A DNA stretch of 64,000 nt from Eutreptiella sp. 'Long Island Sound 2002' (lineage: Eukaryota > Protista > Euglenida). Each line of letters opens with the position of its first letter. The stretch's first letter is position 1. Shown here one piece after another: positions 1 through 64,000 of the stretch. The stretch is from positions 58,032,001 through 58,096,000 of the forward strand of contig OZ038378.1 in the NCBI GenBank assembly GCA_964036045.1, in the 5' to 3' direction. A program made the translations under genes and the position numbers. The notes below the pieces were generated by a model. The model was not told where the DNA came from, made no database searches, and saw only the letters and a program-made list of their open reading frames with translations.

Positions 1-80
1 GCGGGCAAAGGCATGCGCCCATGTCACCAGGTGTGAAAAGTGCGCACTACACCCTGCTCTACCCTTTGCTCTAACTAGTT

Positions 81-1474
81 ATGGCGGCATCGGGGGAGTA
101 CACTTGGAGGGAAGTGTGGCACAAGCTGCACAGGGGAGGGGGGGGGGCATTGGGGGGCACGAGGCCCCCCAATCTGTGTGTGATGCAACCCCTTTGTGGG
201 TCCAGTCGTATGCGTCCAAGGGGGGAAGGCGCACAAAGCACACGAAGCGGGGGCTTGAGGTGGTGGTCGTTGAGCTGGATGCCCCCCCCCGGCCCTAAGG
301 GTAAGGTTCCCCCCCCCCCCCAAGCCGTCGACAGTGGCCAAGGTGGCGGCCAAGCCCCCCCGAGGCCCTTGATGTGGGGGCCTTGGCCGCCACTATGGCC
401 CCCACGTGACGGACGCTTGCGAGACTTTGGTCGAGCAAGGAGCTGTCACGGGGGTCGAGGCCCCCCTGGCGAGGGGGAGGGCGGTCGAGCAGAGGTCTGC
501 CTTGTCGCGGGCCGAGAAGGTTCAGGGCAACACTCAGCGTGCCCTGGACCCAGCCCTCAACTTGGCCAACAAGAGGGAGGAGGAGCTGGAGACGGTGAGG
601 GGGGCCCTGAAGGAGCCAGAGGAAGGGAGGCAGAATGCCGAGGTGGAGGCGGCCGAGCTCGGGATGGAGGTGGAGGCGCTGCGGAGGAGGGGGGATGACC
701 TCCAGCAGCGCCTGGGGGTGGCTGAGGCGCACTTGTGCAGCCTCATCTCCACCCTGAGTTCCACCTACATCGCCCAGCAGGTGCTAGGTCCACCAGGGGT
801 GCACAGTGAGGGTCGCGGGAGGAGGAGTGGGAGTCAATGACTAGTGGATTTGCTCAAGGGGTTGCCTAAGTGCAATTTTTGTGGGGAGGAGCGATATGGG
901 GCCCGAGTGGACATGTGCCACTTCGGCCTGATGGGAAGCGGAAACCCCAACCCCTCGAATTTTAGGTCGAGCCACATAGCTGCTGCTACCCTGAGGCCTC
1001 ACATCACCCCCTAGGTTGTGGGGCCGAAAGAGTATTGCACTCGCCATGCTCCACCATGGTTCACATGGTGTAGCATCCAAGTTTGTTCGCCCCCAAGGGA
1101 CGGACACCATGGGCCTTCAAGCCCATTTGCGTGATGGGGCGCCCATGGCGCTGATTGTGTGTGTGGGGTCTTTCAGGGGGGGAGATTTGTGGGTGGAGAG
1201 TGGTGGCCTGTTGAATACCTCCCTCATGGACAAAAAGTGGCACACCCGTGTGTGCAAGGGTAGTGAGGCGGGGCTTGGGCAAGCAAGGCTACGCCAGAAG
1301 CCCCGGTGTTGCTCAACACCCGGGCACTACATGCTCCATTGCCATGGGAGGGTGAGCGATGGAGCGTGGTTTTTTACAGTGCACGTGGGTTGCTGCATTG
1401 CACGCCTATGGGGCGGCAGCAGCTTGTGGACCTGGGCTTCAGGGTGCCCAATGTGCTCTAACCCCTCCAGTTAG
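81..1474 (+). pseudogene. Cassette M1: coiled-coil region followed by a TET/JBP-like 2OG-Fe(II) dioxygenase domain, frameshifted
   Basis: Coiled-coil-like 406-840. Then QAHLRDGAPMALIVCVGSFRGGDLWVESGG (about 1118-1210) and, in another frame, LLNTRALHAPLPWEGERWSVVFYS (1309-1380), giving the distal His and Arg of a DSBH dioxygenase. Confidence 0.65.
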
Positions 1475-1625
1475 TGCGCACTAACCTCTTCTCTAACTAG
1501 TTATCGCGGCGTCATCGCGCTCTAACTCGGTGGTCTAACTAGTTATCGCGTGGATTGTCGCGAGGGTTATCGTGCGACAACCTAGTGTTCGCGGGGTCAT
1601 CGCGTGGGTTATCGCGCGTGTTTCT
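1470..1625. repeat. Family A inter-cassette array (palindrome GTTAGTGCGCACTAAC 1470-1485, then CTAACTAGTTATCGCG units)
   Basis: Read directly. Equivalent arrays at 39-85, 18768-18875, 20733-20915, 47815-47995, 49940-50040, 52190-52325 and 63920-64000. Confidence 0.9.
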
Positions 1626-1680
1626 TGGGCCACTGCGTCCAAACCATCTCTCATTTCCCGCCCGCTACCTCTTATTCTTC

Positions 1681-3353
1681 ATGGATACTGCTGTTAATGA
1701 CGCCTTGAGGGCTCTCAGTTCTGCTAACGTGCGGCGGTACACCGAGTTGCAACGTCCGAAGGCCCGGCGGCGGCGGTTGGAGGCGGTTCAGAGGATTTTT
1801 CGACTTCTCTTGGGGGATCCCAAAATTGAGTGTGGCACCAACACCAAAGGAGAAGTTTGTTTAGGTGGAGGGTCGTGCACTGCCCTGTCTGCCCCACTTG
1901 GTGGCCATCTTGCATTCACGGCTCAGGAACATGAAGCCCTGAGCATGCTACGCATGGCATGCGGCATGCATCTTTCCCAGCGGGCCCTTTTGCAAATGCC
2001 CCGCCGTTGTACCCAACGGGACCTAAGGACCGTTCGGCAACGGATCATGCCCTTCTTTCCCCAACCAACTATTGTAAGGTCCACCACAGGCCGCAACAGG
2101 GCGGCTGCCCATGTGCCTTTGCAGTCAAATGTGCATAATGCATTATCTATGGCCCGAGTTATTGGGAACCCCCCCCCTAGTGGCGCTGCCATTGTTGTCA
2201 TTTGGGTTAATGCGACTTCCTTGTGGAAGGCATCCTCTACCCGTGTGGATGTATGGGTCAATGTATGGGGGGCGGGGGGGGGGGGCAAATTATGCTTCGA
2301 AGGTGAAGTTATGGGCCACATGGTTTTGCATGGATGGCGGGGATGAACAGGCTTTTTTGAGAAGCCCCGACATCTCCGCCAACCCCAATCAAGAGGTCAC
2401 GGAGGTGGAGGAGGACATTGTCCTCTTTCAAAACCAATTTTTGACTTGCACTGTTATTTTGACGGGGGATGGGAAAGGGATGCAAGCAATGGGGGGGGCT
2501 GGGTCTAAGTGTTGGTTGTGCAAAGACCCCAATGGTATTGTTGAGCAACGGGGGGTGGAGTCCACCTCCAGATGGGGGGCATTTTTGAGATGTATGAACC
2601 CTGACAGACGGCCGGGGAACTACCAACATGCAGCATGCCGCATTTTAAATGGCATTGCACAGCGCATTGAGACCACCCTTCAGGCCCTCCCCCCTGGTAC
2701 CCCTGGTAAGGCCCAAGCTCTTGCAGCTTTGCAGGTCTTCAAACAAGCCCTGAAGGATGAGACCTCAGGCATTCCTGTGAGGGAACGTCTCTTCTCTGCC
2801 TCAAGGGCCCAGGAAAAAGATTTTGATATTACGAGCACCAAAGTCTTCCTTAGCCCCCCCCCCCCCTTCCGGAGGCAATTTGTGGATCGCCTCAAAGATG
2901 TGTTCCCCTAGCGAGGAGCCCCGGTGGACCTCCATTGTGCGTTGTTGTGCATGTCATGGTAAAATGCATTGAGGGTTTGTATGAGCTTTGGAAGGTGAGG
3001 GAGATGTACACTCTAAACCAAGTGGAGTGCCACCGTGCGTTGCCCACAAAGTTTTCAAAAGCTTGGGGAGACTCAGGTCGGGCCCCCCACCACGTGGATC
3101 CATTGGAGCTTGGCACATTCCACTTTTTTTGCCTGAGAAACGGAGGAAGATTTTTCAGTTTTCCTCCATCCCAACGGACCATCGGCATGGGCCTTACAAG
3201 AGGAGGCCAAAAAATTGCTTCAAGGGTTGGTCCTTGGTGAGGCCAACTATGTCCCTCCGTCACATGCACCATTGCATGTCCATGAACGCCCCGGAGCAAG
3301 GGCTTTTGGGACCATACGCAGCCAAGGCCTCGGACATTGAGGAGTTTGTGTGA
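1681..3353 (+). pseudogene. Cassette M2: RAG1/Transib/CMC-like DDE transposase (family A), frameshifted
   Basis: Reading across frames: IWVNATSLW (VDAT in copy 2), LTGDGKGMQAMGGAGSKCWLC (about 2459-2521), GNYQHAACR, then W(I)HWxLAH...SSIPTDHRHGPYK. Confidence 0.75.
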
Positions 3354-3423
3354 AGAAAGACCAAAAATCCTTTGTGCCAAGCGTTTTGCCTTGTTTGTCG
3401 TAGTGAAGGATGGAGGAGGGGTG

Positions 3424-3570
3424 CGCGATAACCGCCCGCGATAACTGCGCGATAACTGAGCTATCGCGTGATAACTAGTGCTCTAACTGGTTAGAGCAAG
3501 GTGCTCTAACTAGTTAGAGCAAGGTGCTCTAACTGCGTTTCAACTCTGTTCTAACTCTGCTCTAACTCTT
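3424..3570. repeat. Family A right-end array: CGCGATAAC units plus 23-bp tandem GTGCTCTAACTAGTTAGAGCAAG containing a 20-bp palindrome (3502-3521)
   Basis: Read directly. Motifs are in inverted orientation relative to the left arrays. Equivalents at 22705-22805, 45915-46020 and 62035-62140. Confidence 0.9.
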
Positions 3571-3765
3571 TGACCCCCCCCCCCCAAAAAAAACCACCCC
3601 TACGACGAGGGTTTATGGGGAAAGAAAGCGGATGGGGGTTTTTGAGGGTGCCGAATGCATTTTTTTTAGGTGGTTTGCCCCAAAATTGAGGCTCGGTGGG
3701 TGTTCCGGAAATTGTGCTCTAACTAGGGGTTCTGCACCACGCCCTAGAAGGCTGCATCCCATTCA

Positions 3766-3890
3766 CAGTTCCAGCAAGGGTTCTAGCAGGGGTTCCAGCG
3801 CAAAAAGGGGGTTACAGCAAGGTTCCACCAGAGGGTTCCAACGCACAAAGGGTTCCCAGCAAGGGGTTCCAGCAGGGATTCCAGCACCCT
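3766..3890. repeat. GGGGTTCCAGC array preceding cassette C
   Basis: Multiple GTTC(C/T)AGC units. Related arrays at 6035-6250, 9860-10025, 30015-30125, 32265-32470 and 34215-34410. Confidence 0.9.
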
Positions 3891-3919
3891 TGTTTCACCT
3901 TTGTTCCCTTGCATTTCAG
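3886..3919 (+). promoter_or_regulatory. Polypyrimidine tract plus AG (candidate splice/trans-splice acceptor) upstream of cassette C
   Basis: CCCTTGTTTCACCTTTGTTCCCTTGCATTTCAG, AG at 3918-3919, ATG at 3958. Conserved in copy 2 (about 30125-30155). Confidence 0.55.
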
Positions 3920-3957
3920 GCCAGATGTTTCTGTTGGCCCCCTTGGTCGGCTGGGCC

Positions 3958-5973
3958 ATGGCTACCCGGGTTGCCGTGGGCACTCGGGGCTATGCGGGCC
4001 CTGATGGGCTGGGCTGCACCAACCTCGCTGCCCACCCTGACACCAAGGTGGCGATCCCCCTAGAGACCACCATTGCCCGCATCCGCCTCACCCGCCCCAT
4101 CCTCGCCGCCGACAAGCAGGCCTGCGCCCTCACCGACACGCTGCATGGAGTCCTGGAGGACAACCCCGATGTGCCGATCGTGCAGGTCTGGCTGCATGCC
4201 GACGACGTGGAGGATGTCATCCAAGCCTGCACCAGGCTGGCGAACCTCACCGTCAACAAGACGCAACGGCGTGATGTGGGGATCGAGGTCACCTTGCTCC
4301 TCTTCGCCGCCCACAAGCCCACCACCAAAAAGGCGGGGAAGGACAAGTACCCCTTCAAGCACCCCCACCTCGACACCCTCTGTACGTGGTGGACAGCAAG
4401 CCCGCCATGTCCGTGCCCAACTACTCCCTCACTAGCCGCTCCCCCTATGGTTGGAAGCCGGAGCTCGTGGGGTTGATTACGCCGGTGCTGATGGAGAGCG
4501 AGGACGCAGTCTTGCCCCTCCCCATGTGCCACACCTTGCCGCTCATTGGGACAAGCGAACTGCCCAAGCAGCTGGACATCTTCCGGGAACTGAACGAGGA
4601 ACTCTCGGAGTTGGGTCAGACGGAGCACGTGTTCAAGGAGGAGTTGCTGGCGAAGGATGGCGACATGTTGGCGAACATGCAGATCGAGGCGGACAACGTG
4701 GGCCAGAGGTGGGGCTGCATCTTCAACGTGGCATGGCCAAGCCCAAACCGGCCACCCGATCCAGGCGACAAGGCTGCGGTGTACGCGACGATTATGACCG
4801 GCAATGGGGGCCAAGAAGGTCTTCAGCTCTTCCTCACGTTGCACTTTGGGTGCAAACAGTTCTGCAAGGCCTCTCTACGAAGTACCCGGGTGTGTTCTTC
4901 GTGAAGGTTGGGTACGTGCGGGCAACGTCGGATCGGCAACAACTATGGCATCGGGATATGCCGCTAGAATTGCAAAATGTTGGGGTGGAGCACGCCTTCT
5001 CCTGCTGCATGTCTCCCAGTCTGGACTGCTCCATGGACGGCCGCGAGAACATGTACGTGTACGGTTGTGGCTGTGGTGTTCCCTACCTGTGGCAGGAGGT
5101 CTCGATGAGTATGCTGGCGGGCGACCTGTGGATCCTCAGCAGTTACGTCATTCACCGTGGTGGGGCTGTTCTGAGAGATGCGCCGCCTGGATCAACCCGT
5201 ATCATCGCCTTTGCCGCCATTGCCACACGCCGCCTCGAGTACGAGACCACAGTGTCAATCATCCCGCCACCCTAGGCTACAGCCCCTGCGCAACAACCGT
5301 CGTCACCGTGCCCGAAGGCCCTGCACTGTACGGCAGCACAGCGCAACCGCGTGGTGAAGGCGGACGCGCCAGCGAAGTGTTTCGCCTGTGCCCATGCCTG
5401 TACATGTGGGGCAACTCTGCGGAAACTGTCAGCGGGATTACGGGGAGGATGCGCGTGCTGTGGAGGCCGCGTCTGCTGTGGAGGCCGTGCCTGCGGTGAT
5501 GGCAGCCGATGACGCAGAGGAAGTCGATGAGGGGACGCCGAAGATTGTGGAGGAGGACTTGTGCGGGTTTGCGGCTCTAGTGATGATGCTCCTGGACCAG
5601 ACAATGTTGTACACCTCCCATCGCGTAGGGCCACTTGCGGGTGATCGAGGTGTCTACCGAACCTTGCGCCCCCGAAGATTGTCTTCTGGGCCCATTTGTC
5701 CATGAGGAGGCAGAGTTGGAGGCCCCGACCCCAAGCAAGTTTCCTGTCATTGCCACGCAGCCGGGCAGCCTCATGGTGGTGCACGGAGGCCAGGTGGGTG
5801 GGATGGCAGTGGTGGAGGACACCCTGGATCGTCCGGTAGCCCAAGTACTTCGATGGGATGTGGCAGGCACCCACCCGCGGGTTGTTGACACGTTTGTCCT
5901 GGTCCAATCGGGGCTTCTGGTGGCCAACCCTGAGCGCCCGGAGGAGTACTGGTGCCCTTGCCAACAGGTATGA
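3958..5973 (+). pseudogene. Cassette C: about 670-aa protein with a PhyH-like 2OG-Fe(II) dioxygenase domain and a Cys-rich region, frameshifted
   Basis: QQLWHRD (4940-4957), MLAGDLWILSSYVIHRGGA (His 5153-5155), STRIIAF, giving the HxD...H...R pattern. Cys-rich stretch at about 5325-5425. Confidence 0.7.
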
Positions 5974-6289
5974 GCCTGCATTCCGGTGGGGCTAAAGCTT
6001 TGGGCAAAACGGGCGTTTGGAGGGGGGGGGGGGTGCTGGAAGGTTGCCGGAAGGGGTGCTGGAAGGGGTTCCAACGTTGGAACGGTCTGCTGGAAGGGCG
6101 TTAGAAAGGTGTTGGAAGGGGTTCCAGCGCTGGAAGGGTCCGCTGGCAGGGTTTCCAGTGTTAGAAGGAGGGCTCCAGCAGGGTTTCAGCCAGGGGTTCC
6201 AGCGAAGAAAGGGGTTCCAGCACGGGTTCCAGCAGGGGTTCCAGCAGCTATTGTATCACCCGTTTCACCTGCATTCCATCCTCTTTTAG

Positions 6290-6990
6290 GCCACTGTGGA
6301 TGTCTGACCGCGACTGGTATAGCGGGACGAGTCGATGGCTGAGTCACAGGCTTTGCATGGGTGAACGAGAGCAAGGAGAGTTACGTTGGTGGATGAGGGC
6401 ACACAAGGGGCGCTGCGATTGACGTGGAAGGAGACGACAATGCAGAGGACAAGGAGCAGCCGAAGGACAAAGATAAAGACAAGGGCAAGGCCAAAGCCAA
6501 GGACGAGCCAAAGGAGAAAGGCAAGGACAAAGGCCTGTGCAAGGACAAGAACAAGGACAAGGACAAGGACAAGACAACCCGGGCATCTCAGTCATTGCAG
6601 TCCCAATCGCAGACTTCCGAGCAGTCCCACCAAATGGTTGACGCTCGGGCTAAGGCTAACGAAGTGGTACATCGGTGCAAGGATTCCATGACGCAGCAGA
6701 TGAGTGTGACCCTGACAGATCGCGTTCCTTCGGCAGTGGCAACGGCGATGTCTGACCCCTCCAAGAGTAAGGCAGAGACACTGATTGGCCGGCTAACCAA
6801 GCAGCTTGAGACGGAGCGCACGCGACGGCCGAGGCCCAGTTAGTCAATGAGCGGAAACGGGTCAGGGAGTTGGAGCTGGAGAATGAGAGCATGAAAAAGC
6901 AGCTGGTGGAGAGCAACACCAAGACCGCTGAAGCAAAGCAACAGGCAGAGCACCTGTCGGCGGTGATGCCCGGCAATTACAAGAAAGCAT
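6290..6990 (+). pseudogene. Cassette D: KD-rich low-complexity plus coiled-coil protein, N-terminally deleted relative to copy 2
   Basis: ORF 6424-6843 (KDKDK repeats) continues after a frameshift into ERKRVRELELENESMKKQL. Homologous to 32.9-33.6 kb. Confidence 0.55.
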
Positions 6991-7009
6991 AGACAGTTGA
7001 GAAGCGACC

Positions 7010-7170
7010 TTTTGGGACCCAGAGATGAAAGCCGTCGGCACCTGATGATGACACCTGTCGGGACGTGGTGATTAGACTGTTGGGACTGGGAGCGGAGACC
7101 TGTTGGGACCTGGAGAGGAGACCCGTTGGGACCCGGAGAGCAGACCTGTCGGAACCTGAGATAGCACCTG
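7010..7170. repeat. About 20-bp degenerate tandem repeat (GAGA..ACCTGT(C/T)GGGAC)
   Basis: About 7-8 units downstream of the cassette D stop. Also present at 33630-33730. Confidence 0.75.
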
Positions 7171-8488
7171 GGAGCTGAGGGACGCACATGTTCATGTACG
7201 TGGCACATGTATCCTACGGGCACAGCATAGAATGCTCAGAACCGGGGCATGTTTGTGAGCGTTGCGTGGCACGTGCCCTCCGATCTTTACAGGGTAATTG
7301 TCAGCGCTGCTGGGAATATTCCTCCCAAAAACGCTTCCGATATTTTTCTATCCCTAGGGATTTCGGAAGCCAGGCTGCCAAAATTGGTCGGTGTGATGGC
7401 TCCCCACGTCGGAAGCAATGCTTCCGACCATCGGTCGGAGTTTACCCAAGCACAGACTAGGAGCATTGCTTCCAAAATGCTCTGGCACATTGCTTGGACT
7501 GGTCAGGAGCTTTGCATCCACAATTGCTTGCTAAATCCCAAGGAAATTCCAAGGGTATTGTAAAAAAGTCACCATCCGACCAACTATACACGTTGATCAT
7601 TTCCCCCCAAAGGACCCTGGTTTGACTGTTTGACTAGTTGGCTGATCTTGCTGGCACATAGGGCCTTGAGACGATGACTGTGATGGACCATGATTGCTTT
7701 TTTGCCGACCGGCATACCCGGTTTTCGAAACTGATTGCGCTACCACTGTTCACACATGAGTGTTTCCCTCTCTTGCCTGGGCCAAAAAGCTGCTCATGTA
7801 CACACGATTGACGACCACCCCCTTCCCCAACCATTGAAGTGGCAGCGCTTAAAGTAGGGTATTTTTGTTGTTTTGGCAGGTCACCGCCCCACCCGGCCCC
7901 CCTGAAAAATGGAATCCGTGGAGTTCCGGCGGCGCAACTAACCCCCGGGAAGCCAATGGGGATGAGCGACGCACGGATTCAGGTGGCCTGCCCGGGGCAT
8001 GGACGATAGTCGCTTTTTTTATAAATGAACAAATAGAACAAGAAATTGGTATCACACGGTCTTCTTACTCTTTTGTTGTGTGAGGGATTCCCCTAGACAC
8101 ATGTGCGTGGCGTGGGCCTGCCTGAACGTCCTACACGTGAGTGCATTTGAATTGGTCGCCAGCCAGCTGCTCTGCCTCAACACTGCTGCAGCGCGATGAT
8201 GTGGGCGCCGGCCCCGCGAATGTATGGTGACCTGCTAGTTCTTACGAACCACGTCCGTGTCGTGGATAAGGCAGTCACTATATATTCGCCGGGTCTGCTT
8301 GCAGCGACCCTGCCACAGCGAGGTGGACCAGAAAGGTTGGGGCCGTCCTGCGTGGCCGTCATAGGCAGCTCGGAAATTTTCCAGCTTTGTGTTTCTAGTT
8401 TGAATGCTTTTTGCTGCCCCAACCCGGGGTCGTCGTACCGGGAAGCCCAGCGAAGTCAAAAATTGGTGTCAGGGACCTTGCTGAGTCC

Positions 8489-8680
8489 CAGGGTCATGTG
8501 CATGGCAAGGGCGTGCCTGAATCGCCCCACACGTGTGTGCATCACTGGAGCCAGGGACATGTGCATGGCCAGGGCTTGCCTCAGTCACCCCACACGTGAG
8601 TGCATCACTGGAGCTAGGGACATGTGCATGGCTAGGGCCTGTCTAAATCGCCCCACACGTGCGTGCATCACTAGAGCCAG
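8489..8680. repeat. 63-bp tandem repeat x3
   Basis: Units start at 8489, 8552 and 8615 (AGGGACATGTGCATGG...CACACGTG.GTGCATCACTGGAGC). A degenerate fourth copy lies near 8090-8150. Confidence 0.9.
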
Positions 8681-9240
8681 GACAGGGGCTGGATACTCTG
8701 TGGTCACTTTGATGTGGGCAAACCCCCCATGTACGAGGCCCGCGGTCCCCTGTGGGTGGCGGTCCAGCTGCAGCCTCGACCGTCACCTGCCCTTGCCCCC
8801 CCCCAGAAGAAGCAGCGGAGTGTGCTGTCGTATTGATCAAAGAGTATTCAATTTTAAACAAGACTTAAACAAGAGGGCAAGGAACAACATTGACTATGAT
8901 GTTCGCGAAGCGGGGCTAACCGGGCTAATCGGGGGTTGGGGGGTGGGGCTGGGGGTGAGGGGGAACCCGGCGCTCTGTGATCGCCCCAGGATCGGGGGCT
9001 TGTGATTGGCCACGCTTGGCCATGGTAGCCGCGGCAGCTTCTCTTTGAGGAGTGGCGAAGCATTGTACATGTCCTCACTATATATGCGTCAAATTGCCCA
9101 AAAATGCCCAAATACGTGTGTGTGGGGGGGGGGTCGATTGTTTCTTCATCCCTGGCGTTTTCGTCAGAAATCGCCCCCAAAAATGCTTCCGATATTTTTT
9201 CATCCCTAGGGATTTCGGAAGGCTTCCTCCCGGCTTCTGC

Positions 9241-9300
9241 CGGGGTTTCGGTCGGGGTTTCGGTCGGGGTTTCGGTCGGGGTTTCGGTTGGGGTTTCGGT
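9241..9300. repeat. 12-bp tandem repeat CGGGGTTTCGGT x5
   Basis: Read directly. Confidence 0.95.
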
Positions 9301-10044
9301 CGGAAAAGCGGTGCCGATATTTTCGCATCACTAGGGATTCCAGGAGCGATTGCCTGGCATGTCGGCTGGAAAATTTACAGGTCGATCGTCAGCAACGCTG
9401 GGAATCATGCCAAGATTTTCGGTCCCAAAACAAAAATTCTACGCTTTGCGCTTGAGCGACATGTGGTGCGGTGCCATTGTGCCGACGGTAGTGCACCACG
9501 TTGAACGGAAACCTTCTTTAGTTTTAGCCCCTAGGTTGCGCGTTACCTCGCGTAGGACATTGGTTGCGCTGTGCACGATGTCCCCCACGTGGTGTAACGA
9601 GTGGGAGGCTTCACATAGCCCACCCCTTGGGGATGTCACCAAGATTTACGCCCTATATGCATGCATTCATTGAAAATTTTGGTATATTATTGTAGTCTCT
9701 TTGATTTTGGACTGAAGTGAAGGGGTGGTGCTATGGGGTGCAACACATGAATACGCTGTGCGACATTGCAAAGTGTTGACCTTGACGCTGCACTGTGCCT
9801 GTGCTTGTACCTTGGGGGTGGCCTCAATGAGAGGGCAAGGAAAAACAAAGGGGGGGTGTCAGTGCTAGGAGGGGGTGCTAGAAGTGGTGCTGGAAGGGGT
9901 TCCAGCGCTTGAAAGGTCCGCGAGAAGGGTCCGCTGGAAGGGGGTTCTAGCGCTGGAAGGTGCTACAACAAGGGTTCCAGCAAAGGGTTCCAGCGCAGAA
10001 AGGGGTTCCAGCAAGGGGTTCCTGCATGGGTTTGAGGGGTCACA

Positions 10045-10071
10045 CCTTTCCCGTTTGTCGCAGACACCATG
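10045..10071 (+). promoter_or_regulatory. Polypyrimidine tract plus CAG immediately before the transposase B ATG
   Basis: CCTTTCCCGTTTGTCGCAGACACCATG (AG 10062-10063, ATG 10069). Copy 2 has GTCCCGTTTGTCACAGAAACCATG (AG 34435-34436, ATG 34442). Confidence 0.6.
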
Positions 10072-11650
10072 GAAAAGGCGGTTACCGCACTTGTGGGAAG
10101 CATCCCACACCTCAAGCCGTACACGGCCATCAAGGGAAAGGCCCGAGCAGAGCAGCGGCACCACATACAGACCATCATGCGAGAACTTTTAGTGGATCCC
10201 GAGGCAGTTGTCGTTGAAGATGGTGGGGGATTGTACATCCGTTTGGCCGGGCACGACGACGATGAGGACCCTCGTGTAGTGCGTGCAATCGGACTGTGGG
10301 CCACCGGTAGGAGATTGAAGTTATCAATACGGTAGATGTTGGCCCTCTTGCGCGAATGTACGCGTCGTAATCTTGCCGAAGCGAGCACAAGGTTAACACC
10401 GTACTCCACCACAACCTACGCTATCAATGGCCCCAACATGGTCGAGCGACGGTGCGCACCGACAACAACACTAGAAGACATCGTTATCACGCAGTTGAAG
10501 ATACCCGAGACCCTACCCTAGGGGAGCTTCAAGTGGAAGCTGAGAAGATTTGGATTTTCATATGCCCCGATGCAATGGCATCGTGCCACACATCGGTCAC
10601 TAAGATCAATGTTTTTGTAAGCTGCTGGGCCTTAGGGTTTTTTGCTGCGGGAGACATCCATAGATTGGTGATGTGGGCGTGCATGGGTGGCCCTGATGAC
10701 GCCGCATGGCTGCAGGCCTTAGATGAGGATGCGGGCCTAAATGCCCAAACCATCCACCTAAAGGAAAGTTGTACATTCCGTGTGAAAAACGAAACCAAAA
10801 AGTTTCAATGTAAACTGACAGGGGATGGGAAACTAATGATGGTGCCGAACGGGGGGGGGGGGGGTGTTGATGGGGCTCCCCCGATGCCACCGAGTTGGTG
10901 CCGATAGAGGGCACGGTAAACAAAATTCAATGGGGGGCATTTCTTCGAAGTGTGTGTATTCGCATCTGAGACTATGCACACGCATGTTGTAGGGTAACCA
11001 ATGCCTTCAAGAAGCGTCTGACAAAAACTATTATCACCTTGACAGTGGGTGTTGTTGGAGTGCGGCGAGTCGCTAGTGAATTTGCCAATATGTGGTCTAC
11101 CCTTTTAGCACATGTAAAGCATGTGCCTCCTGCTGCCAGGCTTTTCGAAAACACCACTAAGGCAGGGCAATCTGACATCAGCACCTCTATGTTGTTCTTA
11201 ACAGACCCCAAGTACCATGTTCGAATTTTCAATGGCTTCAGGAACCATTTTTCTAACACCATGTTTGGTGGTGTCCTCTTGCCGACACTAATTGAAGTCT
11301 TGCTGCGCAATATGCGTAGCCTATATGCCTTGTGCAGGCAAAAGACACCATTGACTAATGGTGAGGTGCAAGAGGCCAAGAGTCACTGCCGTAAAATCAG
11401 TGAGGCATGGCTCAAGTTGGGTTGGAAGTCAACCCCATGGGTCCACTGGACAGTGGCCCATTGTGGAGCAGTGCTCCAAAAATATCGCAACCTTTATGTG
11501 TTCAGCAGTATACTTGCGAAACACAGGCATAAGGCTTTCAAACTTGCTGTCAAAAACAGCATGCTTGGGCGGTGCCTTCGTTGCCCACGAGTTTCACGAC
11601 GTGGTCTCACCCATGTGTTGAACATGGAGACCCTTGATGTGGGGTTATGA
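10069..11650 (+). pseudogene. Cassette B: RAG1/Transib/CMC-like DDE transposase, copy 1, disrupted
   Basis: ICPDA (Asp 10569), CKLTGDGK (Asp 10824), (G)DYAHACCR, STPWVHWTVAH (His 11444 and 11459), then FSSILAKHRHKAF (catalytic position is K here, E in copy 2). Homologous to family A M2. Confidence 0.8.
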
Positions 11651-11799
11651 TAGTGAGCGGCCCAGCAAAGGCTTGTACTTGGCGAGGCCACAAGGGACCA
11701 AAGAAAAAGGCACTGCATGTATGCTTGAGAAGCCAAATTGGAACCTGGTGGATGCATTTGATGCCCTTCTTGCAAAATTCCTTGGCGCAGAAAACCCCC

Positions 11800-11945
11800 C
11801 ACAGAAAGGGTGCCAAAACGGGGTTGGAGCGCACAAAGGGTGTGCAGAAAGGGTGCACAAAGGGGGTTCTAGCGCAGAAATGGGGGGTGCACAAAGGGCG
11901 CACAAAGGGTGCAGAAAGGGTGCACAAGCGGTGCTAGAACCCCCC
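11800..11945. repeat. AAAGGGTGCAC/AGAAAGGG-type array at the right end of C-D-B
   Basis: Read directly. Also at 36140-36290. Confidence 0.75.
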
Positions 11946-12749
11946 TTCAAGCAAAAGGAGGGGGTGTAGAAAATCCGTGAAAACGGACCATTTGGGACAA
12001 CAGTGAAAGTTAGCCACAAAGGGGGGGAAAACATGTGGTGATTGGCCCCAAACCAGTTTTCAACCACATAAGGTGGTGTGGCTTCGGTAAACATGCAAAA
12101 AGGGCGCTAGAACGGGGGGGTTCTTGCGCAAACCCCCTACTTAGACGGCCCAAGTTGCCCACCCCGGTAAATCAGCCCAAAACACCCAAAAAGGGCCATT
12201 ACGGCCGGTGGGAAATTTCATAGCCTGTTTTTTCAGTCATTCAGACGCGTAGCTGAATTTGAATGCTTGACAGCGTGTTTTTGTGGTTCTCATATCCACG
12301 CACACAAACCTAGGTGACTGCGCATGGTCAATTTTTACGCTTCTGTGAACAAGTTTTGCTTTGTGCTGTGTTGTGTTTGTCCTCCTATGTACCCTTCTCT
12401 TGGAATCTCGAAAAGTGTCTAGAACCAGACACTCTTTGAAATTCCACCCCTGTCAAACCCAGTTTTTGAGGTCGCAGTGTCTGGTTCTAGACAAACTAAA
12501 CAATTTACCCCCTTCCAGGGGGGGGGGGGGATCACCACGTGTCTGTTCCCAGTGTCAACCGTCCTCTGTACACCCCCATAACATGGGGAATGTGTGTGCC
12601 TCCAGACTTTTTGGTGAAATCCCGTGATTAAGATCCACATTTTTTTGAACGGTGTCTGGTTCCGGACACTCTCCACTAATTGTCTGGTCACTGAGCAGGT
12701 ATGTTCTGTTGTTGTTCACCGATTTGTTTAGTCTAGTTCTCTTCCACTG

Positions 12750-14981
12750 TTGATGAGCCACGTGACCAGTGCAGCAACAGATCCCTTTGGTCTTCTGCGT
12801 GACCTCTTACGCGGAGCGAAGTATGGTACACCGCTAGAGCTTTTGGATGCCGCTTTACGTGATGAGGAACCAGGTGCAGCCCTGCTTGTGGAGTTCTGCG
12901 CACAGATGAGGGTCAACCGGCAAACCAGACGCAGTATGGCAAGGTTGACTAAAGCTCATGGGCAATCACCGTGGCCAAGGTGGTATGGAGTGTTTGCACG
13001 CCAGGTGTACACGTTGATGCAACTGCGTCAGAAGATAGCTGTGCTAGAGGAAAACCCTGTTGGCTCAATGATAAGTGCAGCTTGGTGGATGCGGAGACAA
13101 TTGTCACATGCAGGTCTTGCTGTGGGCCGGTTACCGCCTTTGGGGCAACATGCACATGCCAGAACAAACGCCATCCGGAGATCAATGCCACGGAAGCAGG
13201 TGGTGGTGGCGTTTGACAACTAGTATCGCAGACGGTACTGTAGTGACCCGGTATGAACTGATTGCTGTCTGAACGTCACTGGCATGTCAGTGTTGCATAC
13301 AACCGCGATTGCTATGTACCCGGGTTTCCCTGCATTTGACGATCTTCTCCAACGCATCCCGCAAACAGCACAGACCATAGCAGCCAGTTTCCCGGAGTTC
13401 CCACGAGCGGTGGACGCTTTGAGGCGAGATCCACCAGAGGCCCAATACGTACGGGATCCACTAGATGTGCACCGAGACAACATTCGTTCACTGCAAAGGT
13501 ACCCCCCGACGCTAGCCGACCTGGTCTCCAGCTCCAATGAGGACTTGCTCCACATCATGGAACAATGCCTAGCCACTCAGGTTCCCACACGCCACGTCCT
13601 GCCCGTCCTGATGGATGAAAATATATTCTACAGACTCGCCAAGTTCATGTACAGTCGGACGTACATCCCCTTCAAGTTGGCCGAGCACTATGCCACTCTC
13701 CCAATGCTGTATGGCTGCTGGCACCCTGATAAGTATGTGTGTGCCATGATCCACCGTAAGTTCTTCCTAGTATTGGGGTACCTTGGGCAGCAATTGCCCG
13801 CGGTTGATGAAGAGATCCTGTGTCACTTGAAGCTGTTGCACATTGAGAAGCAATTTTGTGCCCTACTGTTAGCCACACCCAACGTTGAGGACCGCATCGT
13901 AAACAAGGAGACTCCAAATATGAAGTTTCCAGAGGCAGCCCGCAAGCTACCGCTCGTATGTTTGACTGGACTGAAGAACGTCCTGTACTTCTACATTCCG
14001 GCTGCTTTCCTCCTTGGAAACTTGGTTCGTGACTGCAACTTGGATGGTCGACCAGCAGGGACAGGCCGTACGGCCCGCAAAGTATTGGAGTTGAGTTTGG
14101 TATTGATTGTAGCCTTGACGATGGACACTGACTGCAACGTCCCCTACGTACGCACCCTTTGTGTTGCCCTTCTGTTGTGGTTACCCTAGAATGCCGCGGT
14201 CCCGGGCTGTTGTTATGCTCACGAGCCCTTGGAGGCCATGGTGAGCCGTCTTGGATCTAGTTGCCACGCCTACCCCCAGATGAAGACTTTTGACCAGACA
14301 TTGGACCCGTCTTTGAGCATGGCACCACCAAAGCGAGGGGAGAAGAAGACGCGGGGGCAGATTCACAGTGGACTGGTTGCGATTATGTCGTCGCGGCTAC
14401 GCAGGTTCCTGATGGCCATTACCACGAACCGCATGGTCCATGTTGAGTGGAACAGTGGAAAGAAGGCAACATTTACCGCTGTCCCTGAGGACTTGAATTT
14501 GCAAGCGCAACTAGTGGACAACGGCGGTGTGGCCGTGTACCAGAGACTGTTGACTAGATCACTCTCCACATTGACACGTGCAGCGCGTTCCCCCACTGAT
14601 GAGGTCGTACGGTTGTTGAGAATCATTGTTCCAGGCAGAGACCCCCGCGATCATGCATGCCGAGATGCACAGGCTCAGCGGGTGCGGGATGCAGCAATTG
14701 CAGTACCAGATGTTGACGATGAGGCCCCGGAAGCTGCAATTGTCTCAGATTAAAGTTCACACCGGTCTGTGGGGGACTTGATAGTGGACGTGGACGCACA
14801 GGATGATGAACCACCACCTGTTGTCCTACTGCAAGAAATGGAGGAGTATGAGGTTGTGAGTTTGGAGGATGATTCGATGGACTGTTGTTGGTCAGGATGC
14901 GTCAAAGGTGTGTGTCGGGAACCAAACACAGGGTTGGAGTTGGTTACTACAGCACCGGGGTACTCGAGCAGAGGCCACTAA
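12750..14981 (+). pseudogene. Family E: probable DDE-type transposase (DN...D...GxxH...YxR...E pattern), in-frame stops only
   Basis: One reading frame across ORFs 12750-13223, 13284-14189 and 14229-14753: VVVAFDN (13215), PVLMDENIFY (13614), LYGCWHP (13713-13724), PYVRTL, HEPLEAM. Flanked by GTCTGG(TT/AA)CCAGAC motifs in inverted orientation. Confidence 0.5.
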
Positions 14982-15138
14982 TGTCAACCAAAGCAGTGCT
15001 GGACCGATGAGATGCGCGCATACGTGCACTGTTGCATTGCAGCACATCCCTATTTCTCCGCAAAACCACAGCATGCAACCCTGACCAACGGAATACCCTG
15101 TTCAGGAAGAATTCGGAATAAACACTGCATGCATGTGT

Positions 15139-15573
15139 GTTTGGAACCAGACACCAACTGTTTGTGCCCCATGCAGTGTCCGGAAAAGTACATATCCGTC
15201 TGGAACCACACAATTAATGTTTTTGCAACCCTGTCATATTCTGAAGTCAAGCTGTTGTGTATGGAACCAGACAGACTGTGTTTTGTGTCCTCCATTGTCT
15301 TCAACTTCATGTGGTTTGTTTCTGGAAACGATAGAATCACATTGGGTAGCTAGTTAAATCGGAATTATACTGCATATGCGTCTAGAAACAGACACTGACT
15401 GTTTATGCCTTGTCAGTTGCCAGAACATTACATGCTTGTCTGGAACCAGACAATATTTGTTTCGCCCCGGTTGCACACTCCAAAAGCAAACTGTCGTGTC
15501 TGGCACCAGCCACAGTGTGTTTTTTTACACCCCTTTGTGTTGAACATGCTGTGGTTTGAGTGTGGAAACGATA
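15139..15573 (+). repeat. Array of 8 x GTCTGGAACCAGAC-like motifs, about 60-bp period
   Basis: Motif starts at 15139, 15198, 15259, 15320, 15380, 15438, 15498 and 15560. Confidence 0.9.
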
Positions 15574-15884
15574 TACTCGTGTCGGCAAGCCTGGACAGTT
15601 GAAATCACATTGCCAAACGGCCCGCCCTTGTGTCATTTTGCGTCTTGCGCCCAGTTGGTTCCAACATGTCTGACCCTACGCAAGGTAGCAGTGAACCCTC
15701 TGCAGACCCCTCAATGGATCTGGCACCCCAATTCAGTGCCGTGGACGATGCCTCATCGAAGTTCAAGGGTGGCTATACACTGAAGGAGGGGACACTAGTA
15801 TGCCTGGGCCTGCGCAGGGTGGCAGTACTGGAACTAAGCGGTGGTAGCCAATTTTCGAATGACAAGGCTGTTTAGCAGACTGTT

Positions 15885-16197
15885 GTCTGGTTCCAGAGAC
15901 AAGAGGACCTGATCTCCGTTTCATGGCTGTGAATAATGAGGTGTTCTCTAGTACCTGACACACCAGGAGGAATTTTGCTTTGACAGGCCGCATGAATGAG
16001 TTGTTATCTGGTTCCAGACATGGAGGTCCAGGCACACACTTTGACAAGGCTACAAAAGTTGTGCCTGGTTCTTGACGCAAACGGGACGCGGTCTGGTGTG
16101 CGAATGATCGATTGTGCTAAATGTCTGGTACCAGACGCAACAGAAGGTAAGTGACGTCCGGTGATGGTAGAAATGCGTCAGGTGTCTGGTTCCAGAC
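15885..16197 (-). repeat. Opposed array of 6 x GTCTGGTTCCAGAC-like motifs, about 60-bp period
   Basis: Motif starts at 15885, 15946, 16006, 16063, 16123 and 16184. Confidence 0.9.
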
Positions 16198-16217
16198 AAC
16201 TGTGACAGCCTTCGTCG

Positions 16218-18089
16218 TTGCATGGGACAACTTTCTTGGCCAGTCACGCATGTGCAATTTTCGCTCTGGAGGACACTGTCAAAAAACCCCGATTTCCGAT
16301 TGCCGCTTGGGTGCAAGGGATGGGGGATAAGGCTGTGGCTGCTGTCGATGGATTGGAGAGGCGTGGAGTGCCAATAAAGTTGCACTTTTGGAAGTGCATC
16401 GAAGGCCTCACCCCACCAGACCTCGAGGAGGTTACGCAGTACATGGGCTCCAGCAATGTGTCACTGCCAATGATTACAAAAAAGGCAAAGCAGCCGAAGG
16501 CTGCACATTGCGGGAACATCACCTCTGCCACACGGACAACGACTTGGTTGACCCCAGTCGCAAAACGCTTGCAGAACGGGCCTGTTGTGAACAGAGTCTA
16601 TTGTCGAAGAGCCATCTCACCTTCAAGACGTACACTTGGAAGTGGTCTGAGCAGAACTACTGGCCCCCCTAGAAGTATGTCGTCACTGCTACAATGTGGA
16701 GTGACCCCACATATGCTCCCCTCCGTGATGCCCTTAAACGTCCCCTTGTGAACCCTGAGATCAAGATTGCTCCTGATGTCAACTTCATCACCGTGAACAT
16801 TGGGTCTGAGGCCCCAGAGGCGGGGGTGACTGACAGCAAGTCCCTAAATGGGATCATGCATATCATTGGGATGGCATCTGGTACTCCGCTGCACTCTACA
16901 ATGGCCAACTTGCCGTATTGCTTGATCATTGTTGAAGTTCCAAAGGGACATGTGGAAGGCATCCATTCCGCTGTCACTCGCAATCTGGTGTCTGGGACGC
17001 TTGTTCTCATTGTTGGCGAGGCTTGTGACGTCTTGGGAGTGCTTGATGGTCTCCGAAAGTTGCACGACAACGAGGGGTTGACAACAATTCGCGTGGCTTG
17101 CTTTATTCTGGGATCTCTCACACAGCATTACTCGATGGGATTTGCTGAACTATGAATGGTTTCCAAAAATCCGCTGCCCAAGAAGGTCAACTCTTGCTAC
17201 CTGCTGCCTGCTACCAGAGTGACGCTGTGTGCACCGTTAAATCCTAACGTTTGTCTGGAACCAGACGCTTACCAGGCAGAATGCCTCCTGAGAAGGGTGA
17301 ATTGTGGGAAAGTGTCTGGAACCAGACGACATCGGCCAGTCCAGCTGCACCGGTAGGGGTGTCAGACTCACTGTTCCCTTATGTAGGTGCCTCGCTACTT
17401 TGCTTTTTCTCGTGGTCCGATGGTGAACCGGTTGTGTACGGAGGTTGTTGGGTTTGTCATGTACAACGTGGCAGATGCAATTCCCCTCAGTAGCAACTAC
17501 CCTGTGGTTCTTGGTTATCAGTGGTTCTGTACGGCTGGCCTGCAGTCTGGCAATGCGCATGCTGGTACCCATCAGTGTGGTGTTGGGTTTGCCCACGGAG
17601 TAGGAGTCTATTGCAGGCGTTGGTACCCTCCTATGCAGCAATCTACGCATCGCTCATGGGCTGAGCCCTATTCCCTGGAATGCAGTGTATGAAAATTTCG
17701 CGGAGGGTTGCCCGGTGGACTGCAGCTGTGTGCCTGACAAGGCAGAGGGAGAGCAGGAGTCTGAAGATGAAGTGGAAGAAGTGGGGGCCAACCCACAGAA
17801 CGCTGTGTATGGTACACCAAAACAGTCACGGGCCCCTAGCAAAAAAGGTGGCGGCACACGCAAAGGAGACGCCAACAAAGCCTCCTCTTCCCAAACAAAA
17901 GGCCAAGGCAACAAAAAAGCGGGGGCATCACCTCCTGATAAGCGTGCAGCTGCGGGAACCGATTCTCAGTCGTCTGCTTCCAAGAAGGCCAAGATTGGGT
18001 TTCAGGCATGGGAGGACCGATTCAATAGCTCCAAAAATAACCAAACCTGCACTGTTGTAGTTGCTGTTGGTTCCACACTGTTGTTGTAA
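16218..18089 (+). pseudogene. Unassigned broken ORF cassette bounded by family E motifs
   Basis: Overlapping ORFs 16218-17356 and 17685-18089 (acidic then Lys-rich tail). E motifs at 17272, 17311, 18309 and 18370. No family motif recognised. Confidence 0.3.
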
Positions 18090-20099
18090 AGCTGCTCAGT
18101 GACCAGGATATCTATTCATAACACATAAACACTATGGCACCCTGTTGGCGTGCCAGTCTGCTCTCTGGCTCCTAGTGGTCTATTTTGACGATTTTTTCTT
18201 CACCAACAGGCGATTGACAGTCCTTTGTTCATGTTTTATGACATTTGGTTGCGGACCATAGTTCCTTTTGTGGAATATAGTAATTTTTCACCAGCTTACT
18301 CATCGTGTGTTTGGAAGCAGACAACTTTTTGCGGTTACTGTCCCTTTGCCGCACGCTTTGGTAAGATATGTCTGTTTCCAGACGAACTTCAGTATTTCAC
18401 TGTGTGCAGAACAAAATTTGATTGACATGCTACGTGTCGACGAGTAGTGCCTCCGCTGGTGTAGTGATATTGAAGCGTCCATAGCCACACATGCATTCCC
18501 TGGGGTTCCTTCTCAGAATTTGACTATTTCCCCCATATTTCACAGGGCCCAGCCTCAAGTTGGTGTCGTGCGCAAAGTGCCAAAAAGTATATGGGGGTAG
18601 TCAAAAACGAGCGGAAACATACGTGCGCTGCTGGTTGCTAAAATTTCACCCTTGTAGAACGCGTTTTTGATGACCGTCATTTGGTGACATTTTTGTCGGG
18701 GGTGCATTGGGGGAGGCGGGGGGGGGGGGGGGCAATTGGGCCGTCTAGGTCCTAGCGACGCACCCCAAACTAGTCATCGCGCTAGGTTATCCCGTTCTAA
18801 CTAGTTATTGCGGGGGTTATCGCGGGGGGTTTTCGCGCTCTAAGTTGTCGCGCGAGTTATCGCGGTAGCTATCACGTGTTGTTTTATTATTTGTTTCGTC
18901 CTTTCCAAGCCACAGTCATTCAGCTGCCGCGTCTGTTCACCAAGGCGGTGGCCGAGGCAACCGCAGCAGGAGCGGCAGAAGCAGCAAGAGAATGGGCTGC
19001 CTAGCCAGTGGCGGCCCGTGCGGTGGTGGAGGGGGAGGAGATCAAGAAGCTGGCCGAGGGCGCAGCTTGGCGGTGGGGGGAACCAGCAGACGAGGCTTGC
19101 CGGCAGGGCGGGACCGGATGGTACCGAGACGTCACCATCACGGAAAAGTAGGGGGGGGTGGAGAGGAAGACCAACCTCACCCTCCCCTCCTATGTGTCGG
19201 TTGGGGGGGAAACGGCCAAATGGCCGAATGTGCCTCATGGGGAAACGGTTGCGGCTTTTTTGCGTTTGTTTGGGATGAGCGCCCCCCCCTCCCCCCCAAG
19301 GCAAAAACTATTTTTTGCTGAGGCTGTGCTTCGTCGATGAAGCAACGGGGGATGGCAGTGCAAGTCTGGGCGGGAGGTGTGGCACAAACTGCACAAGGGG
19401 GAGGACATCCACCAGGTGGGAGGTACGGACCCGTGCAAAGTGTGCTTGATGCAACCGCTTTGTGGGCCTAGGAGTATGCGCCCAAGGGGGGAAGGCCCAC
19501 AGAGCGGGGGCATGAACTGGTGGTGGTGGAGGCGGAGGAGCCCCCCCCCCGACCCCTAAGGGTAAAGGCCCCGCCGCGTCTTCCAAGCCATCGAAGGTGG
19601 CCAAGGTGGCGGCCCAGCTCCCTCGCCTCCCGCCCTTGATGTGGTGGCCTTGGCCGCCAGAGTAGCCACCCACGTGACGGACGCTTGCCAAACTTTGGTG
19701 GAGCAAGCGGCCGTCACGGGGGTGGAGGCCGCATTGGCCAAGGGGAGGGCGGCCGACCATTGGTCGGCCTCGGCGAGGGCAGAGAAGGTCCAGGGCAACT
19801 CTCAGCGTGCCCTTGACCGTGCCCTCGAAGTGGCGAACAAGAGGGGGGAGGAGCTGGAGGCGGTGAGGGGTGACCCGAAGGAGGCCTAGGAGGGGAGGCA
19901 GAAGGCCGAGGTGGAGGCGGCCCGGCCAAGGGGGCAGGTGGAGGCCTTGCGGAGTACGAGGGGTGACCTCCAGCAGCGCTTCGGGGTGGCTGAGGCGCAG
20001 GTCCGTAGCCTCACCTCCACTCTCAGTGCCACCTTCGCCGCCCAGCAGGGGGTTGGTCTACCAGGGATGCAGAGTTAGGGTAGCTACACGACCCGAAGT

Positions 20100-20738
20100 C
20101 AATGACTCGTGGGTTTGCTGAGGGGGTTGCCTAAGGGCATTTTCCGTGGGAAGGAGCGATACGGGGCCCAAGTGGATATGTGCCACTTGGGCGTCGTCGG
20201 AAGTGGAAACCCCAACCCCTCTAATTTTATGTGGACTAGGATGGCTGCTGCTACCTTGAGGCATCTCCTCACCCCCTTGGTTGCGGGGCTCAATGAGTTT
20301 TGCACTCGCAATGCACCACCATCCTTCACATGGTGCAGCATCCAAGTTGTTCGCCCCCAAGGGACGGACACCATGGGCCTTCACGCCCATTTGCGTGATG
20401 GGGCGCCCATGGCGCTTATTGTGTGTGTGGGTTCTTTCAAGGGGGGAGATTTCTGGGTGGAGAGTGGTGGCCTGCCGAATTCCTCCCTCAGGAGAAAAAG
20501 CGGCACTCCCGTGTGTGCAAGGGTAGTGAGGTTGGGGGTTGGGCATGCAAGGCCAAGGCAGAAGCCCCGGTGTTGTTCAACACCCGGGCACTACACGCTT
20601 CATTGCCATGGGAGGGTGAGCGATGGAGCGCGATTTTTTATAGTGCTGGGGGGCTGCTGCATTGCACGCCTACGTGGCGGCAGCAGCTTGTGGAGCTTGG
20701 TTCTAGGCTCCCCAATGTGCTCTAACCTCTCCAGTTAG
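20100..20738 (+). pseudogene. M1 TET/JBP-like dioxygenase domain, copy 2
   Basis: FTWCSIQVV, LHAHLRD (20379-20399), VGSFKGGDFWVESGG, then after a frameshift LFNTRALHASLPWEGERWSAIFYS (His 20594, Arg 20621). Confidence 0.7.
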
Positions 20739-20977
20739 TGCGCACTAGCCTCTGCTCTAACTAGTTACCGCGGCAGTTATCACGCTCTAACTGGGTGCCC
20801 TAACGAGTTGTCGCGCTTGGTTATCGCGTTTTAACTAGTTATGGCGGGGGGCTATCGCGGGGGTTACCGCGCAATGACCTAGTCATGGTGCGAGTTATCG
20901 CGTGGGTTATCGCGTGTGTTTTTTGGGGGCCTGCGTGCAAGCCATCCCTCATTTTCGCCCAGGACCTCTTATTATTC

Positions 20978-22629
20978 ATGGATATTCCTCTTATTGAGGC
21001 CCTGTGGGCTCTAACTGCAGTCACTTTGCGGCGCTACACCGATTTGCAATGTCCCAAGGCCCGGCGGCGGCGGTTGAAGGTTGTTCAGAGGCTTGTTCGA
21101 GTTCTCTTGGGGGATCCCAACATTGTGTGTGGCACCAAAACCAAGGGAGAAGTCTGTTTAAGTGGTGGGTCGTGCACAGCCCTCTCTGCCCCACTTGGTG
21201 GCCATCTTGCATTCGCAGCTCAGAGGCATGAGGCCGTGAGCATGCTATGCATGTTTCCTAGCGGGCCTTTTTGCGAATGCGTCGCCGTTGTACCCAACGG
21301 GACCTAAGGACCGTTCGGCAACGGATCATGCCCTACTTTCCCCAAGCAACTATTATCAGGTCCACTACACGCCGCAATAGTGTAGGTGCCCATGTGCCTT
21401 TGCAGTCAATTGTGCATACTGCAATATCTATGGCCCGAGTTTTCGGGAAACCCCCCCCCCGCTAGCGGTGTTGCCAATGTTGTCATCTCAGTGGATGCGA
21501 CTTGCTTGTGGAAGGCATCCTCTACCCGTGCGGTTGTATGGGCCAATGTATGGGGGGGGGGGCAAAGTATGCTGCGAAGGTGAAGCTATGGGCCTCATGG
21601 TTTTGCATGGATGGCGGGGACGAACGCGCTTCGTTGAGAAGCCCTGACATCTCTGCCAACCTCAATCAAGAGGTCGGGGAGGTGGAGGAGGACATTGTCC
21701 TCTTCCAAAACCAATTTTTGACTTGAATTGTTATTTCGACGGGGGATAGGAAACAGTTGCAAGCAATTCGCGGGGCTGGCTCCAACTGTTGGTTGTGCAA
21801 AGACCCCAATGGTATTGTTACGCAAAGGGTGCTGGAGTTCACCTCCAGATGGGGGGCATTTTTTAGATGTGTGAACCCTGACAGACGGCCGGGGGACTAC
21901 CAACATGTAACATGCCGAATTCTAAACGGCATTGCAATGCGCACTGAGACCACCCTTCAGGCCCTCCCCCCTGATACCCCTGGTAAGGCCCAAGCTCTTG
22001 CAGCTTTGCAGGTCTTGAAACAAGCCCTCAAGGATGCGACCTCAGGCATTCCTCTGAGGGAACGTCTCCCCTCGGCCTCAAGGGCCCAGGAAAAAGATTT
22101 TGATCTTACGAGCACCAAAGTGTTCCTCACCCCCCCCCCCTTTCCAAAGGCAATTTGTGGATTGCCTCAAAGAGCATGTCCCCTCCGTGAGGACCCCTGG
22201 TGGACCTCCATTATCGGTTGTTGTGCATTTCATGGTGAAATGCATTGAGGGTTTGTATGAGCTTTTGAGTGTGAGGGAGATGTACACTCTAGCCCAAGTG
22301 GAGTGCCACCGTGCGTTGCCCACAAAGTTTTCCAAAGCTTGGGGAGACTCAGGTTGGTCCTCCACCAGGTGGATCCATTGGTGCTTGGCACATTCTACTT
22401 TTTTTTTGCTGAGAAGTGGAGGAACATTTTTCAGTTTTCCTCCATCCGCACAGAGTATACGCATGGGCTTTACAAGAGGAGCCTCAAAAATTGTTTCAAG
22501 GGTGGGTCTTTGGTGAGGCCAAGTCTGTCCCTGTGCCACATGCACCATTGCATGTCCATGAACGCCTTGGAGCAAGGGCTTTTGGGACCATAGGCAGCCA
22601 AGGCCTCGGAAATTCAGGAGTTTGTGTGA
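20978..22629 (+). pseudogene. Family A transposase M2, copy 2
   Basis: VDATCLW (21491), CWLC, GDYQHVTCR, WIHWCLAH, then after a 2-nt poly-T slip FSSIRTEYTH. Confidence 0.75.
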
Positions 22630-22961
22630 AGAAAGACCAAAAATGCTTTGTGCCAAGCGTTTTGCCTTGTTTGTCCTAGTGAGGGATGGAGGAGAGGTGC
22701 GCGATGAGTACCCGCCATAACTGCGCGATAACTGAGTTGTTGCGCGATAACTAGTGCTTTAACTAGTTAGAGCAAGGTGCTCTAAGTCTGCTCTAAGTCT
22801 GCTCGAACTCAAAAGACCACTTTGCCCCCCCCCCCCCTACAAACCACGCCTCTGACGAGGGTTGTGTGGGGAAAGAAAGGGGATGGGGGGTTTTTTGAGG
22901 GTGCCGAATGCATTTTTTTTAGGTGGTTTGCCCCAAAATTGAGGCTAGGTGGGTGTTCCAA

Positions 22962-23517
22962 AAATTGTGCTCTAACTAGGGGTTACGCACCACGCCCTAG
23001 AACGCCACATCCCATAGGTAATCTTTTCCCACAGGACGTGGCACATGCACGTGCCTTGCACAAAGCCCATGGAACCAAAGGGATAAAAGCACCCACGTAC
23101 CCGCACACCATTCACACTACAGGGACACACAATTGGGTAATAGTAGTCATCCGCTCGACCCCCCATTCTGAAGCTACCCACAACGAGCAACAACTCAATG
23201 CTGATTTTCCGGACAGCTTGAACGACTGGAAAATACAACAAATTGTGCTCTAACTAGCGGTTACGCACCACGCCCTAGAACGCCACATCCCATAGGTAAT
23301 CTTTTCCCACAGGACGTGGCACATGCACGTGCCTTGCACAAAGCCCATGGAACCAAAGGGATAAAAGCACCCACATACCCGTAAACCATGCACACTACAG
23401 GGACACACAATTGGGTAATAGTAGTCATCCGCTCGACCCCCCATTCTGAAGCTACCCACAGCGAGCAACAACTCAATGCTGATTTTCCGGACAGCTTGAA
23501 CGACTGGAAAATACAAC
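22962..23517. repeat. 278-bp direct tandem duplication (22962-23239 and 23240-23517)
   Basis: Near-identical units starting AAATTGTGCTCTAACTAG and ending GAAAATACAAC. Confidence 0.95.
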
Positions 23518-24587
23518 GCAAGCCTTATATGCGGTGGCTTGTGAGGTGTGCGTTCCACAAACAACTCACAGAAGCTGTGCTGAACGACCACAATCCATGG
23601 CAGCAGTACGTTACAGCATGAGGCATCATGCTCCATCCAATGAACGCATTCCGAATTTCTATTGATGCTAAGCGGGCCCTTCCCCCGGTGAAGATGTCGC
23701 CACTGAAAACCTGTCTCTTGGCGTGCCGGAGAGCACAGGCACACTTTGCTTTGCCCAACTCTATTACGCTACATGTCCCGTTTGTAACTAAAGCTGAATG
23801 GCTGCAGTTACGGAAGCCATGTGCTGAGTTTTTCCGTGATACACCATACCCCAGAGCGTTAGGGCCGTACGTAGCAGCTATGCTAGGAATACCCCTTACC
23901 ATACTCCTGAAAATGTTACGTGCCTTCTGTGAAGATTGACTCACTGATGGTTACCAGCACTACCTGCAGAGGTCCACTAACACAGCGTGCTATGGCTGCG
24001 TGAAGGATCGCCAGGCAACACAATATGAAGGAGCATGGTTGTTCCAAGAAAGAGAATGTGGTGTCACAGTATGGTGAGCGTTACGAGGTAGGTTTCCGTG
24101 CCCAAAAGAAGTGCAGAACGCTGCCGTGCCGCTGGCAACTACTTCCAAAAATATCTTCCTGTGTGAATGCCATCCGAGGCCGACTACAAAAAATATGTGT
24201 CTTTCCTATCAAACTTGCAGCCCGCATGCATGAAAATGCGATTACCATGATATATGGGTATAACAACCTACATTCTACCCTCCCCCCTCAACACCACCTC
24301 AAATCTTTTCACAAAGAAGACTTTGAACACGTGCTTGTGCGACTCGATTAGAACACGCATTGTTTTGCACCCGTTTGCTCCACATTTTTCTTGTCAGCTA
24401 GCGGTTACAAGCCTAGACGCCGGCAACGGCCGGTTGTTCCATACCTTCCCTTCGATCACCCATGTGTACACTATGTACCTCTTATAATTCTACCCGCTAG
24501 TACTGTACCACTAGTTGTGCCTCGTCTCAACTTTTGTTTGCGTCTCCAATGTTTAGGCGGTTTTCCTGTCTTTGTTTTTGTTAACCC

Positions 24588-25202
24588 ATGGACGGGGTTG
24601 AGTGGCCTAATCAGAACCAACAAGGGTCAGCCGAGGAGGGACTGGCAGCACAAGCCAAAGAAATTCAAGAACTCAGAGAGCAACTCGCCCGAGTGGCAGT
24701 GAAGGAGGGGCCCCGCTTGCCCCCGATGAGCGTGCCAGAGATAAACCGAGCCCTCGAGAAGCCCCAATTGGCACAGTGGATGAGACTCATGCTGTCCAAC
24801 ATCAAGGCGTACGTGCGCCTTAGAGCAGGTGAGGTGGGGGAGATCCCCCGCCCGAGCGAGTTCGGCGGCCAGGCAACGGAGGCCGCGGTCGACCCAAGGG
24901 AACAGCTGGCGTGGAGGGTCTGGGGTTGCGTGTCCCAGTCCCAGGCTGCGTATGCTCGCAGGTATGCAGGAACGCACGGGAAGTCCAGCTCCGAGTCCAG
25001 CCAGTACGCCACGTTGGAGGAGGCATGGAAGGAGCAAGGATCGGCTTTCACGTGGGGGAGCGTGAAATTCAGGGAGGTGGGAGGGGTACTGCAGTGGCAA
25101 TCGAGGCAGGGCGACTGGATCCCTGTGGACTCGCCGCCGAGCGGAGGGTGCCAGAGGTGCGCGCAGCGGGGCTCCCCCGACGAACGCCATTGGCACTTGT
25201 GA
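24588..25202 (+). CDS. Gag-like protein with C-terminal zinc knuckle
   Basis: N-terminal coiled coil. CQRC...H WHL* is followed in frame by C (TGA probably from TGG), giving Cx2Cx9Hx4C. Confidence 0.6.
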   Translation: MDGVEWPNQNQQGSAEEGLAAQAKEIQELREQLARVAVKEGPRLPPMSVPEINRALEKPQLAQWMRLMLSNIKAYVRLRAGEVGEIPRPSEFGGQATEAAVDPREQLAWRVWGCVSQSQAAYARRYAGTHGKSSSESSQYATLEEAWKEQGSAFTWGSVKFREVGGVLQWQSRQGDWIPVDSPPSGGCQRCAQRGSPDERHWHL

Positions 25203-25339
25203 TGCCCACACTGGTCCTGACAGGACCGGCTGGAGACCGGACCGGCCGCCCTGGGCTCCGGCGCTGCGGACAAGGCGGCGGAGCTGCGGGCGCTCGCCCG
25301 CCGGTGGGAGACAGCAGCCCGGACGGACGACCCCTGCTC

Positions 25340-26774
25340 ACCGGAAGAAAGCGCCATGCAGTCCTGGAGACCGCGAACCGCTCGCAGTACGCGTCCCGAC
25401 TCCGGGCCTTGGCGGCTTACGCGGACCGCGCAGGCCCGCCTGATACAGCCGCGGCACTGGCAGGCCTCCTGGCAGAGCGGGCGCAAGCCGGCGCTACAGC
25501 GTCAGCCCTGCGGGGTATTACTTCCGCGGTCCGAGCTGTGGAGGACCTCCAGTGGCTGCCGCCAAACAGTCACCACCTTGCACAAAAGGATCGCGGCGGG
25601 AGCCGCCTCCTCGGGCTCTCAGCCCTATCTGTCCCCAGCAGGCTTGGTTCAGCTGGTCGAAAAGGCCAGAGACTCCAGAAACGGAGCGGTGTTCAGCGTG
25701 TTGGCCATCATCAGCTCGGTATGCTACCTACGGGTGGGCGAAGCAGTTGGCATCCGGGTTACTGACCTGGCTATGCCAGGCTTTATCCAGTTCTGGAACT
25801 CCAAGACAGGGGAGGAGGGGTACACCACCGGACCCCTGTACAGGTATGCGGACGGCATCCGTGCGTGGCTTCATAGCCACATGGTCTCGCTAGGCCGATC
25901 CTCGGACATGCTCGTCTGGCAGTCAGGGGAAGCGGGATTGGAGGCGGGCATGGCAGAAACCCTGGCGAGCACCGCCCACGCCCGAGCCAGGTGGCACGCC
26001 CTGCGTAGGGGGGGCGCAGCAGCGACTTGGGCCCGTAAACCAGACCTCGCCTACTACAAATGGTGGGGCAGATGGCAGAGCACGGCCGTGGCGATGCAAT
26101 ACGGCACCAAATGGTCCGACCCGGGAGTCGTTGCCCCTACAGTACTGCCCGCATGGTCCCGTGACCAGAGGCCTTTGCCGACTCCGGAGCGTGTGGGCGT
26201 CCTGGCCCTGTGGGGCTCTCCGATGTTCCCCAGTATCGTGAGCGCCCTCAACACCCCGACCAAGCGCAAACCGAGGCGTCCGCGAGGTCAGGAGCTGGAG
26301 TCCACCGCGAGCGGCACAGTTGGGAGCGGAGGCGACGGAGAGCAAGCCGCGACCGAGCTGGAGGAGTCCGGCGGGGATGGCTCTGCTGAGATGGGCCCGG
26401 GGCCTGATACGGCTCCTACCCTCCCTCCACTTCAGCCTTTGGCCTCTGCCATTGAGCGCGGCGCCGTGTCTCGGGAAGATGCGGGTGAGCTGTGCACGGT
26501 GGCGGGTCCTCTGGTTGCCGTGGGGCGGGGGGCGTGCGGGCCGGGGACGGCAGCCGGGCCCATCAATGTCGACTCCGACGTGGACACCGATGACAACAGC
26601 GAGGATTCCGGAAGCGAGCTCTCTGGCGACTTCGCAGTCGGCAGCGCCAGGGGTTCCCCCGGGCGTCGACAGGCCGGAGTCGCCAAGTTCGTGGGGCGGG
26701 AGCGTAAACCGTGGTCCTCCAGGGCAGCCGTTGGTCCTGTCAGAGGGGGACCCGCAGCGGGCTCGAAAGCTTGA
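25340..26774 (+). pseudogene. Tyrosine recombinase (one frameshift near 25565)
   Basis: YLRVGE (R), WNSKT (K), WHALRRGG (HxxR, about 25993-26016), WWGRW, AMQY (about 26100), followed by a low-complexity tail. Confidence 0.85.
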
Positions 26775-27097
26775 GTGGTGGGCCGTGTCCACCGCACATA
26801 CACGGGGCCGCGTCGCGCTAAGGTGGTCGTGGGTGGTACGCAGGCCGTGCGATCCCGAGCCCCCGCACGCCGTCAAGCTGGGAGACCTCGTTTGGCCCAG
26901 CAGATCGCCGCGCCGGAGCCCAAGCGCATCAAGCTCGGGCCAGGCGGGCATGTCCGGACGCCGGAGACGCAAGGTCCGGTGGAGGGTGCCTTCGTGGCTG
27001 CAGCTGAGCGTCTCAAGGCCAAGGCTAGGGGGCGGGCGGGCCCAGTGGCGTCGCCCCCCCCCCCCCCCTCTGTAAGGGTCCCGACAGGGGTGGGAGG

Positions 27098-28256
27098 GTG
27101 CAGGAACAGCCCCCCCTCTTCCTGGAGTTCATGCAGACACTCACCCCCCATTTTCACTGGATAGCCGAGCGGGAACGTTGTGGCTTGTGGATGGTTGCGA
27201 AGAGGGTGGATTTGTGGTTGAATAGAGTCTTCGATACAGCCGAGGATTTCCGCTTGCAGGGGGCTTTACCCGCTCTCCTGAGCGCCTGGCGCACGCTCCA
27301 CCCGGACGCCTGGGAGGCATGCCTCCATGTCAACAACTCCCCCATTCCGCGGTTCATGGGGGGGGTCGAGGATGCCATTTTGGACCGGGGATTGGGGCCG
27401 ATAGGCACCCACCAGCTCCTTGAAGATCTGTGGGACGCTATAGTTCCGCCCTTCTACCGCGGGGGGCTCCAAGATTTTGACGTCGAGCGGGAGTGGCAGG
27501 ACGGGGACAGGGTGGTCAGAGGGGCAACCCGATGGGTGTCGCAGCAGGTCCAGAGGATAGTGCAGGCGTTGAGGGGGGCGGGGGTCTACGAGGAGACGGC
27601 TGACCCCCCCCCCCCCACGTGTTACCCCTTCGTCATCTCCAAGTCCTCCGAGAAGGTATCCTTGATCTTGAGTTGCGTCAAGATCAACAAGAGTGATGGG
27701 GGCAAACCCCCCACTTTTAGATTGGATTCCTGGGAGGATTTGGCCAGGTCCTTATCGGCATTCCCGCCTGATGTGGGCCTCTACGGGCTTCACATTGACC
27801 TCAAAAATGCGTTTTGGAGCTTTTGCTTGCCCCAGGGTGCGCGCCAGGTTTTTCGCTTCCGGCCCGCCCCCGGGGCTCCGCCTGTGGCGCTGTTGCGCCT
27901 GCCCTTTGGCTGGAAATACGGCCCCTATCTGTGCCAAACGAGTTTGGCTCGCATTCTCCGGGGGGTGCTGCCCCCCGAGATACTCCTTGTGCACTACCTC
28001 GATGACTTTTTGCTCGTCTTCACTGATAGGGAGGTGCTCAGGGAGGCGGGGCGAGCGGCGGTGCGTGCCCTGATCGAGGCTTGGTTCCTCATAAGTCCTA
28101 AGAGTGTCCTGGACCCGGTGCCTGTAGCGTCATTCCTGGGGAAGGAGCTTGACTTGCAGACTAGGCAGATCGGGAGCCACGAACAGGCGCTGCTCCAGTT
28201 GTGGGCGGGCTGGCTGAGACTGGCGGTTGGCGCCGGCATCGACCGGCACCTCCAAG
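27098..28256 (+). CDS. Reverse transcriptase (DIRS/VIPER type)
   Basis: HIDLKNAFWSF (27791), LPFGWKYGP, VHYLDD (27995-28006), FLG. Confidence 0.9.
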
Positions 28257-28699
28257 TCCTGTGCAGTTTTCTTGTGCTCTGCTTGTGCAAACTACCCCTG
28301 CTCAAGAAGCACCTTGGCTCTACATATATGCGCACCGGGTTGTCTCTTATGGCCACATTGCTGAAAGGCTACCACTTCTCCACATATCATGGTACCCCCC
28401 CACCGCACGTCTTCAGTTGAGAAGTCAAACTGGGACGCCTTGTGGCAGTATGTGTTTATGCACGAAGTTGATGAGACGTCGCGCCCCATACATCTTTCCC
28501 CCGTCTAGCCGAACACCGGTGCGCCACGGGATGCGCCCCCAAACGAAAAAAAGAAATGGGCTCTGCCAGCGGTCATTCTTCCTGGAAAAATAAAAGGTTG
28601 ACGGCATCCCAGCGATTGCAAGTGGAGCTTGCGAAACCGCGGGAAATTTTTACATAGGCCAAACACGCACGGCGCACCGTCCTCAGAAAGGGTGGCCGA

Positions 28700-29800
28700 T
28701 GCCTGTCCCTTCTCCTCAAAGTGTATACACACACATTTTTCAGCTTGGAGATCCTGGCTCAAGCGCACCTGATCCACGGTTTCCTACACCCTGCAACAGA
28801 AGAATACAAACGCCTCGGGATCTTGATAGGAACCTTTGAAATAGACATTGGTTGCATTTTTCCAAGTATCATACGTGACCGTGTCCCATTAGCTTGGCAA
28901 TGCCGGAGCGACAGGTACGACCCACTCCATCCACTCAGACGAGCGGAGACAACCAGGTTCGTTTCGCAGGCGAAAGGAAATGCCTGGGACATGTACAGTC
29001 TGTGGTCTAAAGACCCGGTTACTATGGTAGTTTGAGCGTTCCCGAAATACATGAACTCATGAAAGTCGACCTATTTTTGTATTATTTCTTTCAACTAAGG
29101 ATCAAAATTGTGGGAACAATTCTCTAGCGCTGCAATTGGCCGTGCTATGTCGACACAAAACGCCAAGACATACCTCATTTCCATTGACAGCCTAGTCCCA
29201 TGGGGATAGTTTTTGCCTGGAGACGTGAAACTTGGCCGGTTGAGGGACAATATCTTTTCCATATGTCCCCACCACGAAATTCCACTATGGATGGCTAAGA
29301 TCAAATGTGTGCCGAGTGAGCTATATAGATTGGATAGGTCTGTAGAGCAAGCGGGCAGGAGGTTGTGTTTCTTAGAAGTCAAGATGGACTGTCACGATGA
29401 GCAGATTGAGTGGGGTATGAAAAATAAAGTTCTACTATCACACGTCACCGACTGCCCACCCACACTCCGATACCCGTTCATTGCTTAGATGATACATGGG
29501 ATCATGCGTGCTGTGGCCCACAAGTCGCTACAGATCGCCACGAGTGTGCAGCATCGCGTCAACAATTTCAGACAGTCATAATGGGAGTTCTCGTAGAAAG
29601 CGTATCCTAAATCATAATGCGAGGGGGTCCTCCGCACTGCCTTCCAAAAGCATCCACCACCAAATGACGGCCGACCACAACTGCATGCGCCTATCATTAG
29701 AGATGATTGGACATGGGTGTGCACGGTGCACCCAGGGCATGCATGGCTACACCCCACTTCTACATTACGTGTGTTCGACCCTAAGACAAAACTCCACAGC
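28700..29800 (+). pseudogene. Penelope-like reverse transcriptase remnant
   Basis: AWDMYSLWSKDP resembles D-x-x-SLYTNxP. WEQFSSAAIGRAMS..AKTYL resembles Q..G.AMG.P.S..AN.Y. RLRDNIF resembles RYxDDIF. Also CFLEV and a KAYP thumb-like motif. Confidence 0.55.
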
Positions 29801-30159
29801 CTCAAGACCTTCCATGGGGTGCGCCGCTAGAAGGGGTACGCAGAAACTCCCCTCATTTTTGGGTACCGCAAGAACCACGATGTGCACGCGTTTTCAATGC
29901 CTAAGAGTCACTTCACCACTTGCTATAAGTGTCCTAAATCTGAAGCAAGCCGAGGTTGTGAAGGGTCACACGCTACGTTGAATTCCCAAAAATGACCAAA
30001 AGCGGACAAAGGTGGGTTCCAGCAGGGGTTCAAGCGCAGAAAGGGGGGTTCCAGCAACGTTCCAGCAGTGGGTTCCAGCGCACAAAGGGGTTCCAGCAAG
30101 GGGTTCCAGCAGGGGTTTCAGCACCTTTGTTTCACCATTGTTCCCTTGCATTTCAGCCC

Positions 30160-32195
30160 ACATGCCTTTGTTGGCCTTCTTGGTCGACTGAACCACGGCT
30201 GCCCGGGCTGTCATGTGCACTCCGGGCTATGTCGGCCCCGATGGTTTTGCTTCACCGACCTCATTGCCCACCCCGACACCAAGGTGGTGATCCCCTCGGG
30301 CAACACCATTGCCCGCATCCGCGTCACCCGCACCCTCTTCGCCGACGACAAGCAGCCTTGCGCCCTCACCAATTGGCTGCACGGGGTCCTGGAGGGCAAC
30401 CCCCACGTGCCGATCTTGCAGGTCCGGCTGCACACCGACCATATGGATGATGTTGTTGAGACGTGCACCGGACGGGTGAACCCCACCATGAACAAGACGC
30501 TACGGCCTCACGCGGGGACGGAGGGCACCACGCTCCTCTTCGCCGCCCACAAGCCCACCACCAAGAAGGCCGGGAAGGACAAGTACCCCTTCAAGCACCC
30601 GGACCTCAACACCCTCCGCAACGTGGTGGACAGCAAGCCCGCCATGTCCTGCCACAACTGCTCCCTCACCGGCCACTCTCCCTACCGCTGGAAGCCGGCG
30701 TTCGTGGGGTTGCCTACGCCGGTGCTCATGGAGAGCGAGGACGTAGTCTTGCTCATCCCCATGTGCCACGCTCTGCCGCTCATTGGGACAAGCGAACCGT
30801 TGAAGCAAGTTGATGTCTTCCGGGAAGTGAACGAGGACGTGTCGCGTTGGATCAGACGGGCCACGTATCCTAGCAAGAATTCTTGGTGAAGGATGGCCAG
30901 ATGCTGGCGAACATGAAAACCTAGGCCGACACCGTTGGCTAGACCTGGGGCGGCACCTTCAACGTGGCATTGCCAAGCCCAAACCGGCCACCCGATCCGG
31001 GCGACAGGTTTGCGGTGTACGCAGTGATTCCAACGGGCAGTGGGGGTCAAGATGAAGGTCTTCAGCTTCCTCACGTCATACTTTGGGCGCAAAGGGTTGT
31101 GCAAGGCCTCTCCACGAAGTACACGGGTCTATTCTTGCTGAAGGTTGGGTACGTGCGTGCAATGTCGGATCAGCCACAGCTATGGCATCGGGATATGCCG
31201 CTAGAATTGCAAAACCTTGGGGTGGAGCACGCCTTCTCTTGCTTCATGCGTGTGAATCTGGACTGCCCTACGGACGGCCGCGAGAACATATTTGTGTACC
31301 GTTTTGGCTTTGGTGTTCCCTACCCGTGGCAAGAGGTCTTGATGAGTATGCTGGCGGGCGACCTGTGGATCCTGAGCACTTACATCACTCACGGTGTTGG
31401 GGCTATCCCGAGTGAAGCCCCGGCTGGATCAACTCGTACGATCTCTTTCGCCACCATTGCGCTATGCCGCATCGACTGTGATCATTCTTCCACCCTGGGC
31501 CGAAGCCCCCGCGCCACAGCTATCGCTGCCGTTGACAAAAGCCGTGCATTGTACAATAGCCCGGTGCAACCGCCTGGTGAAGGCCGACCAGCCGCCGAAG
31601 TGTGTCGCTTGTGACGACAGTACTCTTTGTGATGTGCATGTGGGTCAACTTGGCGCAGACTGTCAGAGGGATTCCGGGGAGGATGCGCCTGCGGTGAACG
31701 GCGCGCCTGCTGAGAAGGATGCCGAGGGAGTAGAGGATGTTTATGAGGGGACGCAGAAGATTGTGGAGGAGGATCTTTGTGGGTTTGTGGCTCTGGTGAT
31801 CATGCACTTGTTCCAAACGGTGCTGCACACCACCCATCGCCCAGGGCCATTGGCGGCAGAGATTTCAGTAGGCCCGGTGAGCGACGTGTCTGCCCAACCT
31901 TGCGCCCCTGAAGATTGTCCCGTGGGCCCATTTGTCCACGAGGAGGAGGAGTTGTTAGCCCCGAACCCAAGCAACTTTCTTGTCATTGCCACACAGCCGG
32001 GCAGCCTGATGGTCCTGCGCGAAGGCCAGGTGGGTGGGCCGGCAGTGGAGGACAATGTGGATCCCCCCGTCGCCCAAATCCTGTGATGGGATGTGGCAAG
32101 CAGCCACCCACGCGTCGTCGACACATCTGTCTTCATCCAATTGGGGCTTCTGGTGGCCAACCCTGAGCGCACGACGCCTTGCCAACATGTATGTG
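30160..32195 (+). pseudogene. Cassette C dioxygenase, copy 2
   Basis: PQLWHRD (His 31186), AGDLWILSTYITHGVGA, STRTISF. Confidence 0.7.
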
Positions 32196-32525
32196 CATGG
32201 AGTGCGGTGGGGTTGAAGCCTTAGGCAAAACTTGCGTCGGGGGGGTGGGGGGGGGTGCTGAAAGGTCGCTCGAAGGGGTGCTGGAAGGGGTTCCAACGCT
32301 GGAAGGGTCTGTTGGAAGGCTGCCACGACGGCGCAAAAATGGGTTTCAGCGCTAGAAGAGTCCGCTGGAAGGGTGTGCTGGAAGGGGGTTCACGCGCTGG
32401 AAGGGGGGTTCCAGCAGGGTTCCAGCAGATGGTTCCGGTGCACAAGGGGATTCGCGCAAGGTTCAAGCAGGGTTTGGAGCAGGCGTTGTACCACCCCCAC
32501 TGCTTCTCCTTTAATGCAACTGTTG

Positions 32526-33614
32526 ATGGCGAGCCTCAAGTGGTGCAACGGGACGAGGCGGTGGCTGAGGTGCTCAGGGGAGAGGGGACAGTGCCAGTGC
32601 TGCAGCATCTATGGTGGATACACTGTCGGTCGTGTGGCAGCCTCGCAAGGTGGTGACTTGGCAAGTGAGTGTAGCGGCGCAGCCGGGGGCCGTTGCGGAG
32701 CTAATGTTCCAATCTAGTCAAACTCCGTGGTACAAGGTTTTGGAGCTCAATATGGCGACAACGAGCGGTCCCAAAGTGGTGTGCACGTTTTCGGTGCGAA
32801 TGAAGCGGCGCAAGGCAAGAAGCGGGCGGAGTTAATGTTTGGTGTTGGGAAACGGCTGCACCGATTTTGGTCATAACATATGTACCATGAGGAGGACGGG
32901 CGGAGCGTGTGTTATGGTCTCCGGGGGCTGCAAGGCGTTGGCGGAGAAGAGGTTCCGGAGTCCGTCATGAAGGCGTTTGCTGCGTGGGTGAAGGAGCGCA
33001 AAGACAGTTACATTTAAATTGGTTTCCAGGGGCACACAAACGGCGCTGCGATTGAGGTGGAAGGAGACGTCGAAGATGAGGAGGACAAGGATGAGCCGAA
33101 GGATAGGCCCAAAGACAAAGACAGACGCAAGGACAAAGGCAAGGAAGAGCCAAAGGAGAACACTAAGGACAAAGGCTAGCACAAGGACAAGGCCCAGACC
33201 ACCCGGGTGGCGATGTCACAACAGTGCCAGCAATCCCAGCAGTCCCAGCCAGTGGTTGACGTTCAGCCTATGGCTAACGAGGTGGTACAACGGTGCAAGG
33301 ACGCCTGACGCAGTACATGAGTGTGACCTTGAGCGATTGCGCCCCCTCGGCGGTGGCAAAGCGATGTCTGACGCCTCCAAGAGCAATTCAGAGACATTGA
33401 TTGGCCGGATGACGAAGCACCTTTAGACGCAGCGCACGGGACGGGCGAACGCCGAGGCCTAATTGGACAATGAGCGGAAACGGGTTAGGGAGTTGGAGCC
33501 TGGAGAATGAGAGTATCAAAAAGCAGTTGGTGGAGAGGAACACCAAGACCGCTAAAGCAAGCAACTGGGAAAGCAGCTGTTGGCGGTGATGGCGGCCAAT
33601 TACAAGAAGGAGTA
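32526..33614 (+). pseudogene. Cassette D, copy 2 (longer N-terminus)
   Basis: Cys-containing N-terminal stretch, KD-rich region and coiled coil, with several stops. Confidence 0.5.
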
Positions 33615-34441
33615 GGCACTAGATATTAGACTTTTCGGAACGGGAGATGACACTTGTTGGGAACGGGAGATGAGATGTGTTGGGACGTGGAGATGATACC
33701 TATTGGAACGGGAGATAACACCTGGGAGTTGTGTCCTGTTGGTTGCAGTGCAAGTCTACGGTGACCAGGCCTTTCCCTAGAGTGACCCACATGTGCATGT
33801 ACATGGTGCTGTACGATTGTGTTGATGGCACTGCGCCACCTTAAACAAAGAGAAACCTTTTTTGCTTTCTGGCCCTGGGGTGCGCGTTACCTCGCGCACG
33901 ACATTAGTCGCGCTGATCACGATGTGCCTAGGGTGATGTCACGAGTGGGAGGCTACACATAGCCTACCCATTGCGGACATCACCGAGATTTCAGCCTTAT
34001 ACGCTTGCATGCATTCATCGGCCCAAAGTTGTCCTATACCATGGTATTCTTTGTCATTTTGGAATCAAGTGAAGGTGTGGCGCCGTGCGGTGCGGGTTTG
34101 TGGTAGTACATTGATACATTGCACATTCATAATCGTTAGACCGCTTTGACCGCTTCACTGTGCCTGTGCCTGTACCTTCGGGGGGGGGGGGGTCTCAATG
34201 CGAGAGCAAGGCAAAATAGTGTGGGGGGGTCCCAGTGCTGGAAGGGGATGTTGGAAGGGGTGCCGAAAGGGGATCCGGCGCTGGAAGGGTGTGCTGGAAG
34301 ACGGTTCCAGCAAGGGGTTCCGGCGCTGGAAGGGGTTCCAACAAGGGTTCCAGCAAAGGTTTCTAGCGCAAAAAGGGGTTCCAGCAAGGGGTTCGAGCGG
34401 GGGTTCCAGCCGTCCTAATTGTCCCGTTTGTCACAGAAACC

Positions 34442-35994
34442 ATGGAAACCGCCCTTGTGGGGAGCGTACCTCAGCTCAAGCCGTATACGGCCATCAAGGG
34501 TAAGGCACGAGCACAGCGGCGGCACCACGTACAGACCATCACGCGGGAACTTTTAGCGGATCCGGAAGCACTTGTCGTTGAGGGTGGTGGGGGATTGTAC
34601 ATCCATTTCGCCGGGCACGACGACGATGAGGACCATGCGCAATCGGACTATGGCCAAGCGGTAGGAGATTGAAGTTATCCATACGGCAGATGTCGGCCCT
34701 TCCGCGCGAATGCACATGTAGTCATCTTGCAGCACCGCACACAAGGTCAACACGATACTCCACCACAACCTACACTGTCAATGGCCCCAACATGATCGAG
34801 CTGCGGTGCGTGACAACAACACTTGAAGACCTGGTCTTCACGCAGCTCAAGATAGTTGAGACCCTAGGGGAGCTTCAAGTGGAAGCTGAGAAGATTGGGA
34901 TTTCAATATGCCCCGATGCACCGGCATTGTGGCACACATCCGTCACTCAGATCGATGTTTTTGTAAACCGCTGGGCCTAAGGGTTTTCTGCTGTGGGGGA
35001 CATCGATGAATGGCTGATTGGGGCGCGCATCGACAGCCCCGATGACGCCGCATAGCTGCGGGCCTTAGATGCGGATGCAGGCCTAAATGCCCCATGCATC
35101 CACCTACAAGAATATTGCACATTCCGTATGAAAAACCAAACGAAAAACTTTCAGTGTAAACGAACCGCGGACGGGACACTAATGATGGTGACGAACAAAG
35201 TGGGGAAATGTTCGCCGGGCTGCCTTCATGCGTCTAGGTTGCTTCCGATAGAGGACACGGTAAACAAAATTCAATTGGGGGCATTTTTGTGAAGTGTGTG
35301 TATTCAAGTTGGAGACTATGCACACGCAAGTTGTAGGGTAACCAATGCTTTCAAGAAGCGCCTAACAAAAACGATTACCCCCTTGACAGTGGGTGTTGTT
35401 GGAGTGTCGCGAATCGCCACTGATTTTGCGGATATATGGTCTACTCTTTTAGCGGATGTAAAGCATGTGGCTCCTGCTGACAGGCTTTCCCAAAGGACCA
35501 CTAAAGCGGGGCACTTTGACATTAGCACCTCTATGTTGTTCTTTAGAGACCCCAATTACCATGTTCGAATTTTCAATGGCTTCCGGCACCGCTTTCCAAA
35601 CACCATGTTTGGTGGCGTCCTCTTGTGCACATTGATTGAAGTGTTGCTGCGCAATATTCGTAGCCTATACGCCTTGTGGAGGCAAAAGACACCATTGACT
35701 AATGGTAAGGTGCAGGAGGCCAAGTCTCATTGCTGCAAAATCGGTGAGGCATGGCTCAAATTGGGTTGGAGGGCAACTCCATCGGTCCATTGGACAGTGG
35801 CCCATTGTGGAGTTGTGCTCCAAAAATATCGTAACGTTAACGTGTTCAGCAGTAGACCTGCTGAACATAGGCATAAGCCTTTCAAACTTGCTGTCAAAAA
35901 AACCATGCGTGGGCGGTGCCTTCGCCGCCCATGTGTTTCACGACGTGGTCTCACCCATGTGTTGAACATGGAGACCCTTGACGTGGGGTTATGA
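34442..35994 (+). pseudogene. Cassette B transposase, copy 2 (catalytic Glu intact)
   Basis: ICPDAPALW, TADGT, GDYAHASCR, HWTVAH (His 35788 and 35803), and GAA Glu at 35863-35865, exactly 20 codons after the second His. Confidence 0.8.
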
Positions 35995-37689
35995 CACCGA
36001 GCGGCCCGGCAAAGGCTTACCCTTGGGGAGGCCACAAGGGACTCAAGAAAAAGGCACGGCATGTACGCTTGAGAAACCAGATTTGCATTTGGTGGATGCA
36101 TTTGCCGCGCTTCTTGCAAAATGCCTTGGCGCAGAAACAACCCCGCCAAAAGGGTGCAGAAAGGGGGTTCTAGAGCACAAAGGGTGTGCAAAATGAGCAG
36201 AAAGGGGGTTCTAGCGCAGAAAGAGGGGTGCACAAAGGGTGCACAAAGGGTGCAGAAAGGGTGCAGAAACGGTGCTGAAACCCCCCTTGCAGCAAGAGGG
36301 GGTGTGTGTGGAAAATCCGGGAAAACGGACGGTTTCGGACAAAAGTGAAAATAAGCCACCAAAAGGGGCCTAAACATGTGGTGATTGGCCCCAAACCACT
36401 TTTCAACCACGCAAGGTGGTGAGGCTTGCGTAAACATGCAAAAACTGCGCTAGAAAGGGGGGGGGGGGGGTTCTTGCGCACACCTTCTAGCGGCGCACGC
36501 CACAACAAACACGAGCAGGTCGCCATCTCATCCTAATCCAAATTTTCGCTTTGCCATACATAGACCGGCCAGAAAATTGTCATGCTGCAGGTATTGCGCA
36601 GACCATGACCACCAAAAAAGCGCCAAAATTAGCCATCGTTACTAGTGTCACCACCCAAGACCACGGGACGCATCACCAAAAGTCGACAAGCACCAATGTT
36701 TCTATATGATATGACACCACACGGGGCACAGTACTGTCCAAACGAGGAGAGATCGGCGCCGGCGAAACCACGCCAGCGATAGCCACGACCAAACACACGG
36801 GTGTGCACGTCACCTGCCACGGCACAATGCACTGCATCACCGAGTACAAAGACAGACCGCCCGCACAAGCGCGCCCGTCCCCCCTTACACAGAAGCCCAG
36901 GCAGGGACACCCAACCACCCGGCTCACACAACATCAGGCCTAACTGCCTACAGTGGTCACCCGGGCCACCACTCTGCTCACATGAGCGTCCATTTCCAAA
37001 CCAAAATCAGTATGGTCCACCCGGCATCTTCTACAGATTCTGAACCAAAGGTATCCACGACACCCGCAGCGCCTAGGGGGCCACATGCCAATTTGTAACA
37101 GGTCATGCATGTTCAACAATGGTGATCCACTGAAATAGAACCTTACAAAGCCCACATTTTGGGCTCGCACGAAGCGGGATTGGTCTATGCCATGACAACT
37201 GTAGACCAGTGGCACTATCGCGCAAGTACCGTTATGACGTGCATTTTTACTACAAGGACGCCCCCCCCCCCCCACGGAAATGTGGCTGGAGGGCATACTA
37301 GACGTGCACATTCTCGAGTCACAGCAATGGTTCCTTCGTAAACAATTAGCAGAAATGTATGCCACATCCTCTGATGAGGAGAGCTGAATGTATTCTTTGT
37401 GCCCGTCTTGTATATTATGTTTAATTTTCTTTGGACCCACCTTTTGACCCATCTCGCGGGCTATTCCTCGCACGGGTGCAGTCAAGGTTTAGCCATAGCA
37501 TGACCGCTGAGTGTATCTTACACAAGGAAATGAAACCGAAAGCATGAGCGGGGAACACTCAGACACCCTGGTTCAACCTATGTGTAGATAGTCAACCGGA
37601 GGATTCGTGCTAATTGAGTGCACTTTCCTTGCATATATGCATTGTATGGTGACGGTAAAACAGGGTATGGCCGTTAGAAAATTTTCTTT

Positions 37690-40600
37690 GCCTCGCTGTA
37701 CGTGGTATCGTTGAACTGTGCGTACCACATGCGGTATGAGTCTACCCAGATACATTTGGATGGTGTGCCTCCGTCACCCGCATGCATGGCTGCTAGGTTG
37801 TCCGAAATGGCAACTTTGATTCGGCTTGGATTGATTTTGAAGCGGTGGATGAGCATCTTGTTGAGGACTTTATCGCACCATTCGGCTATCCCGCCGCCTC
37901 CTTTGCATCTTACTGCGGAGCTGGCTTTTATGGCTACTCGATTGCTCTCGATCAAAACTGCGGACCATGCATGGTCATCGTTCTCTTTTGATCTGTCTGA
38001 CATGATGATTAGGTATCCTTCGGGAGTGTGCAGAACTTCGATTCAGATGGGGCATTCTGTGAGGTTTGCCGGGAGGTAGAAGGAGACGTCATGCTGAGCC
38101 ATCCATTGTTGGGCATTGAACCAGTTTGGACGGGGTGGGGGGTGCTGGGCTTGAGGTACAGCATGATCGTTCTTGCGGTCTCCCTAGTGTACGTGCTTTT
38201 GCTGTTGCAAGAAAGGAAGAGGCTTTCCATAGGCGGGACAATACGTGGGGGATTGCAAATCTGATGTCATCGAGGCCTGCCCATAGCATCTTACTCGGGG
38301 TGCGCATAGTGATGCATAGCGCTTTGAAGGCTGTTTTCTTCATTTATTGTGCTTGTACCCATTCGGCTTGCATTGGGATCGCCGAGGGCACGTAGTCTAC
38401 CACGGACAGTGTGTACGTGATCACGATGCGCAACATGAATACAAAGGAGGGTTGCGGTTGTGCGTGATTTCCTTGCAAGATACAGAGGCTTTTTACGAAC
38501 TTCAAAGTGGGTTCTTTGGGGATCTCTCCTCGGATGAGGGGGATGCCGCTCATCTTCAGGTCAAATTTCTAGAGGGTGAACATGTCTTGCATTGTCTCCA
38601 CTTCGCCATCAACATATTGCAGTCTGCCATTTTTTGGTTCTGCTCCGTACATTTTTACGTTCTTGCACTGCGATGATCCTCCTGTTGACCAACACCCGTG
38701 GCTTAATGTGTTCTACATGTGAGCCATGTGTTGAGGATGCATGGTCCCAAAACCTTTGCCATCATCGCTGTATACGATTTCAAGCAGTTTTACACTTGGG
38801 TCCCATGGGCTAGCTAGACTTTCGTACGTGTGGCGCTCGGCCCGGGGTGAGAGGTCTAGTGGATTCTTGTGTTGTAGAAGTACTCCTTGGTTAAATGTGG
38901 TGCAAACACACGTTGTGGTGGCGTACTAGCCAACTCGCATACAGTTGCCTTGGGATCCTCAAGCATTCCCAAGCACTATACAGCGGAAGACCGGACGTAG
39001 CCCTGGATCACGAACACATTAACAGAGGCATGGAAATCAGCCTTTACCCCCGTGAAGACAAGCCACAATTTCTCACTCACATGCTGCGATTGCAGCGAGA
39101 ACACAAGAACTTTCCCCTGGAAGACCCTGCCGGCAAGAGTTCTGCTTTCCACGAGCTTGCCGACTTAGTACGGCGATCATCCTCCGAGGCCACATCGCCG
39201 GAGCAACTTCCCCATGCCTTTGCGAGCCGCCTGGATGGATTTAGCATCTACCTGTTTACCTCCCTCCTGCAAGCCTTTGCCCAGGGTGGCAATGACCGCT
39301 GCTCTGTGCAGTACTCCAACTGTGCCTAATCAAGAAACAACCGAATTGGCTCATCCCCAACCGTGACCCCATCCTCTTAGAACGGTACATACGCTGGCTA
39401 GAGTCCAGCAACGTCCTCCTTCGCCAACAACAACGCTCATAATGGACAGCCCTGGTTGCCCACAATCACTACACCTACGGAAAGTAGCCGGCGCAACAGA
39501 TGCCTGCGATCACATGCCGATGGCTGGTAGGTGGTTGGCCCACTACTATGGCAAAGTATTCATCATTAATTGTGACAAAAGTAATGCATGCTGCAACACC
39601 ATCAGAAACAACATGGACAGCCTCTTCCCATCCGACCGACACCACACAGAAGAATGGGCAGAGAGGTTCTCCAATTCCTTTGAAACATACGTGGTATCCC
39701 CATACGAAATGGCCGGTCCATACACAATGCGTCATGCAGAGCATCTCCTCCGGAAACCCAGTCTTTTCCTTGGGGAAGTGTTTTCCATAAGTGCTGATCT
39801 CATCCAAGACCTGGAATGTGTTCTTTTTAAATTTTACGACGAGGGTTGTGGCCTATGCGAAGAGACTCATTTAAGCTTTTCAAGAGGGAAATGGAATTTC
39901 GCCGCCATGGTCTTGTTGTTTCTATTCTCCCAGTAACGGGCGAGGTCCGCGGAGCGTCTTCCGCTTTGGGATCGTAGGAATGCTGGCAGGGCTTTGGCAT
40001 CCGCTAATGAGAGTGACATTTTGGATAAACGGCGGGGTATGATGGTGTCCATGGCTGTGAAGTATGGGTGCATGACGGCTGCGGGGTTCCATTCGGTAAC
40101 GTGGGCCCATGCTAAGAGCATGGAGCATGCCTTCGCCACTTCTTGGACTTCTTCTTGGCCCTGCTGACGAAAGTGGTATCTTTGGTTGTAGAGATTTGTG
40201 CGTCTCATCTCCTCACAGTCTATGACGAAGGTGAGTACTAAGGCGCGGTAGTTGTTCTGTGGTGCACGCCCCGCACGGGGTGCTGCTGTTCAGGAAGAAC
40301 CAATTGATCTCCATCATGGGAGCTCCTGTCTTGGTGAGTAGTGGATTCGTTCGCCGGGCTGTGGTGTGTGGGCAGTGTTATTCCTTCCGACACTTGCTGA
40401 GCGTATGTTTGAGCCATACTTTGTAGCTGCGTTCCACGTTGTTGTTGAGATCTCCTCGAACGAGGGAGACCGTTGCGCGGGTGTTCGAAAGGAATTTTGC
40501 CACAGCGACCTAGATCTCTGCTGTGGTATCTGGGTGGATTTTCGGGGCAAAGTGTATTGTGGCACCGTAAGAGAGTCAGAGGTGCCTAGGTTGATGTGCT

Positions 40601-41450
40601 CTTTGGCTTCTATTTTCCATCTCAACGTGAATGTGCGGTGCGTGTGCACGAGGATGATCAGGCCTCCTCCCTGAAAGGGTAGCAATGCAATGTGCTGATA
40701 GGGTAGTCCGTTTAGCCATCCTTGTGGCAGGAGTGCCCACCTTTCCAGGAGGCAAGCTGCATCTAGAAATCGTAGCATGAGGAAACAGGAGGTTTGATGC
40801 AGCTTTTTCTCAAGGCTACCACAATTGATGCCCAATGACTGTGAGTGTAGCCCACCTGGGTGTTACGGGGTGGGCATGCCGAGCGGGCGTCTGATTGTAT
40901 TCATTCTGCATCTCGGCGTAGAGCCGTATCGTTTGTGGGTGGATGTCATTCGTTGCTGGGGTTCTTGCTGCCGTGTTCGGGAATTTTCATTAGAGTTGGA
41001 AGGGGCCTGTGAATACGGTGCAGGCTGAGGCCATTTGTGCGGTTATTGGTGATTCCTTCCGTAGGTGCCAGGAAGCTGGGATTCTGTGCTTGATGAATGT
41101 GGTAGAGAGGGATGAGTGTGCTGTCATGGAGTAGCCCGACACCTTGCCACATTGATGATAGGAGGGACCACCGATCCAAATAACCCTTCTCTGTGGTTCG
41201 CAGCTCCTAGTGCTCAGAGCATGATAGCCCTAAGATTCGTACTGAGAGCAGTACTGAGTTATGTTGTGGTGGCCTGCTTGAGGTCGAATGACACGCTTGC
41301 AGGAGATCAACAGTGCATTGTGGAGGGATACTATTGGGTTGGAGGGTGTGTACGCTTTCTTGTGCTTGTGCGCTGATTCAACACAGGCTTGGACCCGTTT
41401 TGATGAGTGTATGTGTCATAGACCCCCCCCACTCCACCCCCACTTTGGTG
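37690..41450 (-). mobile_element. Non-LTR retrotransposon (APE-RT-RNase H), copy 1, with internal inversion 38901-39738
   Basis: APE: GINCGSL, DAAxLxE, GGGLIILV, GDLN (40455-40444), STH. RT N-half on + strand (LIKKQPNWLIPNRDPI, INCDKSNA). YSDD on - strand (38772-38761). RNase H-like SDxSK, AEW, ISDNLAAM, WVDSY at 38003-37740. Confidence 0.8.
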
Positions 41451-41494
41451 TCCCTTGGATGGGACACATGCATGAATCTTTTTGTTCTAATTTT

Positions 41495-43640
41495 GTTCTA
41501 GGCTAGAACGTTCTAGCGACGTTCTAGCGAACAAGCTAGATGGGCGCTAGGTTGGCGCTAGCACATTTTTTTTGTTTTTGGTTTGAGCTCAAAAATGTGT
41601 TTTTCTGACAAATAAGATTTGGACCCCGTAGTATGCTCCGGGGCCCCCAAGTTCCAACATTGATATCAGCGAGTTCCCCCACCCACGGGTTGGGGTAAAC
41701 CCCGCTTTTTTTCCGTTGTAGCCTTCTAGCGCCATCTAGGCTAGAACGAAATTGGGTCTTCTAGTGTATTCCTAGGGCATCATATCTAAAGCATGATCCC
41801 TTGCTCGAGGATGCGCCGGAACTCTTGTCCAAAGACCATCACAAACCGTCATATGCAAGCACAAAATGTTGTATAACTGCCACACATAATAAGGATAGAA
41901 GATGCTGCTGCACCGACACTACCTTATGTTCCATACCCTGCCTCCCGTACACTCGGCAACGGCAGCCGTGAACACCTCGCACAATCTCACCCCCCTTCCG
42001 CCACTACCGAATATAGCAGATTTGGTCATCACCTCCCATGTACGCATCACGCCTCCACACAACATAGGTTCGGATGGCACAGTATGCCAAATTGTGTGTG
42101 CGGGGGGGGGGGGGGGGGGCACATATGCATATGCATGCAGCAAGTCTAGTGAGGGGCACAATGAATCACCCAAGTGGGGCGGTGGGCAAGGGAGGAGGGA
42201 TGGTGACAAGGGGGGGCGTGTACACTAGACAACGCCACACCATAGGCACACACAGCAGGGAGGAGGGAAGGAGTAACACACATACCTCTTGGTGTTTATG
42301 TGTACGCACCTATTGAGATTCATCAAGTGCAAAAAAAAAGCATGCCATCAAGGTTGTATGCTTTGTCCCCCCTCCTCCCAGTTTATGGAATCGCCCCCCG
42401 CCCTGTGTGCAGTGGTACTTGGCTTGTTGGTTTGTTGGCTTGGTCTTCGGGGTGCTTGGTTGGTTGTTGTTTGATTGGTTTGTAGCCTGCCGAGTTCGGC
42501 TGCCTGGTTGGTTGTAGGTACGTAGGTTGGTTGGTTGGTTGGTTCGTTGGTTTGTTGGTTGGTGGCTCGTTGCTGGGGTGCACCTGTGTGTGCACAGGTG
42601 CTGTAGAACGCCACGTGTTGGGTGGGATGTATGTGTGTGTGTTGCTTGGACACACGCTGTGTGGTCTTGTTGCATAGTGTGTCTGTGTGGAAGCATGTTT
42701 GTGCAGCCATTGCAAAGGTTTAGGGGGGGGCAGTGCACATTTCATTTTGGCGTTCCCGCGGCGTTCTAGCGGCGCTGCTTGGCTTGCTAGAGCGCCGCTA
42801 GAGCAGCTCGCTAGAACGCTGCTAGAATGCCAAAACAAAACGTGTCCGGCCCCGAGAAAGGCCTTTGCAATGGCTGCACATGCATGCTTACACACAAACA
42901 CACTATGCAACGACCCCACACATCATGTGTCCAGGCAACACACACACATACACCCCAGCAACAAGCCAACAACAACCCAACCATCCACCAAGCCAACCAA
43001 CCAACCAACAAACGAACGTGCCAAACTCAAGTGCCCGCGAGCCAATCAACCACCAACCAACCAATCAACCCCACACACGAACAGCCAACAAAGGAATACT
43101 GCAGGTTGCAATGCACGTAGGGTGGGGGGTATCCATAGCCTAGAGGCGGGGGGACAAAGCATACTACAGGTAAACACACACCGCCCGGTAAAGGAAATTG
43201 ATACCCTCCATAACCTTAAGCACAACAAGCAAGGTAGCGCAAGAACCAAGACCACAACATGCAAGCGGGGGGGGGGGGGCTGATAGCTCAACACCCAAGG
43301 GGTGTTTGTGCGGAGCTTGTGTGTGGCCTCTTACCACTCCCTCTCCACCCTTGACATCTTATGTTGTGTGTTGTGTTGTGTGTATGCCTATGCCAACCTT
43401 TGTGTGTGTGTGGTGGTGGTGGGCGGGGCACATATGTGTATGCATGCCTCAAGTCTAGTGGTTTTTATGAGTGTATGTGTCATGCACCTGCCCCCCTGCC
43501 CAACTGATTTGTTATTGGTGTTCTACGAATTCTACCTCTCTAGGGTAGAAGAAATGGTGTTCTAGGCAGAACGCTGTAGCGCGTTCCACGCTAGAACGAA
43601 ATCAGGTTTTGTAGCGTGTTCCTACGTGAACAGTTGTTGG
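41495..43640. mobile_element. Non-coding foldback element F with GCTAGAAC/GTTCTAGC motif clusters and (TTGG)n/(CCAA)n arms, copy 1
   Basis: Perfect palindrome GCTAGAACGTTCTAGC at 41502-41517. Imperfect inverted arms at about 42355-42720 and 42862-43170 around a CTAG-rich centre. Confidence 0.6.
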
Positions 43641-43699
43641 ACCAATTTTGCAGCTCAGTGAGTACGCTGGAGACCGTGTGTCTGTTCGATGTTCCTTTT

Positions 43700-45229
43700 T
43701 TTAGGAGACTATCAAGGATTGCTATTCAGAGGGCGGCCCAGGAGGTGGCTTCGCAGGGGGAGTATGACGGGTAGTTATTTGTGCCCCATGGAGCACTCCT
43801 CGGGCCGCACGAATGGACATCGAGGAGCCTGTTACCTTCGATTCGGGCAGTTCTTCTTGTTTGTCAGGGGCTGCTTTGTCTGCCCTAGGTGGCTGATGGT
43901 TGGGAAGTGCGTTCTGCACCATGGGAACCTCTAGGGCTGAGCCGGAAGAGCCTGAGTACCGTACACATGAGGAAAGTATGACGCCCGGGATGAGTTGATG
44001 AGATCGCTTGAGAGGTTAGGGTAGGCATGTGCAGCATCGGGTTGTGCATTGGACATTGGTAAGGGGGCATCATAGGAGGCATCATAGGCATCAAAATTGG
44101 TTGTAGCGTCATGGGTTGCGTGGGTGTCTGAATATCCGCGAGCGTTGGAGGAGGCGGTGGGTGGGGCATTGGTTGAGCCGTATTCTCTATCCTCCTCCTC
44201 TTGGCTGAATTGAGGGGCTCGTAGGGTTGACCTTTCATGTGCTTCAAGTGGATACCCATGAACTTGATGTCCCGCGTTGGGATCCATGCTGTGTCTTTTC
44301 CTTCGGACACTACATGCCAGTTTGCAGGGTTGACATCGTTGATGAGCCAGAAGTTCATTTTCACAGCGCTGCGAGATAGGCCTGTGTTTGGGCCACATCT
44401 TTGATGGATCGCTTCCTCCGGGTTCTTTAATGGTGCATGTTTCGGCGTAGTGAGCATGAGCGTCAACCGTAGACCTTGCGCCTGCATTTCCCTTCCGTTC
44501 TGTGCCGGTGGGGCCTGTGGTACAGGGAAGGGCAAGAGTGAGGTTTTGTGCTCTTGCGGTCTCTAGTGGAGGTACTAACATTGATTCGTTTGAGGTGTTC
44601 ATTGGGGTTGACGGTAGGCGATGTTTGTGAGGGGAGGTGCATTGGGGGTGGTGTTTAGCGATGTGTAGCTGTAGATGGTGTTTTGGTGTTTGTAGCTGTG
44701 TTTTAGTTGCTGTGGGTGGTTGACTGGGCATGGGAGCATTATGTTCTTCTGCGAGCACCCATTGATTGATCAAGTCCGGGGTTTTGGTGAATGACTCGGC
44801 TCCGAGGGATTTGAGTTCTTCTCTGACGATGCGAAAGTTTTCAGGACCCGGGGTGGTTGTCACGTTACGGATGAATGCATTACACCATTGCGCCGCGTTC
44901 TGTACTGAGATGAGCTGGCGGCGGGGGCTTTCGTCGGAATGCGAAAGAGAGGGTGGTGGCCGACGTGGCCCTATTTTGCCTCCTTTAGTATGGATTGCCT
45001 CATTGATGGACATGAGTTCGCCCAATGGTTTCTTGGCATGCGGAGTGCCTTGGTTGCCGTGCGACAACATGTATTTCAACGAGTCTTGGAGGGCCTTGGA
45101 TGCAGCAGTTATATCCGTTGCGGGGGCGCACACGTCTGCCTTGAGCAGCGTGCCTATCTGTCTCCTTTGGTTTACTTCGAATAAGAAATTCTGGGCTTTA
45201 GCTCCAGCCTTGATCTGGTGGAATCTCAT
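43700..45229 (-). pseudogene. Long ORF upstream of the LINE (possible ORF1/gag-like), Pro/Met-rich tail
   Basis: ORFs 43931-45229 and 43885-44535 (frameshift). Same strand as the APE and duplicated at 59.8-61.3 kb. No diagnostic motif. Confidence 0.35.
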
Positions 45230-46087
45230 TGTCTGGCAGCCAGTTGGCAGTCACAGTCGTCGAGTTCGTTGCACTTGTTAGCAACTTGTCATACAAACTC
45301 TTAATTTTGAGCATAGGAGTTGATTGGGTGGGGACGATGTGGCTAGAGCGGCGAGATCGGTTGGTACGGCGGGGTTCCTTGGGGGAGGGATGCGAGGAGG
45401 TAGCGTGTGGTGCCCACTGTGCCGGTCGGGACTGTCGGGTTCAGGATGTTGGACCATGAGATGCAAGTCTTCGGTGGGGAACGTGGGAGGAAACGAGTGC
45501 GACGGGAGCTGAGGGGTCCGTGAAGGCGAGCGGTTCCTGTTTGTAGTAGTGTAGTGCGGAGATGCGCCGGCATTGTTGAATCGGCTGAATGTGGGGTGGA
45601 CACACTTGGTTTTACTGTCATTCTGGCGATAGCAACAGATGCTTTGAGTGAGTGGTCCAGCATCGCTTGATTGTTCGGTTTGCTTGCATGGAATTATGGG
45701 TATGGGATGCGGTGTTCCAAATCATCATGCGGAACCCCTAGTTGGAGCACAATTTCTAGAACACCCGTCAAGCCCTATTTCTGGTGCAACCACCCAACAA
45801 AACGGATTCGGCACCCTCATAAACCCCCCATCCCATCTCGTTTCCCAAGGTATCCTCATTATGGCAGTGTTTTTCCAGGGGGGGGGGGGGGGCAAGGTAC
45901 ACTTTTGAGTCAGAGCAGAGTTAGAGCACCTTGCACTAACTAGTTAGAGCAAAGTTAGAGCACTACTTATCACGCGATAACTTAGTTATCGCGTAGTTAT
46001 CGCGGGTAGTCATCGCGCACCCCATCCCCACTCCTCAATGGAACAAACAACGCAAAACACTTGGCACAAAGCATTGTTTGTGTTTGT

Positions 46088-47748
46088 TCACACAAAGTCA
46101 TGAATGTTTGACGCCTTCTCTGCCTCAAGTCCCAAAAGCCCTTGCTCACGGTCCGTCAGACTCCTGCAATGGTGCATATGTTGCACCGACAAACTTCGTG
46201 TCACCAAAGACCAACCCTGGAAGCAATTTTGGAGCCTTCTCTTGTAACTGTAACGTGTAAGGCCCATGTTTGTATTTTGTGGGGATGGAGGATAATTGAA
46301 AAATGTTTCTCCACTTCTTCGCAAAAAAAGTAGAATGTGCCAAGCACCAGTGAATCCCCCTAGTCGGGGACCAACGTGAATCTCCCCAAGCTTTGGAAAA
46401 TTTTGTGGTAGCCACACGATGGTGTTCCGATGGGTTACAGTGTAAACACCCGTCACCCTCCAAAGGTCATACAAACCCTCAATGCATTTTACCATGACAT
46501 GCACGACAACCCACAATGGAGGTCCACTAGGGGTCCTCACTAAGGGCACATGCTCTTTGAGGCAATCCACAAATTTGTCTTTGGAAGGGGGGGGGCGTGA
46601 GGAACGCTTTTGTGCTCGTAAGATCAAAGTCGTTTTCCTTCACCCTTGAGGCCTAGGGGCGATGTTCCCTCGTAGGAATGCCGGAGGTCTCATCCCTGAG
46701 TGCCCGTTTGAAGGCGTGCTAAGCTGCAATAGCTTGGGTTTTACCCGGGGTTCCGGGGGTAAGGCGTGAAGGGTGGTCTTAGTGCGTTTTGCAATGCCAT
46801 TTAGGATTCGGCATGCAGCATGTTCGTAGTTACCGGTCCACGTGGTTGGGCTGATGCTTCTCAAAACTGCCTGCCATCTGGAGGTGGACCCCACCTCCTT
46901 TTCCTCAACAATACCATTGGGATCCCTGCACAACCAACACTTACAGCTAGCCCCACCCATTGTTTGCATCCCTTTTCCATCCCCAGGCAAAATAACAATG
47001 CAAGTCAAAAATTGGTTTCGACATTGTAGGATTGCCTCCTCGACATCCTTCACCTCTTGGTGGTGGTTTGCGGAGACATCAATGCTTCTTAAAAAAGCTT
47101 GTTAATCCCCCCCATCCATGCAAAACCATGAGGACCATAGCTTCACTTTGGATGCAAACTTCAACCCCCCCCCCCCCCCGTACATTGACCCATACATCTA
47201 CACGGTTCAAGGATGCCTTCCAACGGGAAGTTGCAAACGGAGAAATTACCAGAAGGGCAACGCCGCTATGGGGGGGGGTCCCAATAACCCGACCCATGCA
47301 AAGTACAAAATTGACAATAGATTGTAAAGGGACATTGGCAGCTGCCCTATTGTGGCCCGTGGAGGACTTTACAATAGTTGCTTGGGGAAAGTATCGCAAT
47401 ACCCGTTTCCGAACGGTCCTTAGGTCCGGTTGGGTACAAGGTCGTGGCATGGGCAAAACAGCCCGCTAAAAATGCATGCGACATGCCATGCGTAGCATGC
47501 TGAAGGCCTCATGCTCAGCTGCAAGTGCAAGATGGGGAAGAGAGGGCAGTGGAGGCCCCACCACTTAAACAAACTTCTTCCTTGGTGTTGGTGACACATA
47601 TGAATTTGGGATCACCCAGAAGAACTCAAACCAACATCTGAAGCACCGTTAACCACCGCCGGCGGGCCTTGGGGGATTGCAACTCTGTGTAGCGCCACAT
47701 GTAAACTTGGTATACAACGCTTAGGGCATCATTCATAGAAGTGTCCAC
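46088..47748 (-). pseudogene. Family A transposase M2, copy 3
   Basis: ILPGDGKGMQTMGGASCKCWLC, GNYEHAACR, IHWCLAHSTFFAKKWRNIFQLSSIPTKYKH. Confidence 0.75.
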
Positions 47749-47989
47749 GCGGAACAGGATGCTGTGCATGGGAAATGAGGGATGGATGTGATGCAGGTGC
47801 CCAAAAAACACACACGATAACCAACACAAGAACTTGTGCTCTAACTAGGTATCGTGCGCTAATCCCTGTAATGATCCCCGCGATAGCTTAGTTAGAGCGC
47901 GATAACCCCCAGCGATAACTAGTCAGAGCACCCAGTTAGAGCGCGATAACTGCCGCGATAAGCAGTTAGAGCATGGGTTAGTGCGCACT

Positions 47990-49890
47990 AGCTAGAGGGG
48001 TTAGTGCGCCCTAGGCTACCTGAAACCGAGGTGAAAAAGTTGCTGCCGCCACATTGCCGTGCAATGAGGCAACCCACTTGCACTGTGGAAGATCACATTC
48101 CATCGCTCACCCTCCCATGGCAAAGGAGAATGTAGTGCCCGGGTATTGAACAAAATTGGGACTTCTGGTGTGGCAATGCATGCTCAACCCACACCTTGAG
48201 ATCCTTGTGCACACGGGCGTGCCCCTTTTTGTCCCTAAGGGAGGGATTTAGCAGACCACCACTTTCCACCCAAAAATGTCCTCCCCTAAAAGACCCCCCC
48301 ACACACAATCGGCGCCGTGGGGACCCCATCACGCAAATGGGCGTGAAGGCCCATGGCGGCACTCCCTTGCGTACACACCATCCGGATGCTACACCATGTG
48401 AATCATGGTGGAGCATTCACATTGCAGTAGTCATTGAGGTGTGCAACCAAGGGGGCGGTAAGGAGGTCCCAAGGGAGCAGCAGCCACCTTGGGGGTTCTA
48501 AAATTAGAGGGGTCGGGGATCCCGCTTCCCACTAGCCCCAAGTGGCACATGTCCACTTGGGCCCCATATCTTCGAACCCCCCGCAAAATCCCCTTAGGCT
48601 TTTCCTCAAAACGAGAATTCTCCGATTCTCGTTTTGCACAAAACGAGAATTCTCGTTCTCCACAAAACGAGAACCCCCCTTGACCAAATCGTGGAGTCAT
48701 TCACTGGCACTCCTGCTGCTGGCGGTACCGTGACTTTGAACCCCTTCCTAAGCGCGAAATGTGGCACTGAGGGTGGACGGCGGGCCACCCACCTGTGCCT
48801 TGGCCACGCCTAGCCGCTGCATGAGGTCTTCCTTGGCCTTTTGCAATGTCTCCACCTCCACCCTCAACCCTTCCGCCTCCATTTTGGCCTTTTGCCGCCC
48901 CTCGATTGCTTCCTTTAGGTCATCCCTCAACCGGTGGATCCCCACCCGACTCTTGTGCACCACTTCGAGGCCACGGTCAAGGGCAGGGTGTGTGTTGCCT
49001 TGTGGCTTATCCACCTTCGAAAGCTGCGACCTGCTTTCGGCATGCCCTCCCTTGGTAAATGCTGTTCCATCCTTGCGACGGCACCTTGCTCAACGAGAGT
49101 TTGGCAAGCATCCGTCGCGTGGTTGGCCACAGTGTGGGCCAAGGCCCCCACATCAAGGGTTGTGGGAGGGGGGGCTGGGCCTGCACCCTGGGCACCTTCG
49201 CTAGTTTGGGGGAAGGGGTGACTAACCTAACCCAAAGGGGGAGGCCTCACCCTCCTCCACCAACACCTCTTCCTCCTCCTTGGCGCTTCGTTTTGCGGGC
49301 CTCACCCCCTTGGGGCGGTAGGCTAGCACCCACAATGCCGTGGCATGGCGAAACCTTTGGGGGGGGGGGGGGGTACTCCCCCCAGCTGGAGGATGTCCGA
49401 CCCCCGCTGCAGCAGCTTGTGCAGTACCTCCCGCCCTGCTTAATTCCCCTGTCTCCCGACACAAAGCACAACCGGCCGAGGAAGTAGCTCATCCTTTGGG
49501 GGGGGGACCGGACATACTGAAGAGGAAAAGGAAGGCGGCGAGTGTCTCCCCCTCCGGCAACTTTGGCTAATTGGCCAGAGGCTCCCCCCCGCCCACCTAG
49601 ACGTAGGAGGGGAGGGTGAGGTTGGTCTTCCTCTTCACGTCCCCCTCTTTTTCCAAGATGGTTGCCTTGTAGTACCATCATGTACCTCCCTGCCGGCATG
49701 CCTCATCCCCCGGCTCCACCCACCACCAGGCTGCCCCCTCCGGCAACTTCTTGATCTCCTACATCTGCAGCTCCGCACGGGCCGCCACCCGTTTGGCTGC
49801 CCGTACTCGTTGTGCTCGAGCTGCTCCCGTTGCTTATGCGGCGGCTACCTGGGCCACGTCCTTGGAGAACAGGCGCGGCAGCTGGGGGGT
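47990..49890 (-). pseudogene. Cassette M1, copy 3
   Basis: LHAHLRD, GSFRGGHFWVESGG, LFNTRALHSPLPWEGERWNVIFHS. Confidence 0.65.
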
Positions 49891-50049
49891 TGTGTCCCAT
49901 GGGCGAAGAAGGAATGCGCCAAAAAACAAAAAAAACCACGCGATAACTCCCACGATAACCCGCGCGATAACTAGTTAGAGAACCCAGCTAGAGCGCAACA
50001 ACTACCGCAATCACTAGTTAGAGAAGGAGTTAGTGTGCACTATTCACAC

Positions 50050-52130
50050 CTCGTGACAGGGGCACATTCTTTTGCCCGCTTCCTTCTTGGGGTCATCCGG
50101 CACAACGTTCATCCGCTGCAGCCACACGAAGTCCGTCACGGCGCATACTCCTCGACTTGCCTTCAGTCCAGCACCTGTGCCAACCCCTTGAGCTCCGGGG
50201 GGGCCCGGGCCACTCCCCCATACATTCCCCTCCTTAGCATCAACATGGTGCCCGCCGGCACCTTAATTCCAACATGATCCTGTAAGCTGTGCCCGGGCAC
50301 TCCAGCCCCATGGCACACCTTGGCTGGGGGGTACCGGTCAGGATGGCCTGCCACCCCCCCCGGCCCCTCCACAAAAAACGCCCGGTGCTTGTCCCCACCG
50401 GGAGCACGCATTGAGCACATTGCTCAATGCTGACCCCATTTGGGTCCCCGCGCCCACCTCCCCCTCCGGCCCCTCCACGTCCTCCCCCTCCTTGCACAGC
50501 ACACAATACCCATCTTTGTGTGCCGCACACAAACCCGCCCGGCGCCCGGCCGCACCTCTAGCACTTGGCTACGACCTTCCCCTTGCACCTAACCCCCCCC
50601 CCCTTGACACGTGAGCGCCTTGGCACCAAGGGGTTCATGCGACCCCTTGTGGGGTCGCTTGATGGCCGAGGTGACATGGAGGTTGGGGAACCTGAGGTTC
50701 CGGCCTTGGATTAGTTCAATCGCAAAAAATTCCATGAGGCGGGGATCGGACACACCGCTGGGCGAGGGCTTTGGAATGCCGGACCCTCGGTGAACATCAA
50801 GGGCATTGAAAAAAAACGCAGTGCCACAACCCTTCCCACCCCAGGGTCAAGTGACCCTAAGCTGATTGAGGGGACGAAGAGAAATTGTGGGCCAGCCTCG
50901 GCCTCATGATTATGCATCAGAATAATGAATCGCTTAACAATTTGTGTGCCGTCAAGCACATTGTGCGTGGGGCGGGGGGGGCACCGCGATACAAGTGCTG
51001 CGAGAGATTTGGTCATAGCTTGAGATTTCGACCATGTCCAGCACCATGCAGCCCAAACAACCCCTCCCACCAGCCCCTTCTTCTTCGTGTGGCCGACACG
51101 ATGTGCGATTCTTTTAGATGACCGGCAGATCGTGCATTTTACGGGGATTGTGCTTGTAGTGGTGGCGGCCCCCATAGTTGCCATAAATAGTGCGACGGGT
51201 GCCTGAATCCTTGGGCCTGGCCACAACGGGGGGGTTACCGTTGAAAATGAACACCTTCTGTGTGAATGGCACCCTGGCACGCTCTTCCAACAAAATCTCG
51301 CGCTACACTTGACTCAAAAATTCATGCTTAAGCAAGTGGTTCACCACCAACGTGTCTGCAATGGTGACCACGAGATCGTTTGGATCCCGATTAAAGGACC
51401 CGATGGGCTCCGCCGTATCCACTTATTCGGCCTCCCCAATAAGGGGAGTTGTTGACCCCAAAGGAGAAAAAAATCACCTCTTGCCCTAGGATAATCTTTG
51501 GTGACTCCATACTACTCACGCTCCCCCTCCCTTGTGTCGCACAGGGAGTGGATAGGGAGCTTGGTTCCTGGGTTGTCAGTGTAGACAAGGCGGGTGTTGT
51601 GGTTGAAGGGTTGGCGAAACCAATCATCCGTCTTCCCCTTCCCCTTACCCGGTCTATTTCTTGCCTTTTGCACACTAATCATGAGGGGCTGGTGGGGCTT
51701 GCCCTTCCCCCTCCCCACCCCACCTCCTCCTCCCCTTGCTCCTCCCCTTCGTCCTGCTCCTCCTCCTCTTGAACCTGATAGAGGCTCGTCTTTATCCCCA
51801 CACCCTTGTCGGCGTGGGCCGTGACGGATTCCACCACCACCTCCATGTCTTGGGGATGCAGCTGGATCAAAAATTCATCATCCCCTCAATTGATCTCCCA
51901 CAACTCAAAAAACGTAGTTGCTGAGAACCAGGGGGTCCTTGTTTTCGACCATGAAAGGGGGACGTATGGATAATCAGTCCAAAGTCCAGACCCTTCTCAA
52001 AATGACTCGCTATAGGGCGCCTCACCGAGGTGTCACCCATCGTAAGCCCCTCGCGTCTGCGAAGGCGATTAATCCCAACGAGCATTTGATGGTGCTTGCA
52101 CCAAGCATCAGTAGCGGCAAGGGCCATACT
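50050..52130 (-). pseudogene. Cassette M0: degraded protein with a probable PhyH-like dioxygenase domain and a C-terminal Cys/His cluster
   Basis: Across frames: AQCA*RHTN, EAGPQFLFVPS, GTAFFFNALDVHRGSG (50792-50784), DPRLMEFFAI, and CAAHKDGYCVLC. Confidence 0.45.
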
Positions 52131-52499
52131 AAAGAATGTCAGACCTAAGACGAAGAGGGGAAACATGGAACAAGAGCAAACAAATCGTGATAACCTCTGC
52201 GATAACTCGTGCGATAACTAGTTTGCGCGCGATAACTACCGCGATCACCCACTCGATAACTGAGTTATCACGCGATAACCCCCGCGATAAGTAGTGCACG
52301 AACCCCATTCTAACTAATTAGAGCACAAAAAGACCACATCACCAAAAGTGCAAAACGGGCGATATTGAGCAAAAGAGACATGGAAGGCACATTGATGCAT
52401 CATAGTGCACCCATGTAACACATAAAACTCCGGGTTCCAACCATATCAACAACCCCTAAACGTGGGGGGGTTCCGCACTAAGCCTTAGAGCGGCAGATC

Positions 52500-55400
52500 A
52501 TGTACCATGGGGGGCTGAGGCTGTTATTCGTGGCCCCATGCGGCATACCACTCCACACCAGGAACTGACCCATCAGCAAGTGTGTTGTTGAAGGAGTAGT
52601 TCCTCGGACAGTTCCACTCGGCATCGATGATCTGCATGAGGGTTTTCTTGTCTCTTACCGCAAGGCTTTCGAAGGTTTGTGGTGCATTTGTGACTCATAT
52701 GTGAGTCGCGATTCGTTGAACGAGTTCTCCGATTTTTTCGTCTCGTTCGGTTGTGATGAATTCTCGCGTGTGGGTGGTGAGCTCTTTAATGGAGAGACAG
52801 AGGTATTTGGGATAGTTCGTGTTCAGTAGGTGGACATCAGGTCGTTGGATCGAGGACGTCATCAGTGAAGGGAACATCGTGAAGCTAAAGACCAGGGTGT
52901 TGGTCAAGGGAATGTCCGCAACATCTACTCTCCACGGCCAGTGGGTGACCAGTGGTCAGGGGTTGGGAGAATGCCCACAAATGCCATGGAAATAGCCCAC
53001 AATGGCTGGGACGATGGCGGCCCTCTTGAGGGTTGGTGAGAGATTGGCGAAGTCCTCGGGTCGCATTCTTTGATGGATTCGATAAGCAGAGTTGTGTACA
53101 CGGTATTGCTCAGAGAGGAACTGGCATACTTTAGTGGACTCCGGGGTTCTGGCCTGGCAGTCCTGACTTTTTGTTGGTTGATGATCGTTTCGGATCATTT
53201 GTGGCCATGGACGTGCGGAATGAGATGCATGAGGTAGAATCTTGGTTACTCCACTGTTTTGGTTGGATTGCATGTGATGCTGATTGATCACCTCATATGT
53301 GATTGATAACCTTGATCACCATGTGCACTATTGGCTAATGTCATTTTAGCATTGCGGAGTTTCTTCTTTCTTTGGTTTGGGGGATTGTGGTCGACTGATT
53401 GCATATTGGAGGGGCTCCGCCGAGATCGCCGAGATGTGTGTGGTATCGTTGAACTGTGCGTACCACATGCGGTATGAGTCTACCCAGATACATTTGGATG
53501 GTGTGCCTCCGTCACCCGCATGCATGGCTGCTAGGTTGTCCGAAATGGCAACTTTGATTCGGCTTGGATTGATTTTGAAGCGGTGGATGAGCAGCTTGTT
53601 GAGGACCTTATCGCACCATTCGGCTATCCCGCCGCCTCCTTTGCATCTTACTGCAGAGCTGGCTTTTATGGCTAATCGATTGCTCTCAATCAAAAGTGCG
53701 GACCATGCATGGTCATCGTTCTCTTTTGATCTGCCTGACATGATGATTAGGTATCCTTCGGGAGTGTGCAGTACTTCGATTCAGATGGGGCATTCCGTGA
53801 GGTTTTAAAAGCAGACGTCATGCGGAGCCATCCATTGTTGGACATTGAACCAGTTTGGAAGGGGTGGGGGGTGCTTGGCTTGAGGTACAGCATGATCGTT
53901 CTTGCAGTCTCCCTAGTGTACGTGCTTTTGCTGTTGCAAGAAAGGAAGAGGCTTTCCATAGGCGGGACAATACGTGGGGGATTGCAAATCTGATGTCATC
54001 GAGGCTTGCCCATAGCATCTTACTCGGGGTGCGCACTGGGATGCATAGCGCTTTGAAGGCTGTTCTCTTCATTTGTATCTGTTGTGCTTGTACCCATTCG
54101 GCTTGCACTGGGATCGCCGAGGGCACGTAGTCTACCACGGACAGGGTGTACGTGATCACGATGCGCAACATGAGTACAAAGGAGGGTTGCGGTTGTGCGT
54201 GACATCCTTGCAGGATGCAGAGGCTTTTGGCGAACTTCAAAGTGGGTTCTTTGGGGATCTCTCCGCGGATGAGGGGGATGCCGCTCATCTTCAGGTCAAA
54301 TTTCTGGAGGGTGAACATGTCTTGCATTGTCTCCACTTCGCCATCAACATATTGCAGTCTGCCATTTTTTGGTTGTGCTCCGTACATTTTTACGTTCTTG
54401 CATTGTGATGATCCTCCTGTTGACCACCGGCCGTAGCTTAATGTGTTCTACATGTGAGCCATGTGTTGAGGATGCATGGTCGCGAAACCTTTGCCATCAT
54501 TGCTGTATACCATTTCAAGCAGTTTTACACTTGGGTCCCATGGGCTAGCTAGACTTTTGTACGTGTGGCGCTCGGCCCGGGGTGAGAGGTCTAGTGGATT
54601 CTTGTGTTGTAGAAGTACTCCTTGGTTAAATGTGGTGCAAACACACGTTGTGGTGGCGTACTAGCCAACTCGCATACAGTTGCCTTGGGATCCTCAAGCA
54701 AGCCCAAGCACTATACAGCGGAAGACCGGACGTAGCCCTGGATCACGAACACATTAACAGAGGCAAGGAAATCAGCCCTTACCCACGTGAAGACAAGCCA
54801 TATTTTCTCACTCACATGCTGCGATTGCAGCGAGAACACAAGAACTTTCCCCTCGAAGACCCTGCCGGCAAGAGTCCTTTTTTCCACGAGCTTGCCGACC
54901 TAGTACGGCGATCATCCTCCGATGCCACATCGCCGGAGCAACTTCCCCATGCCTTTGCGAGCCGCCTGGATGGATTCAGCATCTACCTGTTTACCTCCCT
55001 CCTGCAAGCCTTTGCCCAGGGTGGCGATGACCGCTGCTCTGTGCAGTACTCCACCTGTGCCTAATCAAGAAACAACCGAATTGGCTCATCCCCAACCGTG
55101 ACCCCATCCTCTCAGAACGGTACATACGCTGGCTAGAGTCCAGCGACGTCCTCCTCGCCAACATCAACGCTCATAATGGACAGCCCCAGTTGCCCACAAT
55201 CATTACACCTACGGAAAGTAGCCGTCGCAACAGATGCCTGCGATCACATGCCGATGGCTGGTAGGTGGTTCGCCCACTACTATGGCACAATATTCATCAT
55301 TGATTGTGACAAAAGTAATACATGCTGCAACACCATCAGAAACAACATGGGCAGCCTCTTCCCATCCAACCCACACCACACAGAAGAATGGGCAGAGAGG

Positions 55401-57200
55401 TTCTCCAATTCCTTTGAAACATACGTGGTATCCCCATACGAAATGGCCGGTCCATACACAATGCGGCATGCAGAGCATCTCCTCCGGAAACCCGGCGTTT
55501 TCCTTGGGGAAGTGTTTTCCATAAGCGCTGATCGCATCCACGACTTGGAATGTGTTCTTTTCAAATTTTACGACGAGGGTTGTGGCCTATGCGACAGAGA
55601 CTCCTATAAACTTTTCAAGAGGGAAAAGAGACTTCGCCGCCATGGCCTTGTTGTTTCTATTCTCCCACCAACGGGCGAGGTCCGCGGAGCGTCTTCCGCT
55701 TTGGGATCGTAGGACTGCTGGCAGGACTTTGGTATCCGCTAAACAGAGTGACATTTTGGATAAACGGCGGGGTATGACGTCGTCCATGGCTGTGAAGTAT
55801 GGGTGCATGACGGCTGCGGGGTTCCACTTGGTGATGTTGGCCCATGCTAAGAGGATGGAGCATGCCCCCGTCACCTCTTGGAGTTCTTCTTGGTCGTGCT
55901 GACGAAAGTGGTATCTTTGGTTGCAGAGATTTGTGGGTCTCATCTCCTCACAGTCTATGACGAAGGTGAGTACTAAGGCGCGGTAGTTGTTCTGTGGTGC
56001 ACGCCACGCAGGGGGTGCTGCCGTTCAGGAAGAGCCAATTGATCTCCATTCCGAGAAGTCCTGTCTTGGTGAGTAGTGGATTCGTTCGCCGGGCTGTGGT
56101 GTGTGGGCAGTGGTATTCCTTCCGACACTTGCTGAGCGTATGTTTGAGCCATTCTTTGTAGGTGCGTTCCACGTTGTTGTTGAGATCTCCTCGGACGAGG
56201 GAGACCGTTGCGCGGGTGTTCGAAAGGAATTTTGCCACAGCGATCTAGATCTCTGCGCTGGTATCTGGGTGTATTTTCGGGGGAAAGTGTCTTGTGGCAC
56301 CGTAAGAGAGTCAGAGGTGCCTGGGTTGATGTGCACACAGAGAGAGTGCTCTTTGGCTTCCATTTTCCATTTCGACTTGAATGTGCGGTGCGTGTGCACG
56401 AGGATGATCAGGCCTCCTCCCGGAAAGGGCAGCAATGCAGTGTGCTCATAGGGTAGTCTGTTTAGCCATCCTTGTGGCAGGAGTGCCCACCTTTCCTGGA
56501 GGCCAGCTGCATCTAGAAATCGTAGGATGAAGAAACAGGAGGTTTGATGCAGCTTTGTCTCAAGGCTACCACAATTGATGCCCAATGACTGTGAGTTCAG
56601 CCCACCTGGGTGTTACGGGGTGGGCCTGCAGAGCGGGCGTCTCATTGTATTCATTGTGCATCTCGGCGTAGAGCCGTATCGTTTGTGGGTGGATGTCATT
56701 CGTTGTTGGGGTTCTTGCTGCCGTGTTCGGGAATTTTCATTAGAGTTGGAAGGGGCCTGTGAATACGGTGCAGGCTGAGGCCATTTGTGCGGTTATTGGT
56801 GATTCCTTCCGTAGGTGCCAGGAAGCTGGGATTCTGTGCTTGATGAATGTGGTAGAGAGGGATGAGTGTGCTGTCATGGAGTAGCCCAACACCTTGCCAC
56901 ATTGATGATAGGAGGGACCACCGATCCAAATAGCCTTTCTCTGTGGTTCGCAGTTCCTAGTGCTGAGAGCATGATAGCCCTAAGATTCGTATTGAGAGCA
57001 GTACTGAGTTATGTTGTGGTGGCCTGCTTGAGGTAGAATGACACGCTTGCAGGAGATCAACAGTGCATTGTTGAGGGATACTATTGGGTTGGAGGGTGTG
57101 TACGCTTTCTTGTGCTTGTGCGCTGATTCAACACAGGCTTGGACCCGTTTTTATGAGTGTATGTGTCATGGACTCACCCCACCCCACCCCCTCTTTGGTG
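52500..57200 (-). mobile_element. Non-LTR retrotransposon, copy 2 (same inversion, 54636-55472; longer 3' end)
   Basis: DAAGLQERW, GDLN, YSND and RNase H-like motifs. High identity to copy 1. Confidence 0.8.
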
Positions 57201-57244
57201 TCCCTTGGATGGGACACATACATGAATCTTTTTGCTCTAGTTTT

Positions 57245-59745
57245 GTTCTAGGCTAGAACGTTCTAGCGACATTCTAGCGAACAAGCTAGATGGGCGCTAG
57301 GTCGGCGCTAGCACACTTTTTTTTGTTTTTGGTTTGGGCTCAAAAATGTGTTTTTCTGACATAAAAGATTTGGACCCCGTAGTATGCTACGGGGCCCCCA
57401 AGTTCCAACATTGATATCACCGAGTTCCCCCACCCATTGGTCGGGGTAAACCCCGCCTTTTTTCCGTTGTAGCCTTCTAGCGCCATCTAGGCTTGAACGA
57501 AATTGGGTCTTCTAGTGTATTCCTAGGGCATCGGATCTAAAGCATGATCCCTTACTCGAGGATGCGCCGGAACTCTTGTCCAAAGACCATCACAAACCGT
57601 CATATGGTTGCACAAAATGTGGTATAACTGCTACACATAATAAGGATAGCAGATGCAGCTGCACCGACACTACCTTATGTTCCATACCCTGCCTCCGCCC
57701 CGTACACTCGGCAACGGCAGCCGTGAACATCCCGCACAATCTCACCCCCCTTCCGCCACTACCGAATACAGCAAATTTGGTCATCACCTCCCATGTATGC
57801 ATCATCCACGCCTCCACACAACATAGGTTCGGACGGCACAGCAGTACAACAGACAATCCCACACCATAGGCAAACACAGCACGCAGGAGGGAAGGAGTAG
57901 CACACCTACCTATTGGTGTCTATGTGTACTCACTTCGTCAAATTCAACAGATTTAAAAAAGCAAAAGCACGCCTACAAAAAGGAAATGGATACCCTCCCT
58001 AAGCTTAAGTACAACAAGCAAGGTAGCCCCAGAACCAAGACCACAACATGGAAGCGGGGGGGGGGGTGGATAGCTCAACATTCAGGGGGTGCTTGTGTGG
58101 TGCTTGTGTTTCCCCTCTTACCACACCATCCCCACCCTTGACATCTTATGTTGTGTGTTGTGTTGTGTGTATGTGTATGCCAAATTGTGTGTCCGGGGGC
58201 GGGGGGCACATATGCATAGGCATGGAGGAAATCTAGTGAGGGGCACAGTGAATAACGCAAGTGGGGCGGTGGGCAAGGGAGGAGTGATGGTGACAAGGGG
58301 GGGGCGTGTACACTAGACAATGCCACACCGTAGGCACACACAACAGGGGGGAGGGAAGGAGTAACACACATTCCTCTTGGTGGTTATGTGTACGCACCTC
58401 TTCAGATTCAACAAGTGCAAAAAAGAAGCATGCCATCAAGGTGGTATGCTTTGTCCCCCCTCCTCCCATTTTATGGAATCGCCCCTCGCCCTGTGTGCAG
58501 TGGTACCTGGCTTGTTGGTTCGTTGGCTTCGTCTTCTAGTTGCTTGGTTGGTTGTTGTTGGATTGGTTTGTAGCCTGCTGAGTTCGGCTGCCTGGTTGGT
58601 GGTAGGTAGGTTGTTTGGTTGGTTGGTTGGTTGGTTGGTTGGTTGGTTGGCACGTTGGTTGGTGGGTTGGTTGGTTGGTTGGTTGTTGGCTCGTTGCTGG
58701 GGTGCACCTGTGTGTGCACAGGTGCTGTAGAACGCCACATGTTGGGTGGGATGTATGTGTGTGTGTTGCTTGGACACACACTGTGTGGTCTTGTTGCATA
58801 GTGTGTCTGTGCGGAAGTATGTTTGTGCAGCCATTGCAAAGGTTTAGGGGGGGGGCATTGCATATTTTTTTTGGCGTTCCCGCGGCGTTCTAGCGGCGCT
58901 GCTTGGCTTGCGAGAGCACCGCTAGAGCAGCTTGCTAGAACGCCACTAGAATGCCCAAACAAAATGTGTCCAGCCCCACCCAAGGCCTGTGCAATGGCTG
59001 CACATGCATGCTTACACACAAACACACTATGCAACGCCCCCACACATCATGTGTCCAGGCAACATGCACACATACACCCCAGCAACTAGCCAACAACAAC
59101 CCAACCATCCACCAACCCAACCAACCAAACAACAAACAAACGTGCCAAACTCAAGTGCCCGCGAGGCAATCAACCACCAACCAACCAATCAACCCCACAA
59201 TGCTGCAAGTTGCAATGCACGTAGGGGGGGGGGGTATCCATAGCCTGGAGGCGGGGGGACAAAGCATACTACAGGTAAACAGACACCGCCCGGTAAAGGA
59301 AATTGATATCATCCATAACCTTAAGCACAACAAGCAAGGTAGCGCAAGAACCAAAACCACAACATGCAAGCGGGGGGGGGGGGGGCTGATAGCTCAACAC
59401 CCAAGGGGTGTTTGTGCGGAGCTTGTGTGTGGCCTCTTACCACTCCCTCCCCACCCTTGACATCTTATGTTGTGTGTTGTGTTGTGTGTATGCCTATGCC
59501 AACCTTTGTGTGTGTGTGGTAGTGGGGGGGGGGCACATATGCGTATGCATGCCTCAAGTCTAGTGGTTTTTATGAGTGTATGTGTCATGGACCGGGCCCT
59601 CTGCCCAACTGATTTGTTATTGGTGTTCTACGAATTCTACCTCTCTAGGGTAGAAGAAATGGTGTTCTAGGCAGAACGCTGTAGCGCGTTCCAGGCTAGA
59701 ACGAAATCAGGTTTTGTATCGTGTTCTTACGTGAACAGTTGTTGG
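57245..59745. mobile_element. Foldback element F, copy 2
   Basis: Palindrome at 57252-57267. Roughly 265-bp direct repeats (57980-58240 and 59296-59566) flank the inverted arms. Confidence 0.6.
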
Positions 59746-61809
59746 ACCAATTTTGCTGCTCGGTGAGTACGCTGGAGACCGTGTGTCTGTTCGATGTTCT
59801 TTTTTTTCGGAGACTATCAAGGATTGCTATTCAGAGGGCGGCCCAGGAGGTGGCTTCGCGGGGGGAGTATGACGGGTAGTCATTTGTGCCCCCTACAGCA
59901 CTCCTCGGGCCGCACAAATGGACATCGAGGAGCCTGTTACCTTCGATTCGGGCAGTTCTTCGTGATTGTCAGGGGCTGCTTTGTCTGCCCTACGTGGCTG
60001 CTGGTTGGGAAGTGCGTTCTGCACCATGGGAACCTCGAGGGCTGAGCCGGAAGAGCCTGAGTACCGTAGACATGAGTAAAGTATGACGGCCTGGGATGAG
60101 TTGATGAGATCGCTTGAGAGGTTAGGGTAGGCATGTGGAGCATCGGGTTGTGCATTGGATATTGGTAAAGGGGCATCATATGAGGCATCATAGGCATCAT
60201 AATTGGTTGTAGCGTCACGGGTTGCGTGGGTGTCTGAATATCCGCGAGCGTTGGAGGAGGCGGTGGGTGGGGCATCGGTTGAGCCGTATTCTCTATCCTC
60301 CTCCTCTTGGCTGAATTGAGGGGCTCGTAGGGTTGACCTTTCATGTGCTTCAAGTGGATACCCATGAACTTGATGTCCCGGATTGGGATCCATGCTGTGT
60401 CTTTTCCTTCGGACACTACATGCCAGTTTGCAGGGTTGACGTTGTTGATGAGCCAGAAGTTCATTTTCACAGCGCTGCGAGATAGGCCTGTGTTTGGGCC
60501 ACATCTTTGATGGATCGCTTCCTCCGGGTTCTTTAATGGTGCATGTTTCGGCGTAGTGAGCATGAGCGTGAACCCTAGACCTTGCGCCTGCATTTCCCTT
60601 CCGTTCTGTGCCGGTGGGGCTTGTGGTACAGGGAAGGGCAAGAGTGAGGTTTTGTGCTCTTGCGGTCTCTAGTGGAGGTACTAAGATTGATTGGTTTGAG
60701 GTGTTCAATGGGGTTGACGGTAGGCGATGTTTGTGAGGGGAGGTGCATTGGGGGTGGTGTTCAGCGATGTGTAGCCGTAGATGGTGTTTTGGTGTTTGTA
60801 GCTGTGTTTGGGTTGCTGTGGGTGGTTGACTGGGCATGGGAGCATTCACTTCTTCTGCCAGCACTCATTGATTGATCAAGTCCGGGGTTTTGGTGAATGA
60901 CTGGGCTCCGAGGGATTGGAGTTCTTCTCTGACGATGCGAAAGTTTTCAGGACCCGGGGTGGTTGTCAGGTTACGGATGAATGCATTGCACCATTGCGCC
61001 GCGTTCTGTACTGAGATGAGCTGGCGGCGGGGGCTTTCGTCGGAGTGCGGAAGAGAGGGTGGTGGCCGACATGGCCCGATTTTGCCTCCTTTAGTATGGA
61101 TTGCCACATGGATCGACATGAGTTAGCCCAACGGTCTCTCGGCATGCGGAGTGCCTTGGTTGCCGTGCGGCAGCATGCATTTCAACGAGTCTTGGAGGGC
61201 CTTGGATGCAGCAGTTATATCCGTTGCGAGGGCGCACACGTTTGCCTTGAGCAGCGTGCCTATCGGTCTCCTTTGGTTTACTTGGAATAAGAAATTCTGG
61301 GCTTTAGCTCTAGCCTTGATCTGGTGGAATCTCATTGTCCGGCAGCCAGTTGGAAGTCACACTCGTCGAGTTCGTTGCACTTTTTAGCAACTTGTCATAC
61401 GATCTCTTCATGTTGAGCATAGGAGTTGATTGGGTGGGGACGATGTGGCTAGAGCGGCGAGATCGGTTGGTACGGCGGGGTTCCTTGGGGGAGGGATGCG
61501 AGGAGGTAGAGTGTGGTGCCCACTGTGCCGGTCGGGACTGTCGGGTTCAGTGTGTTGGACCATGAGATGCAAGTCTTCGGTGGGGAACGTGGGAGGAAAC
61601 GAGTGCGACGGGAGCTGAGGGGTCTGTGAAGGCGAGCGGTTCCTGTTTGTAGTAGTGTAGTCCGGAGATGCGCCGGCATCGTTGAATCCCCTGAATGTGG
61701 GGTGGACACACTTGATTTTACTGTCATTTTGGCGATAGCAACAGATGCTTTGAGTGCTTGGTCCGGCATCGCTTGACTGTTCGGTTTGCATGCATGAAAT
61801 TATGGGTGG

Positions 61810-64000
61810 GGGTATGGAAATTATGCGGTGTTCCAAATCATCGTGCGGAACCCCTACTTGGAGCACAATTTCTAGAACACCCGTCAAGCCCTATTTCTGG
61901 TGCAACCACCCAACAAAACGGATTTGGCACCCTCATAAACCCCCCATCTCACCTCGTTTCCCAAGGTATCCTCATTATAGCGGTGGTTTTCGAAGGGGGG
62001 GGGGGGGGGGGGCAAGGTGCACTTTTGAGGTAGAGCAGAATTAGAGCACCTTGCATTAACTAGTTAGAGCAAAGTTAGAGCACTAGTTATCACGCGATAA
62101 CTCAGCTATCGCGTAGTTATCGCAGGTAGTCATCGCGCACCCCACCCCCACTCCTGAGTGGAACAAACAACACAAAACACTTGGCACAAAGCATTGTTTG
62201 ATGAATGTTTGAGGCCTTCTCTGCCTCAAGTCCCAAAAGCCCTTGCTCACGGGCCGTCAAACTCCTGCAATGGTGCATATGTTGCACCGACAAACTTCGT
62301 GTCACCAAAGACCAACCTTGGAAGCAATTTTGGAGCCTTCTCTTGTAACTGTAACGTGTAAGGCCCATGTTTGTATTTTGTGGGGATGGAGGATAATTGA
62401 AAAATGTTTCTCCACTTCTTCGCAAAAAAAATAGAATGTGCCAAGCACCAGTGAATCCCCCTAGTCGGGGACCAACCTGAATCTCCCCAAGCTTTGGAAA
62501 ATTTTGTGGTAACCACACGATGGTGTTCCGATGGGTTACAATGTAAGCACCCGTCACCCTCCAAAGGTCATACAAACACTCAATGCATTTTACCATGACA
62601 TGCACAACAACCCACAATGGAGGTCCACTAGGGGTCCTCACTAAGGGCATATGCTCTTTGAGGCAATCCACAAATTTGCCTTTGGAGGGGGGGGGGGGCT
62701 TGAGGAACGCTTTGGTGCTCGTAACATCCTTTTCCTTCACCCTTGACGGCTAGGGGCGACGTTCCCTCGTAAGAATGCCGGAGGTCTCATCCCTGAGTGC
62801 CCGTTTGAAGGCGTGCTAAGCTGCAATAGCTTGGGTTTTACCCATGGTTCCGGGGGTAAGGCGTGAAGGGTGGTCTCAGTGCGTTTTGCAATGCCATTTA
62901 GGATTCGGCATGCAGCATGTTTGTAGTTACCGGTCCACGTGGTTGGGCTGATGCTTCTCAGAACTGCCTGCCATCTGGAGGTGGACCCCACCTCCTTTTC
63001 CTCAACAATACCATTGGGATCCCTGCACAACCAACACTTACAGCTAGCCCCACCCATTGTTTGCATCCCTTTTCCATCCCCAGTCAAAATAACAATGCAA
63101 GTCAAAAATTGGTATTGACATTGTAGGATTGCCTCCTCCACATCCTTCACCTCTTGATGGTGGTTTGCGGAGACATCAATGCTTCTTGAAAAAGCTTGTT
63201 CATCCCCCCCATCCATGCAAACCATGTGGACCATAGCTTCACTTTGGATGCAAACTTCAACCCCCCCCCCCCCGTACATTGACCCATACATCTACACGGT
63301 TCAAGTATGCCTTCCAACGGGAAGTTGCAAACGGAGAAATTACCACAAGGGCAACGCCGCTATGGGGGGGGGTCCCAATAACTCGACCCATGCAAAGTAC
63401 AAAATTGACAATAGATTGTAAAGGGACATGGGCAGCTGCCCTATTACGGCCCGTGGAGGACTTTGCAATAGTTGCTTGGGGAAAGTATCACAATACCCTT
63501 TTCTGAACGGTCCTTAGGTCCGGTTGGGTACAAGGTCGTGGCATCGGCAAAACAACCCGTAAAAATGCATGCGACATGCCATGCGTAGCATGCTCAAGGC
63601 CTCATGCTCAGCTGCAAGTGCAAGATGCCCACCAAGTGGGGAGGAGAGGGCAGTGGAGGCCCCAACACTTAAACAAACTTCTTCCTTGGTGTTGGTGACA
63701 CATATGAATTTGGGATCACCCAGAAGAACTCAAACCAACATCTGAACCACCGTTAAGCGCCGCCGGCGGGCCTTGGGGGATTGCAACTCTGTGTAGCGCC
63801 ACATGTAAACTTGGTATACAACGCTTAGGGCATCATTCATAGAAGTGTCCATGCGGATCAAGATGCTGTGCATGGGAAATGAGGGATGGATGTGATGCAG
63901 GTGCCCAAAAAACACACACGATAACCCACACGAGAACTCGTGCTCTAACTAGGTATCGTGCGCTAATCCCTATGATGATCCCCGCGATAGCTTAGTTAGA
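61810..64000 (-). mobile_element. Family A copy 4 (M2 transposase cassette 62190-63852; continues beyond the window)
   Basis: ILTGDGKGMQTMGGASCKCWLC, GNYKHAACR, IHWCLAH. Array at 63920-64000. Confidence 0.8.

Follow-up and report, generated by a model that had tools for sequence, protein, structure and literature searches.

RAG1-fold transposases lie at the root of V(D)J recombination, and their clade is poorly sampled outside animals. Among their relatives, CACTA elements are multigene transposons that carry direct and inverted short subterminal repeats binding an element-encoded protein and that undergo frequent internal rearrangement; CACTA/EnSpm elements have CACTA termini, a 3-bp target-site duplication (TSD), and a Transposase_21-type transposase. 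Transib elements exhibit a 5-bp TSD and a heptamer-like CAC... end (PMC12730594). The fungal ESTA, EnSpm, and Plavaka elements, which belong to the RAG1-like/CMCT (CACTA/Mirage/Chapaev/Transib) group, encode TET/JBP dioxygenases (Kojima 2025, PMC12730594). The combination of a 2OG dioxygenase with a RAG1-like transposase is therefore not unprecedented, contrary to the preliminary description of the locus presented here, which knew of no such pairing with a RAG1/Transib-like core.

The window (the whole 64,000-nucleotide stretch analysed) harbors two element families that share a single layout of arrays, open reading frames (ORFs), and a transposase, with an array 5′ of each ORF. Self-BLAST identifies four copies of family A (1–3761, 18768–23014, and, on the minus strand, 45703–52492 and 61843–64000) and two of C-D-B (3768–12134 and 29815–36502), with zero nucleotide similarity between the families; the layout, the copy numbers, and the lack of alignment all agree with the first reading of the sequence. 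All window copies are pseudogenes with stop codons and frameshifts. The source genome (ENA assembly ERZ25074135) contains hundreds of intact, 99%-identical family-A copies of 7.1 kb. The features of the window are as follows.

1–3761, plus strand: A1, old family-A copy represented by its 3′ two-thirds (self-BLAST; 81–86% identity to the intact L014 copy over 92–1476 and 1435–3761)
75–837, plus strand: M1a remnant, coiled-coil protein (tblastn with intact M1a)
841–1452, plus strand: M1b remnant, a 210-aa domain with four stop codons (tblastn with intact M1b, 61% identity)
1453–1640, plus strand: array 5′ of the family-A transposase, GTGCTCTAAC and GTTATCGCG units
1681–3350, plus strand: M2, family-A transposase pseudogene with at least three frame changes (intact 552-aa version at L014 9104–10762)
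3478–3566, plus strand: 3′ subterminal array of A1, palindromic 23-bp units (equivalent array inverted in young copies)
3726–3761, plus strand: right terminal inverted repeat (TIR) of A1, ending ...GCATCCCA, matching the perfect 36-bp TIR found in young copies
3768–12134, plus strand: CDB1, C-D-B copy truncated at both ends and adjoining the right end of A1 (78–81% identity to CDB2)
3778–3886, plus strand: array 5′ of C, GGGTTCCAGCA units with a 43-bp period
3958–5970, plus strand: C, predicted PhyH-type Fe(II)/2OG dioxygenase pseudogene (WHRD ... IHRGG ... R), orthologue of M0
6119–6246, plus strand: array 5′ of D
6354–7092, plus strand: D, remnant of a coiled-coil K/D-rich ORF
7092–9464, no strand: 2.37 kb of extra DNA in CDB1, missing from CDB2 and foreign to the element (63-bp tandem repeat and 46-bp direct repeats)
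9862–10026, plus strand: array 5′ of B
10069–11650, plus strand: B, C-D-B transposase pseudogene with frameshifts and stop codons
11805–11934, plus strand: 3′ array of C-D-B, GGGTGCACAAA units in direct orientation
29815–36502, plus strand: CDB2, complete C-D-B element of 6.69 kb (38-nt TIRs at 29815–29852 and 36465–36502; CA flank on each side)
45703–52492, minus strand: A3, complete old family-A copy of 6.79 kb (TIRs present; all four genes decayed)

The 5′ part of A1, comprising M0 and the beginning of M1a, falls outside the window, upstream of its start. Relative to CDB2, CDB1 is short of ~200 bp at its 5′ end and of ~20 bp at its 3′ end.

The transposases M2 and B are homologous as proteins, as had been supposed, with tblastn E values of 2e-12 to 6e-17 in the window and of 1e-42 to 1e-45 between families when the intact family-A transposase is the query. 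A profile search retrieves 315 transposase homologues, 191 of them with E <1e-10, and the intact ones comprise 541–576 aa. A Pfam search of ten full-length homologues with E up to 1 returns neither RAG1 nor any other transposase family, only weak chance matches to unrelated families; the CACTA transposase families of Pfam match neither the window pieces nor the homologues; and a profile of 27 homologues run against all PDB sequences with E up to 10 finds neither RAG1 nor HzTransib. The fold is recognizable. The AF2 model of an intact 576-aa homologue (pLDDT 82, pTM 0.76) yields 49 Foldseek matches in the PDB at E ≤1e-3, all 49 of which are RAG1, BbRAGL, or HzTransib, with E values down to 3e-13 (best match 6cg0_C, 2.8e-13) and TM-scores of 0.55–0.60 over ~590 columns.

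The motifs DATPLW, TGDGK, CWxC, WVHWxxAHS (H-x4-H), and FSSIPTE show no or almost no variation across the 27 homologues, and the order TGDGK, CWxC, WVHWxxAHS, FSSIPTE fits the D...D...CxxC...Hx4H...E signature of the CMCT clade. Model and motifs together yield a RAG1-core-like architecture, i.e., an RNase H-fold DDE domain with zinc-binding CxxC and HxnH. As modelled, the transposase is a RAG1/Transib-like DDE core, in keeping with the original proposal; since no solved CACTA, Mirage, or Chapaev transposase structure occurs among the Foldseek matches, the resemblance denotes the RAG1/CMCT fold class and not a position specifically beside Transib. The 2-bp TSD of the elements lies within the 2–5-bp range of the CMCT clade, while their termini read 5′-TG...CA-3′ as opposed to the 5′-CA...TG-3′ found “in most cases” in that clade. 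Membership in Transib in the strict sense was rejected on the basis of the 2-bp TSDs, the TGG...CCA termini, and the lack of a sequence-level match.

Taken together, the region very probably represents dead copies of two sister families of one cut-and-paste DNA transposon lineage. Its element spans 6.7–7.1 kb between 36–38-bp TIRs (5′-TGGGATGC... or 5′-TGGCGTGC...), generates 2-bp TSDs, and carries three gene units in the same orientation, namely a dioxygenase ending in a Cys-rich tail (M0/C), a coiled-coil unit (M1a-M1b/D), and a 540–580-aa DDE transposase (M2/B) of predicted RAG1/Transib fold and CMCT motif order. The transposase would bind the TIRs and arrays, as occurs with CACTA subterminal repeats, and would excise and integrate the element with a 2-bp stagger. 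The dioxygenase would act as a conserved accessory factor, most likely oxidizing a chromatin, DNA, or protein target and thereby favoring transposition or escape from host silencing.

The arrays consist of ~10 copies of a family-specific 9–12-bp motif in front of each gene. GGGTTCCAGCA is present 34 times against 2.4 expected and GTGCTCTAAC 35 times against 2.9, such that the array motifs are ~12–14-fold above shuffled sequence. In family A, 9–11 forward units precede each of three genes and five reverse units follow the transposase. The inverted 3′ array attributed to both families in the preliminary description is thus a property of family A, whereas C-D-B has a variant array in direct orientation at this position. 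In relatives from other metagenomes, the order of array, transposase, and inverted array is conserved, with a unit specific to each. Because an array-like unit recurs within the TIRs, the arrays are most likely transposase-binding sites, a role that the sequence favors over the expression or recombination modules suggested in the preliminary description.

It is possible, if somewhat doubtful, that the arrays serve mainly as per-gene expression modules (promoter/enhancer, or an outron-like spacer before a splice acceptor), with transposase binding being secondary. Each gene would then form its own cassette, possibly expressed via spliced-leader trans-splicing of a polycistronic transcript. In line with this proposal, arrays lie upstream of every gene and not at the element ends alone, and in all cases examined (M0, the family-A transposase, C, B, and the L003 transposase), the ORF starts 5–40 nt after an AG-ending pyrimidine tract directly behind the array. 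However, the array behind the family-A transposase is inverted and precedes no gene, the unit also lies inside the TIRs, and no dinoflagellate spliced-leader relic is found in the window or the loci. The two roles are mutually compatible.

The first gene unit can be assigned to an enzyme family. The ORF adjoining the intact transposase at L003 matches Pfam PhyH with 27.9 bits against a curated cut-off of 22, and is homologous to both C (E 3e-15) and M0 (3e-21); M0 also matches the L002 ORF (7e-25), and M0 aligns with C2 over its whole length. The profile of this dioxygenase family retrieves the PhyH-type enzymes 4nao (8.5e-4) and AndA from the PDB. Intact M0 itself attains 19.2 bits over profile positions 12–202 of 213, under the 22-bit cut-off, and a Pfam search of the window's own decayed C and M0 remnants gives zero matches; the PhyH assignment thus rests partly on transitive homology. 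The iron triad and distal arginine, WHRD/LHRD ... (I/V)HRG(G/S) ... R, align in six sequences and onto 4nao. Judged from their sequences, M0 and C are homologous PhyH-type Fe(II)/2OG dioxygenases, so that their designation as 2OG-Fe(II) dioxygenases holds. A TET/JBP identity (PF12851) was considered for M0, M1, and C and dropped, with no Tet_JBP match to any piece or intact protein at E up to 10.

Families A, C-D-B, L002, and L003 all have a PhyH-like gene with a Cys-rich tail next to the transposase; this makes a minimum of four divergent families, one of which stems from a different metagenome. Across the four, the transposases are 30–40% and the dioxygenases 24–33% identical, indicating that both genes have diverged to a similar degree. 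Because the same dioxygenase stands beside the transposase in at least four families, M0/C looks like an orthologous, conserved partner gene and not like independent captures of cargo.

That the dioxygenases are instead passively captured host genes with no role in the life cycle of the element is unlikely. CMCT-clade DNA transposons do often capture genes, and fungal TET/JBP genes have moved across transposon superfamilies (PMC12730594). Moreover, the short contigs of the P0155 relative (L005–L012) contain no dioxygenase within 1–2 kb, suggesting that the partner gene may not be universal. Passive capture is nevertheless difficult to reconcile with the shared family and tail in all four lineages, the parallel divergence of the two genes, a dioxygenase ORF that is intact in hundreds of young copies, and a further ORF with a PhyH motif in L014.

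A more far-reaching version of the partner-gene reading can be advanced only tentatively. In it, the PhyH-type dioxygenase with its zinc-finger-like tail would be an obligatory, co-evolved partner. By oxidizing DNA, chromatin, or the transposase itself, it would license transposition or remove host silencing marks at the arrays, and the pair would constitute a new two-component, superfamily-level lineage, widespread in aquatic protists. Its functional comparison would be RAG2 for RAG1, or TnpA for CACTA.

The middle unit of family A comprises the coiled-coil M1a and, behind a TGA-CTAG stop, M1b; its C-D-B counterpart is D. In A1, M1a ends in an in-frame TGA at 838–840 followed by CTAG, and TGA-CTAG is kept in 11 of 11 young family-A copies as well as in A1. 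M1a and M1b may be joined by stop read-through. The earlier view of M1 as a dioxygenase is not upheld: a profile search of Pfam and PDB with M1 gives zero matches, M1b against the PhyH-like genes has an hhalign probability of 0.2%, and its AF2 model is unusable (pLDDT 33). The resemblance is confined to the motifs HSHLRD ... GGEFWVE ... LHAPLPWEGERWS, with H-x-x-D and not the canonical H-x-D. Instead of three different cargo dioxygenases of possible TET/JBP type (M0, M1, and C), the evidence supports one orthologous pair of PhyH type shared by the two families.

Gene linkage and mobility are evident from ten loci retrieved with one M1b sequence as the query. All ten hold family-A copies, and six of them (L016, L018, L020, L022, L023, and L014) harbor full-length unrearranged copies with 99% identity over 7107 bp and an identical gene order of M0, M1a/M1b, and transposase. 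Dioxygenase gene and transposase thus co-occur genome-wide, as was anticipated. Neither of the refuting conditions named in the preliminary description, chance nesting or failure of the folds, applies to the transposase or to M0 and C. The L014 copy lacks the left TIR; each of the five full-length insertions checked at both ends is bounded by perfect 36-bp TIRs and flanked by a 2-bp TSD (TG, CA, TA, AT, and AG). The intact copies, termini, and TSDs called for at the outset are thereby available, the termini being 5′-TGGGATGC...GCATCCCA-3′ (36-bp TIRs) and 5′-TGGCGTGC...GCACGCCA-3′ (38-nt TIRs, as in CDB2 with its CA/CA flank). L022 encodes four intact ORFs (M0, 680 aa; M1a, 413 aa; M1b, 210 aa; transposase, 552 aa), while in most other family-A copies, some of the four are shortened or split in gene calls. 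Clusters at 90% identity contain 275 members for the transposase, 235 for M1b, and 220 and 491 for M0. Although A1 directly adjoins CDB1, L001 joins C to half of B together with a tandem array of partial units, and L015, L019, L021, and L024 are rearranged, it is extremely improbable that arrays, cargo, and transposase are separate small elements brought together by chance nesting or tandem juxtaposition, which is ruled out for family A by five independent full-length insertions at unrelated sites with one TIR pair, 2-bp TSDs, and identical internal order, and is countered for C-D-B by the single TIR pair enclosing CDB2.

The solved structures matched by the fold search are limited to RAG1, one RAG-like transposase, and one Transib. 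To these, the lineage adds a ~550-aa RAG1-fold family that, judging from hundreds of ~99%-identical copies, appears clearly active, differs in its end chemistry (TGG termini and a 2-bp stagger), and goes undetected by Pfam; environmental data contain more than 300 relatives. Transposon-borne oxidizing enzymes, so far reported as TET/JBP in fungi, thereby gain a second enzyme family as well as a second eukaryotic group. A concrete protein pair and a defined DNA motif are now open to testing.

Compared with Transib, RAG1, and RAG-like proteins (6pqn–6pqy, 6b40, 4wwx, and 6cg0), the transposase shares the predicted fold over its whole length (TM 0.5–0.6) and a similar size (~550 aa versus a ~600-aa core), but no sequence-level match is found. 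In contrast to the 5-bp TSD and CAC... end of Transib, the elements have 2-bp TSDs and TGG...CCA termini. They further differ in their 36–38-bp TIRs, their subterminal and internal repeat arrays, and their three or four genes, among which no RAG2-like partner is seen.

With ESTA, EnSpm, and Plavaka, the elements share cut-and-paste transposition of the CMCT clade (RAG1-like by HHpred), an Fe(II)/2OG dioxygenase gene adjoining the transposase, and the proposed logic of an oxidizing enzyme that aids escape from silencing; the 2-bp TSDs are common to ESTA. However, the dioxygenase here is PhyH-type and not TET/JBP, the TSDs are not TA-specific, arrays lie 5′ of every gene, and the host is a non-fungal aquatic eukaryote. 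The dioxygenase also seems vertically linked with its transposase, whereas the fungal TET/JBP genes were swapped among superfamilies.

CACTA/En-Spm elements have in common with the lineage the clade-level motifs, the multigene plan, internal rearrangement, and short subterminal repeat arrays, the last being a non-defining trait; they differ in their CACTA termini and 3-bp TSD, and the arrays here also lie between genes. The dioxygenases share with the PhyH family (PF05721; EasH-like 4nao and AndA 5zm2) the HxD...H...R signature (WHRD, IHRGG, and R) and a profile-level match across the double-stranded beta-helix core. They are distinguished from these enzymes by a length of 530–680 aa, by an extended N-terminal region, by two C-terminal features (a Cys-rich motif and an additional conserved block), and by their encoding within a transposon.

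The window consists of eukaryotic DNA with a G+C content of ~54% that is rich in repeats, and no tRNA or Rfam family is found in it. Self-comparison reveals two families of elements: family A (genes M0, M1a/M1b, and the transposase gene M2), with four copies at 75–83% pairwise identity, and the C-D-B family (dioxygenase C, coiled-coil D, and transposase B), with two copies that are 78–81% identical. No nucleotide similarity between the families is detected in this comparison. The range under study (1–12135) therefore comprises the 3′ two-thirds of A1, which is cut by the window start, and CDB1.

Element copies in the window
1–3761: A1, family A
3768–12134: CDB1, C-D-B family
18768–23014: A2, family A
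29815–36502: CDB2, C-D-B family
29815–29852 and 36465–36502: 38-nt terminal inverted repeats (TIRs) of CDB2, CA flank on both sides
45703–52492, minus strand: A3, family A
61843–64000, minus strand: A4, family A

All window copies are pseudogenes. The A1 transposase gene carries at least three frame changes; B2, the transposase gene of CDB2, is interrupted by three in-frame stops, and many more are present in A3. CDB1, which starts 7 nt after the right end of A1, is missing ~200 bp at its start and ~20 bp at its end relative to CDB2. Pfam yields no match for the elements in any long ORF fragment from the window, and none in ten ORFs flanking elements.

CDB1 also harbors 2.37 kb of foreign DNA (7092–9464) that CDB2 lacks and that may be another inserted element; it contains a 63-bp tandem repeat (8488–8681), a 12-bp repeat (9241–9303), and 46-bp direct repeats (7324–7369 and 9176–9221). 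The bulk of the window's right half is a segmental duplication (37702–47896 and 53440–64000; ~10 kb, 94% identical, ~16 kb spacing) holding A3, A4, and a 439-aa ORF without a Pfam match (43934–45250, minus strand). A 278-bp unit that includes the right TIR of A2 occurs twice in tandem (97% identical) at 22962–23517. A retroelement remnant lies at 24585–28417, and its ORF at 27029–28417 matches the reverse transcriptase family PF00078 (E 5e-11).

The elements are real, recently active transposons. The ENA assembly ERZ25074135, with contigs of up to 5 Mb at 29–49x coverage, contains the families of the window at 75–88% nucleotide identity to the latter and represents either the source genome or one very closely related to it. 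Ten loci, all fetched with one M1b sequence, are family-A copies with 99% mutual identity. The full length of family A is 7107 bp. Six of the ten copies are full-length and unrearranged (L014, L016, L018, L020, L022, and L023), with that of L014 missing its left TIR; the remaining loci show truncation, inversion, deletion, or nesting. Intact copies and defined ends, both sought in the preliminary description, are found. L022 harbors four intact ORFs (M0, 680 aa; M1a, 413 aa; M1b, 210 aa; transposase, 552 aa), and gene calls in the other young copies mostly show some ORFs split or shortened. All five copies checked at both ends have perfect 36-bp TIRs starting TGGGATGCAGCG and 2-bp target site duplications (TSDs; TG, CA, TA, AT, and AG), and their insertion sites are unrelated. 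In the window, A3 has TIRs comparable to those of CDB2 at 45703 and 52492. Clusters at 90% identity contain 275 members for the transposase, 235 for M1b, and 220 plus 491 for M0. For family A, chance nesting of separate units is ruled out by the shared order, TIRs, and TSDs of the full-length copies; together with the large clusters, the 99%-identical loci make it clear that the cassettes co-occur with the transposase genome-wide, as the original proposal requires. Locus L001 contains at least eight tandem copies (10934–20771; period ~1.23 kb) of a unit in which an array is joined to the 3′ half of the gene for transposase B, so that part of an element has been amplified into a satellite.

The transposases of the two families are homologous, with tblastn E values of 2e-12 to 6e-17 between window copies and 1e-42 to 1e-45 when the intact family-A transposase is the query. 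A MAFFT alignment of all transposase fragments was set aside because it stacked non-homologous pieces (a trimmed variant was worse), and profile A5, covering the C-terminal half, was used instead. From 1.84 billion representative proteins, it retrieves 315 homologues, 191 of them at E <1e-10, the nearest being from ERZ25074135. Intact homologues are 541–576 aa long and match no Pfam transposase family. A profile of 27 sequences has no sequence-level match in the PDB. The AF2 model of one homologue, P0005, built from the 27-sequence alignment (pLDDT 82, pTM 0.76), has 49 Foldseek matches in the PDB at E ≤1e-3, all to RAG1, amphioxus RAG-like, or HzTransib structures, which bears out the RAG1/Transib-like core of the preliminary description. 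The best match is 6cg0_C (E 2.8e-13), TM-scores are 0.55–0.60 over ~590 columns, and the next fold is Hermes (E 1.9e-3). The conserved blocks follow the order DATPLW...SATRCDV (first D), TGDGK (second D), CWxC, GDxVHxxCR, WVHWxxAHS (an H-x4-H motif), and FSSIPTE (E).

The PDB fold matches include no structure from CACTA, Mirage, or Chapaev; therefore, the fold denotes clade membership rather than Transib specifically, and the modelled transposase probably belongs in the RAG1/CMCT (CACTA/Mirage/Chapaev/Transib) clade, not specifically beside Transib. With a 2-bp TSD and termini of TGG...CCA, the elements are neither strict-sense Transib nor CACTA; the TSD falls within the clade range of 2–5 bp. 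A scan of JGI metagenome contigs returns one short locus only. Another homologue, the 475-aa P0155, is encoded without sequence differences by 14 contigs, which come from eight or more ENA metagenome assemblies (L005–L012), one of them labelled aquatic metagenome; its host or element appears to be widespread.

L003, a contig of 4.8 kb that comes from another metagenome, bears on the enzymatic identity of the cargo. Its TIR-like end resembling the C-D-B repeat (391–427) is followed by an array, the gene for an intact transposase of 569 aa, a further array, and an ORF whose Pfam match to PhyH exceeds the curated cut-off (27.9 vs 22 bits). Window C aligns with this ORF (E 3e-15) across WHRD ... 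GDxxxLSxxxIHRGG ... R. Intact M0 matches it at E 3e-21, matches a transposase-adjoining ORF in L002 at E 7e-25, and aligns with C2, the C gene of CDB2, over its whole length. Alone, intact M0 scores 19.2 bits with PhyH, below that cut-off, and also touches 2OG-FeII_Oxy_3, and the joint dioxygenase profile finds PhyH-type enzymes in the PDB (4nao, E 8.5e-4, and AndA). These matches, partly by transitive homology, assign M0 and C as orthologous PhyH-type Fe(II)/2OG dioxygenases. A search with intact M0 returns only copies from the same genome. TET/JBP identity, considered earlier for the cargo, is rejected, as no TET/JBP signal is found anywhere in the window pieces or the intact proteins and M0 and C are of PhyH type.

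Common to the PhyH-like proteins are two C-terminal features: a Cys-rich motif, C-x2-C ... C-x2-C ... LC-x2-H ... C-x2-C, with a weak IBR-like match (E 0.03), and a second conserved block.

Cys-rich motif and C-terminal block
L022 2890–3549
L003 4200–4781
L001 8901–9461

Across four families, identity is 30–40% for the transposases and 24–33% for the dioxygenases. At L014 13508–16264 and 1723–3741, a very divergent PhyH-motif ORF (HRD ... IHRGAGG) is accompanied by an adjoining distant transposase-like fragment, which suggests further families of such elements in that genome. Given the family-wide identities and the additional L014 ORF, an old partner gene retained by vertical descent is more plausible than repeated capture of cargo, although no dioxygenase gene is seen on the short contigs of the P0155 relatives.

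M1 is composed of two parts in one frame, the coiled-coil protein M1a and the 210-aa domain M1b. They are divided by an in-frame TGA followed by CTAG, which A1 and all 11 of 11 young copies carry unchanged (window 838–844; L014 7995–8004; L015–L024 4995–5004). UGA-CUAG is a strong context for read-through, and M1a-M1b is a candidate fusion via programmed stop read-through. M1b has no match in Pfam or the PDB and no relatives outside ERZ25074135 in two word-based searches (only same-assembly matches), and hhalign does not connect it with the PhyH-like genes; its AF2 model is unusable, and its H-x-x-D spacing is non-canonical. Therefore, of the three genes for which dioxygenase motifs had been described, M0 and C stand and M1 is unconfirmed. 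D is a coiled-coil ORF rich in K/D, and thus both families share the order dioxygenase, coiled-coil protein, transposase.

Each ORF is preceded by a repeat array; GTTATCGCG and GCTCTAAC are among the array units. The array-building motifs are far more frequent than chance, with 34 occurrences of GGGTTCCAGCA (2.4 expected) and 35 of GTGCTCTAAC (2.9 expected). In young family-A copies, every gene start with an array (M0, M1a, and the transposase) has 9–11 forward-oriented GTTATCGCG units ahead of it, and five reverse-oriented units follow the transposase. The previously described plan ending in an inverted array is thus exact in family A, but the final C-D-B array is directly oriented and built from a variant unit, GGGTGCACAAA. 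Relatives from other metagenomes, whose units differ from one to the next, retain array, transposase, and inverted array. CACTA subterminal repeats are transposase-binding sites. By analogy, the arrays show the pattern expected of such sites, as every TIR contains an array-like unit. Every ORF start examined is preceded at 5–40 nt by a run of pyrimidines that ends in AG, right after the array.

Pyrimidine-AG sites
Window 1650–1680, 3920–3957, 10040–10068, and 34415–34441
L014 4700–4742 and 9060–9103
L003 790–831

These sites look like splice acceptors (5′-UTR intron or trans-splicing), and their position behind every array makes a second array role in expression or splicing possible. No dinoflagellate spliced leader is found in the window or the loci, and the telomere-like flank of L020 does not form an array.

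A full-text search finds no papers joining phytanoyl-CoA dioxygenase with RAG1-like transposons. The closest published parallel comes from fungi, in which ESTA, EnSpm, and Plavaka elements, likewise of the RAG1/CMCT clade, encode TET/JBP dioxygenases (Kojima 2025, PMC12730594). In contrast to these, the elements described here encode a PhyH enzyme, reside in a non-fungal aquatic eukaryote, carry a repeat array ahead of each gene, and have TGG...CCA termini, and their dioxygenase appears to be stably linked to the transposase.
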